Part shown: one piece after another, positions 1-64,000 of the stretch
How positions within the stretch are numbered: the first letter of the stretch is position 1
Layout: the number at the start of each line of letters is the position of its first letter
From: an uncultured delta proteobacterium
GTDB lineage: Bacteria; Desulfobacterota; Syntrophia; Syntrophales; UBA5619
Assembly: GCA_963842685.1 (NCBI GenBank)
Contig: CAWJHT010000041.1
Coordinates: 18,282 to 82,281, forward strand
DNA length: 64,000 bases
Reading direction: 5' to 3'
Program-made: the position numbers and the translations under genes
Notes under the pieces: model-generated
What the model saw: only the letters and a program-made list of their open reading frames with translations
Told to the model about the DNA's origin: nothing
The model's database searches: none

Positions 1-842
1 GTTCGAGGACCTCCGCCTTCAATTCCTCCAGGGCGGCTTCGAGGCCCTGCAGGTGCGTCCGGACCTCCGTCTCCCTGTTTTTGAGCGCATTTTTCGCCTC
101 TTCCCGGGAGGTCCGGCGGCGGAGAGGTCGGCATAGGTCTGGAGGGCGACGGTCAGCTCGGCCTCCTTCACCGCCTTCTTCAGGGCCTTGTACTGCTCCG
201 CCTTCTTCGCCTGGCGGGAGATCGCGTCGAGCTGCGTCTTGACCTCGCGGATGATGTCGTTCAGGCGGAGCAGGTTCTGCTGGGTCGCCTCCATCTTCCG
301 GACGGCCGACTCCTTCCGGCTCTTGTACTTGGAGATGCCGGCGGCCTCCTCGATGAACTGCCGCCGCTCTTCCGGCTTCGCCTCGACCAGGGAGGCGACG
401 CTGTTCTGCTCGACGAGGGAGTAGGTCCGGGCGCCGACCCCCGTGCCCATGAAAAATTCCCGGACGTCCAGCAGGCGGCAGGGAATCTTGTTGATCGTGT
501 ATTCGCTTTCCCCGTCGCGGAAGAGGCGCCGGGTGATCATCATCTCGCTGCACTCCGCGTAGTCCCGGGGAATTGCTGCTCATCCGCCGTGAGCATCATG
601 GAGACCTCGGCCATCCCGACGGGGGCGGCCTCTTCCGAGCCGTTGAAGATCACGTCGTCCATCTTCTTCCCGCGGAGCGTCTTGACCCGCTGCTCGCCCA
701 TGACCCAGCGGATCGCATCGGCGATGTTGCTCTTGCCGCAGCCGTTCGGGCCGACGATGCCGCTGATCCCGGGGGAGAAATCGACGACGACCTTTTCCAG
801 GAAGGATTTGAAACCGGTGATTTCCAGCTTCTTGAGTCTCAT
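1..842 (-). pseudogene. smc: Chromosome segregation protein SMC, 5' part (gene runs off the window start); frame broken twice
   Basis: MRLKKLEITGFKSF...GPNGCGKSN Walker A in ORF 540..920. It continues in ORF 19..543 (FMGTGVGARTYSLVEQ, coiled coil) and then in a third frame (LRRRTSREEAKNALKNRETEV...). Frame changes near ~541 and ~125. Confidence 0.85.
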
Positions 843-1063
843 CTTCTCTAAAATCCGTCGAGTAGCAAAATTTTGACGGATTCTAACAGAAGAAAAGGGG
901 CTTGTAAAGAAAAAATACAATGGAATGTGGCGCAGGGGAAATTAACCACAATATATAGTGGATTATAGAAATGAATAGGCATCTGAAGTAAAAAAATCTA
1001 TAGGTGGTGATCGATGTCTCGGGTGGAGAAAAGTGGCGAAACTTGAATAAGCACTGGAATAGT

Positions 1064-1902
1064 CTATTTATTTTTTAGAGGTTTCCATTTTTCGGAAATG
1101 ATTTTCCACTCATTGTTTTCGTTGATCCAGATGAGGGTTTTTATGCCTTTATCCGTTAATCCGGTACTCTTGTGATGTTGAATAAAAGTGGCTACAGCAT
1201 GGTGATCCTTAACGGATATCGTTAAATCCTGAATGTTTATTAAAATATTACCGGACCTCTGGAAATTTTTCTTTTTATTGTCAAGCCAAGTTTGGCGGTC
1301 GAATTTTCCCGTGTGAAACACAGGACTGTAAAAGGCTTTATAGGCACTGATATCCTTTTGCTCCCAGGCCGTTTTCCAATGAGAAATGGTATTTTGTATG
1401 ATTTTTTCAATATCGGTATTTTGATTTTTTTTCTCTTTAAAATCTGAATAAAAAGCAGTTTGAACTTTCTCTGCCGTCGTTGGTTTCGTTGACCTGCTGT
1501 CTGGCGGCGAATTCAATTCTGCAAGGGGTGAGGTAAGGGGGGACAAGGTTTTTCCGGGGACTGCGGTTGAATAATGGTTTCTTCTTGACTGAGAGCCGGT
1601 TTGGGCTCCGGTTTTACCAATTCGGAGTTTCTCAAAAGATAAAAAATACCTCCGGTTGCGATGATGCCTGTGATTAAATGAGTGAAAGGAAAAATCGGGG
1701 GGTTCTTCACCATTGTGTTGTTCATCAGATCCACTTGTATTATTTCGGAGGTTTTATTATCTTCGAGGGTGGTATTTTTGCTGCTGATGTTATATAGCTG
1801 TTTCGGGGAGAATAGTTTTTGTTGTTCTTTTTTTTCTTGTTTAATTATTGCAGTAGACCCTCCCGATGAGTTGTTTATGATGCGCCGAGCAGCCCCTTTC
1901 AA
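1064..1902 (-). pseudogene. Membrane-anchored protein with a C-terminal NTF2/SnoaL-like domain; two ORF pieces (1513..1902, 1064..1546)
   Basis: The N-terminal piece has one hydrophobic helix (ITGIIATGGIFYLL). The C-terminal piece resembles the C-terminal domain of the L,D-transpeptidase at 23543..24905 (HWKTAWEQKD...YKAFYS). The pieces overlap at a G6/C6 run (1537..1542). The region is visibly AT-rich. Confidence 0.5.
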
Positions 1903-3298
1903 TGCCCGAGAACCGTCTTCTGGTACAGGTCGTCGAAGGCGCCCTGCGGATCGTATTTCGCCTTGAGCTTCCGGTAGGCATCGCCGTTGTAGATGCGCCA
2001 GAATTCGTCTTCGGGGAAGAAGGATTGCGAATAGAGCGACTTGCGGCCGCCGAGCTCCTGGACGATGCGTTCGATGCGGCGGTTGAAATGCCCGGCGGCC
2101 TTGTCCGAAGAGGTCCGGACGCTTCCCCAGAACCCGAAGTTCAGGTAGAGCGCGCCCGGTTTCATGGCAAAAAGGGTCCAGTCCGCGGCGGCGTCAAGGG
2201 GGCGCAGCGGGCAGATCCAGCAGGGCCGGATGTCGATCTCGCGAAAATAGAAGTCGAGGAATTCCGGCGACTTTCTCGATGGGGATCTCGACATCCTGGA
2301 TCACCTGTTCGAACCGCTCGACGGGCATGTGCAGGACTTTGCGGATCGCATGTGACCCGTTCCTCGATCTTCCATCTCTCGGTACAGGGATTGGATCTTC
2401 CAGTAGGAGCTGGAACGCAGCATCCAGCGCCCGAACAGACGGCGCAGCAGGGGATTCTGCATGCCGAAGCTCCGCGAACACCAGAACCAGTCGGGATCCC
2501 ATCGCCAGAGGAAATCCCGCATGGTCAGGAGATCCTCGGTGCGGCTCTGCAGGGATCGGTAGTAGATCTGCATCCCCTTGTAGTCGCTGACCGGGCCGCG
2601 CTTCGTGGGTGAGCCGCGCCGTGGTGAGGACGAAGTCGCCGGGGGCGAAGGCGACCCCCTCGACGAAGTCCGGCGCATCGGGACCCTGTGCGCAGGCCGC
2701 TACCAGCGCGGACGAGAAATGGCGCGCGGTCGGTGAAGCGCCGGTGGGTGAGCGCGACAAAGGGACGGCACGGCAGGAGCTTCACGCGCAGGCGAAGGAT
2801 GTAGCCGAGGGTTCCGTAGGAATTCGGGATGGCATGGAAGAGGTCCGCGTTCTCGTTGTCGGGACGGCAGACGCGGATGGTTCCGTCGCCGCAGAGGATT
2901 TCCATCTCCTCGACCGTCTCGTGCACGAGCCCGTACCGGAACGAAGACGCTTCGATGCCGAGCCCGGAGACCGCACCGCCGACGGTGATGGTCTTGAGCT
3001 CCGGAACCACGGGCGGACGCAGGCCCTTCGGGAGCGTCGCATCGGCGAAGTCCTCGAAGGTGGTCATCCCCTCCACTTCGGCGATCCGGCGTTCCGGATC
3101 GATCTCGATGACCCGGCTGAGGCGTCGGACGTCGAGCTTTTGGGCTGCGGCTTCGGTGCGGGTGCGGAACAGGTTCGAGGTCTTCTTCGCCAGGCGGACC
3201 CGGCCGCCCGCCCGGCTCGCCATGGCGCGGGACAGTTCCCGGCAGGTCCTGCGATAGGATTCCCAGCTGTCGAAGAGGTCGGGCGGATTCCGGTTCAT
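1899..3298 (-). pseudogene. FAD-binding (PCMH/FAD_binding_4, DHCR24-like) oxidoreductase; at least four frame breaks
   Basis: MNRNPPDLF...TITVGGAVSGLGIEASSFRYGLVHETVEEMEILCGDGTIRVCRPDNENADLFHAIPNSYGTLGYILRLRVKL. Continues through ORFs 2194..2760, 2301..2678 and 1899..2294 (...YRKLKAKYDPQGAFDDLYQKTV). Confidence 0.75.
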
Positions 3299-4418
3299 CA
3301 ACGGACGCCTTTTCCATCCGCCGCGGATGCCGTCCTTCGAGAGCACCAACTGCCAGAGCTGGATTTGCCGGCTGCGAAATGCGCCCGCGCAGGAGAGGAG
3401 GTAATACCGCCACATGCGGTAGAAACGTTCGCCGTATTCCTCGGAGAAGCGCGGCCAGGACTTTTCGAAGTTCGCATGCCAGGCCATCAGGGTGCGGTCA
3501 TAGTCGGCGCCGAAGCTGTGCCAGTCTTCCAGGACAAAGAGGTCATCCATGGCCTGACCGAGCTGCGCGACCGAGGGCAGCATGCCGCCCGGGAATATGT
3601 AGCGGTCGATCCAGGCATCCGTGTGAGTGACGGAACGGTTTCTGCCGATGGTGTGCAGCAGGAAAATCCCGCCCGGTTTGAGGCAGCGGTGGGCGAGTTC
3701 GAGGAAACTCCGGTAGTTCTTGTAGCCGACATGCTCGCACAGGCCGATCGCGGCGACCTTGTCGAAGACGCCCGTGGCTTCCCGGTAGTCCTGGAGGCGA
3801 AATTCCACGGGGAGGCCTTTGCACTTGGCCCGGGCCCATTCGACCTGCGCGGCGGAAATGTTGTATGCAATCACCTCCACGCCGTAGTGTTCCGCCGCAT
3901 AGCGCGCGAAACCGCCCCACCCGCATCCGAGCTCGAGGACCTTCTCGCCGGGCGCGAGGGCCAGTTTACGGCAGATGAGGTCGAGCTTGGCCTCCTGGGC
4001 GGCGGCAAGATCCCCGGCGGTCCCGTTCCAGTAGGCGCAGGTGTACTGCATGTAGGGATCGAGCATCGCCTCGTAGAAGGCATTGCCGATGTCGTAGTGG
4101 ACCTTGGCGACCTTGAGCGAGCGTCGCTTGCTCTGCCCGTTGAGAAGCTTCGCCTTGGCCACTTCGACGAGCATGGCGGGGGTGGGGCGGATTTTCCGGT
4201 CGTGGTGGGCGGTCAGCACCCGGTCGAAGAACTGGTCCAGGGCTTCGCAGTCCCACATGCCGTCCATGTAGGATTCCCCGAGGCCGAGCGAAACGTCGTC
4301 GGCAGATGCGCTCGTAGGTGGCCTCATCGTGGCATTGCATATCCCACGGCCGCCCGCCGTTGATGCGGATATCCGCCTGGTCGAAGAGAGTCGCGATCAA
4401 GTCTGGCAGTTTGGACAT
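3296..4418 (-). pseudogene. cfa: Cyclopropane-fatty-acyl-phospholipid synthase family SAM methyltransferase; frame break near ~4320
   Basis: Alignable by eye along its length to E. coli Cfa: LGLGESYMDGMWDCE, MLDPYMQYTCAYW, VLELGCGWGG, GIFLLHTIG, YIFPGGMLPS, DWHSFGADYDRTLMAW, FRSRQIQLWQLVLS. The N-terminus is in ORF 3966..4418. Confidence 0.85.
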
Positions 4419-4644
4419 GCGTTCCTCCTCTCTTCTGAGTCAAGCAGGGCGGCATTGCCCGGTGAAACAGGCTGATGTGTAATCTTTACACCGTAAATAT
4501 ACCGGGAAGGAGAGGGCGGGTCAAGGAAATTTGGTTGCCGGGAAATATCCGATTGAAAGATCCTCTTAAAGGATTTATGATTATCAACCACTAAGCCATT
4601 GACTCGATGCTCGGTTCGGAAATAGAGAGGAGGCAATCGTTCCC

Positions 4645-5799
4645 ATGGAGAAACATCTGGTTTTTGTCGGCGGGGGGCATGCCCATCTGCTCTCGCTGAA
4701 AAATCTTGCCTGCTTCACGGGTCTGGGTCACCGTGTCACGCTGGTGAGCTCCTCCCCCTATCACTATTATTCCGGAATGGGACCCGGCATGCTCTCCGGG
4801 ATTTACCATCCCTGGGAGGCACGCTTTCATGTAAAAAAGCTTGCCGAGGATCGGGGGGCAGCCTTTATCGAGGGGAAGGCCGTCAAAGTGGACCCCGCTC
4901 AGCGCCTTATTTTTTTAGCCTCCGGCGAGACGGTTCATTACGACGTCGCGTCCTTCAACACGGGAAGCGACGTTCCCGTCGAGAGGCTGGTCACAAAACC
5001 GGAAGATAATCTATTTCCCGTAAAGCCTGTGCTCCATCTCCTCAAGGCCCGGCAAACCATTGTGAAGGCGATCAGAGAAGGCAGGTCGCTGCGGCTCGCC
5101 GTTGTGGGAGGAGGTCCGGCAGGCGTTGAAGTTTCGGCCAATCTGCTGAGACTCCTGAAGGATAGTCGGGGTAAGGGAGAAATCACCCTGATCGCGGCAA
5201 AAAAACTGCTGGACGGCGCACCCGACAAGGCGCGCCGTCTGGCGGTGGAGTCGCTTACCGGCAGGGGAGTCCGGGTCATCGAAGGGGCTCAGGTGAAGGC
5301 CGTTGAAAGGCAAAAAATCCTCTTGAACGATGGAGAAGATATTGCCCTGGACATCGCCTTTATCGCCATAGGCATTCGACCTTCTGCTCTTTTTCGCGAC
5401 TCTGGGATTCCCACGGGACCGGACGGAGGAATGCTGGTCAATTCCCACCTCCAGAGCGTGGCCTATCCGGATCTCTTTGGGGGCGGGGACTGCATCAGTT
5501 TGGAAGGACGTCAACTGGCCAAGGTCGGCGTCTATGCGGTGAGGGAAAACCCCATTCTTTTCCATAATCTCACGTCGGCGCTGGAAGGGGGGACGATGAA
5601 CGTCTTTTCGCCTCAATCGCATTACCTGCTGATCTTAACATGGGGAATGGAAGGGGCATTTACTGGAAAAAGGGCTGGGTATGGGAAGGCAGGCTGGCGT
5701 TCCTGCTGAAGGACTACATCGACCGGAAGTTTATGAGGGAATTTCAACTCTCCGGAGAGCTCGATGAGCAATCGGACATCGTTGAAGAAGGAGGATAGA
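4645..5799 (+). pseudogene. FAD-dependent pyridine nucleotide-disulfide oxidoreductase (NDH-2-like); frame break near ~5650
   Basis: N-terminal dinucleotide fold LVFVGGGHAHL and a second one, LAVVGGGPAGVE. The C-terminal tail is recovered in another frame (WKKGWVWEGRLAFLLKDYIDRKFMREFQLSGEL...), ending near 5799. Confidence 0.75.
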
Positions 5800-5810
5800 G
5801 GAGTGGCGCG

Positions 5811-6650
5811 ATGGATATATTGAATTACTTCAAACCCGTTTCGACCTGGTCGGCGGAAAAGATCCGCAAATTTATAAAGGATAAAAATCCGGAAGCCTAT
5901 AATCTGATCGATGTGAGAACCCCCAAGGAGTATGAAAAGGGTCATCTCCCCGGTGCGCGGCTGATCCCCCTGGGTGAACTCGCGGATCGCCTTTCCGAAG
6001 TGGACCCCGCTAAACCGACCCTTGTCTACTGAGCTGCGGGATTACGCAGCCGGGCGGCTGCCGCCACATTTTCGGGAGCGGGATTCAAGGAGGTCTTCAG
6101 CATGGAAGGGGGGATCAATGCCTGGAAAGGGCTGGTGGCGGAGGGAAACCCGCAATCAGGCATGGCCTATTTCCCTCCGGCTGCAGGACCGGAGGAGTTA
6201 ATGGCCCTGGCGTGGTTTCTGGAAGAGGGATCGCGAAAGTTCTACACGGAACTGGCGGCAACACTGACGGACAAGGAGGCGAGGGATCTTTACGGGCAAC
6301 TGTCCGAAGCGGAAGAGAACCACAAGGCCGCCCTTCTTAACCTGTATAACGAGAGCCCCGACAGGCCGCCCGGTTTGAAGTTCCCGTGGGGACTGATTTC
6401 CGATGGAAGGCAAGACGATGTGATGGAAGGGGGTATGCGTGTCGGTGAGGCGCTGCAATGGGCGAAGGGAAAAAAGACGACCGACGTCCTGGAGCTCTCC
6501 CTCTCCCTGGAAACCAATGCGTACGATCTCTACCTCAACATGGAACGCAGGACGGAAGCGAAGCAGGCGGCACAGGTCTTTCATGTGCTGGCCGGCGAGG
6601 AAAAGCAGCACCTCGAACGATTGGGCCTTCTGCTCGAAAAAAAGATCTAG
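5811..6650 (+). CDS. Rhodanese domain fused to a ferritin/rubrerythrin-like domain; in-frame UGA (6030..6032) at the catalytic Cys position, candidate selenocysteine
   Basis: ORFs 5811..6032 and 6102..6650 are in the same frame. Read-through gives TLVY-[UGA]-AAGLRSRAAAATF, which matches the rhodanese active-site loop Y-C-x-x-G-x-R-S. Downstream there are ExxH-type motifs (EAEENH, GEEKQH). Confidence 0.7.
6033..6061 (+). promoter_or_regulatory. Candidate bacterial SECIS hairpin(s) immediately 3' of the UGA
   Basis: Two mutually exclusive perfect 6-bp hairpins. GCUGCG-GGAUUA-CGCAGC lies at 6033..6050. GCAGCC-GGGC-GGCUGC lies at 6046..6061, with a G-rich apical loop about 20 nt after the UGA. 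Confidence 0.5.
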
Positions 6651-6780
6651 GCGCGGCCGGGTCGGAAACCACCGAAATGGAAGATTGGAGAAAATGATGG
6701 AGACCGAATGGAAATCGAATCCAGATATTATCATAACGATGCAGGAGCTGACTAATTCAACATCAGGTGGAGGTAATCCG

Positions 6781-7345
6781 ATGATAAAAAAAGTCTGGTC
6801 CTTTTAGGGAGTCCGAGAAGAAAAGGGAATAGCGCCATTTTGGCAGAGCAGATCACAAGGGAGCGAAATCGGGAAAAGCAAAGGTTGAAACCATTTATTT
6901 ACATGGGAAGAACATTGCTCCCTGCAAAGCCTGCATGAGCTGCCAAAAGAAAGGCAGCAAGGGCTGTTCCATCCAGGATGACATGCAGGAGATCTATCCA
7001 AAGCTCATTGAAGCGGACGCCTGGGTAATCGCCAGTCCCGTTTACTGGTTTACGATGTCCGCCCAGACCAAGATCTTCATGGATCGGTGTTTTGCGCTAC
7101 CCGCCTATCATAAAGATCCCTTCCGGGGTAAACGGATCGCCATCGCCATGACGTACGGTGACGAAGATCCTTTTACGTCCGGGTGCGTCAATGCCTTGAG
7201 GACTTTTCAGGATGCCTATGGATATACGGAATCCCCGATTGTAGGGATGGTCTATGGGAGCGCCATGGATGCCGGTCGGATCCGATCCAACGAAAAGGTG
7301 ATGCAGGAAGCTTTCGATCTGGGGAAAAAGCTGGTGGCGGAATGA
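6781..7345 (+). pseudogene. Iron-sulfur flavoprotein / NADPH-dependent FMN reductase-like flavodoxin-fold protein; two frame breaks (~6795, ~6855)
   Basis: MIKKV(LVLLGSPRRKGNSAILAEQIT)...ETIYLHGKNIAPCKACMSCQKKGSKGC shows a compact CxxCxxCx7C motif. It is followed by ADAWVIASPVYWFTMSAQTKIFMDR. Confidence 0.7.
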
Positions 7346-7385
7346 TTCTTGTCCATATGTGATCGGGATCAGCAGATGGCCCTGA

Positions 7386-7649
7386 TTACTTCAACTCCCA
7401 GGGCAGTTCGCCTTCGTCATAGGAGCGGGAGAGAATCTCTCTTGCCCTTTCCCAGTCGGCGACCGGAACGAGGATCCGGACCTCCCCCAGGCCGTCGATG
7501 GTGATCGCGTAGATCGCACCGGCGGCTTCGTAGTGCAGCTTCGTCGGGATGCCTTCGCTTTCCAGCCTTCCGGCGATAAGGTTCGCCTGGGTCATGCCGG
7601 AGGCGGTGGCCACCGCCTCCCAGAACACAGCGTCTGTTTCATCCATCAT
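7386..7649 (-). CDS. DUF2007-like small protein (putative signal-transducing protein)
   Basis: Intact 87-aa ORF: ANLIAGRLESEGIPTKL...WERAREIL. Confidence 0.6.
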   Translation of the reverse strand: MMDETDAVFWEAVATASGMTQANLIAGRLESEGIPTKLHYEAAGAIYAITIDGLGEVRILVPVADWERAREILSRSYDEGELPWELK

Positions 7650-7656
7650 TTCGTCC

Positions 7657-8682
7657 TCAGCGGAAGATCCCGTGCAGGGGGGCGCCGCAGTGGGGGCATG
7701 CCGACCCCTTCAGGTCCAGCCGTTCGACGGCAAATCCGGAACGGCCGATCAGGATGCGGCCGCAGCGGTCGCAGAGCGTATTTTCACCGGCGTCGCCGGG
7801 GAGGTTCCCGCAGTAGATGTATTTCAGACCGGCGGCTTTGCCGATCTCGGCGGCCCGATGGATGGAGGCCGCGGGTGTTATCGGCGTATTCGTCATTTGG
7901 TACTGGGGATGGAAACGGCTGATGTGCCAGGGGGTTTCCGCTCCGAGGGAGAAGAGGAATCCGGCGATGTCGCGGAGCTCCTCCTCGTCGTCGTTCAGAC
8001 CGGGGATGAGGAGGGTGGTCACTTCGACCCAGATCCCGAGTTCCTTCATCCTCTTGAGGCTGTCGAGGACCGGTTGCAGCCGCGCCCCGCACTCCTTTTT
8101 GTAGAAATCGTCGCGAAAGGACTTGAGATCCACGTTCGCCGCATCGAGGCGGGGGGCCAGGAGCTCCAGCGTCTCTCCCGTCATATACCCGTTGGTGACA
8201 AAGACGTTCTTCAACCCCTGCTCCCGGGCGATGCCGGCGGTGTCCCAGGCGAATTCGAAGTAGATGGTCGGTTCCGTATAGGTGTAGGAGATGCTGCTGC
8301 AGCCGCTCAGCCGCGCCTGTTCCACGATCTTCGCCGGGGTCCTTTCCCGCCCGATGATGCGGTTTTCTTCCCGCGGCAGCTGCGAAATCTCGTGATTCTG
8401 ACAGAAGGTGCAGCGGAAATTGCACCCCGCCGTGGCGATGGAGAAGGAACGGGAACCGGGCAGGAAATGGAAGAGGGGCTTTTTCTCGATGGGGTCGACG
8501 TTTTCGGCGATGACCCTCCCGTAGACGAGGCTGTAGAGGACACCCTCGCGGTTCTCCCGGACGCCGCAGATCCCCCGGGCGCCGGCATCGATCCGGCAGC
8601 GGTGGGCGCAGAGCGCGCATCTCACCCGGAGGTCCTTTTCCTTTTCATACAGAAGCGCTTCATGAACCATTTTTCCACTCAC
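7657..8682 (-). CDS. amrS: AmmeMemoRadiSam-system-type radical SAM enzyme (PflA-like activase family)
   Basis: Intact ORF. N-terminal CxxCxxxC...C zinc-ribbon-like Cys motif, radical SAM motif GCNFRCTFCQN and a C-terminal CDRCG...CPHCG motif. The start may instead be the Met at 8670. Confidence 0.8.
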   Translation of the reverse strand: MSGKMVHEALLYEKEKDLRVRCALCAHRCRIDAGARGICGVRENREGVLYSLVYGRVIAENVDPIEKKPLFHFLPGSRSFSIATAGCNFRCTFCQNHEISQLPREENRIIGRERTPAKIVEQARLSGCSSISYTYTEPTIYFEFAWDTAGIAREQGLKNVFVTNGYMTGETLELLAPRLDAANVDLKSFRDDFYKKECGARLQPVLDSLKRMKELGIWVEVTTLLIPGLNDDEEELRDIAGFLFSLGAETPWHISRFHPQYQMTNTPITPAASIHRAAEIGKAAGLKYIYCGNLPGDAGENTLCDRCGRILIGRSGFAVERLDLKGSACPHCGAPLHGIFR

Positions 8683-9433
8683 TTACGACCCCCGGTACCG
8701 GTTGCCTGCCGTCCGCATTCAGTGCGACGGGCTCCCGGATGGTCTGCTGGATCGTCTGAAAGGAGAAGGTGACGGAGAAGGAGAGGCCGAAGAAGGCGCC
8801 GAAGGGATTTTTCATCGCGGGGATCCGCTCTTCCAGACCGGCGCCGAAGGGATATCCGCCCCAGGGGAGGAAAATGACGCTTCCCCATTGGACCCGGACC
8901 CCCTGAAGCTGACTCCGGATCATGGTTGTCAGTCGGGCGAGATGGAAGTAACGGATCTTCGTATGGGGCGATGGATTGAAAAGGCTCGTCAGGCGCCCCT
9001 GGGCGCCGATCAACGAGTAGCGGTTCATCACCCCGATGAAGACCCGCCCCCGGCAGACGCGGATCGCCTCTGCGACGGCCAGGTCCGGATCGTCGGTGAA
9101 TTCGAGGGAGGTGATCAGGGTGACGATGTCGAACTCGTTGTCGGAGAAGGGGAGGTCTTCCGCCCGTCCCTGGCGGAGGTCGGCGCGGTGCTCGAGCCGC
9201 TGCCTGGCCTGATCGAGCATGAGGGAGGAAGGATCGAGGCCCGTCACATCGCATCCCTTCTTCCTGAAGAGGCTGAGATGATCGCCGCTGCCGCAGCCGA
9301 TGTCGAGGAGCCGTTCGCCGGCCCTGGGCGCGGTCAGGTCGAGGATGAGGCTCTTGATCCTCCCGTCGAGATAGCGGCCGGTCCGCGTCGCCTGCCAGTC
9401 TTCATGGACGCTGCCATTTCCCATCGCCGTCAA
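8660..9433 (-). CDS. Class I SAM-dependent methyltransferase
   Basis: Motif I LLDIGCGSGDH, then CDVTGLDPS and FDIVTLITSLEF. Confidence 0.8.
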   Translation of the reverse strand: MTAMGNGSVHEDWQATRTGRYLDGRIKSLILDLTAPRAGERLLDIGCGSGDHLSLFRKKGCDVTGLDPSSLMLDQARQRLEHRADLRQGRAEDLPFSDNEFDIVTLITSLEFTDDPDLAVAEAIRVCRGRVFIGVMNRYSLIGAQGRLTSLFNPSPHTKIRYFHLARLTTMIRSQLQGVRVQWGSVIFLPWGGYPFGAGLEERIPAMKNPFGAFFGLSFSVTFSFQTIQQTIREPVALNADGRQPVPGVVSEWKNGS

Positions 9434-9461
9434 CCTTCTTCGTTACTGTGAAAACGAAAGA

Positions 9462-10455
9462 TCAGCCGCCGATCGCCGGCATCTCCTTCATGCATTTCTT
9501 TATATGACCCTCGTCGCAGGATTCCTGATGCTGCTTCTGGTTTCCGGGCGATCGCCCTTTGTATCAGCTTCCCGATCTCTTCATCGCCGCCGCCCCGCCG
9601 CAGGGGGCCTTTGAGGTCCATTTCGTCGTCCGACAGCAGGCAGGCCCGGAGGTGCCCGTCCGCCGTCAGACGAAGGCGGTTGCAGGAATGACAGAAATGG
9701 CGGCTCACCGGAGTGATGAAACCGATCTCACCCGCTCCTCCGGCCAGGCGGTAGATCCGCGCCGGTCCGTCATTCCTGGTTCCTCTGCCGTTGACCGCCT
9801 GGAGCGTCCCCAACGCGCCTATTTGCTCCTTGATGACGCTGTTGGCGAGGTAACGGCCGTTGTTCTCGATGCCCGCTTCGCCCAGGGCCATCAGTTCGAT
9901 GAAGCGGATCTGATAGGGGTGATCGAGGGTCAACCGGGCGAAATCCAGGATCTCGTCGTCGTTGAATCCCTTGATGGCCACGATGTTGATCTTGATCGGT
10001 GAAAAACCGGTCTCCCGGACCTTTCGGATTCCCCGAAGGACGGCCTGGATATCGCCCCCCCGCGTGATTTTTGCATACTTTTCGGCATTCAGTGAATCGA
10101 GGCTGATGTTGATCCGTCGGATTCCCGCCTCGAACAGCCGCTCCGCATAAGCTTCGAGAAGAATGCCGTTCGTCGTCAGGCTGATATCGGTCAGTTCGGG
10201 TATCGTCCGGAGCGAGGCGATGAATTCCGTCACACCCCGGCGGACCAGCGGCTCGCCGCCGGTGATCCGGACCTTCGTGATCCCTTCCCCTGCGGCGATT
10301 TTGATGATCCGTAGAATCTCCTCATACCTGAGGATGTCGTCATGACCGATGAGAGAAAGCCCCTCCTTGGGCATGCAATAGGTGCAGCGGAGGTTGCACC
10401 GGTCTGTGACGGATACTCTCAGGTAGTTGATATCCCTATTGTACTGATCGATCAT
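9462..10455 (-). pseudogene. moaA: GTP 3',8-cyclase MoaA (molybdenum cofactor biosynthesis); frame break near ~9540
   Basis: MIDQYNRDINYLRVSVTDRCNLRCTYCMP. A C-terminal CHSCNRLRLTADG cluster is present. The conserved ...MPAIGG* tail is recovered only in a shifted frame, ending at 9462. Confidence 0.9.
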
Positions 10456-10676
10456 TGCCGATTTGAATACTCCTTTATCTCCCCGAAAACCGGGTGAGTA
10501 TTTTCTAACACAGTTTCCATCACATGACAAGCCGTCGTGTCCGGACACATTTCTTGCTTGACACTCCCTCCTTTCTCTACTAATGATCACCGTTCACGCG
10601 GTGGGAGATCCGGCGGGTCGTTGACCCCTGCGTCCCCCAGCGAGGCAGCTTTAAAAAAACAGGCAGGAGAAGGTTC

Positions 10677-11162
10677 ATGGAAAAGATGCCCATCACCAGG
10701 GCGGGATTTACGAGATTGAAGAGGGAACTGGAAGTCTTAAAGACGGTTTCCATTCCGGCGAACATCAAAGACATCGAGACGGCAAGGGCGCAAGGGGATC
10801 TGTCGGAAAACGCGGAATACTCGGCGGCGAAGGAGAGACAGTCCTTCCTGCACGGCAAGACGCAGGAACTGGAAAACGCCCTCGCGACATCCAATGTGAT
10901 CGACCTGAAGAACCTCTCCTGTGACAAGGCCGTCTTCGGCTCCTGTGTGACCATCGAGGACGTCAGTGACGGGAAAAAGATCACCTACCAGCTTGTCGGC
11001 CCCTATGAATCGGACCTCGAGAAAAACAGGATTTCCGTGACTTCGCCGATCGGCAAGGCGCTGATCGGCATGTGCGTCGGTAATGAGGTCAGCGTGAAGA
11101 CCCCGGGCGGCGTCCGGGAGTTCGAGATTGTGGATATCTCCGTTCAGGACGAAGAAGTCTAA
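10677..11162 (+). CDS. greA: Transcription elongation factor GreA
   Basis: Intact ORF: [16 protein letters not shown] and SPIGKALIG motifs. Confidence 0.9.
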
Positions 11163-11566
11163 CCCTTCGTTGCGACATTCAGCCGGGTCACGGCCCGCAT
11201 AAGGGCCAGCCTGGCTTTTTCAAACTCCGCATCTTCCCGGGAGAGCTTGGTCAGTTTCTCTTCGGCCCGCTCCTTGGCCCGTTTCGCCCTTTCCAGGTCG
11301 ATCAGGTCCGATCTCTCCGCGCTTTCCACCAGGACCGTCACCTTGGAGGAGGAGACCTCCGCATAGCCGGTATGGACCGCATAGCGGGTCTTCTGATGAT
11401 TCCGGAGGAAGCTCAGTTCTCCAAAGTCCACCGAGCTCAAAAGCGGGGCGTGCCCCTTGAGGACGCCGAACTCCCCTTCCGTGCCGGGGATGGTCACCTC
11501 TTCGACGACCCCCCGGAAGGTCATCTGCTCCGGGGTCACGATTTCCAGAGTCAATTCATCCGCCAT
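11159..11566 (-). CDS. atpC: F1 ATP synthase epsilon subunit
   Basis: Intact ORF at the distal end of the atp cluster: LEIVTPE...[13 protein letters not shown]. Confidence 0.9.
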
Positions 11567-11581
11567 CTCAACATCCTCCGG

Positions 11582-13016
<1,435 letters not shown>

Positions 13017-13054
13017 TCACGACTCTCCGCTGCAAGCCTCTATTTTCTGTCCGT

Positions 13055-13930
13055 TCATCCTTTCGCCAGGGCCTCGGTCCCGCCCACGATATCCATCAGT
13101 TCGGCGGTGATCGCCGATTGTCTCACCTTGTTGTATTTGAGCGTCAGGCTCTGGATCATGTCCTCACAGTTCCGGGTGGCGTTGTCCATCGCCGCCATCC
13201 GGGCGCCGTTTTCCCCGGCGGAGGTCTCCACGAGCGCCCTGAAGATCAGGATGTGCACGTACATGGGAAGCAGCTTCTCCAGGAGGGCATCGGCGGAGGG
13301 TTCGTAGATGTAATCGAGCCTTTTCCCCGGCTCCAGCTCCTCTTTGCGTCCGATGGAGGGGAGGGGGAAGAGCCGGACCACGGTCGGCCGGTGTACGGCC
13401 ACATTGATAAACTCGTTGTAGAGGAGGTAGAGCTCGTCGTACTCCTCGGCGACGAAAGGCGGGATGACGTCCCCGGAGATCTGCACGGCAAGGTTCATGT
13501 CGAATTTTCCGAAGACATCGGCCCGGGCGTTGATCACGGTCGCCTTTTTCCGGAAATAGTCCCGGCCTTTCCGGCCGATGGGGATGAGCGAGACCTCCAG
13601 GCCCTCGCTCTGCTTTTCCCTGATGAACCGTTCGGTGGCCTTGATCAGGTTGTTGTTGAAGCCCCCGCAGAGCCCCCGGTCGGAGGTCATGCAGATGACG
13701 CGGATCCGCTTCGGTTCCCGGACCGCGAGCAGCGGGTGGGCTTCGGCGTCCACCCGGAGCGCGAGACTGTTCAGGACTTCCATGAACTTCACGGCATAGG
13801 GCCGGAAGTTTTCCATCCGCGTCTGGGCCGCCTTGAACTTCGAGGCGGCCACCATGTTCATCGCCCTGGTGATCTGTCTCGTTTTCTGAACGGCGGTGAT
13901 TTTCCGTTTAATGTCCTTGAGTGCGGCCAT
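13055..13930 (-). CDS. atpG: F1 ATP synthase gamma subunit
   Basis: Intact ORF: MAALKDIKRKITAVQKTRQITRAMNMVAASK...ITAELMDIVGG. Confidence 0.9.
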   Translation of the reverse strand: MAALKDIKRKITAVQKTRQITRAMNMVAASKFKAAQTRMENFRPYAVKFMEVLNSLALRVDAEAHPLLAVREPKRIRVICMTSDRGLCGGFNNNLIKATERFIREKQSEGLEVSLIPIGRKGRDYFRKKATVINARADVFGKFDMNLAVQISGDVIPPFVAEEYDELYLLYNEFINVAVHRPTVVRLFPLPSIGRKEELEPGKRLDYIYEPSADALLEKLLPMYVHILIFRALVETSAGENGARMAAMDNATRNCEDMIQSLTLKYNKVRQSAITAELMDIVGGTEALAKG

Positions 13931-13962
13931 TCAACCTTGCTCCCTTATGGCATAGGAAAAGT

Positions 13963-15477
<1,515 letters not shown>

Positions 15478-15480
15478 GCT

Positions 15481-16026
15481 CTATCTTTCCTCCCCTAAGA
15501 GATTCCTGATGTGGTTCAGTTGTGTCCTGATGCTGCCGTCGTAGAGCGTATCCCCGACCCGGACGACGATGCCCCCGAGAAGAGTGGGGTCTTCCTGGAC
15601 GGTCATCTCGACCTGCCTGCCGGTCAGCTTCTCCATCTCCCTCAGCAGCCGGGCGGAGAGCTCGCCGGTGAGAGGGAAGGCCGTCTTCACCGTGACACTG
15701 ACTTTTTTGAGGGCATCCTCCACCAATTCCCGGTAGCAGCCTTCGATATCGGAAAGGATGCCGATGCGTCGCTTGTCGACGAGCAGTTTCAGAAAGTTGG
15801 CGGTCAGCGGGGAGAGGTGGAGCTTCGCAAGAAGCGCTTCTACAACCGCTTTCTTGTCGGGCTGATCGAAGACCGGGTTGGCCAGAAACTCGCTCAGAGT
15901 CTTGTTTTCCTTCAAGAGGGCGGAAAAACGACCCAGCTCCTGAGAGTACTCCTCGTAACGCTGCTCTTCGCCGGCGATTTTAAAAAATGCGCGGGCGTAA
16001 CGTTTGGCGATATTGCTGCTGATCAA
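15481..16026 (-). CDS. atpH: F1 ATP synthase delta (OSCP) subunit; lies in one continuous ORF with subunit b
   Basis: (L/M)ISSNIAKRYARAFF...LLGGIVVRVGDTLYDGSIRTQL. A possible TTG start at 16026. There is no stop codon between the b part and the delta part (ORF 15481..16677). Confidence 0.75.
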   Translation of the reverse strand: MISSNIAKRYARAFFKIAGEEQRYEEYSQELGRFSALLKENKTLSEFLANPVFDQPDKKAVVEALLAKLHLSPLTANFLKLLVDKRRIGILSDIEGCYRELVEDALKKVSVTVKTAFPLTGELSARLLREMEKLTGRQVEMTVQEDPTLLGGIVVRVGDTLYDGSIRTQLNHIRNLLGEER

Positions 16027-16677
16027 TTTTTGCTCACCACCTTCGTCGATATAGTCCTCGACCATGGCTTCATGATCCGTCGCCTGGATATGCTTCCTCA
16101 AGAGCTCTTCGGCCATCTGCGTGGAGAGGCGGACCGTCTCGCTGCGGAGCTGTTGAGATGCCTTCTTGAATTCCTGTTCAATCCGCGTCTGAGTGTCTTC
16201 CTTCATCTTTTCCGCCGCCTTCCCGGCTTCCGCGATGATCCGCTCTTTTTCGGAAAGGCCCTGGGATCTGATCATTTCACTGATCTGCTCAATTTCCCCC
16301 GTCGCCTTGTCGAGCTTTATGGAGTATTCCTGGAACTTCTTTTCCGCCGCCTCGCGGGCCGCTGCGGCTTCGGCCAAGGCGGTCCGGATCCCTTTATGCC
16401 GTCCGGTGAAGAACTCCTTCGCCTTCTTTGCCAGGAGCCAGTATATGACGCCGGCCAGGACGATGAAGTTGACCGATCTCCAGAAAAAATTCAACCAGTT
16501 CGGGCCCTCGTGGCCTCCCGTCTCGCCACCTCCTGAAGCATAGGCTGCCGTCAGCCGGAAAACACAGACCATGAGGCAGGGGATCAGGCAGAGAAAAATC
16601 CTGCGACCGGTTCCCAGCCCTTTTATCGGCAGTCCTTCATGGCTCCCGGAACGGCCGGGTCCGGGCTTCTCTCTCAT
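16027..16677 (-). CDS. atpF: Fo ATP synthase subunit b; continuous with delta in this sequence
   Basis: One TM segment (FIVLAGVIYWLLAK) followed by a long charged helix. The start overlaps the stop of the b' gene. Confidence 0.7.
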
Positions 16678-17102
16678 TGGAGACTCCTTCCCAGGACTTT
16701 TTCCGCAATCTCAACGGATAGCTTCTGAGACTGACCGGTCAGCGTCCTTTTGGCCGCGTCGATTTCCTCTTCCATCCGGACGTGGAACTGTTCCATGAGG
16801 CCGGGGATCTCGGCGCGGACGGCATCGATGATCTCCTTGGCCTCTTCGGCGCCCTGGCGGATGATCTCGTTTTTCTGTTCGATGGCGATTGCCTTGGCTT
16901 GGCGGAGTTTCTCTTCGTACGCCGCCATCTTCTGTTCCACGGTTTCCCGGAGGCGCTTGATCTCGGCTTCCGACTCCGCGAATTGCTGCTTCCGTTTGTC
17001 GATCATGCCGAGGAGCGGTTTGTACAGAAGACGATTCAGGATAAATATCAGAAGGATGAAGTTAATAATCTGGATTCCCAGTGAATAATCGAGACTGACC
17101 AC
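16674..17102 (-). CDS. Fo ATP synthase subunit b'
   Basis: An N-terminal TM segment (IINFILLIFILNRLLYKPL) followed by a charged coiled coil. First gene of this atp block. No a or c subunit genes lie adjacent. Confidence 0.75.
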   Translation of the reverse strand: MVSLDYSLGIQIINFILLIFILNRLLYKPLLGMIDKRKQQFAESEAEIKRLRETVEQKMAAYEEKLRQAKAIAIEQKNEIIRQGAEEAKEIIDAVRAEIPGLMEQFHVRMEEEIDAAKRTLTGQSQKLSVEIAEKVLGRSLQ

Positions 17103-17521
17103 TGCCTGTCACCTCTCAGGATGTGAATCATAAAAAAGCCAGGTGTAATGGAAAACATTACCCCGGCTGCTGACAGCGAAAGATTTTTTACAAAAAAACG
17201 TCTTTGGCAAGCTCGGTTCATCAGACATACGCGCCGATCGTTTTTTCTCCGGTCTGCGTCCACCCCAAATCTCCGTAATTCCATATTGGAAGCCAAAAGA
17301 ACTGCAGCCCGGCCGCTTACACGCTGTGGAAGCAATGGTCCGATATGACAAGCGCTTTCCGCATCGGAGTCAGTAAACAAAACCGCGGTCAGTATCTGTA
17401 CTATTCTGAGCCGGCTGTCAAGGAAAAAGACGAGCCCACCCCATATTTTTCTCCCCCCGAGAGCCTTGCGGGGAAGCCGTATTGATTCATTCCCGGTTGA
17501 ACTGCCGTCGCACCCGGCTTG

Positions 17522-17923
17522 TCATCGCTTATCCCCGAACGCCGCCCGCTCCAGCGGGAGGGGATGGACTTCGGCTTCACTGCGGGTCATATGGCAGGTT
17601 CCCTCGAAGAAAGCCCCCTCCTCGACGGCAAAGGAAGGGGTGTTCACATCGCCGATCAGTTTTCCCGGTGAATAGATCTTGAGACTCTTCTTGACGTCGA
17701 TCTTCCCGCGCACCTCGCCGCTGACCAGGACGTTGTCCACGTGGATATCGGCTTCGATCTCGGCGCCTTCGCCTATCACCAGCGTGCCGTTGCCGAAGAT
17801 GTCGCCCTTGAAATCGCCGTCGATCCGGACCGAACCGTTGAACATCAGCTTTCCGCTGAATTCGGCGCCTTTACCTAAAAAGGCCCTGACCTCTTCCTCT
17901 TCTTTTCTCTTTAGTCCCAGCAT
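17522..17923 (-). CDS. Bactofilin (DUF583 polymer-forming cytoskeletal protein)
   Basis: Beta-helical repeat pattern FSGKLMFNGSVRIDGDFKGDIFGNGTLVIGEGAEIEADIHVDNVLVSGEVRGKI. ATG at 17923 is preceded by GGAGG. Lies 27 nt downstream of rodA. Confidence 0.8.
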   Translation of the reverse strand: MLGLKRKEEEEVRAFLGKGAEFSGKLMFNGSVRIDGDFKGDIFGNGTLVIGEGAEIEADIHVDNVLVSGEVRGKIDVKKSLKIYSPGKLIGDVNTPSFAVEEGAFFEGTCHMTRSEAEVHPLPLERAAFGDKR

Positions 17924-17949
17924 ATTACGCCTCCCACAATGGCTGTTGG

Positions 17950-19064
17950 TTATGATTGAAGAATGAACCTTCGTACGCTGATATTCATCAGCAGGCCGAC
18001 GGCCGTCATCAGGACCACCATCGACGAACCGCCGTAGCTGAGAAACGGCAGGGGAATACCCACCACGGGAAGGATTCCCAGGACCATGCCGATGTTGATG
18101 AAGACCTCCCAGAAGATCAGCATGGTGATCCCGAAGGCGACAAGCGCCCCCAGATAGTCCTTGGAATGGATGACGATCTTCAGCCCCCACAGGATCAGCA
18201 GACAGGAACATGATCATCAGGATCAATCCCGCCCAGAAAACCCCACTCCTCCGCAAAGACGGAGAAGACGAAATCCGTCTGCTGTTCCGGCAGGAACTTG
18301 AGCTGGGTTTGGGATCCTTTCAGGAATCCCTTTCCGAAGAGTCCTCCCGAACCCACGGCGATCATCGACTGGATGATGTGGTAGCCCGAACCCAGGGGAT
18401 CCCTTTCCGGGTTGAAGAAGGTCAGAATCCGTTCCTTCTGGTAATCTTTTAAAAGATACCAGCCGATGGGCGCCAGGATGATGCCGCCGACGGCGGCGAT
18501 CAGGAGCGATTTCCAGTCCAGACCGACAAAAAAGACGATCGACAGAAACAGGATGAGGAGAATCAGCCCGGTTCCGAGATCGGGCTGCTTCAGGATGAAC
18601 AGAAACGGGATCATGACGATCAGAAAAGGGATGAACAGTTCGCGCAGGCGGTAGTCCCTGCCGAGCTGGTGGCGGTCGAAGTATTTGGCCAGCGCCAGGA
18701 TGATCGTCAGCTTGACCAGTTCCGACGGCTGGAAGGTGAAGCCGCCGATGGCGATCCACCGCTGGGAGCCCCGCGTCGCATAGCCGGCCGTAAAGACGAC
18801 GAGCAGAAGGATGATGGAGATGCCGTAGATGATATAGGCATGGCGGGCAAGAAAGCGGTAATCCATAAAAAAGGCACAGGCCATCCCGACGACGCCGATG
18901 AGGATCCATTGGATCTGCTTGACGTAGAGCGGCGTCCGGTGGAAATCGGTGAGGCTGAAACCGGCGCTGTAGATGTTGAGCAGACCGATGCCGCTGAGGA
19001 GCAGGACCAGGATGAACAGGGTCCAGTCGAAGTTGAGGATGAGACGGCGGTCCAGTTTGATCAT
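17950..19064 (-). pseudogene. rodA: Peptidoglycan glycosyltransferase RodA (SEDS family); two frame breaks at ~18190-18215
   Basis: ORF 18195..19064 covers most of the protein (PSELVKL, QPDLGT, FAEEWGF). The C-terminus GIPLPFLSYGGSSMVV...RRFILQS* is recovered in a third frame, ending at 17950. Confidence 0.9.
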
Positions 19065-19091
19065 GGCTTTCTCGTCTCCCGCTCCGCGGCG

Positions 19092-20958
19092 TCACTCCCC
19101 TGCAGGTCGGGTTTGCATCACTTTCTTCCGGGCAAAGTAGGCATCGATGACCTTTCTGGCCACCGGGGCGGCCGCGGAACCTCCGTGACCGGCGTTTTCC
19201 AGGATGACCGCCACCGCAATTTCCGGATTTCCATAAGGCGCAAAGCAGACAAAGAGGGCATGGTCCCGGAAATCGGCCGATACACGCTTCGCCTTTCTGG
19301 CCTTTTGATCCTGCGGAAGTCCGATCACCTGGGCGGTGCCCGTCTTCCCGGCGACATCGGCCTCTTTCCTCTTCAGGACATACCCCGTTCCCCCCTTTTC
19401 GTTGACCACCCCCCACAGGGCCTGGTTGATGATCTGGATGGTCTTGCGGGCTGACCGGCAGGGCGCCCAGTTTCTCCGGTTCGTATACTTTTACGACATG
19501 TCCGTCGGAAGATTCAAGCTGTTTTACGAGCCGGGGCCGGTAAAGGGTGCCGCCGTTGGCCAGGGTGGCATAGACGTTGGCGAGCTGGAGCGGCGTGACG
19601 AGGTTGAATCCCTGGCCGATGGCGATGGAGATGGTTTCTCCCGGCTGCCAGGGCTCCTTCAGGCGGGAGAGTTTCCACTGTTTCGTAGGGATCAGGCCGC
19701 CCTTCTCCCGGGTGAGGTCGATGCCCAGGGGGGCGCCGAGGCCGAAGGCCCGCGCGTAGGCGGCGATCTTGTCGACGCCGAGCAGCTTGCCCAGGTTGTA
19801 GAAATAGACGTCGCAGGACTCCACGATGGCGCGGTGGAGGTTGACGTGTCCGTGACCCTTCTCTTGCCAGCAGCGGAAGATCCGGTTGCCCATCTCGAAG
19901 GTGCCGTTGCAGTAGAAGGTGGTCTCCGGGGTGATCAGCCCCTCTTCGAGGGCGGCTGCGGCGACGACGGGTTTGTAGGTGGATCCCGGCGGGTACTGTC
20001 CGGAGATCGACCGGTTTTCCATGGGATGCCGGCGGTTCGTTGGCGAGTTTCTCCCAGTCGTCGGAGGAGATGCCGCCGTTGAAGAGGTTCGGATCGAAGG
20101 AGGGTGAACTGACCAGGGCGAGGACCGCGCCGTTGCGGGGGTCCAGGACCGCCACCGCGCCCGGCCGGTTGCCGATGGCCTTCCATGCCGCCTCCTGGAG
20201 CGCCGAATCGATGGTCAGGACGACATTGTCACCCGGTTCCGACGGGATCCTGCCGAGGGAACGGACCGCCTTGCCGGCCACATTGACCTCGACCTGTTCG
20301 GCGCCGCTTTTGCCCCGGAGGTGGGAATCGAGGAATTTTTCGATGCCGAACTTGCCGATGATATCGCCCGGTGTGAGCAGGTCCGTGCTGTCCGATCCAG
20401 TTCCTCCCGGCTGACCTCTCCCGTGAATCCGATGATCTGTGCGGTCATCTCCCCGTTGAGATACTGCCGGACGGGCGTCACCTCCGCGACCACGCCGGGG
20501 AGTTCGAGGGCATGGGTCTCCACCACGGCAAGTTTTTCCATGCTGATGTTCCGTCTCGAGGATGAACGGGCACAAGGGGTTTAACCTTGCCCGTAAAGGA
20601 ATTGAGGGAGGAAGGCGTCAGGGATCGCTCGGCGTAGAGGGTTCTGATCTTTTCGATGATCGTATTGACGTCTCTTCGTCCGGTTGGGGATGAAGACGAG
20701 GTCGAAGGAGGGTTGATTGTCCACCAGGACCTGTCTTCCGGCATCCATGATCAGACCGCGCATCGACTTGATCTTCCGCAGGCGGACGCTGTTGTTTTCG
20801 GAGCGCTGCCGCAGTTCGTCCCCCTTGATGACCTGCAGATACCACAGCCTCATCACGATGAGCGTCAGCGCGATCGAGACGATGATGAACAGCATCTTGA
20901 ATTTGTTCTTGAACTGACCCGGCTCATACCCGTCGAGCCGGTCGTGTATCTTCTGCAT
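19092..20958 (-). pseudogene. mrdA: Penicillin-binding protein 2 (elongasome transpeptidase); at least five frame breaks
   Basis: Pieces lie in ORFs 20581..20958, 20478..20744, 20215..20541, 19514..20575, 18223..20022 and 19092..19409. STYKP active-site motif, then KTGTAQV. Confidence 0.85.
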
Positions 20959-21437
20959 GCAGAAAAACCTCGAAACGTTGAAAAAGGCGGAAAAAAAGGG
21001 GGCTCAGGAGTCCCAACACGACGGCCTGCGGGATGAAGATCTTCGGGATCGCATAGAGGATATCGGCGCCGAAGAAGAAACGGTAGAGGAGAACGATCAC
21101 CAGACCTTCCAGAAGCGTGCAGAGTCCCGTGAAGGATGCGATAAGGACGGGTTTTTCCGCGTAGACCTTTCCCGCGACGATCATGGAGAGATAAAAGATG
21201 AGGATATAGAGAAAAATGTAGAGGCCGAAAATCGCACTGGTCAGACAATCCAGAAAGAAACCGAGCACAAGCGAAAGGAGGCCTCCCCGGAGCGCGTCGA
21301 GATGGAATCCGGCATAGATCACGACGATCAGGGAGATCTCCATGCCGATCCATCCCAGAGAAAAGAGATCCAGGATCGTGATCTGGACGATCACCAAGAA
21401 GAAGCAGCAGTAACGGGAGGAGAAGGTAATAGATCAT
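20924..21437 (-). pseudogene. mreD: Rod shape-determining protein MreD; frame break near ~21395
   Basis: Polytopic hydrophobic protein located between mreC and mrdA. Start MIYYLLLPLLLLLL is in ORF 20865..21437; the remainder is in ORF 20924..21397. Confidence 0.7.
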
Positions 21438-22261
21438 GGCTTGGCCCCCGCGTCAACGATCAGGGCCAGAACCTCCTCCAACTTGCCGAAATCGACGGCG
21501 GGCGCCACGTCGATCTTCTGAAAGAGCCCTCCTTCCCGGCGGGAGGCGCCGGTGACGACGCCGAGGAGCAATCCCTTGGGAAACACGCCGGCCAGGCCGG
21601 AGGAGAGCACCACATCGCCCGTCTGGACATCCTCCACCCGGGAGATGTATTTCAGGTTGCATCCCGCCGAGCCGGCGCCCTGGAGGATCCCCTGGGCGCG
21701 GCTTCGCTGGATCAGGGCATCGATGTTGCTGTTTTCATCGATCATGAGCAGGACCCGCGAGGCGTGCCAGGAGGTTTCGATGATCCTTCCCACCACCCCC
21801 TGATCGGACAGGACCGGAAGCCCGACCCGCAGGCCGTCGGCGGTTCCCTTATTGATAAGAAGCGTCTTGAACAAGGACGTGCGGTCGCTGTCGATCACCC
21901 TGGCGACCACGGTCCGATGTTTAAAGTCGTCCTTGATGTTGAGGAGCTTCCGGAGACGGATTCCCTCCAGGTATCCTTCCCGGTAACGGTTGAGCTGTTC
22001 GTTCAGGACGGCGCTTTCATGCCGGAGCCGCCTGTTTTCATCTTCCAGGCCGACGAGAAAGAGATACCGCTTCCAGACATCATGCAGGCTCTTGAGCGAG
22101 ATATTGATCGCATCTTCGACAGGGGCAGCCGTTTCCAGGACCATTTTCCGCAGGAGGCCGGTTTCGGACAGCCGCACCGCGCTGTAGGAAAGGATGACCA
22201 GGGATACGATCAGCAGAACGGCCGCCAGCGCTATGGATTGGTATTTTCTGGGGATTAACAT
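21434..22261 (-). CDS. mreC: Rod shape-determining protein MreC
   Basis: Intact ORF: TM anchor, a coiled coil (ENRRLRHE...), then GDVVLSSGLAGVFPKGLLLGVV. Confidence 0.9.
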   Translation of the reverse strand: MLIPRKYQSIALAAVLLIVSLVILSYSAVRLSETGLLRKMVLETAAPVEDAINISLKSLHDVWKRYLFLVGLEDENRRLRHESAVLNEQLNRYREGYLEGIRLRKLLNIKDDFKHRTVVARVIDSDRTSLFKTLLINKGTADGLRVGLPVLSDQGVVGRIIETSWHASRVLLMIDENSNIDALIQRSRAQGILQGAGSAGCNLKYISRVEDVQTGDVVLSSGLAGVFPKGLLLGVVTGASRREGGLFQKIDVAPAVDFGKLEEVLALIVDAGAKP

Positions 22262-22267
22262 GCATCC

Positions 22268-23323
<1,056 letters not shown>

Positions 23324-23542
23324 CTAAAAATCCGGTAAAATGACATTCACAATCGAAAGGATAGTTTCCATTAGGTTTTTTTCTATACCGTATTTTCCAC
23401 CCCTTATCAATCCATTTTTCCAAAAAATCATTGCATTTTACAGGTGACTATATTACTTAGCCGAATATTGGCTCTTGATCAACTTTATTACATAAACCTC
23501 TAGAAAGCATTCAGTATTCCTGAAACGACAGGTTAAGGAAAC

Positions 23543-24905
23543 TTGATAAAACAGCCATTTCCTCAAAAACAAAACAGCCCGGTCCGTCCCGAGACACTCA
23601 TCGGGCTAATACTGATTGCCGTCCTCCTTCTGTCCACCCTCACCTTTGCTTATCTTTATTTAAAGGACCGAAAGCAGAGGGATCTTCTCTTGAAGCAGGT
23701 TCAGGAAACACAGAAAAGGCTGGATCAGATTCACATGTCCCTGACCCAGGGGGATCTGAAAAAGGCCTTTTCAGAGCTGGCCCAGGCACAAAAAAACGTA
23801 GCCGACCTTTTGCCCCCCGTCACGGAGAGCGCGCCAAAACCGATCATTGCACAGAAACAACCGCCGTCACCCATGCCATCCGCTACCGCTCCGCTTCCCA
23901 TATCCAAGCCGCCTGCCGAGGCTCCGGCGCCCATACCGCCTGCACCTGTTCCTGCATCCAAGCCGCCTGCAGCGGTGCCGGCGCCGGTCCCTGCTGCTCC
24001 TGGAACCGCTCCGGTAAAATCATCGCCGGCCCCCAGTCCGGCCGGATTGAGCCCTGGCTGCCGACGAGAGCCCCTATCCCTTTATCCTGGCTGAGGCGGG
24101 TGAATACCTGATCGTCGCTGAAAAAGATCAGAAAAACCTGCACCTGTTTCACTATACCGACAACCGGTTTGTGCTCGTAAAAAGTTATCCCTGCATCGTC
24201 GGCGCCAACGGTTTCGACAAAAAAAGGGAGGGAGACCTTGCCACCCCGGTGGGTAACTATTTTACCCTGCGCTATATCCCCGGGAAAAATCTTCCGGAAA
24301 AATACGGTCATGGCGCTTATGTCCTCAATTACCCGAACTTCCTGGACCGCAAGGCCCGGAAGGATGGGACAGGGATCTGGCTGCACGGGCACACCCCGGG
24401 CAAGAGTCTCGGCGATCCGGAACTTCAGAACACCAAAGGCTGTATTGCCGTCAATAACGAAGTGCTCAGGGAACTGACGGGATTTCTCAAAGCCAGCGGC
24501 ACCCCCGTGGTCGTGGTCAACCGGCTTCAGTTGACCAAAACCTCGACCCAAAGGCAATTGGCCGAGGAACTCAATACCTTCATGAAGGCCTGGAGCAAGG
24601 CCTGGGAGAGCGGAAACACCAAAACATTCATGAGTCATTATTCCAATGATTTTATCAACGGCGACGGGATGAATTACCAGGCGTTCAAACGGCAGAAGGA
24701 AAGGGTCAACAGCGGAAAGAAATTCATCCGTGTCCAAATCGAAAATCCTGCAATCCTGCTTGCTCAGGAAGAGAAGGGGCAGATCGCCGTGTTCCGCTTT
24801 ACACAGCGATACCGTTCCAACAACTTTGAAAGTGATTCCAGAAAGATTTTTTATCTGAAAAAAGGACAGGCGGGATGGCAAATCATCGGCGAATCAAGAC
24901 TATAG
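23543..24905 (+). pseudogene. L,D-transpeptidase (YkuD) family protein with Pro/Ala linker and C-terminal NTF2-like domain; frame break ~24050-24080
   Basis: TM anchor, then a PA-rich linker (ORF 23543..24094). YkuD catalytic region GIWLHGHT...TKGCIAV is in ORF 24171..24905. Annotated with a TTG start. Confidence 0.75.
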
Positions 24906-25804
24906 CTTTTTTCACCATCTCAGCCGCTTTTCTGTTCCTTTCGATCCCCCCTCTCCTGTCCGCTGAGGAGACGGCACCTTTTCCCGCTTACCAGCAGAAG
25001 ACCTACTTTCCAAAGACCAGCCAGGCAGTAACGGTCCATTCCATATCCGGACCGGGAAAGGGTCCCACCCTGCTTGTGTTTGGAGGTATCCATGGGGATG
25101 AGGAGGCCGGTTACCTGACTGCCGATCGCTTCGTTCATGTCAGAATCAAGAATGGAAGCCTGATTTTGGTGCCGCGCCTGAATGCAGCGGCCATCAAAAA
25201 AAGACAGAGACAGGGTCTGGGGGGTGACATGAACCGCCTCTTTGATCTGCCGGAAAAAACCCGCCATCGCAACCCGGATACGAAGGTCGTCGACCTGGCC
25301 AAATCCCTGATCCAGCAGGCCGATTATGTGATCAATCTCCATCAGGCTTATGATTTCTACGCTCCCAGATGGATTTCCCGGGAACGGAATCCATCCAAAT
25401 GGGGTCAGTGCAATGTGATTGACACCCCCATCTACTATCTGCACAATGGCGATAAACTCGAACCCGGACGTTTTGCACAGACGGTTTCCCAAAGGTCCAA
25501 TGATCGAATCAAAAACAAGAGTTATCAATTTCTGGTGAATAACACGAATACCGGCGGGCCAAAGACCCGGCATAAGGAACAAAAGGGCTCCCTGACCTAT
25601 TATGCCCTGACCAAGCAGCACAAGATCGCCCTGGCTGTCGAGGCGACAAAGAATTGTTCCCTGCCGGAAGCGATCGCTTTTCTTACCATTGCGGTCAACT
25701 CCGCCTTGGAAGAAGCGGGCATTGAGTCCGATTCCCTTCCCGCGGAAGATTTTCTGGTGATCGGTCGGGAAATCAATAGGGGGAAAAAGAAATCAAAAAC
25801 ATAG
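24875..25804 (+). CDS. M14 / succinylglutamate desuccinylase-aspartoacylase family metallopeptidase-like protein (secreted)
   Basis: Signal peptide, then LLVFGGIHGDEEAG (HxxE zinc motif) and GDMNR. Confidence 0.65.
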   Translation: MANHRRIKTIAFFTISAAFLFLSIPPLLSAEETAPFPAYQQKTYFPKTSQAVTVHSISGPGKGPTLLVFGGIHGDEEAGYLTADRFVHVRIKNGSLILVPRLNAAAIKKRQRQGLGGDMNRLFDLPEKTRHRNPDTKVVDLAKSLIQQADYVINLHQAYDFYAPRWISRERNPSKWGQCNVIDTPIYYLHNGDKLEPGRFAQTVSQRSNDRIKNKSYQFLVNNTNTGGPKTRHKEQKGSLTYYALTKQHKIALAVEATKNCSLPEAIAFLTIAVNSALEEAGIESDSLPAEDFLVIGREINRGKKKSKT

Positions 25805-25818
25805 GGCAGGGCAGGCCC

Positions 25819-26280
25819 TCATGGCCGCAACACCTTACTTGCGGCTGCATTCAATGATGCCCTTGTCTTCGCACCGACATAACCGTTCGCCGGGCTGATT
25901 CCCTTGCTGATCTGATATTTGATAACGGCTGCTTTTGTCAATGCGCCGAAGTGCCCTGTTGCCGGAGAAACCCCCAGCAGATTCTGCAATGCGGTGACAT
26001 CCGCTCCTTTGCTGCCGGCCTTAAGATCTTTAGTAAACAGGTCACCTTTCGTTGCCGCTGATGGTCTGTTCACCTCTGATGGTCGGTTTACCGTTGATGG
26101 TCTGCCTAGATTCGCCTTGGCGGCGACTGCCTTTTCTTCGGAAATAAGGCCTAGGGCTAAAAGCAAATCTATATCTGCTGCCGTCAAAGAGGAAGCCGCG
26201 CCGGTTCCGACAACCAATGAAAAAGCCATCGTCAAACCGACCACCAAACCGAATAGGGTTTTTGTTTTTTTTACACTCAT
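25819..26280 (-). CDS. Secreted protein with a peptidoglycan-binding (PG_binding_1) domain
   Basis: Signal peptide MSVKKTKTLFGLVVGL..., then GSKGADVTALQNLLG...GHFGALTKAAVIKYQ. The ORF could extend to 26313. Confidence 0.65.
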   Translation of the reverse strand: MSVKKTKTLFGLVVGLTMAFSLVVGTGAASSLTAADIDLLLALGLISEEKAVAAKANLGRPSTVNRPSEVNRPSAATKGDLFTKDLKAGSKGADVTALQNLLGVSPATGHFGALTKAAVIKYQISKGISPANGYVGAKTRASLNAAASKVLRP

Positions 26281-26437
26281 AACCGAAGGGTATTTTATAA
26301 ATCTTATCATCACTTACCGTTACATGGCCTCAGGGTAAGAGATGCCTCCTTGTATGTCAAGGAGATTTTAATAAGGCGTCCTGTGTCGGTCGGCGCGCGG
26401 AGTTTCCCTCGGGGTTGAGTGATTGTCGCTGTCGGCG

Positions 26438-28024
26438 TCAGCCGTTCTTGTTGAGGTTGTCCTTGCTCAGCTTGTACTGGATACTGTCCACGAGGGCCTG
26501 CCAGCTCGCCTCGATGATGTTTTCGGAGACGCCGATCGTGCTCCACGTCTCTTCCTCGTCACGGGATTCCAGGAGCACCTTGACCCGCGCCGCTGTTCCC
26601 TCGCTCCCCTCAACGATCCGAACCTTGAAGTCGACCAGGTGCATCTGGTTGATCTGGGGGTAGAATTTAGTCAGGGCCTTTCTGAGGGCGTGGTCGAGGG
26701 CGTTCACCGGGCCGTTTCCCTCTGCCGCGGTCAGTTCCACTTCGTCGCCGACGGAGATCTTGATGGTCGCCTGGCAAAGGGAGGGATGATTTCCGGTTTT
26801 CCCGTTGGTGACATTGAAGCATTGGAGCGTAAAGGGTTCCTTGAAAGCGCCGGTGATCTTCTTCATGAGGAGCGCCAGCGAACCGTCGGCTGCGTCGAAC
26901 TGGAACCCCTGGTCCTCCAGTCGCTTGATCTCCCGGACGATCTTCCTGTTGGAGGCGCTGTTGTCTCCCACATCGATACCGAACTCTCTGGCCTTGAAGG
27001 CGATGTTGCTCTTTCCGGCAAGGTCGGAGACGATGACCCGCTGATCGTTACCCACCTGTTCGGGGCGGATGTGTTCGTAGGCCTGGGGATTTTTTGCGAC
27101 CGCGTTCACATGAACGCCTCCTTTGTGGGCGAAGGCGCTCCGTCCGACGAAGGGACGGAAAGGAAGAGGCCGCACATTCGCGACTTCGCTGATGTAATAG
27201 GAGAGATTCGTCAATTGCCGGAGAGATGCCTCCGGGATACATCGACGGTTCATCTTGATCTGAAGATTCCCGATGACGGAAGTTAAATCGGCGTTGCCGC
27301 ACCTCTCCCCGTAGCCGTTGACCGTTCCCTGGACCATGGTCACACCCGCCCGGACGGCGGCGAGGCTGTTCGCCACTGCCAGACCGCAGTCATTATGCGT
27401 GTGGATCCCGAGACGCTCGGGGGGGATGATCTTCGCCGCCTTCAACACCGCCTCGGTCAGATCGTGGGGCAGGGCGCCCCCATTCGTGTCGCAAAGGACG
27501 ATCCGGTCCGCCCCTGCGCCCAGGGCTGCCTTCAGGGTGGCGAGGGCGTAGACGGGATTTCGCAGGTAACCGTCGAAGAAGTGCTCCGCGTCGAAGATCA
27601 CCTCTTTTCCCCTGGTCTTGAGGAATGTGATCGAGTCGCGGATGATCTTCAGATTCTCTTCCAGCGGAATACCGAGGATATCCGTGACATGGAGATCCCA
27701 GCTCTTTCCGAAAATGGCGATGGTCGGTGTTCCGGCCTTGAGAAGGGTCCTGAGGTTTCGGCAATTTTCAGGTCGGATACCCGGTTTCATTGTACTTCCG
27801 AAGGCGGTGAGACGGGCATGGCGGAAGGAAGCCCCTTTCGCCATTTCGAAGAAGCGGGCGTCCTTGGGATTGGAGCCCGGCCATCCCCCCTCGATATAGT
27901 GAAATCCCATCTCGTCAAGGCGCCGGGCGATGCGCAGCTTCTCCTCGGCGGAGAAGTTGATGTGTTCTCCCTGCGTACCGTCCCTCAGGGTTGTGTCGTA
28001 GATCAGGATTTCCGAATTTTCCAT
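26438..28024 (-). CDS. cimA: (R)-citramalate synthase (LeuA-family, CimA type)
   Basis: Intact ORF: IYDTTLRDGTQ, HTHNDCGLAVANSLAAV, and a C-terminal LeuA-dimer regulatory domain. ATG at 28024 is preceded by GGGGGAG. Confidence 0.85.
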   Translation of the reverse strand: MENSEILIYDTTLRDGTQGEHINFSAEEKLRIARRLDEMGFHYIEGGWPGSNPKDARFFEMAKGASFRHARLTAFGSTMKPGIRPENCRNLRTLLKAGTPTIAIFGKSWDLHVTDILGIPLEENLKIIRDSITFLKTRGKEVIFDAEHFFDGYLRNPVYALATLKAALGAGADRIVLCDTNGGALPHDLTEAVLKAAKIIPPERLGIHTHNDCGLAVANSLAAVRAGVTMVQGTVNGYGERCGNADLTSVIGNLQIKMNRRCIPEASLRQLTNLSYYISEVANVRPLPFRPFVGRSAFAHKGGVHVNAVAKNPQAYEHIRPEQVGNDQRVIVSDLAGKSNIAFKAREFGIDVGDNSASNRKIVREIKRLEDQGFQFDAADGSLALLMKKITGAFKEPFTLQCFNVTNGKTGNHPSLCQATIKISVGDEVELTAAEGNGPVNALDHALRKALTKFYPQINQMHLVDFKVRIVEGSEGTAARVKVLLESRDEEETWSTIGVSENIIEASWQALVDSIQYKLSKDNLNKNG

Positions 28025-28042
28025 AACTCCCCCTTGCTGCCG

Positions 28043-28080
28043 AAATAAAAAATCCGTTATCGGTTCGCACCTGATAACGG
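28043..28080 (-). terminator. Intrinsic terminator (attenuator) about 20 nt upstream of the cimA start codon
   Basis: The minus strand reads CCGUUAUC(A)GG-UGCGAA-CCGAUAACGG, followed by AUUUUUUAUUU. Confidence 0.65.
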
Positions 28081-28112
28081 ATCTCGTTGCGTTCAACGAT
28101 GTCTTGCTTAGA

Positions 28113-28208
28113 CTACACCCCGCTCAGGCCCCGGTATGTGGGCCCGATAATTATGCCTCCGATCAGCACGGCGACGAAACGTTTCGGGGTGGTGTCTTTT
28201 CTGTTCAT
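28113..28208 (-). CDS. Candidate Ile/Val-rich leader peptide (31 aa) of the cimA attenuator
   Basis: MNRKDTTPKRFVAVLIGGIIIGPTYRGLSGV. Four Ile, two Val and one Leu fall within 10 residues. It lies between the predicted promoter and the terminator. The RBS is weak. Confidence 0.45.
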   Translation of the reverse strand: MNRKDTTPKRFVAVLIGGIIIGPTYRGLSGV

Positions 28209-28245
28209 GTCCAAAATATCCCTGGTGATTTCCAATACGGATGAA

Positions 28246-28274
28246 TTCATAGACCCTTCCGCAGGATTTGTCAA
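28246..28274 (-). promoter_or_regulatory. Sigma70-like promoter for the cimA leader
   Basis: On the minus strand: TTGACA, a 17-nt spacer, then TATGAA. Confidence 0.4.
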
Positions 28275-28296
28275 ACAAAAAATCGGGCCTCGCACC

Positions 28297-28940
28297 CTAC
28301 CGGGGGCGCTCGGGGGTCATCCGTTCGAGCAGTTTCTCCGCCCTGTAGGTGTTGAAGATGCCGCAGTCGCACATCCGGGAGAGTCTTCTTGGCGGCCGCC
28401 TTGCAGGTTATTTTCCCCTGATCGATCTTCTCGACCATATGCCCGGATCAGGTTGGCGGAGACCATCGCGTGGCCGCACAGGGTGTGGATCTCCAGAATC
28501 TCCCCCTTCGGCACGTTCTCGGTATTGCCGTGGATGCCCAGGGAGTAGTTGACCGTGTGGGGGGCGATGCCGATTTCCGCGCAGATCTTTTCCGTCTCCC
28601 CGCAGAGCCCCGAGACGACGGTCGAGATGCCCAGGTCCGCCTCCTTGAGCTCCTTGAGGCAGGCCTTGATCGTCTCGCGGTCCTTGAATACCGCGTGGAT
28701 GATCCGGCTTTTGGCCTCCGTCTTGAGGAACTCCATGTCGTAGATCTCGCCGTCGCCCCAGGTGGGGTTGTGGTTCCCGAAGTTGACCAGGTCCTTCTCG
28801 TAGTGGGAGATCACCTCCCAGACCCGGCGCATCGTCTCTTCGGAGCCCTCGTGGTTCACGAAGCGGGATGTCCGGAGCAAGAGGACGTAATCCTCCTTCA
28901 GATCCTCCGGGTTTCCCTGTCTGTGCAGCGTGTGGGTCAT
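28297..28940 (-). pseudogene. Uncharacterised Cys-x-His...Cys-x-Cys protein, copy 1; two frame breaks near the 3' end
   Basis: MTHTLHRQG...DY...RTSRFVNHEG...TLCGHAMV. The C-terminus MCDCGIFNTYRAEKLLERMTPERPR* is recovered after two frame shifts. The start overlaps the stop of the upstream ferredoxin-domain gene (ATGA). Confidence 0.6.
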
Positions 28941-29676
28941 TTTGCACCTCCCTCGAACAGCGGCCGGCCGAGCCCCACGTTCGTTTTCGTATTCGGCCTC
29001 GGGGTGAAGCCGGCCTCCCTGGCGATGGCCAGGACCGGCGTGCCGCCGTCGGGGTCCAGGCGGCTGATCAGATCGAGGGAGAAGGCCGTGTCGATCCGCC
29101 CGGAGACCTCCCGGACGACCTCCAGCACCTCCTTGAGCCGCTCCACCGGGATCTTGAGCTCGATGATCGCCGACAGGACCCTCTCGTTCAGGACGGCTTC
29201 GTGGAACTTCCCTGTCTTCGGGTCGGACATCAGCTCCGCCACGGGATTGTTCGGTTCGAACTCCACCCCCAGCCGGGCGATCGCCATGGCCGCGGTCTCC
29301 ATATCCCGGAAGGAGGTCCCGACGCCGGGGCGCCCCATCTCCAGGGCCACGCCGGCCCAGCCGCGGGTGAACCGGCCGGTCACGTCGTTGGTCTTCATCT
29401 CCTCGGTGCCGCGGCCGTTGCCGGTCGTGGAGGGGTGCTTGATATGGGGGTTGCTGAAGTATTCACGCAAGACCCGGGGCCATTCCAGTTTGGGCATGTA
29501 GATCGCGTCGACCGGGCAGACGCCGGATCGTTTAAAGCAGCAGCCGCACTCCACGCACCCGACCTGGTCGATTTCGCTGACCGATGCGCCTCCCGTTCCA
29601 CCGACCGGATTGCTCCGACCGGGCAATAGGGGTGGCATTCATCACATCCGATACACTTTTCCGGATCGATTTGCAT
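28937..29676 (-). pseudogene. 2x[4Fe-4S] ferredoxin-domain protein with an uncharacterised ~170-aa C-terminal domain, copy 1; frame break ~29600
   Basis: MQIDPEKCIGCDECHPYCP (ORF 29395..29676), then CVECGCCFKRSGVCP...HPSTTGNGRGTEEMKTNDVTGRF (ORF 28937..29638). Confidence 0.65.
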
Positions 29677-29697
29677 AGTGGTCTCCTCTGTGAGCGG

Positions 29698-30348
29698 TTA
29701 TGGTTTGCCTTGGCCTGCCTTGGGCGCGCACTCCTCAAGGATCTGTCGGCAGCGGGTGGTGTTGAAGATTCCGCACGGGCAGGGCTGGGCCAGAAGGTGC
29801 GCCCCCTTCTCGGGGGTCATCTTCCCCGCCTTCACCCGGTCCATCACCGCCTTCGTGAGTTTCGAGCCGACCATGCCGTGGCCGCACATGGTCGTGACCT
29901 GCAGGACCTCGTCCTGGGGCAGAAGGGCCCTCTTCCCGTGGACACCCAGGGAGAGGAAGGCCGTGTGGGGGGTAATACCCACCTCCCCGGCGATTTTCGT
30001 GACCTCGTCGATCAGGCCGCTGATGACGATCGAGATTCCCGTGTCGGCTTCCTTGAGTTTTGTGAGGAACGAACGGACGGTCTCCTTGTCGGAGAAGCAG
30101 CCGGCGACGCCGTAGGCCTTGTCCAGTGTGGCCGCGTACTCCTCCGGTTTCAGGCCGGCCTCGTAGCTTTTGCCGGCCTGGCTGGAGCCGTAGTTAACGA
30201 GCTTCTTTTCGCTGAGGGCGATGCTGAGGATCTTACGGAGCTTGGGGCCGCAGCCCTCCCGGTTGACATAGCGGGAGGCGCGGGCGTAGAAGGTATAGTC
30301 ATTCTGAAGCTGTTCGGTGGTTCCGTGACGGTGTAATGCGTGGCTCAT
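29698..30348 (-). CDS. Uncharacterised Cys-x-His...Cys-x-Cys protein, copy 2 (intact)
   Basis: MSHALHRHGTTEQLQNDY...RASRYVNREG...TTMCGHGMVGSKLTKAVMDRVKAGKMTPEKGAHLLAQPCPCGIFN. Confidence 0.7.
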   Translation of the reverse strand: MSHALHRHGTTEQLQNDYTFYARASRYVNREGCGPKLRKILSIALSEKKLVNYGSSQAGKSYEAGLKPEEYAATLDKAYGVAGCFSDKETVRSFLTKLKEADTGISIVISGLIDEVTKIAGEVGITPHTAFLSLGVHGKRALLPQDEVLQVTTMCGHGMVGSKLTKAVMDRVKAGKMTPEKGAHLLAQPCPCGIFNTTRCRQILEECAPKAGQGKP

Positions 30349-30429
30349 GTTTTTCTCCTTAGCGGCCGTCGAAAAGCGCTCGGCTTCCCGGACTTTGTCA
30401 AGTGGCTATCCGTATGGTTTAGCAGGATT

Positions 30430-31152
30430 CTATTCCTCTTTGATGGGTCGTCCCATCCCCATATTGATTTTGGCGTTGGGACGGGCGGGGACACCCAGGG
30501 CCTCGAGCTTTTCGCGGACCGGCAGGGTGCCGTCCTTGGTGAAGCGCGTCGCCAGTCCCCAGGAGACCACGGTGTCGACCTCGGCCAGGACGGGCTGGAG
30601 CTGCCGGACGACCTCCTCGAGTTGCTCTTCCCGGATCTTGAACTCCAGGATGGCCGAGAGGACCTTTTCGTTCCTGAATTCCGGTTTCATCTTTCCGGTG
30701 AACGGCGCCTCCAGCAGGGCGAAGACGGCGTTGTCGTGTTCCAGTTCCACGTCCATCTTGACCAGGGCCAGCAGGACCTTTTCCAGGTCCGCCATCCGGG
30801 CGCCCGTCCCGGGACGGCCGAATTCGAGGGCCATGCCGTACTCCCCCCGTCGGAACCGGCCGGTCACGTCGTTGGTCTTCATCTCCTCGGTGCCGCGCCC
30901 CCCCTGGTTTGTCGAGGGGTGCCAGACGCCCGGGTCGCTGAACTGGGCACGGACGGCCCGTGGGTATTGCATGGCCTCCTCGGGCATGTACAGGGCATCC
31001 GTCGGGCAGACGCCGGCGTGCAGACAAACGCCGCACTCGACGCATTCATCCTGGTCGATGGAGACGGCATCGTCCCTCTCGGCGATGCAGTTCATCGGGC
31101 AGAAGTCGATGCATTCCAGGCAGGCGATGCACTTCTCCGGATCGATCTTCAT
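30430..31152 (-). CDS. 2x[4Fe-4S] ferredoxin-domain protein with an uncharacterised C-terminal domain, copy 2 (intact)
   Basis: CIACLECIDFCP and CVECGVCLHAGVCP, then HPSTNQGGRGTEEMKTNDVTGRF. The ATG overlaps the gntR-family stop (ATGA). Confidence 0.75.
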   Translation of the reverse strand: MKIDPEKCIACLECIDFCPMNCIAERDDAVSIDQDECVECGVCLHAGVCPTDALYMPEEAMQYPRAVRAQFSDPGVWHPSTNQGGRGTEEMKTNDVTGRFRRGEYGMALEFGRPGTGARMADLEKVLLALVKMDVELEHDNAVFALLEAPFTGKMKPEFRNEKVLSAILEFKIREEQLEEVVRQLQPVLAEVDTVVSWGLATRFTKDGTLPVREKLEALGVPARPNAKINMGMGRPIKEE

Positions 31153-31829
31153 GTGGTTTCCTCCCCATTCTTGAATATTTCCGAAAATCGCTTGATCTGG
31201 CCGAGCACAACACCCCTGCGGATGGCCTCGGCCGCTTCGGCGTCACCCGCCTCGAAGGCGGCGATGATCGCCCCGTGTATTCTTGTTGAGTTTTCCATCC
31301 ATCCCGGTCCAACCATGAGTGCTGCACGATAGCGCGTGGTTTGTTTGTCAAAGTCGCGGATCAGCCGGATCAGCCTCGGGTTTCCGCAGGAGTCAACGAT
31401 CAGTTCGTGGAATTTCTGGTTCAGCCGTTGGTAGACCGCATCATTTCCCTTTTCGGCGGCCCGAATCATCTTTTCGTGTAGCTTCTTGAGCGCCTCGATG
31501 AGTCCGGGGGGCTGGCACTGGACGGCCAGAGACATGGCAAGGCCCTCGATGCTGGCCCTGATCTTGTAGATGTCCTGCGCCTCCTGTTGGGTGATCCTGG
31601 CTACAGAGATCCCTTTGCGCGGTTCGCGGATCACAAAACCACGGCTCTCCATGATCTGGAAGGCTTCCCGCACTGGGGTGGGGCTTACGGAAAGGGTCTT
31701 GCAGAGCGCCTCCACGACGATTCTTTCTCCGGGTTGGAGAGTTCCGTCAATGATCCTGGCCTCCAGATCTTCGACGATGTGCTCTGCTAGACTCTTATGA
31801 TTGATTCGTTCGTCCATCCGGTCATCCAT
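31149..31829 (-). CDS. GntR/FadR-family transcriptional regulator, copy 1
   Basis: wHTH region LSVSPTPVREAFQIMESRGFVIREPRKGISV plus an FCD-type C-terminal domain. The ORF is open up to 31895; MDDRMDE at 31829 is the likelier start. Confidence 0.8.
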   Translation of the reverse strand: MDDRMDERINHKSLAEHIVEDLEARIIDGTLQPGERIVVEALCKTLSVSPTPVREAFQIMESRGFVIREPRKGISVARITQQEAQDIYKIRASIEGLAMSLAVQCQPPGLIEALKKLHEKMIRAAEKGNDAVYQRLNQKFHELIVDSCGNPRLIRLIRDFDKQTTRYRAALMVGPGWMENSTRIHGAIIAAFEAGDAEAAEAIRRGVVLGQIKRFSEIFKNGEETT

Positions 31830-31874
31830 CCAAGGGCGATTTTCTGCACCGACTTTGCATGGAGAGAGAATATT

Positions 31875-31898
31875 TTGTCGACAATATTTTGTCAAGGA
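31875..31898 (+). promoter_or_regulatory. Candidate GntR operator: palindrome TTGTCGACAA plus TTTGTCAAGGA
   Basis: TTGTCGACAATATTTTGTCAAGGA. A near-identical 24-mer occurs at 45168..45191 (22 of 24 positions match). Confidence 0.55.
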
Positions 31899-32010
31899 TA
31901 AAATGTCTTTGGCGGCATATAATTTATAAGTATTAGTAATTAATTATTAATATATAATTTTTCCGCTGGACTATCCGGGGATTTTACGGCGGAAAAATGA
32001 ATAAATTTTC

Positions 32011-32039
32011 TTGACACGTGGAAATGACTTTACTATGGT
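32011..32039 (+). promoter_or_regulatory. Sigma70-like promoter upstream of tctC (copy 1)
   Basis: TTGACA, a 17-nt spacer, then TATGGT. This would leave a leader of about 240 nt before the ATG at 32285. Confidence 0.35.
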
Positions 32040-32284
32040 AGCAATGGTAAAAATCGTGCGTGAATCGCAACCTCCGGATCGCCCCCTCGTCTTGCGACGA
32101 GTATCCGCTTGTCATCAACGGTTTGGTGAAGCGTTTATGCGATTTTCTTATTAGCCGTGATCTTTTGAATCGAAGGTAGGATCTCCACAGGTGTCGTGAA
32201 GCGCCATTCGGGCGGGTTGTCTGGATGACGGGAGTCAAAGCAAGGGCCAATATCGTTATTACTTTGTGAAAAGGGAGGATCACT

Positions 32285-33265
32285 ATGACAAGGAAGGTAT
32301 GGTTGTGTGCGGCAGTGCTTGTTTTCACGGTTGTGACCTGCATGGCGGCGTCCAATGTCCTGGCCGCTTATCCTGAAAACCCGGTCGAGATCGTCGTCCA
32401 TTCGTCGCCGGGCGGGGGGAGTGATCTGTTTGCCCGGCAGATCGCCAACATCCTGGAGAGGGAAGGCCTCATCAAACAGAAGCTTCAGGTGGTCAACCGG
32501 ACGGGTGGCGGCGCGGCGATGGCCGTCAATTATCTGGCCGGTAAAAAGAACGATCCCTATGTCTTCATGAATACCACAACCGGTCCCCTGACGACGGTTC
32601 TGCGGGGCGCCACCCGTTTGAAGTTCGAAGGAGCTGTGCCCATCGCCATGCTGGCGGAGGACCCCAACCTGGCGTTTACCGGTTATGATTCCCCTTTCAA
32701 GAGCATGAAAGACGTCATCGCAGCAGCGAAAAAGGCGCCCAAGAAGGTGAATGTCGCCATCGGCACCATCGGCGGTTCCGAGCATATCTGCGCCCACCGC
32801 GTGGCAAAGGCGGCCGGCGTGGAATTCAACATTGTGGCCTTCAAGGGCGGCGGCGAGGCGGCGGCCGCGCTGCTCGGCGGGCACGTGGACCTGAGCTTCG
32901 GAAACGTCCAGGAGCAGATGGGCCAGATCGAGGCGAAGAAGGTCCGAGCGCTGGCCACGATGACGGAAACTCGGCTCCCTTTCCTGCCGAACGTCCCCAC
33001 GATGCAAGAGGAAGGGTACAACGCGGTTTACACGCAGTATAGAGGATTCTGGGCGGCCCCTGGATTCCCTGATTACGCCGTCAAGTACTGGGAAGAAACT
33101 TTTGAGAAGCTGATGAAAGTGCCGGCCTTCAAGGAATACCTGAAGTCAAACCAGGCCGTGGAATCCTTCCGCAAGCACGAGGAGTTCAAGAAATACCTCG
33201 TGAAATATGTGGAGGTTCTGCAAAAAGACATCGACACCCTGGAAATTTACAAAGAGAAAAAGTAG
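32285..33265 (+). CDS. tctC: Tripartite tricarboxylate transporter substrate-binding protein TctC, copy 1
   Basis: Intact ORF: signal peptide, then YPENPVEIVVHSSPGGGSDLFAR, and a Bug/TctC-like sequence throughout. Confidence 0.85.
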   Translation: MTRKVWLCAAVLVFTVVTCMAASNVLAAYPENPVEIVVHSSPGGGSDLFARQIANILEREGLIKQKLQVVNRTGGGAAMAVNYLAGKKNDPYVFMNTTTGPLTTVLRGATRLKFEGAVPIAMLAEDPNLAFTGYDSPFKSMKDVIAAAKKAPKKVNVAIGTIGGSEHICAHRVAKAAGVEFNIVAFKGGGEAAAALLGGHVDLSFGNVQEQMGQIEAKKVRALATMTETRLPFLPNVPTMQEEGYNAVYTQYRGFWAAPGFPDYAVKYWEETFEKLMKVPAFKEYLKSNQAVESFRKHEEFKKYLVKYVEVLQKDIDTLEIYKEKK

Positions 33266-33300
33266 AACCGCGGGATCGCCCTGTTCAGAAGGAGCCATGA

Positions 33301-33762
33301 ATGAAGAAAGCAGACAGGATATTTGCGATCATTTGCCTGGGATTGAGCGGCTGGCTCATCCGGGAATCGTTCAAGTATGATTATATGACCATGTACACCC
33401 CCGGTCCCGGCTTTCACCCCTTCTGGCTGGGAATCTGTCTTGGCCTGCTCTCTCTTTATTTGCTCTTTGACACCTTCCGGCGCAGGGATGCCAAGGAGGA
33501 GGGTCAGTCGATATCTGCCGGGGAAGAAGGGGCTGATCCGGGGGGTCTGATCCTGCTGATCACGGCGGGGCTGGCGCTTCTGATGACCCGGCTGGGGTTC
33601 GTGCTGAGTTCCTTTGTCTTCATTGTGCTGACGCTCGCCATCCTGGAGAAATTCAAGATCTTCAAGAGTATCCTGTATGGCGCAGTGATGAGCGGCGCCA
33701 TCTTTCTGATTTTTCGCTACTGGCTTGAGGTTGACCTTCCTAAGGGATGGTTGGGATTCTAG
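33301..33762 (+). CDS. tctB: Tripartite tricarboxylate transporter small membrane subunit TctB, copy 1
   Basis: Intact four-TM small protein located between tctC and tctA. Confidence 0.75.
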   Translation: MKKADRIFAIICLGLSGWLIRESFKYDYMTMYTPGPGFHPFWLGICLGLLSLYLLFDTFRRRDAKEEGQSISAGEEGADPGGLILLITAGLALLMTRLGFVLSSFVFIVLTLAILEKFKIFKSILYGAVMSGAIFLIFRYWLEVDLPKGWLGF

Positions 33763-33777
33763 CAGGAGGAGCAGTCC

Positions 33778-35280
33778 ATGGATGTTTTGCATAGCTTAAT
33801 GCATGGCTTTTCGATTTTTTTCACCCCATACAACCTCTGGATGGCGGTGGTGGGCTGTTTTTTCGGCACCCTGGTGGGCGTCCTGCCCGGTCTGGGGGCT
33901 TCGGCCACGATCGCCCTGCTGATCCCCTTTACCTTCGGGATGAACGCGACGGCCGCCATGATCATGATTTGCTCCCTCTATTACGGATCGAAATACGGGG
34001 GTTCCATCACGTCGATCCTGATCAACATCCCCGGTGAGAACGCCTCGGTGGTCACCACCTTCGACGGCTATCAGATGGCCCTCCAGGGGCGCGCAGGCGC
34101 CGCCCTGGGGATCGCCGCCATTGGCTCGTTTATCGGCGGCATCCTGGGCACCTTCGGGCTGATTTTCGTTGCCGTCCCCCTGGCCCAGTTCAGTCTGAAA
34201 TTCGGTCCGGCCGAATATTTCAGCCTCATCATCATGGGGATGCTCACCATTGTTTTTGTGGGCGGCAAATCCATCACCAAATCCCTGATGAGCGGCGTCA
34301 TCGGGATTTCCCTGGGGGTGGTGGGGTCGGACATCGTTCAGGGGGCCCCCCGCTTCGTGTTCGGCATCCCCGAACTGATGGACGGCATCGACTTTGTCGT
34401 GGTCGTCATGGGGATCTTCGGTCTCGGGGAAGTCCTCGTCTCGGCCGAAGAGTACATGAAAATGGATTCCATCAAGGTCCCCTTTGCCAAACTATGGCCG
34501 ACTTTCAGGGATCTGGCGGACTCCAAATGGGCCATTCTCCGAGGGACGGCAATCGGCTTTGTCATCGGCGCACTGCCCGGGGCGGGGGCGACGATCGCCT
34601 CCTTTTTGTCTTATGGCGTAGAGAAGAGCGCCTCCAAGCATCCGGAACGTTTCGGCAAGGGGGCGATCGAAGGAGTCGCCGGACCCGAGACTGCCAACAA
34701 CGCCGCCTGCTCCGGCGCCATGGCCCCTCTGCTGGCCTTGGGCATTCCGGGATCCGGGGCGACAGCCGTGATGCTGGGAGCTCTGATGCTCTATGGACTG
34801 AAACCCGGCCCTATGCTCTTTACGACCAGCCCCGATTTCGTCTGGGCGCTCATCGCCAGCATGTTCGTCGGGAATGTGATCCTGCTGATCATGAACCTCC
34901 CCATGGTGCCCCTGTTCGCCCTGAGTCTCCGGATCTCTTACAGCCTTCTGTACCCCATCATCATCGTGATCTGCATGATCGGCGTCTATTCGCTCAACAG
35001 CAGCATCTTTGATATCTGGATGATGTGGGTCTTCGGCATCATCGGCTATTTCATGAAAAAATACGACATCTCCGGCGCCCCCCTAATCATCGGCCTGGTG
35101 CTGGGTCCCATCCTGGAGCAGTCCCTCTACCGGGCTCTTTCCCTGGCTCACGGAAGTATGCTGGTTTTTGTGACGCGTCCGATTTCGGCGACGCTCTTGG
35201 GCATCGCCGTCGTGATGTCTATTTTTGTCTCTTTGAAAACAATCAAAACTGCGCGGAAACAGCTCTCCGAAGAGGTCTGA
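33778..35280 (+). CDS. tctA: Tripartite tricarboxylate transporter large permease TctA, copy 1
   Basis: Intact 500-aa polytopic protein: [45 protein letters not shown]. Confidence 0.9.
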
Positions 35281-35399
35281 TAGGGGGATGCCCTTTCCGG
35301 GTCCGGCCGGCGGATCGGATGGTTTTTTCATCCCGTTCCAGCCTGCCGGGAGAGTATGGTGAATCGTATGAATGGGTGGATGTTTTCAGGAGTCGGCAG

Positions 35400-35546
35400 A
35401 TGATCATCGATCGGGAAACCTGCATCGGGTGCGGAAGGAGGATGGCCTGCTCCTGCCCCTGTGGTATCTTCAATGTCCCCCGAACAGTGGAGGTCCTCAA
35501 AACCATGGCCGCCAAACAGGGGTCCGCGGGCGGGGATGAGAAATGA
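35400..35546 (+). CDS. 48-aa Cys-rich mini-ORF. It resembles the N-terminus of the ferredoxin-domain gene joined to the C-terminus of the Cys-x-Cys gene, and is translationally coupled (ATGA) to the PrpD-family gene
   Basis: MIIDRETCIGCGRRMACSCPCGIFNVPRTVEVLKTMAAKQGSAGGDEK. Compare MKIDPEKCIAC... and ...PCPCGIFNT... Confidence 0.4.
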   Translation: MIIDRETCIGCGRRMACSCPCGIFNVPRTVEVLKTMAAKQGSAGGDEK

Positions 35547-36920
35547 CGGGAGAAAGGCAGACCGGCGGAGAGATCATCGGCCGTCTGAGCGCCTACGTGG
35601 CTGCGAGCGGGGAGACCGAACTCCCGCGGGAAGTGATCCACAAGGCCAAGCACCATATCCTCGACACCCTGGGGGCGATCGTCTGCGGTTCGAACCTGAA
35701 GCCCGGCCTGCTCGCCAAGCGGTTTGTCGCTGAGCAGGGGGGGGCGGCCGAGGCGCAGGTGGCGGGTTCCGCCGTCGTCACCACGGCGGTCCAGGCCGCC
35801 TTTGCCATGGGGATGATGGCCCATTCCGACGAGACCGACGACTCCCATGAACGGGCGGGCATGCACCCCGGCTGCGCGATCGTCCCGGCCGCCCTGGCCG
35901 TCGCCCAGAGAGAGGGGGCGGATGGGACCAGATTCATCAGGTCTGTCGTGGCCGGTTACGACATCGGCTGCCGTATGACCCAGGCCCTGGGGGTGCAGAA
36001 CGTTCGATCCCGCGCCCTGTCCCTGCACGGGATCGGGACCAATTTCGGGGCGGCCGCCGCCGCGGCGTCTCTTCTGGGGCTCAAGGAGGCGTCGGTCCGC
36101 TTCGTCTGGGATTATTCCTGTCAGCAGGATTCGGGCAAATACTACTGGATGCGCGACAGGGACCACGTGGAGAAGGCCTTCGTCTTCGCCGCGATGGGGG
36201 CCCGCAATGGGGTCACCTCGGCGCTCCTGGTCCAGTCTGGATTTACTGGAGTTGACGACGCCTTCAGCGGCGAGAACAACTATTTCGAGTCCTTTGGCCC
36301 GGGTGTAAACCCGGGACAGCTCATCGAGGAGCTTGGCAGCCGTTACGAGATCCAGCACACCGACATCAAGAAATACTCCGTCGGCGCTCCGATCCAGGCC
36401 CCTCTCGACGCCCTTTTGATCCTGAGGGAGCGGCATGGCCTGAGGGCCGCGGACGTAGAGGCCATCAACGCCCGCGTTCCCGACGACCGCGTCCTCATCG
36501 TCAGAGACAGGGACATGCCTGACGTCGATCTGAAGCACGTCCTGGCCGTCGCCCTGATCGACGGCACGATGACCTTCGAGGCCTCCCATTCCTATGAACG
36601 GATGAAGGACCCGCAGGTGCTGGGGGTCCGCGAGGATCTCCCTGGTGGGCGACCCCGGGCTCAGGACGGCGAAGGTTAAGCGCGGCGGGATCGTGGAGAT
36701 CACGACCCGGGACGGCACAAGGCTCAGAGAGCACGTCGAGCTTGTCCGCGGCCGTCCCGGAAACCCCATGTCCGACATGGAGATCGAACAGAAATGCACG
36801 GACCTGATGCGGCCGGTGCTGGGCGAGGAGCGGACCGCGTGCCTGATCGAGCGGATATGGAACCTGGAGAAGGTCGAGGACATGCGCGAGTTCAGGTCCC
36901 TGCTTTCCCCTCAGAGCTGA
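35543..36920 (+). pseudogene. MmgE/PrpD-family protein (2-methylcitrate dehydratase-like); frame break ~36640
   Basis: HHILDTLGAIVCGS, AHSDETDDSH, HPGCAIVPAALAVA. The C-terminal part is in ORF 36645..36920. Confidence 0.8.
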
Positions 36921-37131
36921 CAACCAGGCGTCCCCTAAGCGGAGACGTTTCATCCGCGAGATCATCAGACCCTGTGACGACCTGCATGTTTTACCGGGTG
37001 CCGACACTCTATCGTCACCCTTTTTCTGGCCCGGTGACTACACACCTATTCCGCAATGCTCCGCAGGGGTGTGGTCTCCTCAGGGGGCCGGTTCTGCTCC
37101 CCGAGAAAGCCATCCAGGTGATGCAACGGAT

Positions 37132-38484
37132 CTAGACTGCCGGAGGGGCTGCCGTGAATGCCAGAATCTTTTCGCACCAGGCGGCGACGTCGAGGAGCCG
37201 TTCCTCGCCGTAGGGCTGGGCCGCTATCTGCATCGCAAAGGGAAGTCCGTTGGCGTCGAGACCCGTTGGAAGCGACATTGCCGGGAACCCGGCGACGCTC
37301 CAGGGCTGGTTGAAGAGGCTCGATCCGGTGGAGGAGAGACCCCGTGGGGCCGTCGTCGCGGCGACCGGCATGATCACCGCATCCACGTCGGCCATCTTTT
37401 CGCTCATCTCCCGCTGGAAGAGGATCCGGTAGCGGTGGTGTTCCACATACTCGTGGCCGGAGATGGAAGCTCCCTTCTCCAGGCGGACCTTGAGTTTCGG
37501 CGGGTAGTCGTCCCTGTAGGCCTCGAAGAGGTGGCGGTGATAGGCGTAGAGTTCCGCCTGCTTGATGATGCTCCAGCAGGGGCCGACAAAGGCAAAGGAG
37601 GGGGAAAGGCGAGCTCGACGATCTCCGCGCCGGCCTGGAGGAAGTTGTTCACGCACGGCGGCGAGGTTCGCCAGGACCTCCGGGGAGGTCTCGGCCTCGA
37701 AAAACTCCCGGATGTAACCGAGACGCGGCGGGGCGCCCGCGATCCGGGCGCGGGAGCGTAGCGGCGGCTCCGGCATCCGGGCGAACGGGCGGGGCTCCTT
37801 CTCGCGGATGCAGGGCCAGAGGATCGCGGCGTCGGCCACCGAGCGGCAATGGAAGCCCACATGGTCGATGGTCCAGGAATTAGGCAGCACACCTTCGTTG
37901 CTCACCTCGCCGTAGGTCGCCTTGAAACCGACGATTCCGTTGTAGGCGGCCGGCCGGAGGAGCGAACCCCCCGTCTGCGTCCCCAGGGCCGCCGGGCACA
38001 TCCGGTCCGCCACGGCGGCGCCCGGAGCCGCTGCTCGATCCGCCCGGTGTGTGCTCGGGGTTCCAGGGGTTCCGGGTGATCGTGGGGTCGTTGTTGGCGA
38101 ACGGGGTCGTCTCCGTCTTGCCCAGGAAGATCGCCCCCGCATTCCGGAGACGGGCAATCACCGGGGCATCCTCGCGGGGGACGGTCGCCGGGTAGACCGG
38201 CGTTCCGCAGCGGGTGTATTGCCCACGGACGTCAATGATGTCCTTGACCCCGAGGGGGATGCCGTGGAGCGGTCCCCGGGGTTTGGCCTTCCTGCAATTC
38301 ACGGTCGCAGCGGCGCGCCTCTGCGAGGGCCTGCTTGTTCGTACACCTCGACCCAGGCGTGAATGGTTTCCTCCCGCGCATGGATCCGCTCCAGGCACGA
38401 CTCCACAAGCCTTTCCGCCGTCAGTTTGCCGGCCTTCATCCGTTCGCCGGCCTCCGGGATTGTCAACTCTCTCGGTTCCCGCAT
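37132..38484 (-). pseudogene. Amidase-signature family amidase (GatA-like); at least three frame breaks
   Basis: GIPLGVKDII and the GGSSSGS signature. Pieces lie in ORFs 38299..38484, 37880..38398 and 37132..38157. Confidence 0.8.
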
Positions 38485-38584
38485 GGAGTTCTATCTCCTA
38501 TGGCGTTATGTTTACTGGGGAAAGGCCCCGGCCACCTTCCTGCGGCGCCCGAGGCCTTCGGTTTCAGAGAATTTAAAATACTGG

Positions 38585-40093
38585 TTACTCCTCCGCCTCC
38601 TCGATGGCGGCCTTCTTCCCCTTCAGGCTCCTGATGCCGACGTAGAGGGACATCAGGACGATGATCCCCAGCAGCGTGGCCGAGATCGGCCGCTGGACGA
38701 AGACCAGCAGGTTCCCGTGGGAGAGGTTCAGCGCCTGGTAGAGGGACCTCTCCATCATCGGCCCCATCAGGAGCGCCATCAGCATCGGCGCGGCGGGGAC
38801 ATCCCCCTTCTTCATGAAATAGCCGCAGATGGCGAAGACCAGCATCAGCCCCACCTCGAAGAGGCCCGAGGCGACCGCGTAGGCGCCGACGATGCAGACG
38901 ATGAGGATCGCCGGGTAGATGAGGCCGTAGGGGATCCTGAGGAGCGAGGCGAAGAGCGGCACCAGGGGGAGGTTCATGACGATCAGGATGCATGTTCCCG
39001 ATGAACATCGAGGCCATGACCGCCCAGACGAAATCGGCGTTCTCGACGAAGATCATGGGACCGGGCTTCAGGCCGTAGAGGATCATCCCTCCCAGGAGGA
39101 CCGCCGTGGCCCCCGATCCGGGGATGCCCAGGGAGAACATCGGGACCATCGCCCCGGAGACCGCGGCGTTGTTGGAGGACTCCGGCCCCGCGACCCCTTC
39201 CATGACGCCGGTGCCGAATTTCTCCGGGTGCTTGGAGACGCTCTTTTCCACGCCGTAGGCTCAGGAAGGAGGCGATCGTCGGCCCGGACCCCGGGATGCA
39301 GCAGATGCAGAAGCCGACGAGGGTGCCCCGGAGGATCGCCCAGCGGCAGTACCAGATCTCCGACAATTTTCGGGAAGAGGTCCCGGAACTTGACCTTCAT
39401 CGGCACGATCTTCATGAACTCCTCGGCGGATTCGAGGACCTCGGCGATGCCGAAGGTCCCCATGACGAGGATGACGAAATCGATGCCGTCCAGGAGCTCG
39501 GATATCCCGTAGACGAACCGGTCCTTCCCCTCGACGATGTCGGTCCCGACGGTGCCGAGGCCGAGGCCGATGACCATGCTCATCAGGGATTTCGTGACGT
39601 CCTTGCCGCTGACGAAGATGATCGTGAACATCCCCATGAGGACGAGGCTGAACATCTCGGCCGGACCGAACTTGAGGCTGAACTCGGCGAGGGTGGACGC
39701 GGTGAAGGCGAGGCCGATCGTGCCGATGATGCCGGCGAAGAAGGAGCCGATGGCGGAGAGGCCCAGGGCCGTTCCCGCCTTTCCCTGCAGGGCGAGCTGG
39801 TGCCCCTCGATCGCCGTGATCACCGAGGAGGCCTCCCCGGGGACGTTGACGAGGATCGAGGTGGTGGAGCCGCCGTACATCGCCCCGTAGTAAAGGGAGC
39901 AGAGCATGATCATCGCGGGGGTGGCGTCCATGCCGAAGGTGATCGGCAGGATGATGGCCATCGTCGCCGAGGGGCCGAGGCCGGGGAGGATCCCGACCAT
40001 CGTCCCGAGGAAGGCGCCCAGGGCGGCCATCGAGAGATTGTAAGGGGTGAGGCAGGTCGCGAACCCGCCCATTAAATTAGTGATGACATCCAT
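38585..40093 (-). pseudogene. tctA: TctA large permease, copy 2; at least two frame breaks
   Basis: Paralog of 33778..35280: MDVITNLMGGF...GILPGLGPSATMAIILP. Pieces lie in ORFs 39083..40093, 38463..39251 and 38585..38977. Confidence 0.8.
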
Positions 40094-40114
40094 TTTGCTC
40101 TCCTTCTCCTTTCG

Positions 40115-40579
40115 CTAAATTCCCAGGAATCCCTTGGGGAAGCCCATGGTCAGGATGTATTGGAAGACGAACCAGGTCACGGCCGAGTAGGCGATCCCGT
40201 AGCCGACACTCTTGAGGATGCTGTACTGCTCCAGGAACGACAGGATCGCCGTCGTGAACAGGGCGAGCGTGAGGGGAAAGCCAAGGGATATTCATGGAGA
40301 ATCGTACGCCGAAGAGCATCAGCATGATGGCGCCGACGCGGATGAGGGCGTGCTTTTCGGGAAGGAGCTTCTTCGTTGTCCTTCTCGCTCGGTTTGCGTT
40401 TGAAGGTGTCGAGGAGAAGATAACAGGAAAGGAGTGCCAGGACGACCCCCACCCAGAAGGGCATGAAACCCGGTCCGGGGGTGAACTCTGTCATATAGTG
40501 TAAATTTTCTGGATTCGAGGTAGCACCAGAGGGCGAGCCCCAGCCCGATCACCCCGAAGATACGATCCGCTTTTCTCAT
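40115..40579 (-). pseudogene. tctB: TctB small subunit, copy 2; at least two frame breaks
   Basis: MRKADRIFGVIGLGLALWCYLESRKF parallels copy 1 (MKKADRIFAIICLGLSGWLIRESFKY). The tail ...GFPKGFLGI* ends at 40115. Confidence 0.65.
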
Positions 40580-40667
40580 AACTTGTCCTCCTGCAGTGGG
40601 GGTCTCCCGGTTTTAACCGCTATTTGTTTTCCTCCATGTACTTGAGGTCTTCCTGATGAGTTCCGCG

Positions 40668-41599
40668 TTACGTAGCCCACGAGAACGCCTTGGTCTCCGC
40701 CGCCGTCTTGTAGGCCGGGACGTAGTCGGACTTCTTCATGAACTCAGCGAACTCCTTGGTCTTCATCAGCTTCGCGAAGGCGTCCTGCCAGAACTTGTAC
40801 GCCTCGGTCGGGAAGTTCGGGCCGCCGAAGAACCCTCGGAACTGGGTGAAGGAGGCGTTGGTCCCCTGTTCGTTCAGGGTGGGGATGTCCTTGTAGTAGG
40901 GGACCCGGCGCTCGCCCATGTTGGCCAGGACCCTGGCGCGCTTGGCCTTCACATGGCTCGACGTCTCGGCGGTGTTCCCGAAGGCCATGTCGATGTGGCC
41001 GCCGATCAACTGGGTCGGGCTGAACTCGAAGGCGGTGATGTTGAACTTCACGCCCGCCACCCGCTCGATCCGGGCGGCCATGATGTGTTCCGAGCCGCCG
41101 ACGCTGTTGATCCCGACGCTCACCTTCTTGGGGTTCGCCTTGGCGTCGGCGATCAGGTCCTTGACGGTCTTGTAGGGCGATTTATAGGGGACGATCATGA
41201 CGTTCCCGTCTTCGACAAGCGTGCTCAGCCAGGTGACGTCCTCGATCTTCATCTGGGTCGTGCCGCGGATCATCGCATTGAGCTGGGCGGTCGTCCACAT
41301 CTGCACGACGTACGGGTCGCCCGCCTTTCGAGTTCAGGTAGTTGAGGGCCACGGCGGATGAGCCGCCCTGGCGGGTCTGGACCTGGATCTTGTTCTTTAC
41401 GATCCCGGTCTTGTTCAGGATGTCGGCGCAGGTGAGGACGAACAGGCCGGCGCCGCCGCCGGGCGAAGAGTGGTGCAGAAATTCGATCACCTTTTCCCTC
41501 TTCAGGGTAGGCGGCCTGGGCCGCGGGGGCGATCGCCAGGGTGAAGGCGAACAGCGAAAAAACGGCAACGATGGAAGATAAGAAACGTCTCTTTTTCAT
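40668..41599 (-). pseudogene. tctC: TctC substrate-binding protein, copy 2; two frame breaks
   Basis: Signal peptide MKKRRFLSSIVAVFSLF. HHSSPGGGAGLF is in a second frame. ORF 40668..41306 carries the remainder. Confidence 0.8.
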
Positions 41600-41693
41600 G
41601 ATAATCTCCTTTTCTTCGTGTCAGGGGCATCGGAAGCGACGCCCCTTCGGTTAGTGGTTCTAAAGCCCCTTGTAAAATATGGCTTTTGCGTCC

Positions 41694-42427
41694 TCACCTC
41701 CTTTCCCGTTTATTGTTAGTTATCGAACATCTCTCTTCCCCCAAAGGGGGATCTGCCATATAGAATCCTTCAGCGGCTCTCTCCATCCGGATTTCTTTCC
41801 CGTGCACGGCGTCGAGGATCTGCTCGCAGCGGTCGGTGTTGAAGATCCCGCAGGGGCAGGGCTGGGCGAGGAGATGGGCGCCCTTCTCGGGGGTCATCTT
41901 CCCCGCCTTCACCCGTTCCATGACGACCTTCGTGAGCTTGGAGGCGACCATGCCGTGGCCGCACATCGTCGTGATCTGCTGGACCTCGTCCTCGGGGAGG
42001 AGGGCCCTCTTCCCGTGAACGCCGAGGGAGAGAAAGGCCGTGTGCGGTTTGAGACCGATCTCCCCGGCGATCTTGACGATCTCGTCGATCAGGCCGCTGA
42101 TGACGATCGAGATCCCCGTGTCCGCCTCCTTGAGCTTCTTGAGGAACGACCGGACCGCCTCCTTGTCGGAGAAGCAGCCGGCGACGCCGTAGGCCTTGTC
42201 CAGTGTGGCCGCGTACTCTTCGGGCTTCAGGCCGGCCTTGATAGCTCTTCCCCGCCTGGCTGGAGCCGTAGTTGACGAGGTTCTTCTCCTCGAGGGCGAT
42301 GCTCAGGATCTTGCGGAGCTTGGGGCCGCACCCCTCGCGGTTGACGAAGCGGGAGGCCCGGGCGTAAAAGGTGTAGTCGTTCTGAAGCTGTTCTGCTGGT
42401 TCCGTGGCGGTGCAGTGCATGGCTCAT
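41694..42427 (-). pseudogene. Uncharacterised Cys-x-His...Cys-x-Cys protein, copy 3; at least two frame breaks
   Basis: MSHALHRHGT / EQLQNDYTFYARASRFVNREGCGPKLRKILSIA / ...MCGHGMVASKL...PCPCGIFNTDRC. Closely parallels copy 2. Confidence 0.65.
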
Positions 42428-42438
42428 GGCAGATCTCC

Positions 42439-43164
42439 TTATAGTTCGACGATGGGGCGTCCCATCCCCATGTTGATCTTCGCATTCGGCCGGGCGGGAA
42501 CCCCCAGGGCCTCCAGGCGGGCCCGGACCGGCAGGGTGCCGTCTTCGGCGAAGCGGGTCGCCAGCCCCCAGGAAACGACGGTGTCGACCTCGGCGAGGAC
42601 CGGCTGCAGCTGCCGGACGACCTGCTTCGAGCTGCTCCTCCCGGATCTTGAATTCGAGGATGGCGGAGAGGACCTTTTCGTTCCGGAATTCCGGTTTCAC
42701 CTTTCCGGTGAGCGGCTCCTCCAGAAAGGCAAAGACGGCATTGTTCGTCTCCAGCTCCACGTCCATCGTGACGAGGACCTGGAGGACCTTTTCGAGGTCG
42801 GTCATCCGGGCGCCCGTCCCGGGGCGGCCGAATTCGAGGGCCATGCCGTACTCCCCGCGGCGGAACCGGCCGGTCACGTCGTTGGTCTTCATCTCCTCGG
42901 TGCCGCGCCCCCCCTGGTTCGTCGAGGGATGCTAGACGCCCGGGTCGCTGAACTGGGCCCGGAGGGCGCGCGGGTACTGCATTGACCTCCTCCGGCATGT
43001 AGAGGGCGTCCGTCGGGCAGACGCCGACATGCAGGCAGACCCCGCATTCGACGCACTCGTCCTGGTCGATCTGAGACGCCGTCGTCCTTCTCCGCGATGC
43101 AGTTCATCGGGCAGAAGTCGATGCATTCCAGACAGGCAATACATTTTTCAGGATCGATCTTCAT
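42439..43164 (-). pseudogene. 2x[4Fe-4S] ferredoxin-domain protein, copy 3; frame breaks plus an in-frame TAG where copy 2 has Trp
   Basis: MKIDPEKCIACLECIDFCPMNCIAEKDD...; FSDPGV-TAG-HPSTNQGGRGTEEMKTNDVTGRFRRGEYGMALEFGRPGTGARM. The stop codon lies at 42932..42934. Confidence 0.7.
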
Positions 43165-43830
43165 TTTTCCTCTCCGTTCTTGAATATTTCCGGGAACCGT
43201 TCAATCTGGCCGAGGATCGAGTTTTTCCGGATCCGCTCGGCCGCCTCGGCGTCGCCCGCCTCGATGGCGTCGATGATGCGCCGCGTGGATCTTCGTGGAG
43301 TTGGTCATCCAGCCCGGACTGTTCGCGACGGCCAGACGGTAGCGCATCGTCTGCTTGTCGAAGTTCCGGATCAGTTGGATCAGGCGCTGGTTACCGCAGG
43401 CGATGATGATCAGCTCGTGGAATTTCTGGTTCAGATTGCTGATAGGTCGTGCCGTTTTCCTTCTCCGCCGCCCGGATCATCTGCTCGTGCATCTTTTTGA
43501 GTTTCTTCAGGAGCTCGGGCGTCTGTTTCTGGACGGCGAGCGACAGTGGCGAGGCCGTCGAGACTGGCGCGGATGCGGTAGATGTCCTCCGCCTCCTGCG
43601 GTGTGATTTTGGCGACCGAGATCCCTTTCCGCGGTTCGCGGACGACAAATCCCTTGCTCTCCAGGATCTGGAATGCCTCCCGCACGGGAGAACGGCTGAC
43701 CCCGAAGGTCTTGCAGAGCGACTCCTCGATGATCCTCTGTCCCGGTTTCAGTGTCCGGGCGATGATCCTCCGCTCCAGATCCTCGACGATATGTTCCGCC
43801 AGGCTTCTTCTGTCTGATCAATTCGTTCAT
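43161..43830 (-). pseudogene. GntR/FadR-family regulator, copy 2; several frame breaks
   Basis: MNELIRQKK..., SPVREAFQILESKGFVVREPRKGISVAKITPQEAEDIYRIRASLDGLA. The tail EIFKNGEEK* overlaps the start of copy-3 ferredoxin (ATGA), as in copy 1. Confidence 0.7.
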
Positions 43831-43889
43831 GAGACTGCCAGCCCTCCTTTTCCGTCCTGTGGGGAACAGTGAAAACGCCTCTTCATTGT

Positions 43890-45062
43890 TCACGATTTCA
43901 GACCGTACATCCGGGCGGCGTTGTCGTGGAGAATCATCCGCCCTGTCCTTTCCGCATCCCTTTCGGCCATGAGGCCCAGACGGACGGCATCGGTCAGCAC
44001 CTCACCGAGGGCGATCTTCGCGGTTTTGGCGGCAAGCCAGGAGACCTCCGGCGAACCGTGGCCTCCGCTGCCGATCATCAGCTTGGAGAGGGGGGCCAGC
44101 GAGATCACGTCGCGGTAACACCTCGACGATCCGCTGGGAGGTCCAGGGGGTCGTCCAACCCATGTCGACCCAGACATGGGGGAAGGTATGGGCCATCATG
44201 CCGGCGTGCTGCATCCAGGGGTGGCCGGCGTGGAGGAGGATGAGACGCGTCCGGAGGAAACGGGGCTGGCGAAGAATCGGGACGAGGAGAAAGGGATCGG
44301 TGTTGGCGACGGGGCCGTTCCAGAGGCCGCCGGTGATGCCGGTATGGATGTGAATGGGGAACTTCAGCTCCTGGGCCTGGATCATCGTCGCCAGCCAGAC
44401 GGCCATGTAGAGCTTCTTGAAGGCCTCGCCGTCTCCCGCAGCGGCGGCGGGGTAGATCCGTTCGGCCTCGTCGGCCTCCACCGGCGGGGCGCCGAAACCG
44501 ACCAATTCGCCCAGGTGGGACTTGATGCCCACGAAGCCGTCCTGACGGATCGACTTCTCGACGGCATCCTGGAAACTGCGGAGGAGTTCCGGGTAGGAGC
44601 CGCATCGATTTCATAAGGTTCTTGAGGAGCGGGTCCATCTGGAGGAGACGGATTTTCGGACCGGGGGTCAGGTCGAGGATCGGATCGTTGATCGGAAGAT
44701 TGGAGTCCATGACGGAGCAGACGATCCCGGCGTCCTCGTAGAGCATTTTCGCGTAACCGGCCAGTCCCTCCTTCGCCGTCCGGCGGTTCCTTTCGGCTGT
44801 GACGGCCGAAAGCTCCGGCTCGCAGCCGAAGAGCTTGGCGAGCTGGCAGACCATCGGTCAGGACGGCGCCCATATGGGGAAAATGGAACAGGAGGTCATC
44901 GGTGGCGCCCCAGAGCTTGGACTTGGCGACGCCGGCGATGGGGGTGTCGGCGATGCCGTGAAAGAACTCCCGGGCGAGCCATATCGGTTCGATGGTCTTC
45001 TTTTCGGGTTCGAGGACGTGGCAATGGTTGTCTACGACGGGACATTGGGTAAAATCTGGCAT
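43890..45062 (-). pseudogene. Amidohydrolase-2 (metal-dependent TIM-barrel hydrolase/decarboxylase) family protein; several frame breaks
   Basis: MPDFTQCPVVDNHCHV (HxH motif), preceded by GGAGGA. Later pieces include IHIHTG, LILLHAGHPW and a HDNAARMYGL tail. Confidence 0.7.
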
Positions 45063-45167
45063 AATGATGATCCTCCATTCGGAATTGATGAATTTCCCCG
45101 ATACGAGGGGCAGGGAAGCTGAAAACCACCCCTCCGGTTGCAACGATGATGTGCCGATGATGGTAGA

Positions 45168-45191
45168 TTGTCGACAATCGTTTGTCAAGGA
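45168..45191 (+). promoter_or_regulatory. Second copy of the candidate GntR operator
   Basis: TTGTCGACAATCGTTTGTCAAGGA, about 105-130 nt upstream of the amidohydrolase ATG. A related TTGTGTCGATAA lies at 45211..45222. Confidence 0.5.
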
Positions 45192-45351
45192 AAATTTATA
45201 TGCAACAGTATTGTGTCGATAATAAAGGGCATTCCGTGAGAAAGGAGACGGCAAAGCGTTGATATCTTAGAAGAAAATGCATGAACCGCTATGGGTTCGG
45301 CATACGATGGGTTTGACAACGTGACAAGGATTGATTCTTTGGCACAAACGC

Positions 45352-48300
45352 TTACTTGTCCAATTCCTGTCGAATGGCCACGCCGATCTTTTCCCGCACA
45401 TAGGGTTTCCGGACATACGCGCCGGCACCGAGGGCCTGGGCATTGCGAACCCGGTCCGTTTCGGAAAATCCGCTGACAATGACAGCCTTCTGTCGGGGAT
45501 GGGTCACCAGAATCCTTTCGGTAGGTCTCCAGACCATCGATGCCCGGGTCCATGATCATGTCCAGGACGATCAGATCGACTTTGTTATTTCTGACGTACT
45601 CCACAGCCTCCTTCCCACCGGAGACGGAAGTGACCTGATAACCGAGCCCAGTCAACATGCTCGTCGCAAGCTCCCGCTGCTCCTTCACGTCATCCACTAC
45701 CAGGATGGATTCCCCCTTACCGCGGTACATCTCGGGCGATACGGCTTCCTGGGCTTTCGACAGCGCCTCCCGGGTCACTGGGAAATAGAGGGTAAAGGTG
45801 CTCCCCTTTCCCTCCTCGCTCCGGACGTCGATATATCCGTTATGATCCTTCACCGTTCCCCAGACAACCGCCAATCCCAGTCCCGTGCCGCTCCTGCCCA
45901 TCACCTTCTTCGTGTAGAAGGGCTCGAAGATCTTTCCGAGGTCTGCGGCGGCAATCCCCCTTCCCGTATCGGAGACCGTGAGGATCACATAGTCCCCCAC
46001 CTGCATATTGTCGTAACCGAGGAGAGGTCGATCCAGATGACGGTTCTCCGTGCGTATGACCACCTCGCCCCTGCCGGAGATCGCCTCCGCCGCAGTTGGA
46101 AACCAGATTCATGAGGGTTTTGCTCAAATGGACCGGGGATCCTCGGATGTTCAACAGATCTTTATCGATCGTGGTCTGGAAGACGACAAGCGGATGATAG
46201 GCTTTCAAATTCTCAAACTCCGGCGTTTCGAAATAATCGCAGACGACCCTGTTCAGATCGATGATCTCGGAGACGGCCACCCCCCTCCTGGCCAGGGTCA
46301 GGAGGTCCTGGATGATGGCAGCCCCTCTTTCACCCGATTGCTGAATATTGGACACGTATCTCCTCAATGGACTGCCAATCGGGATCTTCTCCATAAGCAA
46401 GTCCGAATAGCCGACGAGAACGCCGAGAACATTATTCAGATCATGGGCCACACCGCCCGCCAATTGCCCGAGGGCCTCCATCTTCTCCGCCCGTCGGAGG
46501 CGTTCCTCCAGTTTCAGGCGCTCCTCTTCCAGTCGCTTGCGTTCAGTGATGTCCAGGGCCACGGCGATATTGCGCCCGGGAGTCTCCCCCGGCTTCCAGA
46601 GGGGCGACACGGTGACATCCGCCCAGACGATCCCACCTGTCCTTACGGATGTAACGTTTCTCCAGACTGTAGTACCCGATCTTCCCGGCCAACAGCAGCG
46701 CCGCTTTTTCCTCATGCAGGCGGCGATCGTCCGGATGCGTGATCGCCGTGAAGGTGGTGGCCAGCATCTCCTCCTCCGTCCTGCCGACCATTTCACAAAG
46801 CCGCCGGTTCACCGTGATGTATCGGCCCGTGAAAATATCGGTTTCGGAAACACCCACCGCCACCTGCTCGAACAGCGCCCTGAATCGCCCTTCGCTTTCC
46901 CGGAGCGAATTCTCCGTCTTTTTGAGATTGATAAATAGCTGCGCACTGGCTATTGCCCCGGCAATCTGGTCTCCGATCCTCTCCGCCAGATCCAGATCCT
47001 CATCCGTATAGGCGTCCGCCTTTTTCGAACGGAAGACAAGGGCGCCGATCACCCTGTCACCGGAAATCAGGGGAACGATCATCATCGAACGTAAACCTGC
47101 CTGCTGCACGTGAACGAGGGTCGGGAATGTCTTGATCATCTCTTCGCCACTGTCCGACATGAAGAGGATCCCTTTCCTGTTTAGCGCAATCACTTCGCAC
47201 ACCGACCCCCGAAAAGGAATCTGATCCCCCTTCCTCCGGGCCGGAATATCCATGCCGGATACATAGGCGATCCCCAGGACGTTCTCCTCTGGTTTGATCA
47301 GATTCACCATCAGGTTATCAAAGGGAATCAACTTGTGGGCCTCGGCCGCAAACCTCTCGTACACCTCCTCGATATCCAGCGTGGAGCCGATTAGCCGCCC
47401 GATTTCAGCAATGACGGCCATTTCTTTGGCTAGCCGCTCGGCTTTCTCACGATTTCTCCGCTGCTCCTCTTCAGTTTCTTTGAGGTCGGCGAAGAGCCGT
47501 GCGTTGGCGATAGCCCCGGCGATCTGGTCTCCAATCCGCTCCGCCAGGCGGAGATCCCGTTCGATGTATGCATCGGCTTTTTCGACCGGAAATGCAGACC
47601 GCCGATCACCTCGTCGCGGGAGATCAGAGGAACGCTCATCATCGAATGCATCCCTGCATCGAATGTGGAGACCAGGCTGGGGTAGCGGTCGGCAATCTCG
47701 TCGATGGATTCCGGCTGGATAATCAGGCCCTTTCGGGTGCGTAAAAGCACTTCATTTATCGACCGTGCCAGAGGGAAAGAGTCACCCGGTTTCCTTCCGG
47801 AGACGGTCGAGCCGAAAACATAGGTGCAGGAGAGTGTACCCTCCTGTGGTTTATTGAGATTCACGACCAGCCGCTCAAAGGGGATCAGCTTTCTGGCCTC
47901 GGCGGCGAACCGCTCATACACCTCGTCGATGTCCATCGTGGAGCCGATCAGCCGCCCGATTTCCGCGATAATCGACATTTCCGTGGCCAGTTGTTGGATC
48001 ATTTCCTGGTTCCGGTGGAGTTCTTCTTCCGCCTGCTCATGCTCCCTGCGCATGGCTGCGGCCCGCAGCTCTCGCTCGATCGTGGGGATCATTCGCCGTC
48101 GCCGGTTTTTGACGCAATCGCGGGCGCCGGCCTTCAGGGCCTCTATGGCCATCTCCTCACTGATTGCAGGGGAAACGATGATGAAGGGGGTGTCAATCCC
48201 TTTCTGTTTCAATAGTTCGAGGGCTTGAAGACAGTTGAAGTTGCGAAACCGGCAACTGCTCAGGATGAGGTCCCATGAATGGGCTTGAAGGGTGGAGAGC

Positions 48301-48428
48301 ATGTCCGAGGTGGTATCCACCCGTTCGTGATGGGGTGTGTAACCTGCCTGCATCAGTTCATCGATCAGCAGCAAGGAGTCGTCTTCGGAATCACCGACTA
48401 TCAATACGCGCAGAGGTTTTTCTTTCAT
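45352..48428 (-). pseudogene. Hybrid sensor histidine kinase REC-GAF-GAF-PAS-HisKA-HATPase-REC; at least four frame breaks
   Basis: N-terminal REC (RVLIVGDSEDD). Two GAF modules both begin IAEIGRLIGST.DI.EVYERFAAEA.KLIPF. Also GVAHDLNN (H-box), GTGLGLAVV (G2) and a C-terminal REC (ILVVDD...LIVLDMIMP). Confidence 0.8.
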
Positions 48429-48460
48429 GATCCCCTTCTCTCTTAGAAAATCTCGTAAAG

Positions 48461-50346
48461 TCAAGGTGTATTACGATCATCAGCGGGCGGCTTGACGAAC
48501 AGATCGCTGTCCCAGGCATGATCGTTGAGGGTGGGATTCACCTCGCGGTCGTTGGTCAGCAACTGCTCCTGGAGTTGAATCTGTTCCCTGGCGGTGAAGA
48601 TATAGGCGCTCTGGTCATGACGGTGCGCCGCCAGTTGGTGCATGGCCGCCTCATCATATTTCAGGAAGTTCTGTCCCGCCCGGGTGGCGCTGTATCTGCG
48701 GAAGCCCAGCTTGATCAGCACATCGATCCCCAGGCGCACGGAGGTGTCGAGGGTTTCCCGGTAGATGTCCTTGATTCCCATATCCATGAATTCGTAGGCG
48801 TCAAAGCGGTTTTCGGCGCGCGCCATGATCTCGAGATGGGGAAAGAGCTGCCGCACTTTTTCGACGAGTTCATGATTGATCGCCGGCGAACCGATGGCGG
48901 CGATCAGGATTTTGGCCTGGTCGGCCCCGGCGGCCTTGAGGATATCGACGCGCGTGGCGTCGCCGTAAAATACCTTGAACCCCATTTTTCTGAGCAGATC
49001 GACACGGTCGGAATCGTTGTCGAGGATGGTCGCCTCGACACCGTTCGCCCTCAGAAAACGGCCGACGGTGCTGCCGAAGGGACCGAAACCGGCGAGGATG
49101 ACCGGATGATGCAGATCGATCGCGTCGGCCTCTTTCTCCACCGTTTCCGGGGTGCCGAAACGGGGGAGAATGAACCGTTCATTGATCAGCAATAAAAGAG
49201 GGGTTACGGTCATGCTGATGGCGGTCACCCCCATCATCGTGTCCGTCCATTCGGCGGATAGAATATGAAGCTGGTGCATGAAGGAAAAGAGGACAAAGGC
49301 AAATTCCCCGACCTGGGCCAGACCGAAGGTAAACAGGAGGTTTTGATCAAAGGTGAGTCGGGTCAGTTTTCCCGTCAGGAACAGGACGACGGACTTGATC
49401 GCGATGATGCCGCAGACAAGGGCGATAATCGTCAACGGCCGGTTCAGGATCAGGCCGAAGTTGATGGAGGCCCCGACGGAGATGAAAAACAGGCCGAGGA
49501 GGATCCCCTTGAAGGGTTCGATATCGCTTTCCAGTTCGTGACGGTACTCGCTGTTCGCCAGGACGACGCCGGCCAGGAATGTCCCCAGGGCGGGGCTCAG
49601 TCCCACCAGTTCCATGAGGTAGGCCGCGGCCATCACGATGAACAGGGCGGAGGCCGTGAAGAGTTCCCGCAGGTGAATGCGGGCGATGAACCGCAGAAAG
49701 GGGACGATCACGAAGCGGCCGCTCAGGATCACGGCCCCGACGGCGCACAGAAGGGCGATCGTCTGCGCCCATCCGGGCAACCCCCCCAGGAAGGTCGTCT
49801 GTTCGCCCGCCGCGGCCTGTGCCGTGGCGATGGCCAAAAGGGGCAGCGCCGCCAGAATGGGAATGACCGATATGTCTTGAAACAGAAGGACGGCGAAGGA
49901 GGTTTTCCCCGATTCCGTCTGGTCCAGACCCTTTTCTCGCAGGGTCTGCAGGACGATCGCCGTCGACGACATGGAGAGGGCCAGACCGACGGCCAGGGCC
50001 GCCTGCCAGCTGAATCCGACAAGAATGAATAGTGACAAGGAAAAGCAGGGTCGTGATCCCCACCTGTACCGCGCCGGACCCCAGGATGAGATGGCGCATC
50101 CGCCAGAAATGGGCGGGCTCCAGTTCCAGCCCGATGAGAAAGAGCATCATCACCACGCCGAATTCGGCAAAATGCATAACGTCCTTTCCCTGCTCCGCCG
50201 ACAAGGCCGAGGAAGAACGGACCGATCGTGATGCCGGCCAGGAGGTATCCCAGGACCGATCCCATGCCGAGCCGTTTGGCGATGGGAACGAAGACGATCG
50301 CCGCCCCCAGATAGATGAGGGCGTCCTGGAGAAAGGTATGGTTCAT
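48461..50346 (-). pseudogene. kefC: Glutathione-regulated K+ efflux / monovalent cation:H+ antiporter-2 (KefB/KefC type) with C-terminal RCK/TrkA-N; about three frame breaks
   Basis: [39 protein letters not shown]; [15 protein letters not shown]; RCK fold HPVILAGFGPFG. Confidence 0.8.
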
Positions 50347-50954
50347 GGTTCCGTCGCCCCCGAATCCTGGTCGAGCCAATCGTTGAGCAAAGGGAATCGC
50401 CTCATCAGTTCGAGGCTGAAGTCTCCCCGTGACAACCTCTCCAGGAGGGCGTGATAGAGAGAGGCGTGAAGCGCCAGCTGCGCTTCGGTCAAGAGGTGGG
50501 TCCCCTGCACGACAAAAGGCGGCAGATAGATCATCTTGCAGAGGGTGGCCGTCTGGTCGAAGGGAACGAGAAATTCCCGGAGAGTGAAGCGGTTGTATCC
50601 GTCGGCCGTGTACACTTCCCGGGTGCCGCCCGACGTCAGGGCGTTGAAGATGATTTTGTCCTTTAAGGAATCTCCCCCTCTGCCGTGGGCCCATCCGTAT
50701 TCGAGGACCAGGTCGATCCACTGCTTGAGCAGGGCCGGGGCGCCGTACATGTAGAACGGATGCTGCCAGATGATGATCTGATGCGCGGTCAGCAATTCCT
50801 GTTCCCGCTCGACATCGACATTGAAATCGGGATATCGCTCGTACAGATCATGGAGCGTCACCTGCGGCATCCGATCGACGCCATTGAGCAGCGCACGGTT
50901 CACTCGTGATTTTTCAAAACGCGGATGAGCGAAAAGGATGAGAATTTTATTCAC
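50343..50954 (-). CDS. kefG: KefF/KefG-like NAD(P)H oxidoreductase (flavodoxin-like fold), ancillary to the Kef channel
   Basis: Intact ORF: [19 protein letters not shown]...[21 protein letters not shown]. Overlaps the kefC start. Confidence 0.75.
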
Positions 50955-50974
50955 GGAGGTGCCCGCCTTTACAA

Positions 50975-52258
50975 CTACTTGCCGTCATTCACACCCTTTT
51001 CCACGAAATACGTCACATGGGTGGTTGCACTCAGATAGAGTCGCACTGGATCCGGCAATTCGTCGATATGAATGCTTTTCTCGATGGCGATGTCGTCATG
51101 CTCCTCCATTTCGCAGATCAGCGCTTCTTCCTTGGGGATGTTGGGATCATACAGCAACAGTGACGGTTTGAGGGGATTGTCGGGGTTGATGGTAATGACA
51201 ATGCCTATCTCACCATTGGAAAGCTGAACAACCGTCCCGGGTGGATAAATACCCATGCTGCGAATGAATACGGAAAACAGGTCGACGTCTATCTGGTGCT
51301 GTTGCTTGGTGTACATCTGCGAAAGGGCTTCGTACGGCGTCATCCGTTTTTCAATGTCCGGGTTATTGCAAAGGTTGTCATAAGCATCGACGATGGAGAT
51401 GATTCTTGCCAGCTTGCTGATTTTCTCCCCTTTCAGACCGGCAGGATATCCAGTACCGTTGCTGTGTTCATGATGTTCCTTTACGGCGCGGATCACGCCC
51501 ACCTCCCGGACTCCGCTTTTTGCCAGAGTATCGATGCCATACTGAGGATGAAGCTGAATAATCGCCGACTCCGCTTTCGTCAGCGGCCCCTTCTTTTTTA
51601 ATACTTTTTTTTCTATCCGGTTTTTCCCAATGTCATGAAACAACGCCGCCATCCCCAATTCATGCATTTCAGACGCGGTCAGCCTTGCTTTTTTCCCCAG
51701 CATTAAGGCCAATACCGATACATTGAGGGAGTGATGATAAATCCCTTCATCTTTTTCCTTGATATTGATCAAATGCACGATTGCATCGGAATCGCCCTGA
51801 AATGTATCGACCATCCCCTCCACGGTCTCTTTGGCGCTTGCGATCGCTTCCTTGGAGCCCGTCATCATTTTCTTCATCAGATCCGTCACGTTTTTACTGA
51901 TGCGGTCATAGTTGCGGGTGCAGCGGCGCAGATTTTCGTGTATCTGTTTGAGATGCTCCATCTGCTCCCTCTTGATCCGCCACATGAGTTCTACGTTAGG
52001 ATCATCCTCTTTTGCTGCAACTATTTGGGGCTCCGGCTTCTTAGTCTCATCTGCTTCTCTGGGCCAACAGTCGCTCTTTTCGGGAATCCACAAGACCTCT
52101 TTGATGCCTGACTTCACCAATATATCGATCTGATCCCTGTGCTTCAGCTTGAACTTGCTAAAGAGAAAGGGATGATTGAACCATTTCCCGTCCAACTGAA
52201 TAAAGACACCGGGCTGCAGCAGTCCAACCCGGATTTTCTGTTTATTTTCCATCTTCAT
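50975..52258 (-). CDS. HD-GYP domain c-di-GMP phosphodiesterase-like protein with a DUF3391-type N-terminus
   Basis: Intact ORF: HSLNV...LFHDIGK...HHEHSNGTGYPAGL. Confidence 0.8.
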   Translation of the reverse strand: MKMENKQKIRVGLLQPGVFIQLDGKWFNHPFLFSKFKLKHRDQIDILVKSGIKEVLWIPEKSDCWPREADETKKPEPQIVAAKEDDPNVELMWRIKREQMEHLKQIHENLRRCTRNYDRISKNVTDLMKKMMTGSKEAIASAKETVEGMVDTFQGDSDAIVHLINIKEKDEGIYHHSLNVSVLALMLGKKARLTASEMHELGMAALFHDIGKNRIEKKVLKKKGPLTKAESAIIQLHPQYGIDTLAKSGVREVGVIRAVKEHHEHSNGTGYPAGLKGEKISKLARIISIVDAYDNLCNNPDIEKRMTPYEALSQMYTKQQHQIDVDLFSVFIRSMGIYPPGTVVQLSNGEIGIVITINPDNPLKPSLLLYDPNIPKEEALICEMEEHDDIAIEKSIHIDELPDPVRLYLSATTHVTYFVEKGVNDGK

Positions 52259-52467
52259 CTGTCGACCTCACCCCCCGAAACATAGCATGTAATCGTGATA
52301 TACGATAGCTATTACGCAATTATTCCCTCTAAAATGCAAGCAATATTAAACATTGTGTTATGTCTTGACAGCCTGTTTTCAGTTCATGCAGAATTCGACC
52401 GTTCTTCTGAAGAGTAAAAAAGAACATTCTGAGTATGTCAAAGATGACCATCGGCATTGATTGTTTT

Positions 52468-53274
52468 TTATGCCGGGTTGATCCCGACTATCGCTGCCTG
52501 CCAGGCGTCGAGAAGGTGGCCGATATCGTCAAAGATGAAGTCGGTGCCCGCGGCCTCGGCCTCGGCTCGGTCGGATGCGCCTGAAAGGACGCAGATCGTG
52601 GTGAGGCCCGCCCGCTTTCCGCCCACGATATCGGTCATTACGCGGTCGCCGACGGCGGCGGTCGTCTCGGGTTGGGCCTCCATCTGGGCCATGGCCAGTT
52701 CATACATGATCGGCTCGGGCTTCCCGATGCCGGTCGGGGTGACCCCGGAGGCGGCCGCGAGCATCGCGACCATCGCACCGGTTCCCGGCAGCAAGCCATC
52801 CTCCGAGGGGATGTTGGGGTCGAGGTTGGTCGCGAGAAAGCGCGCCCCGCCCAGGATGAGCCGGCAGGCGATCTTGATCTTCTCGAAGTTGATCTCGCGG
52901 TCAACGCTCGCGACGACCACCTTCACGTCGTCGTCGGCAATCACGAAACCCTCTTCCATCAAGGCCTGGCGGAGGGCAGGCATTCCGAAGACATGCACCC
53001 TTGTCCCCGCCGGGTAGTCACGCCGCAGGTAGCGGGCCACCGCCTGCCCGGAGACCAGGATCTCGGCAGGCGAGACTTGGGCGCCCATAGAGGCCAATTG
53101 ATCCGCGCGCTCCTGGGGTGTGCGGGTTGCGTTATTGGTCATGAGTATAAATTGGATGTGCTGCCCGCGCAGGAAGGCAAAGAACTCCTGCAGACGGGGC
53201 ATGGGCTCCTTTCCCCGGTAGAGCACCCCGTCCATGTCGAGGATCAGGTGTTTGATGTTGGCCAATGAATCCAT
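52468..53274 (-). CDS. HAD-superfamily subfamily IIA hydrolase (NagD-like)
   Basis: Intact ORF: LILDMDGVLYRG, MTNNATRT, GKPEP, VGDRVMTDI. Confidence 0.85.
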   Translation of the reverse strand: MDSLANIKHLILDMDGVLYRGKEPMPRLQEFFAFLRGQHIQFILMTNNATRTPQERADQLASMGAQVSPAEILVSGQAVARYLRRDYPAGTRVHVFGMPALRQALMEEGFVIADDDVKVVVASVDREINFEKIKIACRLILGGARFLATNLDPNIPSEDGLLPGTGAMVAMLAAASGVTPTGIGKPEPIMYELAMAQMEAQPETTAAVGDRVMTDIVGGKRAGLTTICVLSGASDRAEAEAAGTDFIFDDIGHLLDAWQAAIVGINPA

Positions 53275-53327
53275 CGTGTATGTCTCCGTTGTTTTACTGC
53301 GTCGCCCGTTTCAAAGTCGATCGCGAA

Positions 53328-54332
53328 TCATGATACGAGCCGGGGAATGAGGGCGTCGAGATCGGGGAAAACGGCCCGGTCTGCCGCCCATTGGTAGATG
53401 AGAAGGTCGATGTTCAGCCGCTTCAGTTTGTCCCGGAGGTCGTTTTCCGGCGCCCCGGGGAGGGCCAGGATGAGCAGGGGGGCAGCGGGCAGGCTCAGGC
53501 CGTTCAGGAGGAGCTGCGTCGCCCCGGCGTGAAGATACCGGGGAGGGTCATCTCCGTCAGGACCTGAAAGACCGCCCGGATCCGGTCTTCCCGATCCATG
53601 ATCAATAAATCCCGCTGCCCGTCATTCCCCGTTCGGAGGCCGCGTTTTTTCAAGACCTCGGCCAGATCCCGGACGATCAGTCCGTGGTCGCATTCGGCGC
53701 CTGTCTCTGATTTCGGTTCGCCATACCTCTCACCGATCAGGTCTTCGCGTACGCAAAGTTCTTCAAAACTCAATTCTGCCTGAGGGGAGGGTGTGGCGGC
53801 CGCTTCCTTGATCCGGGCGATCTTGTGGACAAACTGGGCGATCTGCCGGGAAAAACGCGGGGAGTGGAGGACACCGATGACGGCGACCATTGTCTCCTCA
53901 CCGTCGTCATCCATGATTTCCCAGACGCCTCGGTAGTGGTTTTCGAAGAGCGATTTTCCGATCCCTTTTCTCCCGCCGCCGAGCTTTCCCCGGTGAACGA
54001 CGAAGACCCTGCCGGCATCGGTCCTGGGCAAAGGCGCCGCCGGTCCGCCGGTCGATGCCGTAGAGGGGAAAATTGATCTCGCAGGTGATCGCGACATTGC
54101 CGCCTCCTTCCGGCCGGCCGATGCCGAAACCGTTCCAGTAGCGGCTTCCGGGGAGCTTCCTGGAGAAGAACCAGATCCCGAGCCGCTCGGACCAGGCGAC
54201 CTTTGCCTTCTCGCTGGCCCCCGGATGGCCGAGCTTGACGGGAATCATCTCCTCCGCCGGGGTTCTGAGAGTCTTGACGAACTGTCGCTGGTAGCGCCTG
54301 ATGGCCGACTCATCTGCCACGACTTTTAGCAT
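53328..54332 (-). pseudogene. Uncharacterised ~335-aa protein, possibly with a PD-(D/E)xK-like C-terminal half; two frame breaks
   Basis: Pieces in ORFs 53907..54332 and 53504..54097, plus a third frame (GATQLLLNGLSLPAAPLLILALPG...IPRLVS*). Motifs RYWNGFGIG, ITCEINFP, HRGKLGGGRKGIGK, DLLIMD...FQVLTE. Confidence 0.45.
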
Positions 54333-54345
54333 GGTTTACCTCTTC

Positions 54346-55467
54346 CTAATCCAACCGTTTCCGGAAACGCCCGACGGCGCCGGTGAAAACCGCGATGCCC
54401 AGGACGGCCAGGGCGGCGTACTGCGGCCAGAGGATATCTAGACCCACCCCCTTGAGAAAGATACCGCGGATGATGACGAGAAAATAGCGCAAGGGATTGA
54501 GATATGTCAACCACTGAACGACGGTGGGCATGTTGGCGATGGGAAAAACGAAGCCGGAAAGCATGAAGAAGGGGAGGATGAAAAAGAAGGTCGTCATCAT
54601 CGCCTGCTGCTGGGTCTTCGACACCGTCGAGATGAAAAGCCCGATGCCCAGGGTGCTCAGGAGGAAGAGACAGGTTGCCCAGAAGAGGGCAAAAACACTT
54701 CCCGCCAGCGGCACTTCGAACCAGTAGAGGGCGAACAGCGTGACCATGACCATCTGGCCGATCGCGATGATCGTATAGGGAATGGTCTTGCCGATGATCA
54801 GCTCGAGCGGTTTGAGCGGCGTCACGATGAGCTGCTCCATCGTCCCGTTCTCCCGCTCCTTGATGATGGCGATAGAGGTCATCAGCAGAGAGATCAGCAT
54901 GACGACGAAAGCGACGATTCCCGGGACGAAGAAGTTCTGGCTGTCGAGGTTGGGGTTGTACCAGGTCCGGATCCGGCCGTCGATCTTCCCGTATTTAAGA
55001 TCGCGCCCATAGATCTCCTTGATCAGCTCCGTGTTGAACCGGTCGAGGACCATTGTCGTGTAGGAGAGGCGAACCGACGCCATGTTGCTCATCCCTCCGT
55101 CGGCGATGATCTGGACTGCGGCTGTGTCCCCGCGTCGGATGCGGCTGCTGAAGTCGGGGGGGATCTTGATCCCCAGATCGATCTTTGCCGCGAGGAGAAG
55201 ACCTTCCAGTTCACCGGGGGTCCCCGGCAGGTGGGTGATCCGGAAGATGCGGTTGGCCGTGAAGGCGTCGATCAGAAGCCGGCTCTCCCGCGTCCGGGAG
55301 TGATCGATCAGGGCGACGCGGATGTCTTTGATGTCATAGTTGACCACATAACCGAATACAAGGAGCTGGATGAGCGGCGCCATGACCAGTATGGGACGAT
55401 TCTTCCGGTCGCGGAAGAGCTGGATGAATTCCTTGCGGACCATTTCCCGGATGCGAAGCCAGCTCAT
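54346..55467 (-). CDS. ABC-2 type transporter permease (YbhR/YbhS-like)
   Basis: Intact ORF: N-terminal TM, a large periplasmic loop, then five C-terminal TMs. Confidence 0.8.
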   Translation of the reverse strand: MSWLRIREMVRKEFIQLFRDRKNRPILVMAPLIQLLVFGYVVNYDIKDIRVALIDHSRTRESRLLIDAFTANRIFRITHLPGTPGELEGLLLAAKIDLGIKIPPDFSSRIRRGDTAAVQIIADGGMSNMASVRLSYTTMVLDRFNTELIKEIYGRDLKYGKIDGRIRTWYNPNLDSQNFFVPGIVAFVVMLISLLMTSIAIIKERENGTMEQLIVTPLKPLELIIGKTIPYTIIAIGQMVMVTLFALYWFEVPLAGSVFALFWATCLFLLSTLGIGLFISTVSKTQQQAMMTTFFFILPFFMLSGFVFPIANMPTVVQWLTYLNPLRYFLVIIRGIFLKGVGLDILWPQYAALAVLGIAVFTGAVGRFRKRLD

Positions 55468-55469
55468 CG

Positions 55470-56603
55470 TTAGAGGCCCTCCCGTTTCAGGAGGATGCAG
55501 TTGGCGGTTGCGAGGATGAGAAACATCACCGTCAGAATCGCCAGATCGGGCCAGAGATAGGCAAATCCCAGGTTCTTCAGATAGATGTCCGAGAGGATAT
55601 TGATATAGTAGGTCGCTGGAATCATCGCGGAGAAGGCCTGGAGGAACTTCGGCATGTTGATGACCGGAAAGACGAAGTTCGAAAGCAGGAGCGACGGGAG
55701 ATAGGTGATCAGGACGGCCGTCTGGTTTGCGACGAGCTGCGATTTCGTGACCGACGAGATGAGGAGGCCGAGTGTCAGGGCGACCATCAGGTAGATCGAC
55801 GAGGCGAGGATCATCAGCCAGAAGCTGGCCTTCATGACGATCCCGAAGAGCACCTGCCCCATGAGGACGGCGATCAGGACATCGGTCAGTCCGATCAGAA
55901 AATAGGGGATCGCTTTCCCCAGGAGCAGTTCCCCGGCGCTGATAGGGAGCGATCGTATCGTCTCCATCGTTCCATTCTCGTATTCCCGGGCGATGACGAG
56001 AGAAGTCAGCATCGCCCCGACGATCATGATGATGATCGCGATGATCCCCGGAATGATGAAGTTCCGGCTCTCCAGATCCTCGTTGAACCAGATCCGGATC
56101 CGTCCCTCCACAGGGGGCCGGATCTTCTCCATCCCCTGGCGGTTCAGGAACTCGACAAGCAGCTTCCGGTTGGTGCTTTCGATAAAGCCGCTGATGTACG
56201 CCCGGGTGATCCCGGCGAAGTTCGGATCGCTCCCGTCGAGGAGGATCTGAATGACGGCCTCTCTGTCCGCCCTCAGGTCGGCGGTCCAGCCGGCGGGGAT
56301 GATCACGGCCATCGTCGCGCGGCCGTGGTCGAGCGCCTCCGTGACGGCCGCGGTATCGGGGAGGTGCGCGGTGATCCGGAAATAGGGAGAGGCGCCCAGG
56401 CGGCGCACGAAATCGCGGCTCAGGTCCGTCTGTTCGTAGTCCACGACGACCGTTTCGATATTCTCCACATCGAGGCTGAGGGCATAGCCGAACAGGAGGA
56501 TGAGGAGCAGCGGGACGGCAAAGGCGAGGTAGAGGCTCCGGAAGTCCCGAATCAGGTGATAGACCTCCTTAGCGGCGATGGCCCTGACATTCCGAAGAGT
56601 CAT
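55470..56603 (-). CDS. ABC-2 type transporter permease (YbhS/YbhR-like)
   Basis: Intact paralog of the neighbouring permease. Confidence 0.8.
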   Translation of the reverse strand: MTLRNVRAIAAKEVYHLIRDFRSLYLAFAVPLLLILLFGYALSLDVENIETVVVDYEQTDLSRDFVRRLGASPYFRITAHLPDTAAVTEALDHGRATMAVIIPAGWTADLRADREAVIQILLDGSDPNFAGITRAYISGFIESTNRKLLVEFLNRQGMEKIRPPVEGRIRIWFNEDLESRNFIIPGIIAIIIMIVGAMLTSLVIAREYENGTMETIRSLPISAGELLLGKAIPYFLIGLTDVLIAVLMGQVLFGIVMKASFWLMILASSIYLMVALTLGLLISSVTKSQLVANQTAVLITYLPSLLLSNFVFPVINMPKFLQAFSAMIPATYYINILSDIYLKNLGFAYLWPDLAILTVMFLILATANCILLKREGL

Positions 56604-57382
56604 GCCGCCCCCTTTGCGTTCTTCCCCGACATCAGGGCAACGAAGGCGTCGTTCAGGTCGGCATCGGATCGTCCGGGGCAGGCCTCACGGACGATCTCCT
56701 CCGGGCTTCCCGAGGCGACGATCCGCCCCTCGTTGATCATCACGATCCGCCCGCAGTGGCGCGCCTCATCCATGTAATGCGTCGTGACGAAGACGGTGAT
56801 CCCCTCGGCGGCGATCCGGCCGATGAAGGCCCAGAAGTGGCGCCGGGTGATCGGATCGACTCCCGATGTGGGTTCATCGAGAAAGAGGATCCGGGGGCGG
56901 TGAAGGAGGGCGCAGCCCAAGGCGAGTCTCTGGCGCCAGCCCGGCGGAAGGTCGCGGGTCATTCGGTTCTTGGCATCCGCAAGGCGGGTCACGTCCAGGA
57001 CCCACTCGCGCCGCTCCTCCCACTGCTCCTCCGGCACATTGTAGACGCCGAGATAGAAGCGGAGGTTCTCCAGGGGAGTGAGGTCCTCATAGAGGGAGAA
57101 CTTCTGGGACATGTAGCCGATCGCGTGTTTGACCTCCTCGGCCTCCGTGACGATGTCGAAACCGGCCACTCTTCCCGTGCCGGAGGTCGGTGTGAGTATC
57201 CCGCAGAGCATACGGATCGTCGTCGATTTCCCCGAGCCGTTGGAGCCGAGAAAACCGAAAATCTCTCCCGGATGGACCGTGAAGGAGATTTTATCGACGG
57301 CGGTAAACGCGCCGAAGCGCTTTTCAAGCTCCCGAACCTCGATGGCTTCGGAATCAGGGTGATCAGAGTTTAAAGGTGTCAT
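56600..57382 (-). CDS. ABC transporter ATP-binding protein
   Basis: GSNGSGKST Walker A, LPPGWRQRL signature-like motif, ILFLDEPTSGVD Walker B. Confidence 0.85.
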   Translation of the reverse strand: MTPLNSDHPDSEAIEVRELEKRFGAFTAVDKISFTVHPGEIFGFLGSNGSGKSTTIRMLCGILTPTSGTGRVAGFDIVTEAEEVKHAIGYMSQKFSLYEDLTPLENLRFYLGVYNVPEEQWEERREWVLDVTRLADAKNRMTRDLPPGWRQRLALGCALLHRPRILFLDEPTSGVDPITRRHFWAFIGRIAAEGITVFVTTHYMDEARHCGRIVMINEGRIVASGSPEEIVREACPGRSDADLNDAFVALMSGKNAKGAA

Positions 57383-58187
57383 GGGCCAGCTCCGCGTCTG
57401 CCTCCTGTATGCGGTGGATGATCGCCTCTTCCAGATTCTCGAAACGGGAGCGGATCTCTGCCGGGGTGGCGGTCTCCAGAAGCGATGCCCGATGCATCAA
57501 TCCCAGCCGGTCGCACCGTTCGCCCTCATCGAGGTAGGCGGTGGAGACGAGGATGGTCATCCCTTTCTCGCGCATTTTCCCCAGAATCTCCCAGAACTCC
57601 TGGCGGGAGACGGGATCGACGCCGTTGGTCGGTTCATCCAGAATCAGGAGCTTCGGCTCATGGACGAGGACGCAGGCGAGGCCGAGCTTCTGCTTCATCC
57701 CGCCGGAGAGGTTTCCCGCCTGTCGGTCCGTGAAGGGCAGCAGGTTGGAGAAGCCGAGGTAAAGGGCCTTGCGCGCCTTCCTTTCCGTGCCTCTGATTCC
57801 GAAGATGTCCATGAAAAAATCGATGTTCTCCTCGACCGTCAGGTCCTGATAGAGGCCGAAGCGCTGGGGCATGTAGCCGATGAGGGCCTTGGCCTCCTTT
57901 TTTTGGGTCACCACATCCAGACCGCCGATCCGGATCCGTCCTGAGGCGGGTTTGAGCATCGTTGCCGTCATCCGGAGGAGGGTGGATTTTCCGGCCCCGT
58001 CGGAGCCGACGAGGCCGAAGATCGTCCCCGCTTCGACTGAGAAAGTGACGTCGCGGACCGCCTCTGTCGCGCCGAAGCGGCAGGAGACCCCCTCGATGTG
58101 GAGGAATGGCTCCTCCGGGACAGGCGGACTCCCGTCCCTTTCGCCGGTAAGGAGAGCGGGAGAAGGCGTCTTATCGTAACCAGGCAT
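57363..58187 (-). CDS. ABC transporter ATP-binding protein
   Basis: GSDGAGKST Walker A, LSGGMKQKL signature, LLILDEPTNGVD Walker B. Likely start is MPGYDK at 58187; the ORF is open up to 58367. Confidence 0.85.
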   Translation of the reverse strand: MPGYDKTPSPALLTGERDGSPPVPEEPFLHIEGVSCRFGATEAVRDVTFSVEAGTIFGLVGSDGAGKSTLLRMTATMLKPASGRIRIGGLDVVTQKKEAKALIGYMPQRFGLYQDLTVEENIDFFMDIFGIRGTERKARKALYLGFSNLLPFTDRQAGNLSGGMKQKLGLACVLVHEPKLLILDEPTNGVDPVSRQEFWEILGKMREKGMTILVSTAYLDEGERCDRLGLMHRASLLETATPAEIRSRFENLEEAIIHRIQEADAELAHDTFKL

Positions 58188-59334
58188 CGGCAGGCATCCC
58201 TGATTTGAGCTCCAGGGCCGGATTGGGGATGGACACCTTGACGAGATAGACCAGCTTGACCCTTTCCTTGCGGGTCTGGATGATCTTGGGGGTGAACTCT
58301 CCTTCGGGTGATATGAAGGTGACCGTCCCCGCGAAGGTTTTATCCGGAAAGGTGTCCACTCGGACATCGGCCTTCTGTCCCGGCTTGACCTTGCCGATCT
58401 CCGTCTCGTCGACGAAGATCTTCAGATCGACCGTCGCAAGGTCGGAGAGGGTGAGGACCTCCCGGCCCGGCGTGACCACTTCCCCGGGTTCGATGTTGCG
58501 GCTGGTGATGATTCCCGCCCGGGGCGCCTTCAGTTGCGTATAATCGAGCTGGATCGCCATCTGATCGAGGGTCGCGCGGGCCGCGGCAATGACCGAGCGG
58601 GCCGCTTCCACGTCCTTTTTTGCCGCTTCGATTCGGATGAGATTGCTTTGGGCCTGCCTCAGGAGGGCCTCCCCCTCGGCCACCCTCGCTTCAGCGGTGC
58701 GGATCGTTTCCACCCTGCTTCCCTCCCGCGCCAGGTCGAGGGTCTCTTTGCTTCGCTCGTATTCCCTGAGGGCCACTTCGTAGCGGAGGCGGATGGCATC
58801 CCATTCCTTATCCGAGACCAATCCCTTCTTGAAGAGATTTTCGTAGCGGGCCGCATTTTTTTTCGCGTCTTCCATGACGGAGGCGGCGCTCTGCATCGCC
58901 TGGTCCGCCCGGGTGATCTCCTGTGTCCGGCTGCCCGCCTTCAGATCGTCCAACTGGGATCTCAAGGCGCGGACGCCCGCCTCGGCCCGGGCCACTTCGG
59001 CAGGGAGGGTCTTTTCGTAAACTTTGAGAAGGGTTTCTGTCTGTTCCCGGTTTTTCACGGATTTTTCGAGATTGGCCTTCGCTTGTTCCTGGCGGGAGCG
59101 AAACTCTGATGCATCCAGTTCGACAAGGATCTGGTCCTTCACGACGGCCTGTCCCTCGTGTACGTTCACCCGGAGCACACGGCCGCCGGCCTGGAGGGAA
59201 AGATGGGACTGCGTGGCTTCGACGGTCCCGGAGTAGTAGAGCTCGCCCCGGCGGACCTCGCGCTGTCCGTAGTAGACAAGAAGCCCCACACCGACAAGGA
59301 GGATCAGAAAAATGATGATGATTCGTTTTTTCAG
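58171..59334 (-). CDS. HlyD-family membrane fusion protein (YbhG-like); start uncertain
   Basis: Coiled-coil plus barrel-sandwich sequence. The TM anchor KKRIIIIFLILLVGVGLLVYY lies upstream of the first in-frame GTG (59289). There is no ATG; a CTG at 59334 follows GAGGAGG. Confidence 0.75.
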   Translation of the reverse strand: MKKRIIIIFLILLVGVGLLVYYGQREVRRGELYYSGTVEATQSHLSLQAGGRVLRVNVHEGQAVVKDQILVELDASEFRSRQEQAKANLEKSVKNREQTETLLKVYEKTLPAEVARAEAGVRALRSQLDDLKAGSRTQEITRADQAMQSAASVMEDAKKNAARYENLFKKGLVSDKEWDAIRLRYEVALREYERSKETLDLAREGSRVETIRTAEARVAEGEALLRQAQSNLIRIEAAKKDVEAARSVIAAARATLDQMAIQLDYTQLKAPRAGIITSRNIEPGEVVTPGREVLTLSDLATVDLKIFVDETEIGKVKPGQKADVRVDTFPDKTFAGTVTFISPEGEFTPKIIQTRKERVKLVYLVKVSIPNPALELKSGMPADAWLR

Positions 59335-59636
59335 GCCGGCACCTCCTCAGAAATAGGATGAATCGTCCTATACCACTTTTTCAGTGAAAAGTTAAGGAGG
59401 ATAGCCATATCTATTGAGGCCATACGCTTGTGTATCCTTTGCGCTTGTTCGATCATCTCCTCAATGCCTGTGGGGGAATCATATTTATTATGAGAACTTG
59501 TTTTTAAAGGGCTTAAGTATATGGAGATAGCTTTTCTGTGTCAAGGCGATTAAGCAGCTACGATTATAGCGTCTGCCGGGCTTGACCGCTTACCGCATTG
59601 AGAGTAGATTTACTCCATTATAAAGAGGGGGATGTG

Positions 59637-60308
59637 ATGCATCCGGAGATGATGCAGTATCTTCAACCGTCGCCGGTCGTCGACTGCGACAGCAGAGCGG
59701 TCATAGAGTTTGCAAAGGGGAACTCCGGTGATCATCCGGATCAGCGGGAGCAGTCGGTCAGGCTCTATTATGCCGTCCGGGACGGCATCCGGTACGATCC
59801 CTACAGCATCGATCTGTCGATAGAGGGACTCCGGGCGAGCGCCACGCTCCGAAGCGGCCGCGGCTGGTGCGTGACCAAGGCGGTTCTGCTCGCGGCCTGC
59901 TGCCGGGCCCTGGACATTCCGGCCCGGCTGGGTTTTGCCGATGTGCGGAACCATCTCACGACCGCTCGCATGCGCGAGCTGATGAAGACCGATGTCTTCC
60001 TGTGGCACGGATATACGTCCATCTACCTGAACGGCGCCTGGGTAAAAGCGACGCCCGCATTCAATATCGGGCTTTGCGATCGGTTCCGTTTCAAGCCCCT
60101 TGAGTTCGACGGGCACAGCGATTCGATCTATCACCCTTTTGATCTCGAGGGAAAAAGGCACATGGAATATCTTGCCTATCGAGGAGAATATGCCGATGTC
60201 CCCATCGACCGGATCGTGGAGACGTTTCGTCGGGAATATCGGATGGATCCCACCTGGAATAAAGCCGACTTCGACCGAGAAGTCGAGGAGGAGACCGGAA
60301 AAGCGTGA
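59637..60308 (+). CDS. Transglutaminase-like superfamily protein (Cys-His-Asp papain-like fold)
   Basis: GRGWCVTKAVLLAACCRALDIPARL and FLWHGYTSIYL. ATG at 59637 follows AGAGGGGGA; the ORF is open from the TTG at 59598. Confidence 0.7.
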   Translation: MHPEMMQYLQPSPVVDCDSRAVIEFAKGNSGDHPDQREQSVRLYYAVRDGIRYDPYSIDLSIEGLRASATLRSGRGWCVTKAVLLAACCRALDIPARLGFADVRNHLTTARMRELMKTDVFLWHGYTSIYLNGAWVKATPAFNIGLCDRFRFKPLEFDGHSDSIYHPFDLEGKRHMEYLAYRGEYADVPIDRIVETFRREYRMDPTWNKADFDREVEEETGKA

Positions 60309-60770
60309 TGGTAAGTGAGAATTTTTACTTTATTTTTCTTTCACCTTCGCCCTCTTGATATGGCTTATATCGCTCCATCTTCACCGAGTGGCTGCCGGTC
60401 CCGGATTCCATGCCGGGGTCGCTTTTATCTCTTAACCGCTGGGGCGTGAACTTGGGTTGATTGTGATCTATATTCACATAGTCTTTTTTGACGGTTCGAC
60501 TTATGCGTAGCTTACCCTGATATGACTCACCATGATGGCCCAGGTGGAGCAATCGTATCCTTAAAGTGGATGGAGAAAGTGGATGGAGCAGGGAAAGCGA
60601 TCAAAAAAATCAATCACGTCGTTCAGCTATCCCCGAGGCATGAGGATTCTAAACAAATTCATTCGGGTTTTTTAGAAAAATAGAGTGTGGCCGAAAAGCC
60701 TGCACCTGCGAGTCCTTGGTAGGAATCAAAACTTGGAATCAATGTTGGAATCAATGATGGGCCCCTGGGT

Positions 60771-61418
60771 TCACTCATACTCCACTGTCAGACGGGGCGC
60801 GGTGATGGTGACTCGCGGCAGGTCTTCTATCCCGACGAACCCGATGTTCGAAACGAAATCAAGGAGGAAACGCACCTGGAAGTCGGACAGCCCCAGCCGC
60901 TGCGCTTCCCGCATGAGCGGTGTGACGTCGATCACGACGGGCATTCCCATATCCGAGCGGAAGAAATTGAGTCGTTGGGACATGAGCGGGGGGGAGTTGA
61001 AATCCTGCGGTCTTAGCCCGGAGACGGGATAGGGAGCGAGATCGATCAAGGTCGGGACCACGGTCGCGAAGCTCACCTCGTCGATAAACAACTCCAGAGT
61101 CGCCGAAACGATTACGGCGTCCCCGGGGACGATATCCGCCCCGGTCGATCCGTCGAGGGGGAAATCCAGGAATGCACGGTATTCCGGGAGATTTGGATCC
61201 TGGTCGTTGATGCCGAAGAACAGGGTGCCTGGCCCGTTGGCGATGGTGAAAGTCCGCCGGACGGGGTCGAATGCAATATCCCCGTCGATCGGCTGGTCGC
61301 TGAGGATCTGCGCAACGAAGATGGTCGGGAAGTTACCGTCACTGCCTCCGCCCCCGCCGCAGGCGGCGATGGAGAACATAATGACCGCAATGACACCTAT
61401 CCTCACAAGTTTCTTCAT
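60771..61418 (-). CDS. Lipoprotein of unknown function
   Basis: MKKLVRIGVIAVIMFSIAAC lipobox followed by GGGGGSDG. I recognise no family. Confidence 0.6.
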   Translation of the reverse strand: MKKLVRIGVIAVIMFSIAACGGGGGSDGNFPTIFVAQILSDQPIDGDIAFDPVRRTFTIANGPGTLFFGINDQDPNLPEYRAFLDFPLDGSTGADIVPGDAVIVSATLELFIDEVSFATVVPTLIDLAPYPVSGLRPQDFNSPPLMSQRLNFFRSDMGMPVVIDVTPLMREAQRLGLSDFQVRFLLDFVSNIGFVGIEDLPRVTITAPRLTVEYE

Positions 61419-61714
61419 GGTCGTCCACCTCTGGTTTCCATTCGACGCTTCTTTGTATTGACAATGACTTGCTCTTTTGTAGCTGAGGATACAACGACGA
61501 ATCTTGTCTGTCAAGAACATACTATCCCAGAACATACTATCCAAACACCCGATATGGTGCGATTAACAATAACTTTTTGAAAGCGTGAATCTTCATCAGA
61601 ACCAGGGAATGCCCTGTCCGTTTCCGGAATCCTTATTGACCTTTTTCCGTACATCCTTCGCCCGCTTTTCTTTGGATCGCCTCTGCAAATGAATCCGAAT
61701 CCTCATTTGTTATT

Positions 61715-64000
61715 CTACACAGATGACGCCGGCGCCTTGTCCAGGGCGATCCGGAGGACCTCCAGCATCTCATCGACGAAGTAGAAGGCGATCTCTTTTC
61801 TGACCTTCGACGGGACCTCCTCCAGGTCCTTTTTATTCCACTTGGGCAGGATGATCGTCTTCACTCCGGCGCGGTGGGCCGCGAGGACCTTCTCCTTGAT
61901 CCCGCCCACCGGGAGGACAAGCCCCCGGAGGGTGATCTCGCCCGTCATGGCGAGGTCCTTCTTCACCGTCCGGTTCGTGAGGAGCGAGACCAGGGCGGTG
62001 AGCATCGTCACACCCGCCGACGGCCCGTCCTTGGGGATGGCGCCGGAGGGGACGTGGATATGGATGTCAATCCCTTCGAAGAAGTCCTTCGCGATCCCCA
62101 GTTCCTCGGCGTTGGCGCGGATGAAGCTGAGCGCCGCGGTCGCCGATTCCTTCATCACGTCGCCGAGCTGACCGGTCAGGGTCAGTCCGCCCTTGCCCTT
62201 CATGGAGGTGGCCTCGATGAACAAGAGGTCGCCGCCGGTCGGCGTCCAGGCCAGCCCCATGACGACCCCCGGCTTGGAGGTCCGGGCCGCCGTTTCGGAG
62301 GTGACACGGACGGCCCCAAGGAATTTGTGGATGTCCCGTGCCGTGATGGAGGTCTTTTCGATCATCCCTTCGGCGATCTGGCTCGCGACTCCCCGGCAGA
62401 TCGCGGCGATCTCCCGTTCGAGGTTCCGAACGCCCGCCTCCCTGGTGTAGCCGGAGACAATATGTCCGAGCGCGTTTTTCGTGAAGCGGATCTGCTCGGG
62501 TTTGAGGCCGTTCGCCTCCGTCTGCCGCGGGATCAGGTAGCGTTGAGCGATCCGGATCTTCTCGTCGAGCGTGTAGCCGGGCAGTTCGATCACCTCCAGA
62601 CGGTCGCGGAGCGCCGGCGGGATCGTCTCGAGCATGTTCGCCGTCGTGATGAACATCACCTGCGACAGGTCGAAGGGGACGTCGATGTAATGGTCCACGA
62701 AGGAGAAATTCTGCTCCGGGTCGAGGACCTCCAGGAGGGCCGACGAAGGATCGCCGCGAAAATCGTTACCCAGCTTGTCGATCTCGTCGAGCATGAAGAC
62801 GGGATTGATGGATTCCGCCCGGCGGATGCCCTGGATGATCCGGCCGGGAAGCGCCCCCACATAGGTGCGGCGATGGCCGCGGATTTCCGCCTCGTCGCGG
62901 ACGCCGCCCAGGGAAATACGGATGAATTTCCTTCCCAGGGCGCGGCCGATGGAATGGCCGAGAGACGTCTTTCCCGTCCCCGGCGGACCGGCGAAACAGA
63001 GGATCGGCCCCTTCGTTTCCGGCTTCAGCTTGCGGACGGCCAGGTACTCGATGATCCGCTTCTTCGCCTTTTCCAGACCGTAGTGGTCCTCATCGAGGAC
63101 CCGTCGCGCCTTTTTGATGTCGAGGTTGTCCTCGGTTTTTTCGTGCCAGGGCAGGGCGGTCATCCAGTCCAGGTAAGTCGCCGAGACGGTGTATTCCGCC
63201 GAGGAGGGGTGCATCTTCGCGAGCCGGGCAAGTTCGCGCTCCGCCTCCTTTTTCGCCTCCTCCGGGAGATTCTTCTTTTCAATCTTCGCCCGGTACTCTT
63301 CGATCTCGACCTTCTCTTCGTCCGTCTCCCCCAGCTCCTTCCGGATGGCGCTGAGCTGCTGGCGGAGGTAGTATTCCCGCTGGGACTTGTCCATATCGTC
63401 TTTCACCTGGGACTGGATCTTGCTTCCCAGTTCGAGGATCTCCACCTGGTGATTGACGAGCCGGGTCACCTCGCGGAGGCGCTCCTTGATGTCCAGGATC
63501 TCGATGATCTTCTGTTTCTCCTCGATCGTTGCGTTGATCACGGAGGCGATGAGGTCGGCAAGTACGCCGGGATCGGTGATCGTCTTGGCCATCGCCCCGA
63601 ACTCCTGGGGCAGGAAGGGGGAGAGTTTGATGATCCGCTCGAAGAGGCTGCTGAGGTTCGCCATCAGTGCTTCGACCTCGATATCCTTCACCTCCTCATC
63701 CTCGATGTTCTCCACGCGGGCCCGGAGGTAGGGTTTTCCCTCCACGAATTCGATGATACGGAAACGGCTGATCCCCTGAAGGAGGAGCTGGGCCTTGTTG
63801 TCGGCGGTCTTCGCCATCCGAAGGATCGCGACGCTCGTACCGATGCTGTAATAATCCTCCTTCTGGTGCGAACACTCGCATGCGGGAGGCTGCTTCAGCA
63901 GAACGACACCGATCATACGGTCGCCGGCCATCGCCTCGTCGATGAGGGTGATCGATTGCGTACCGGAAACCTCCAGAGGGAAGAGCATCTTCGGAAAGAC
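61715..64000 (-). CDS. lon: ATP-dependent Lon protease (5' end lies beyond the window)
   Basis: GPPGTGKTS Walker A, LDEIDK Walker B, PKDGPSAGVTM catalytic Ser motif. The ORF is open to the window edge. Confidence 0.95.
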   Translation of the reverse strand, partial: VFPKMLFPLEVSGTQSITLIDEAMAGDRMIGVVLLKQPPACECSHQKEDYYSIGTSVAILRMAKTADNKAQLLLQGISRFRIIEFVEGKPYLRARVENIEDEEVKDIEVEALMANLSSLFERIIKLSPFLPQEFGAMAKTITDPGVLADLIASVINATIEEKQKIIEILDIKERLREVTRLVNHQVEILELGSKIQSQVKDDMDKSQREYYLRQQLSAIRKELGETDEEKVEIEEYRAKIEKKNLPEEAKKEAERELARLAKMHPSSAEYTVSATYLDWMTALPWHEKTEDNLDIKKARRVLDEDHYGLEKAKKRIIEYLAVRKLKPETKGPILCFAGPPGTGKTSLGHSIGRALGRKFIRISLGGVRDEAEIRGHRRTYVGALPGRIIQGIRRAESINPVFMLDEIDKLGNDFRGDPSSALLEVLDPEQNFSFVDHYIDVPFDLSQVMFITTANMLETIPPALRDRLEVIELPGYTLDEKIRIAQRYLIPRQTEANGLKPEQIRFTKNALGHIVSGYTREAGVRNLEREIAAICRGVASQIAEGMIEKTSITARDIHKFLGAVRVTSETAARTSKPGVVMGLAWTPTGGDLLFIEATSMKGKGGLTLTGQLGDVMKESATAALSFIRANAEELGIAKDFFEGIDIHIHVPSGAIPKDGPSAGVTMLTALVSLLTNRTVKKDLAMTGEITLRGLVLPVGGIKEKVLAAHRAGVKTIILPKWNKKDLEEVPSKVRKEIAFYFVDEMLEVLRIALDKAPASSV

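Follow-up and report, generated by a model that had tools for sequence, protein, structure and literature searches.

A candidate selenocysteine-containing rhodanese fused to a ferritin-like di-iron domain, encoded beside a flavoprotein gene in anaerobic bacteria

Introduction

The rhodanese selenoproteins of bacteria have been catalogued as forms 1-5 (PMC13188914) and are also referred to as 'rhodanese-related sulfurtransferase COG0607' (PMC9312934). The forms are told apart by their motifs, UxxS in form 1, UxxG in forms 2 and 4 and CxU in form 3 (NF041203), while form 5 is TsoB (PMC13188914, PMC9312934). Form 4 goes back to a rhodanese with two domains, COG2897, from the study of the Sargasso Sea, and the review tables give MBM9537886.1 and MCY3690685.1 as example proteins of the UxxG forms (PMC13188914).

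Rhodanese domains of the subtype that concerns us here are known from other contexts. In Npsr (3nta), CoADR-RHD (3icr) and the CoA-persulfide reductase (8a56) a flavoprotein of the pyridine-nucleotide-disulfide-oxidoreductase family works with a rhodanese of this subtype, and these enzymes are a precedent for the NAD(P)H-driven reduction of a persulfide on the rhodanese loop. The persulfide dioxygenase-rhodanese PRF (5ve3) joins an iron enzyme domain to a rhodanese of, again, the same subtype. It is a precedent for linking iron-based reactions to a persulfide bound by a rhodanese.

Rubrerythrins reduce peroxide with electrons that reach them along a chain dependent on a flavoprotein. Together with symerythrin and the TM1526-type proteins (PF02915; 1vjx, 2fzf, 3qhb) they have a four-helix bundle with the ligand order E, ExxH, E, ExxH, and they too are proteins of anaerobes.

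Here we analyze a window of 64,000 nucleotides from an uncultured delta proteobacterium (all positions are counted from its first letter), in which a rhodanese with a UGA in its catalytic loop is continuous with a ferritin-like helical domain. The original prediction, made from the sequence of the window, named selenocysteine (Sec) rhodaneses as a reported bacterial family, as the five catalogued forms attest, and considered a fusion to a di-iron domain less familiar. Indeed, a ferritin/rubrerythrin fusion occurs nowhere in the two reviews (PMC13188914, PMC9312934), and we found no di-iron fusion of a Sec-rhodanese in the literature searched.

Results

Two open reading frames almost certainly form a single gene

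The ORFs 5811..6032 and 6102..6650 had been noticed to lie in the same frame, with the TGA at 6030..6032 as the lone interruption between them; these coordinates are exact. Read through, the two ORFs give a single gene on the plus strand, from the ATG at 5811 to the TAG at 6648..6650, with a product of 279 aa:

5799..5803, plus strand: Shine-Dalgarno-like AGGAG, read from the sequence, 7 nt 5' of the ATG and overlapping the end of the upstream gene
5811..6650, plus strand: candidate selenoprotein gene, rhodanese and ferritin-like di-iron domains (from the frame, Pfam, homologues of 270-290 aa and AlphaFold2)
6030..6032, plus strand: UGA as Sec codon, residue 74, in the loop U-A-A-G-L-R-S (aligned with Cys; TGA in 70 of 80 species loci)
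5853..6128, plus strand: rhodanese domain, residues 15-106 (Pfam PF00581, 76.7 bits, E 2e-21)
6189..6644, plus strand: ferritin/rubrerythrin-like four-helix bundle, residues 127-278 (Pfam PF02915, 44.1 bits, E 3.5e-11)
6222..6224, 6312..6314 and 6321..6323, plus strand: codons of the predicted ligands E138, E168 and H171
6510..6512, 6600..6602 and 6609..6611, plus strand: codons of the predicted ligands E234, E264 and H267

The read-through product contains the stretch VY-U-AAGLRS, with U inside the CxxGxR[ST] active-site loop of the rhodanese. U74 is the single Cys-type residue of the 279 aa, and the protein has no CxxC pair. That the UGA is recoded as Sec at residue 74, and that both ORFs are one gene, is in our judgement highly probable, for the reasons developed below.

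A rhodanese followed by a predicted di-iron bundle

The C-terminal half had been described as ferritin/rubrerythrin-like with ExxH motifs, and the analysis agreed: the PF02915 score lies above the cut-off of 22.8 bits, the ligands are conserved and the model has four long helices. The two motifs are E168-x-x-H171 and E264-x-x-H267. Across 96 homologues E138, E168, E234, E264 and H267 are invariant and H171 is nearly so, which makes up, as far as the sequences can tell, a complete E/ExxH/E/ExxH set of di-iron ligands and predicts iron binding. An AlphaFold2 model built from the 96-sequence alignment (mean pLDDT 89.8, pTM 0.88) consists of an alpha/beta rhodanese domain, a linker modelled with lower confidence (107-126) and then the helices 127-151, 155-181, 223-247 and 251-278.

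The fused architecture is absent from the PDB, where Foldseek aligned only the ~100 residues of the rhodanese. By PDB profile and Foldseek, the rhodanese half matches rhodaneses of a single domain as well as those within Npsr, CoADR-RHD and PRF, and by sequence profile it also resembles that of the CoA-persulfide reductase; the matches to Npsr, CoADR-RHD and the CoA-persulfide reductase are among the best in the PDB. The PDB profile matches of the helical half are TM1526 (1vjx), 2fzf, symerythrin and the rubrerythrins, at E 1e-10 to 1e-4.

The UGA stands in the column of the catalytic cysteine

A search of 5.8 billion proteins gave 773 relatives, and the best 120 of these were inspected. At the column of the U, 93 of the 120 have Cys in full-length proteins of ~270-290 aa, and two have W, both as gene calls under a TGA=W code. 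Some 24 others are proteins of 182 or 202-203 aa that begin right after the column, with MEGGINAW or [MLV]RSRAAAA. To judge from their sequences, these short proteins are the usual trace of a selenoprotein split by the gene caller; GenBank MBI4633820.1, labelled 'hypothetical protein', is one such fragment.

At the DNA level we compared 80 homologous loci of other species, on contigs from one genome per species. The aligned codon is TGA in 70 and TGC or TGT in 10, with a Trp codon in none, and in every TGA locus the frame is open through the remaining rhodanese and the helical domain. Placing the UGA at the catalytic Cys of the rhodanese, as the original prediction did, is thus borne out both by the Cys homologues and by the alignment that it had proposed. 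TGA carriers are found among Syntrophales and other Thermodesulfobacteriota, Nitrospirota/Thermodesulfovibrionia and one Acidobacteriota MAG, and the Cys forms are Geobacter MAG loci and a few Nitrospirota. In a maximum-likelihood tree the window falls among Syntrophaceae/Syntrophales MAGs, in a supported 13-member clade in which all members are Sec forms. The tree requires six switches between Sec and Cys, and no fewer than three fall on supported branches.

The best surviving alternative, which we nevertheless consider very unlikely, is that the TGA is a true stop and that there are two genes here, one for a 73-aa rhodanese fragment and one for a 182-aa ferritin-like protein starting at ATG 6102. 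Public gene calls of 182 and 202-203 aa, such as the GenBank entry just mentioned, do begin just after the TGA, and TGA ends more of the long ORFs in this genome than any other stop codon (1652 of 2698). The same stop usage excludes a reassigned code in which TGA would be a general sense codon. A 73-aa product, however, would be a rhodanese without its active-site loop and its last strand and helix, and the 69 nt from the TGA to ATG 6102 encode an in-frame AAGxRSRAAAA...GF.EV in every locus. Also, the Cys homologues are single proteins of 270-290 aa, and the hairpin described next is fixed in TGA forms only.

A conserved hairpin follows the UGA in Sec forms

Two perfect 6-bp hairpins had been reported 3' of the UGA as alternatives, the second with its loop in the range expected for a bacterial SECIS. 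Both are present as positioned, and comparison among species retained the second and discarded the first:

6046..6061, plus strand: SECIS candidate, stem 6046..6050/6057..6061 (GCAGC/GCUGC), the 5-bp stem being kept in Sec forms
6033..6050, plus strand: alternative hairpin GCUGCG/CGCAGC directly after the UGA, not conserved, present in the MFE fold of this sequence

In the SECIS candidate the pair C6051-G6056 is the sixth pair in the window and leaves the loop GGGC (CGGGCG if the stem is counted as 5 bp). The two hairpins are mutually exclusive because bases 6046..6050 are common to both, and their energies are close (-10.5 kcal/mol for 6033..6050 and -10.2 kcal/mol for 6046..6061). The MFE fold, which has the competing hairpin, reaches -22.7 kcal/mol versus -13.2 kcal/mol when the SECIS candidate is forced. 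The folding energy of 6025..6085 is only mildly unusual (z = -1.88; 8 of 200 shuffles were equally stable), and the evidence against chance is therefore comparative and not energetic.

Since the peptide after the U is nearly invariant, the hairpin had to be tested at synonymous sites. Counted from the UGA, the 5-bp stem pairs +17..21 with +28..32 around the loop CGKGCN. Of 71 TGA forms (the 70 species loci and the window, nine of the loci having been added at a later stage), 70 preserve the whole stem, and of the 10 Cys forms none does. In the first 72 sequences (62 Sec, 10 Cys) the association of the stem with the Sec/Cys state gave a Fisher p = 2e-11. Among these Sec forms, 60 of 62 have CGC at codon +5, 59 have AGC at +6 and all 62 have GCT at +9, while any of the four Ala codons may stand at +8 and +10. 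In the 10 Cys forms, codon +9 is GCG, GCA, GCC, GCT or GGC (GCT in just one), and codon +5 is CGC, CGA, CGG or AGG.

Consensus folding, which the original prediction had suggested, spoke for one hairpin without adding covariation: the RNAalifold consensus is exactly the hairpin 6046..6061, and compensatory changes are absent because the stem of 5-6 bp never varies. Its support thus consists of the fixation of synonymous sites and the contrast between Sec and Cys forms. Phylogenetically independent contrasts between hairpin and Sec state yielded three to six pairs, all in the expected direction and too few for significance. The hairpin 6033..6050 was rejected as a SECIS: variation at codons +1 and +2 leaves all six of its pairs in only 4 of the 62 Sec forms, and no more than ~6 nt separate its loop from the UGA.

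The retained hairpin begins 13 nt after the UGA and has its loop ~19 nt after it. The bSECISearch description reportedly calls for an apical loop with a G, roughly 16-37 nt from the UGA; the hairpin 6046..6061 agrees with it in distance and in its G-containing loop, and is conserved among Sec forms. An Rfam scan of 5900..6200 at E <= 10 returned a chance lncRNA match only.

Sec machinery and quality of the assembly

The window comes from C41, one of the 107 contigs of a 3.93-Mb assembly whose completeness is estimated at 77%. The genes selB (344 bits), selA (393 bits) and selD (392 bits) score above their curated cut-offs. An in-frame UGA is present in selD itself, at the canonical GAG-U-ACK site, and two FdhA genes have U at the canonical ...AR[TV]-U-H[AG]PTV site. 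The SelD hairpin has a 5-bp stem (+15..19/+25..29) with a loop CGGGC from +20, and that of one of the FdhA genes has a 7-bp stem and a loop GGUCU from +22. The loop of the rhodanese hairpin, CGGGCG from +22, is nearly identical to that of SelD, and by these positions it shares its register with the SECIS elements of the organism's SelD and FdhA genes.

The search for Sec-decoding genes elsewhere in the genome, also called for at the outset, was successful for selB, selD and a selA split by a frameshift, and failed for selC. No tRNA-Sec is present among the 43 tRNAs that ARAGORN found in the whole 77%-complete assembly, the best matches to Rfam RF01852 were tRNA-Ser, and four tRNA-Sec candidates that we inspected turned out to be tRNA-Ser and tRNA-Arg. 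The broken selA and the missing selC are probably assembly faults, because of the limited completeness and because indels occur in at least three other nearby genes. The flavoprotein gene upstream is shifted by 1 nt near 5635..5639, a place at which all orthologues keep their frame, and two or more frameshifts affect the FMN-reductase gene downstream, between 6783 and 6935.

Such faults raise the question of whether the TGA itself is a sequencing or assembly error, or else a recent nonsense mutation in a Cys (TGC/TGT) gene, as the frameshifts in the flavoprotein gene (~5637), the FMN-reductase gene (6783-6935) and selA could suggest. The faults seen are, however, indels and not substitutions, and the selenoprotein gene is free of them. 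Moreover, the nearest 13 relatives on the tree all have TGA, and the window contains the Sec-specific CGC AGC CGG GCG GCT GC, found in 0 of the 10 Cys forms. An error or a fresh mutation is, in view of this, extremely improbable.

We give equally little credence to a UGA read through without Sec, be it by a near-cognate or suppressor tRNA inserting Trp or Cys or in a lineage that has lost Sec insertion. The missing selC and the frameshifted selA of the assembly would fit this reading, as would the two public gene calls with W under a TGA=W code; those W calls, however, are an artefact of the code chosen by the gene caller. Against it, selD and the two fdhA genes also rely on an in-frame UGA at canonical Sec sites, so that a loss of Sec insertion would disable them all. 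Homologues have TGA, TGC or TGT at the column and never a Trp codon, and the SECIS-type hairpin is conserved. Insertion of Sec thus accounts best for the UGA.

A flavoprotein gene is the recurrent neighbor

Two further features lie upstream of the candidate selenoprotein gene:

4553..4581: promoter-like site upstream of the flavoprotein gene
4645..5798, plus strand: flavoprotein of the FAD/NAD(P)H pyridine-nucleotide-disulfide-oxidoreductase family (Pfam Pyr_redox_2), TIGR03169-like, frameshifted here

The flavoprotein gene ends 12 nt before the selenoprotein gene. In 30 of the 80 loci, some of Cys forms among them, the gene immediately 5' of the rhodanese gene and on its strand is an intact in-frame orthologue of ~375 aa, and when all flanking ORFs of the 80 loci were clustered the flavoprotein was the sole recurrent partner. 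The FMN reductase, DUF2007, radical-SAM and methyltransferase genes of the window are not conserved neighbors in the 80 loci, and selD is absent from all 80 neighborhoods examined.

Its best NCBIfam match is TIGR03169 (Nterm_to_SelD), over the full length and with E 1e-72 to 1e-83. The truncated copy of the window scores 242.8 bits and two intact orthologues score 278.5 and 246.7, all of them below the 310-bit cut-off. The flavoprotein has one conserved Cys, that of its FAD motif GGGDC, and so does not belong with the disulfide-relay reductases of the Npsr/CoADR kind. In its Cys content it resembles, by analogy, flavoproteins that reduce iron centers or small acceptors directly.

Discussion

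The evidence presented here argues for a Sec codon that is maintained together with a specific RNA element over a wide range of anaerobic bacteria. In the mechanism that we propose, the hairpin 6046..6061 would come to lie just outside the mRNA channel when the ribosome is at the UGA 6030..6032, and would there recruit SelB with Sec-tRNA(Sec) for the insertion of Sec at residue 74. The more stable fold with the competing hairpin would not stand in the way, because the 5' arm of that hairpin would be inside the paused ribosome; the alternative would be blocked at that moment and bases 6046..6050 freed for the SECIS. The product would be a cytoplasmic protein of 279 aa, with a selenol loop fused to a four-helix di-iron domain.

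What this protein does can be approached through its partner. The two could form a small redox module in which electrons would pass from NAD(P)H to the flavoprotein and on to the di-iron center. Since the flavoprotein is without a redox-active cysteine pair, the electrons would probably go to the di-iron center, by a route akin to that of the rubredoxin-type reductases that feed rubrerythrin and not through a disulfide relay. Sec might hold one atom of sulfur or selenium, in the form of a selenenyl-sulfide or perselenide, that is to be reduced and released; or it might be oxidized by peroxide and regenerated with the electrons from NAD(P)H. We put forward a two-protein redox module with this particular chemistry tentatively, by analogy with the systems cited, as one possibility that we would not yet favor over its competitors. 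In its widest form the proposal is that the fusion and the TIGR03169-like flavoprotein are an undescribed NAD(P)H-driven system of strict anaerobes, in which electrons run from the flavin through the di-iron center to a chalcogen or peroxide at the selenol; we regard this too as conceivable but somewhat doubtful. In such a system the Sec-rhodanese may stand where rubrerythrin has its rubredoxin domain. Alternatively, the function could be the mobilization of selenium for selenophosphate synthesis, a reading suggested by the fact that the flavoprotein is the closest relative of the SelD-fused domain, this family resemblance being its only hint.

The family is widespread in anaerobes and routinely split by gene callers. 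In most public records, as in this genome, it is broken into a 73-aa piece without meaning and a product of 182-203 aa called 'rubrerythrin' or 'hypothetical protein', so that neither selenoproteome counts nor functional surveys register it. Despite this gap in annotation, 70 of the 80 sampled species representatives encode Sec. The organisms concerned are syntrophs, sulfate reducers and Nitrospirota, and the combination of a selenol, a di-iron center and a flavoprotein related to a SelD domain has no characterized example. Its substrate, once found, would add an enzyme to sulfur/selenium trafficking or to the defense against oxidative stress.

The flavoprotein finds its best match in TIGR03169 Nterm_to_SelD, an NDH-like domain fused to SelD in some bacteria, from which it differs in not being SelD-fused and in scoring under the cut-off. 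In Npsr, CoADR-RHD and the CoA-persulfide reductase the two parts are fused, the rhodanese of Npsr and CoADR-RHD being C-terminal, and the flavoprotein has a redox-active Cys near the flavin, whereas here the genes are separate and the flavoprotein has its Cys only in GGGDC; their rhodanese, in turn, is without the Sec and the di-iron domain that are both present here. The iron domain of PRF is a mononuclear dioxygenase of the metallo-beta-lactamase fold, in an aerobic system, with Cys in place of Sec and with another order of domains. The likeness to the PF02915 structures is modest, as their E values indicate, and the bundle lacks the rubredoxin-like Cys4 domain of rubrerythrin. With that domain absent and the Sec-rhodanese in its position, we have likened the latter to an accessory domain.

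Among the catalogued Sec-rhodaneses, form 3 (NF041203) is excluded, with 23.4 bits against a cut-off of 115 and a motif that is Y-U-A here and not CxU, as is a form 5 TsoB-like rhodanese/DsbD fusion (NF045694), with 15.2 bits against a cut-off of 805. The nearest are the UxxG forms 2 and 4, in whose PF00581 domain the catalytic Cys is replaced by Sec, with the motif U-A-A-G in our case. Like the protein described here, the catalogued forms are bioinformatic predictions, mainly from anaerobes of the Deltaproteobacteria type, and have Cys homologues. They are described by Pfam domain and motif only, and it is by its description that the present fusion is set apart; form 2 may already include it, with the second domain unremarked. 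What is new, then, is a domain architecture and a partner, built on a known UxxG kind of Sec-rhodanese.

Selenoprotein genes and selA in the same genome

Three further selenoprotein genes and a selA lie on other contigs of the window's own genome (G000; Cn, contig number):

G000:C67:15308-16237 (locus L011), SelD
G000:C92:24744-25151, formate-dehydrogenase alpha subunit
G000:C100:45421-45942, formate-dehydrogenase alpha subunit
G000:C22:13883-15257 (loci L009/L010), selA, in two overlapping frames

The Sec site of SelD reads GAG-U-ACK, those of the two formate-dehydrogenase alpha subunits read ...CART-U-HAPTV and ...QARV-U-HGPTV, and in each of the three genes there is a hairpin with its loop beginning some 20-22 nt past the U of the UGA. 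The selA frames split immediately before the conserved FSGDKLLGGPQAG stretch, which holds the PLP-lysine. This split reflects either an indel in the assembly or a selA that is truly broken, and the choice bears on the capacity of the organism to make Sec.

Frame breaks around the fusion gene

Neighboring genes in the window are interrupted as well, or, in the case of the first listed, may be:

2525..4327 (-), 600-aa ORF, methyltransferase of the cyclopropane-fatty-acid-synthase type (PF02353) plus FAD_binding_4 domain
4645..5798 (+), flavoprotein gene
6783..7345, NADPH-dependent FMN reductase (PF03358), start ATG at 6783 (MIKKV...)

The flavoprotein gene shifts frame near 5635..5639 (...HYLLIL / NMGNGRGIYW..., window 5620..5650), at a TTAAC where one more A would restore the reading frame. 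In the orthologues at the loci checked, both parts are joined in a single frame, and the break is probably a 1-nt deletion error in the assembly. The FMN reductase gene needs at least two frame changes, at about 6795 (after a run of seven A) and about 6865, to lead from ATG 6783 into the ORF at 6935..7345; these breaks are more evidence of an indel-rich assembly. In the methyltransferase ORF, the final ~80 residues are of low complexity, rich in Arg, Pro and Ala, and seemingly out of frame, which suggests a further frameshift or an unusual fusion.

Homologues of the fusion and its flavoprotein partner

Two database homologues of the fusion from public metagenome gene calls (P0003 and P0011) show W in the Sec column (VYWAAG[VL]RS), evidently through gene calling under a code in which TGA is Trp. 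Both calls mask selenoproteins as seemingly complete proteins. The flavoprotein partner is found beside Cys forms of the fusion (loci L046, L047 and L073) and at 27 Sec loci alike, and the pairing is therefore not dependent on active-site selenium.

Follow-up and report, generated by a model that had tools for sequence, protein, structure and literature searches.

The locus considered here raises the question of what two adjacent genes, present three times in a stretch of DNA from an uncultured delta proteobacterium of the Syntrophales, contribute to the cell. A sequence-only reading of the window (the whole analysed stretch of 64,000 nucleotides) singled out the gene pair as a candidate for an undescribed enzyme system. 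The first gene encodes a protein with a ferredoxin domain (A), and the second encodes a protein (B) that is a 'hypothetical protein' in databases. Literature searches returned nothing on the A-B pair and no substrate or expression data for it.

Gene pairs and operons in the window

The three pairs that the sequence-only reading had placed at 28297..29676, 29698..31152 and 41694..43164 were recovered at these coordinates in a tblastn search with the intact pair as query, which found exactly three copies of A and three of B in the window, all on the minus strand. The pairs are real, but only pair 2 consists of uninterrupted open reading frames; the earlier reading had passed through the breaks in the other two without reporting them. 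In pair 2, A2 (30430..31152; 240 aa) is composed of a ferredoxin domain (aa 1-60) and a Cys-free domain bearing the GRGTEEMKTNDVTGR motif. B2 (29698..30348; 216 aa) follows after a gap of 81 nt and begins with MSHALHR, which leads into an alpha/beta domain and then a helical domain containing Cys155-Gly-His157 ... Cys190-Pro-Cys192. Pair 1 comprises divergent paralogues, with A1 (28937..29676) being ~49% identical to A2 and having one frame change near 29579-29595, and B1 (28297..28940) being ~36% identical to B2 and having two 1-nt insertions. The A1 stop and B1 start overlap as ATGA, and intact B1 orthologues of 213-214 aa that are ~90% identical occur elsewhere. In pair 3, A3 (42439..43164) is 64-97% identical by segment to the A protein of locus L002 (85-97% in most segments). 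B3 (41694..42427) starts with MSHALHRHG at 42427, 11 nt beyond A3, and its 3' end is uncertain (~41780 to 41694). Pair 3 proteins share 84-94% identity with those of pair 2 in most in-frame segments and 68% in one segment.

A GntR/FCD-family regulator (31149..31817, minus strand; Pfam GntR and FCD, with the L002 regulator aligning to 31152-31817) precedes pair 2, and its stop codon overlaps the A2 start as ATGA. Upstream of the resulting gntR-A2-B2-A1-B1 operon, a promoter scan identified a promoter-like site, TTGACA-17-TATTCT (31867..31895, minus strand), within which the palindrome TTGTCGACAA (31875-31884) is a candidate operator for GntR. The palindrome recurs with the same CCTTGACAAA prefix in 12 of 90 loci and at 45168-45177, where it is part of a second predicted promoter/operator element (CCTTGACAAA..TTGTCGACAA; 45160..45196, minus strand) located ~100 nt upstream of the pair-3 operon. 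Its presence upstream of both operons here and its recurrence in relatives fit the GntR/FCD control proposed below.

Divergent from the pair-2 operon is an intact tctCBA cluster (32285..35280, plus strand) with a promoter-like site at 32011-32039 in the promoter scan. It consists of tctC (32285-33265; Pfam TctC), tctB (33301-33762; aligned to L002 TctB) and tctA (33778-35280; Pfam TctA). An MmgE/PrpD-family gene assigned by Pfam (35543..36920, plus strand) has one frame change at ~36.6 kb and an orthologue among the neighbour genes of related loci. The pair-3 operon, on the minus strand, opens with an Amidohydro_2-family gene (43893..45062) and includes a second GntR/FCD regulator (43167..43811; aligned to L002), a second tctC (40620-41599), tctB (40118-40579) and tctA (38585-40093), and an amidase-signature amidase (37141-38484), all of them disrupted in frame. 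The block from 37141 to 41599, covering the second tctCBA and the amidase, is syntenic with an intact operon of L001/L002. These neighbour-gene families confirm the catabolic context proposed by the earlier reading. Both TctC proteins are only remote kin of solved TctC, Bug or TphC proteins and permit no substrate inference.

The broken frames could represent either assembly errors or gene decay. The two frame changes in B1 are each due to one surplus base, a G within 28435-28448 and an A within 28378-28390. Relative to their L002 orthologues, A3 has five and B3 nine gaps, mostly of one base, whose length is not a multiple of three, and 8-17 such gaps occur in each of the pair-3 operon genes for the amidohydrolase (eight), TctC, TctA and the amidase; the GntR and TctB reading frames are likewise broken. 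When stitched to the L002 orthologue frames, the broken genes give dN/dS values of 0.11-0.30 with a single in-frame stop, and the intact A2 and B2 give 0.07. Beyond the B1 frameshift, differences from the related contig L091 are, by eye, five synonymous to one non-synonymous in the correct frame. Given the low dN/dS values and the synonymous excess, the breaks in pairs 1 and 3 most probably arose in assembly and not by decay, very recent inactivation being a less likely cause.

Were copies 1 and 3 true pseudogenes, the organism would have one working pair instead of three. Such an outcome seems improbable, although the many frame changes in copies 1 and 3 against none in pair 2 or the first tctCBA, the location of indels outside homopolymers, and the occurrence of one B1 insertion (the extra G in CCGGGCAT) in the independent contig L091 would all suit it. 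Decay is difficult to reconcile with the near absence of stops in genes bearing 5-17 indels each and with the substitution pattern past the very frameshift that L091 shares. Moreover, housekeeping genes are broken in L091 too (PBP2 is split into three ORFs), further genes in the window appear truncated or split, and the predicted promoter/operator of operon 3 is undamaged. Classic homopolymer error was rejected as the cause of the frameshifts since most indels fall in runs of 1-2 bases. Several indels lie, by eye, at sites containing GATC or CCGG.

The two subunits and the search for relatives

The N-terminal 2x[4Fe-4S] ferredoxin domain attributed to A is confirmed by Pfam (Fer4, E = 2.6e-9, passing the cut-off), and A shares both cluster motifs of the clostridial 2x[4Fe-4S] ferredoxins (PF00037 / PF14697). 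All eight cysteines (C8, C11, C14, C18, C37, C40, C43 and C49) are 100% conserved among 72 sequences of 36-90% identity, and residues 1-60 superpose on 1fdn with a TM by target of 0.82 (rmsd 2.0 over 57 columns, 44% identity; Foldseek). The motifs quoted in the earlier reading are present with one exception: in its second cluster motif A2 reads CxxCxxCx5CP rather than CxxCxxCxxxCP, and A thus differs from the clostridial proteins in having a spacer of five residues, not three, before the last Cys. A further difference from these ferredoxins is an additional 180-residue domain that has no known relative and that, as had been claimed, lacks cysteine. This domain carries the motif G-R-G-T-E-E-x-K-T-N, and S72, G85-R-G-T, E90, K92, N94, G112-R-P, S166, E170, K228 and N230 are 100% conserved in the same 72 sequences, a density of invariant polar residues that is typical of an active site. 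The model of A has a pLDDT of 80, with low confidence (pLDDT 55-65) in the motif segment at aa 60-100. The names 'indolepyruvate ferredoxin oxidoreductase subunit alpha' and 'PreA subunit' given to A in databases were rejected as over-annotations, as only the ferredoxin domain is held in common; the TIGR03336 (IOR_alpha) score is 23.4 bits where the cut-off is 650.9, and the alignment covers only residues 1-54 of A, paired with the ferredoxin portion at the C-terminus of the model.

Subunit B is conserved at both ends. Among 127 representatives of 27-54% identity, C155, G156 and H157 are 100% conserved and C190 and C192 99%, while in the N-terminal (S/T)-H-x-L-H-R motif R7 is conserved at 98%, H6 at 95% and a Ser or Thr at residue 2 at 97%. 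The four residues of the Cys3His set point to a putative Fe-S or metal site in B; the Fe-S clusters established by motif and fold are those of A. One B homologue, P0399, is fused to a Fer4_11 dicluster domain, and at one Dehalococcoidales locus a gene for an FMN-reductase-like flavoprotein (by eye) precedes B in place of A. Judged by this fusion and this replacement, B is a partner that attracts electron carriers.

The sequence-only reading had likened the C-terminus of B to a BFD-like [2Fe-2S] domain (PF04324). The two are alike in having a short helical segment, a ligand pair, a helix-turn-helix of ~32 residues and a second ligand pair, and the predicted secondary structure of B residues 146-207 (loop-helix-helix-loop-helix) follows the order of the BFD-like domain. 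They differ in that the BFD-like domain has C-x-C ... C-x-x-C where B has C155-G-H157 ... C190-x-C192, or three Cys and one His. The likeness gained no backing from profile searches, as none of 54 B members matched PF04324 at E <= 10 and hhalign against two Bfd sequences gave a probability of 0.1%, the latter being a weak test. No BFD entry is among the Foldseek top 50 for B in a whole-chain search, in which a 50-residue sub-domain scores poorly. On the profile searches, the resemblance would seem to be a pattern analogy only. Fe-S sites with three Cys and one His are found in the CDGSH/NEET [2Fe-2S] proteins and in 4-hydroxybutyryl-CoA dehydratase, which has a His-ligated [4Fe-4S] cluster. 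The candidate ligands of B are similar in composition, consisting of a C-x-C pair plus a Cys with His two residues on, but B has no sequence or fold kinship with either protein and its cluster binding is putative; the CDGSH motif C-x-C-x2-(S/T)-x3-P-x-C-D-G-(S/A/T)-H is absent from B sequences.

Searches of Pfam, NCBIfam and the PDB (sequence and profile) and with Foldseek matched neither the A C-terminal domain nor B to a characterised enzyme, in line with the failure of the earlier reading to place them. Pfam and NCBIfam matched the ferredoxin domain of A alone and nothing in B, and the PDB sequence and profile searches with A and B likewise returned only the ferredoxin domain. Apart from that domain, the models of A and B (the latter with a pLDDT of 89) had no PDB match in Foldseek at E <= 1e-3. 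The best weak fold neighbours of A are 2eky (MJ1052; E = 8e-3, TM by query 0.24) and PII proteins (E ~1e-2), and the best E for B is 0.03. Neither aconitase nor Fe-S L-serine dehydratase families show homology to B or the A C-domain in Pfam, NCBIfam or the PDB. The possibility that A and B are diverged duplicates of one another was rejected (hhalign probability 0.7%). On these comparisons the A-B pair is outside all described families.

Distribution and genomic neighbourhood

The co-occurrence of A and B extends well beyond this genome: of 93 testable copies drawn from many phyla, 89 have A directly upstream of B, and the median gap is ~11 nt. Neither of the outcomes that the earlier reading had named as refuting its proposal, a match of both proteins to a characterised enzyme or pairing confined to this genome, was obtained, which supports its interpretation. 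Locus L005, which has B without A, is on a fragmented, transposase-rich contig and was not treated as a counter-example. The B family comprises 780 clusters at 50% identity, with 372 matches among species-representative genomes. Its lineages, which include Thermodesulfobacteriota, Bacillota, Synergistota, Chloroflexota, Spirochaetota and archaea, are those of anaerobes as judged by record titles, and B is found in the cultured human-gut species Enterocloster hominis, E. aldenensis and Marasmitruncus massiliensis.

Tct genes are located within 6 kb of the pair in 49 of 79 loci. Other recurrent neighbours encode GntR regulators (26 loci), LeuC-like (17) and LeuD-like (10) proteins, OYE/BaiCD-like flavoenzymes (11), PrpD (10), Amidohydro_2 (10) and amidases (5), together with NicX/M29-like, homoisocitrate/tartrate-dehydrogenase-like and malate-racemase-like proteins. 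The NicX-like, Amidohydro_2 and PrpD-like neighbours have no NCBIfam match at E <= 1e-10, the amidase, OYE-like, dehydrogenase-like and LarA-like neighbours fall below every curated NCBIfam cut-off, and the LeuC-like and LeuD-like neighbours pass broad subfamily models only and no specific enzyme model. Two to five pairs are present in 12 of 79 loci, which fits substrate diversification.

Possible functions of the A-B pair

The explanation tentatively preferred, which may well be correct but is held with some reserve, is that A and B form a heteromeric, soluble, oxygen-sensitive Fe-S redox enzyme that acts on carboxylates imported by TctCBA and is under GntR/FCD control. In this scheme A would pass electrons in or out through its two [4Fe-4S] clusters, and the invariant Arg, Lys, Glu, Thr, Asn and Ser residues of its Cys-free domain may help to shape a pocket that binds an anionic substrate. 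The reactive centre would be in B, where the Cys-Gly-His ... Cys-x-Cys set would hold a metal or Fe-S site, and the N-terminal (S/T)-H-x-L-H-R motif may contribute to it. The neighbourhood suggests that the cytoplasmic substrate is a di- or tricarboxylate or an amide-bearing carboxylate taken up by the adjacent TctCBA, and the GntR/FCD protein would control expression as a repressor bound to the palindrome in the promoter. Several pairs per genome would serve different substrates, and candidate reaction types are C=C reduction, reductive dehydroxylation, C-N cleavage and oxidation. Ferredoxin-linked reductases of anaerobic carboxylate and N-heterocycle catabolism, such as 6-hydroxynicotinate reductase (EC 1.3.7.1), use low-potential Fe-S electron input, and their operons contain amidohydrolases, amidases, aconitase-family hydratases and a carboxylate transporter, as do A-B loci. 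Compared by description, the likeness of these reductases to A-B is in role only; the E. barkeri 6-hydroxynicotinate reductase is a single polypeptide of ~54 kDa. Counting against the preferred explanation are the cores of the A C-domain and B N-domain, which are predicted to be generic ferredoxin-like alpha/beta folds with PII, ACT and DUF77 as weak neighbours, and the fact that neither protein has a flavin, molybdopterin or other recognisable catalytic domain. The ~40% of loci without nearby Tct genes also count against it.

Alternatively, the pair could act without redox chemistry on hydroxy- or unsaturated dicarboxylates, as an Fe-S lyase or isomerase (for example a hydratase/dehydratase, racemase or cis-trans isomerase). 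The B site would then serve as the Lewis acid, in the manner of aconitase or L-serine dehydratase, and the ferredoxin domain would be structural or would only keep the cluster reduced. Three invariant Cys with a nearby His are a ligand pattern also found in substrate-binding clusters, and the neighbours include LeuC/LeuD-like hydro-lyases and LarA-like racemases, whose substrates are hydroxy acids. Such a role is nonetheless improbable: aconitase-family hydratases are already encoded at the same loci, the pair has no homology to the aconitase or serine-dehydratase families, and the eight strictly kept ferredoxin Cys, the Fer4_11 fusion and the flavoprotein substitution argue for genuine electron flow. 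That electron flow might instead serve a neighbouring enzyme, with A-B being an adaptor that has no substrate of its own and delivers low-potential electrons to, for example, an OYE/BaiCD-like flavoenzyme. A is a ferredoxin fusion, and the pair adjoins an OYE-like Fe-S flavoenzyme in Bacillota and Synergistota loci. An adaptor is quite improbable, however, given that just 11 of 81 loci have the OYE-like gene, that other redox neighbours are not widespread and that many loci (e.g. L058) have only A-B pairs and a transporter; in addition, the ~40 invariant non-Cys residues over the A C-domain and B exceed what a shuttle needs.

It is also conceivable, if distinctly improbable, that A-B is not an enzyme and functions as a redox- or ligand-sensing module or as a cytoplasmic accessory of the TTT transporter. 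The weak fold neighbours of the alpha/beta cores are ligand binders of the PII, ACT and DUF77/YkoF types and TctCBA linkage is seen in ~60% of loci, but the fold matches fall short of significance (E >= 0.008, TM by query <= 0.29). Neither protein has a domain for output or DNA binding, and the adjacent gntR gene already supplies a regulator, while the occurrence of up to five pairs per transporter, and of 40% of loci without one, is a poor fit in stoichiometry.

A bolder form of the Fe-S redox enzyme hypothesis, which is doubtful at present, would make A-B the first representative of a new metalloenzyme class, free of flavin and fused to a ferredoxin, with an active site formed by the Cys3His set and the N-terminal Ser/Thr-His-x-x-His-Arg. 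Its substrates would be polycarboxylates or N-heterocyclic carboxylates, on which it would carry out a reductive reaction that is so far an orphan, for instance by removing a hydroxyl group, cleaving a C-N bond or reducing an unactivated C=C bond. Among anaerobes the class would have a wide distribution, with both the syntrophic Syntrophales and Enterocloster of the human gut included.

A-B operons appear to combine organic-acid uptake and breakdown, with up to five pairs per locus. With cultured hosts and a clear two-gene target for expression, the question of what the pair does is directly testable. Identification of the A-B reaction would probably supply a missing step in the anaerobic catabolism of carboxylates or amides. 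Knowledge of its function would give a role to many orphan TTT transporters, and the pair could reveal a new type of Fe-S active site.

Sequence and structure of the two subunits

The ferredoxin-domain protein A (about 240 residues) and its Cys/His-rich partner B (about 215 residues) constitute a real, strongly conserved and unannotated two-gene module. Residues 1-60 of A form a ferredoxin domain of the clostridial 2x[4Fe-4S] type, as a prior sequence-only reading had recognized; the domain matches Pfam Fer4 families, superposes on 1fdn with a TM-score of 0.82, belongs to the dicluster ferredoxin family, and has eight of eight Cys residues invariant across 72 sequences (36-90% identity). The CxxCxxCxxxCP pattern which that reading assigned to both cluster motifs needs correction, as the second motif in A2 (the A protein of pair 2) is CxxCxxCx5CP. 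The other 180 residues of A contain no Cys, and this C-terminal domain has no match in Pfam, NCBIfam or PDB sequences. Its model has a ferredoxin-like alpha/beta core, with the invariant motif in a preceding, poorly modelled segment, and its only structural neighbours are PII, ACT and DUF77-type folds, none of them significant. Residues conserved in all 72 sequences are S72, G85-R-G-T, E90, K92, N94, G112-R-P114, G153, S166, E170, K228, N230, G232 and G234. RefSeq and UniRef name A either '4Fe-4S binding protein' or 'indolepyruvate ferredoxin oxidoreductase subunit alpha', the latter wrongly, as A scores 23 bits with the IOR_alpha model against a cut-off of 651.

B is a 'hypothetical protein' in RefSeq and UniRef, has no match in Pfam or NCBIfam, nor in PDB by sequence or profile, and has no detectable relationship to A. 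The earlier failure to place either protein in a characterized enzyme family was borne out, with no such match in Pfam, NCBIfam or PDB beyond the ferredoxin domain of A. The confident structure model of B (pLDDT 89, pTM 0.86) has an alpha/beta domain at about residues 18-122 and then a helical domain, and retrieved nothing from PDB at E <= 1e-3 (best E = 0.03, TM by query <= 0.29). Among 127 representatives sharing 27-54% identity, C155-G156-H157 is conserved in all, C190 and C192 in 99%, R7 in 98%, H6 in 95%, H128 in 93% and H3 in 89%, with Thr or Ser at residue 2 in 97%. This conserved M-(S/T)-H N-terminus may recall the N-terminal-amine/His type of metal site known from RcnR. The suggestion that the C-terminus of B is a BFD-like [2Fe-2S] domain failed both the profile tests and a test of the ligand pattern (C-G-H ... 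C-x-C), although the predicted loop-helix-helix-loop-helix order would be compatible with such a domain. The ligand composition is similar to that of 3Cys-1His clusters, but the CDGSH motif is absent.

Distribution and genomic neighbourhood

The B profile matched 780 clusters (50% identity) at E <= 1e-3 and 467 at E <= 1e-10, and almost all of the matches listed are stand-alone proteins of 200-230 residues. Among the species-representative genomes the profile picked out 372 places, in hosts that by record titles are Syntrophales and other Thermodesulfobacteriota, Synergistota, Chloroflexota, a Spirochaetaceae MAG, Bacillota (Enterocloster, Marasmitruncus, Hungatella and Halanaerobium), Methylomirabilales, Aminicenantes, a Bathyarchaeota archaeon and 'Ca. 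Mnemosynella'. Cultured hosts include Marasmitruncus, whose pair is WP_101908892/WP_101908893, and Enterocloster hominis, whose B is WP_008726490. Co-occurrence of the two genes outside this genome, on which the sequence-only reading had made its case depend, is very strong: in 89 of the 93 testable copies from 79 fetched loci, B is directly preceded on its own strand by the A C-terminal domain, with a median gap of about 11 nt. Two to five pairs are present in 12 of these loci. The most extreme expansion among the loci examined is that of L022 (Thermodesulfobacteriota MAG040), where five A-B pairs and an extra B are grouped around one amidase-tctCBA block in a 14-kb stretch (2176-16049).

B is also found with other partners. 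The 411-residue protein P0399 joins it to a Fer4_11 dicluster domain at the C-terminal end, and in the Dehalococcoidales locus L081 (7412-8615) an FMN-reductase-like flavoprotein, identified by eye, replaces A ahead of B, which together argue that B is the partner needing an electron carrier. Another rare architecture, P0418 (397 residues), gave only a weak Fer4_6 match. At L005 (10001-10636) a B gene has no A ahead of it, only pieces of a 2-oxoacid dehydrogenase E2 gene, on a contig rich in split genes and transposases. Probably the locus is degraded and the B not a genuinely solitary one.

Genes for the TctCBA transporter occur within 6 kb in 49 of 79 loci; of the 35 loci that extend at least 5 kb to each side, 21 have them. 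Across 81 loci, the recurrent neighbours are TctC (43 loci), TctA (42), TctB (39), a GntR/FCD regulator (26), a LeuC-like aconitase-family large subunit (17), an OYE/BaiCD-like Fe-S flavoenzyme (11), a LeuD-like small subunit, MmgE/PrpD, Amidohydro_2 and an AbrB-like membrane protein (10 each), and an amidase-signature amidase (5), with NicX/M29-like, homoisocitrate/tartrate-dehydrogenase-like, HpcH-aldolase, GlcD/GlcF-type and RraA-like genes as further neighbours. NCBIfam gave no specific enzyme name for any neighbour tested. The LeuC-like and LeuD-like proteins pass broad subfamily models only; the amidase, OYE-like, dehydrogenase-like, LarA-like and RraA-like proteins fall under every curated cut-off, and the NicX-like, Amidohydro_2 and PrpD-like proteins have no NCBIfam match at E <= 1e-10. 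Locus L065 (14220-16121) encodes a LeuD-like small subunit fused to a LarA-type domain that resembles Ni-dependent (Ni-pincer) malate racemase, with an NCBIfam score of 435.7 bits that falls short of the cut-off of 500; the genes preceding it are A-B, tctCBA, one NicX-like and one LeuC-like. What the neighbourhoods have in common is the import and transformation of di- and tri-carboxylic acids of the hydroxy-, unsaturated or amide-bearing kind.

Organization and integrity of the three pairs in the window

With the intact pair as query, tblastn located A-B pairs at exactly three places in the window, all on the minus strand. Pair 1 (A1 28937-29676, B1 28297-28940), as assembled, has one frame change in A1, near 29579-29595, and two in B1, both single-base insertions. 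Both genes of pair 2 (A2 30430-31152, B2 29698-30348) are intact, and pair 3 (A3 42439-43164, B3 about 41694-42427) has five non-triplet gaps in A3 and nine in B3, mostly single bases, when counted against the orthologues in L002, one of the two closest relatives (L001 and L002). The sequence-only reading thus had the pair coordinates and motifs right, but read through the frame breaks without reporting them. The genes gntR-A2-B2-A1-B1 are on the minus strand and divergent from an intact tctCBA, after which come a PrpD-like gene and a second minus-strand operon; this island is flanked by housekeeping genes for a LeuA/CimA-like synthase, MreB and Lon. ATGA overlaps occur at the gntR/A2 and A1/B1 junctions, and 21 nt separate B2 from A1 and 11 nt A3 from B3. 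The A2-B2 spacer (30349-30429) is 81 nt, compared with a family median of about 11 nt and 11 nt in L001/L002, and the nucleotide alignment to L001/L002 breaks exactly there, which suggests a small insertion.

A promoter-like site (31895-31867) holds the palindrome TTGTCGACAA at 31875-31884. The only other exact copy in the window (45168-45177), in the promoter region of the second operon, has the same CCTTGACAAA prefix and precedes that operon by about 100 nt. The palindrome is present in 12 of 90 fetched loci; in L001/L002 (7276-7285) it is upstream of Amidohydro_2, and in L087 (3408-3417) upstream of A. It fits the GT-N-AC type of GntR operator and, as a candidate operator, is the likely binding site of the GntR/FCD regulators encoded alongside.

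The breaks in frame most probably stem from errors in the assembly, and the organism would have three working pairs, although copies 1 and 3 may instead have been inactivated very recently. The 37.1-45.1 kb region is syntenic with the intact L001/L002 operon (Amidohydro_2, GntR, A, B, TctC, TctB, TctA and amidase); the two are 79% identical in nucleotides, and their alignment has about 70 gap openings, against 0-4 in the pair-2 region. Its indels are mostly single bases, insertions and deletions alike, the majority of them outside homopolymer runs. When the genes were stitched to the L002 reading frame with indels removed, dN/dS was 0.11-0.30, a sign of continuing purifying selection, with one in-frame stop in total; dN/dS of intact A2 and B2 is 0.07. 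Reconstructed B1 has intact orthologues of 213-214 residues that are about 90% identical. The independent, related contig L091, which is syntenic with the window from mreB to the amidase at 88-93% nucleotide identity, likewise contains housekeeping genes that are broken. Of the two B1 insertions in the window, L091 has one and lacks the other, and it carries an additional private one. The shared extra G (CCGG[G]CAT) breaks B1 at 28435-28448 in the window and at about 10950 in L091, with a private indel nearby in each. A mutation common to both or a systematic error of sequencing could account for it, and error is favoured because the differences downstream are mostly synonymous (five synonymous changes and one non-synonymous in the correct frame, counted by eye). 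L091 also carries an additional A-B pair (2604-4064) between its PrpD-like gene and tctA that is absent at the corresponding window junction (35433/35434), and pair number therefore varies among close relatives.

Single-base indels are dense at 35500-45300 and 28297-29676, about 1 per 100-150 nt, breaking most or all genes, and the adjacent 29.7-35.3 kb is without them. Several are at GATC or CCGG-containing sites, which may hint at methylation-related basecalling error as a candidate cause. Sets of overlapping same-strand ORFs at 45185-47421 and 48461-50954, one of them a HisKA histidine kinase, and another that includes a Na+/H+ exchanger ORF whose Pfam match begins at profile position 97 of 375, suggest that frame errors also occur outside the catabolic island.

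Possible function of the module

B is sometimes joined to electron carriers other than A, and the pair sits in operons with which anaerobes take up and catabolize carboxylates. Our leading, if tentative, reading is that A-B is a heteromeric Fe-S redox enzyme acting on carboxylates. A and B would form a heteromer in which electrons pass through the clusters of A and reach a centre on B, either a metal or Fe-S, while the invariant Arg, Lys, Thr, Asn and Glu residues of A, perhaps along with the N-terminal tail of B, would hold the polyanionic substrate. The reaction might be a ferredoxin-level reduction (of a C=C bond, a dehydroxylation or a C-N cleavage) or the reverse oxidation. Other readings, each of which we consider improbable, make the pair an Fe-S lyase or isomerase without redox chemistry, a shuttle dedicated to carrying electrons for the neighbouring enzymes, or a sensing or transport-accessory module. 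By analogy of function, the redox enzyme would resemble 6-hydroxynicotinate reductase and other ferredoxin-dependent reductases of anaerobic N-heterocycle and carboxylate pathways. A-B would then be a type of ferredoxin-coupled Fe-S catabolic enzyme whose catalytic parts are non-homologous and undescribed; there is a fair, though less than even, chance that its chemistry is itself new. Since many unknown families exist, the module would come as no shock to a specialist. It is unusually well delimited and widespread, occurs in cultured gut bacteria and is directly testable.
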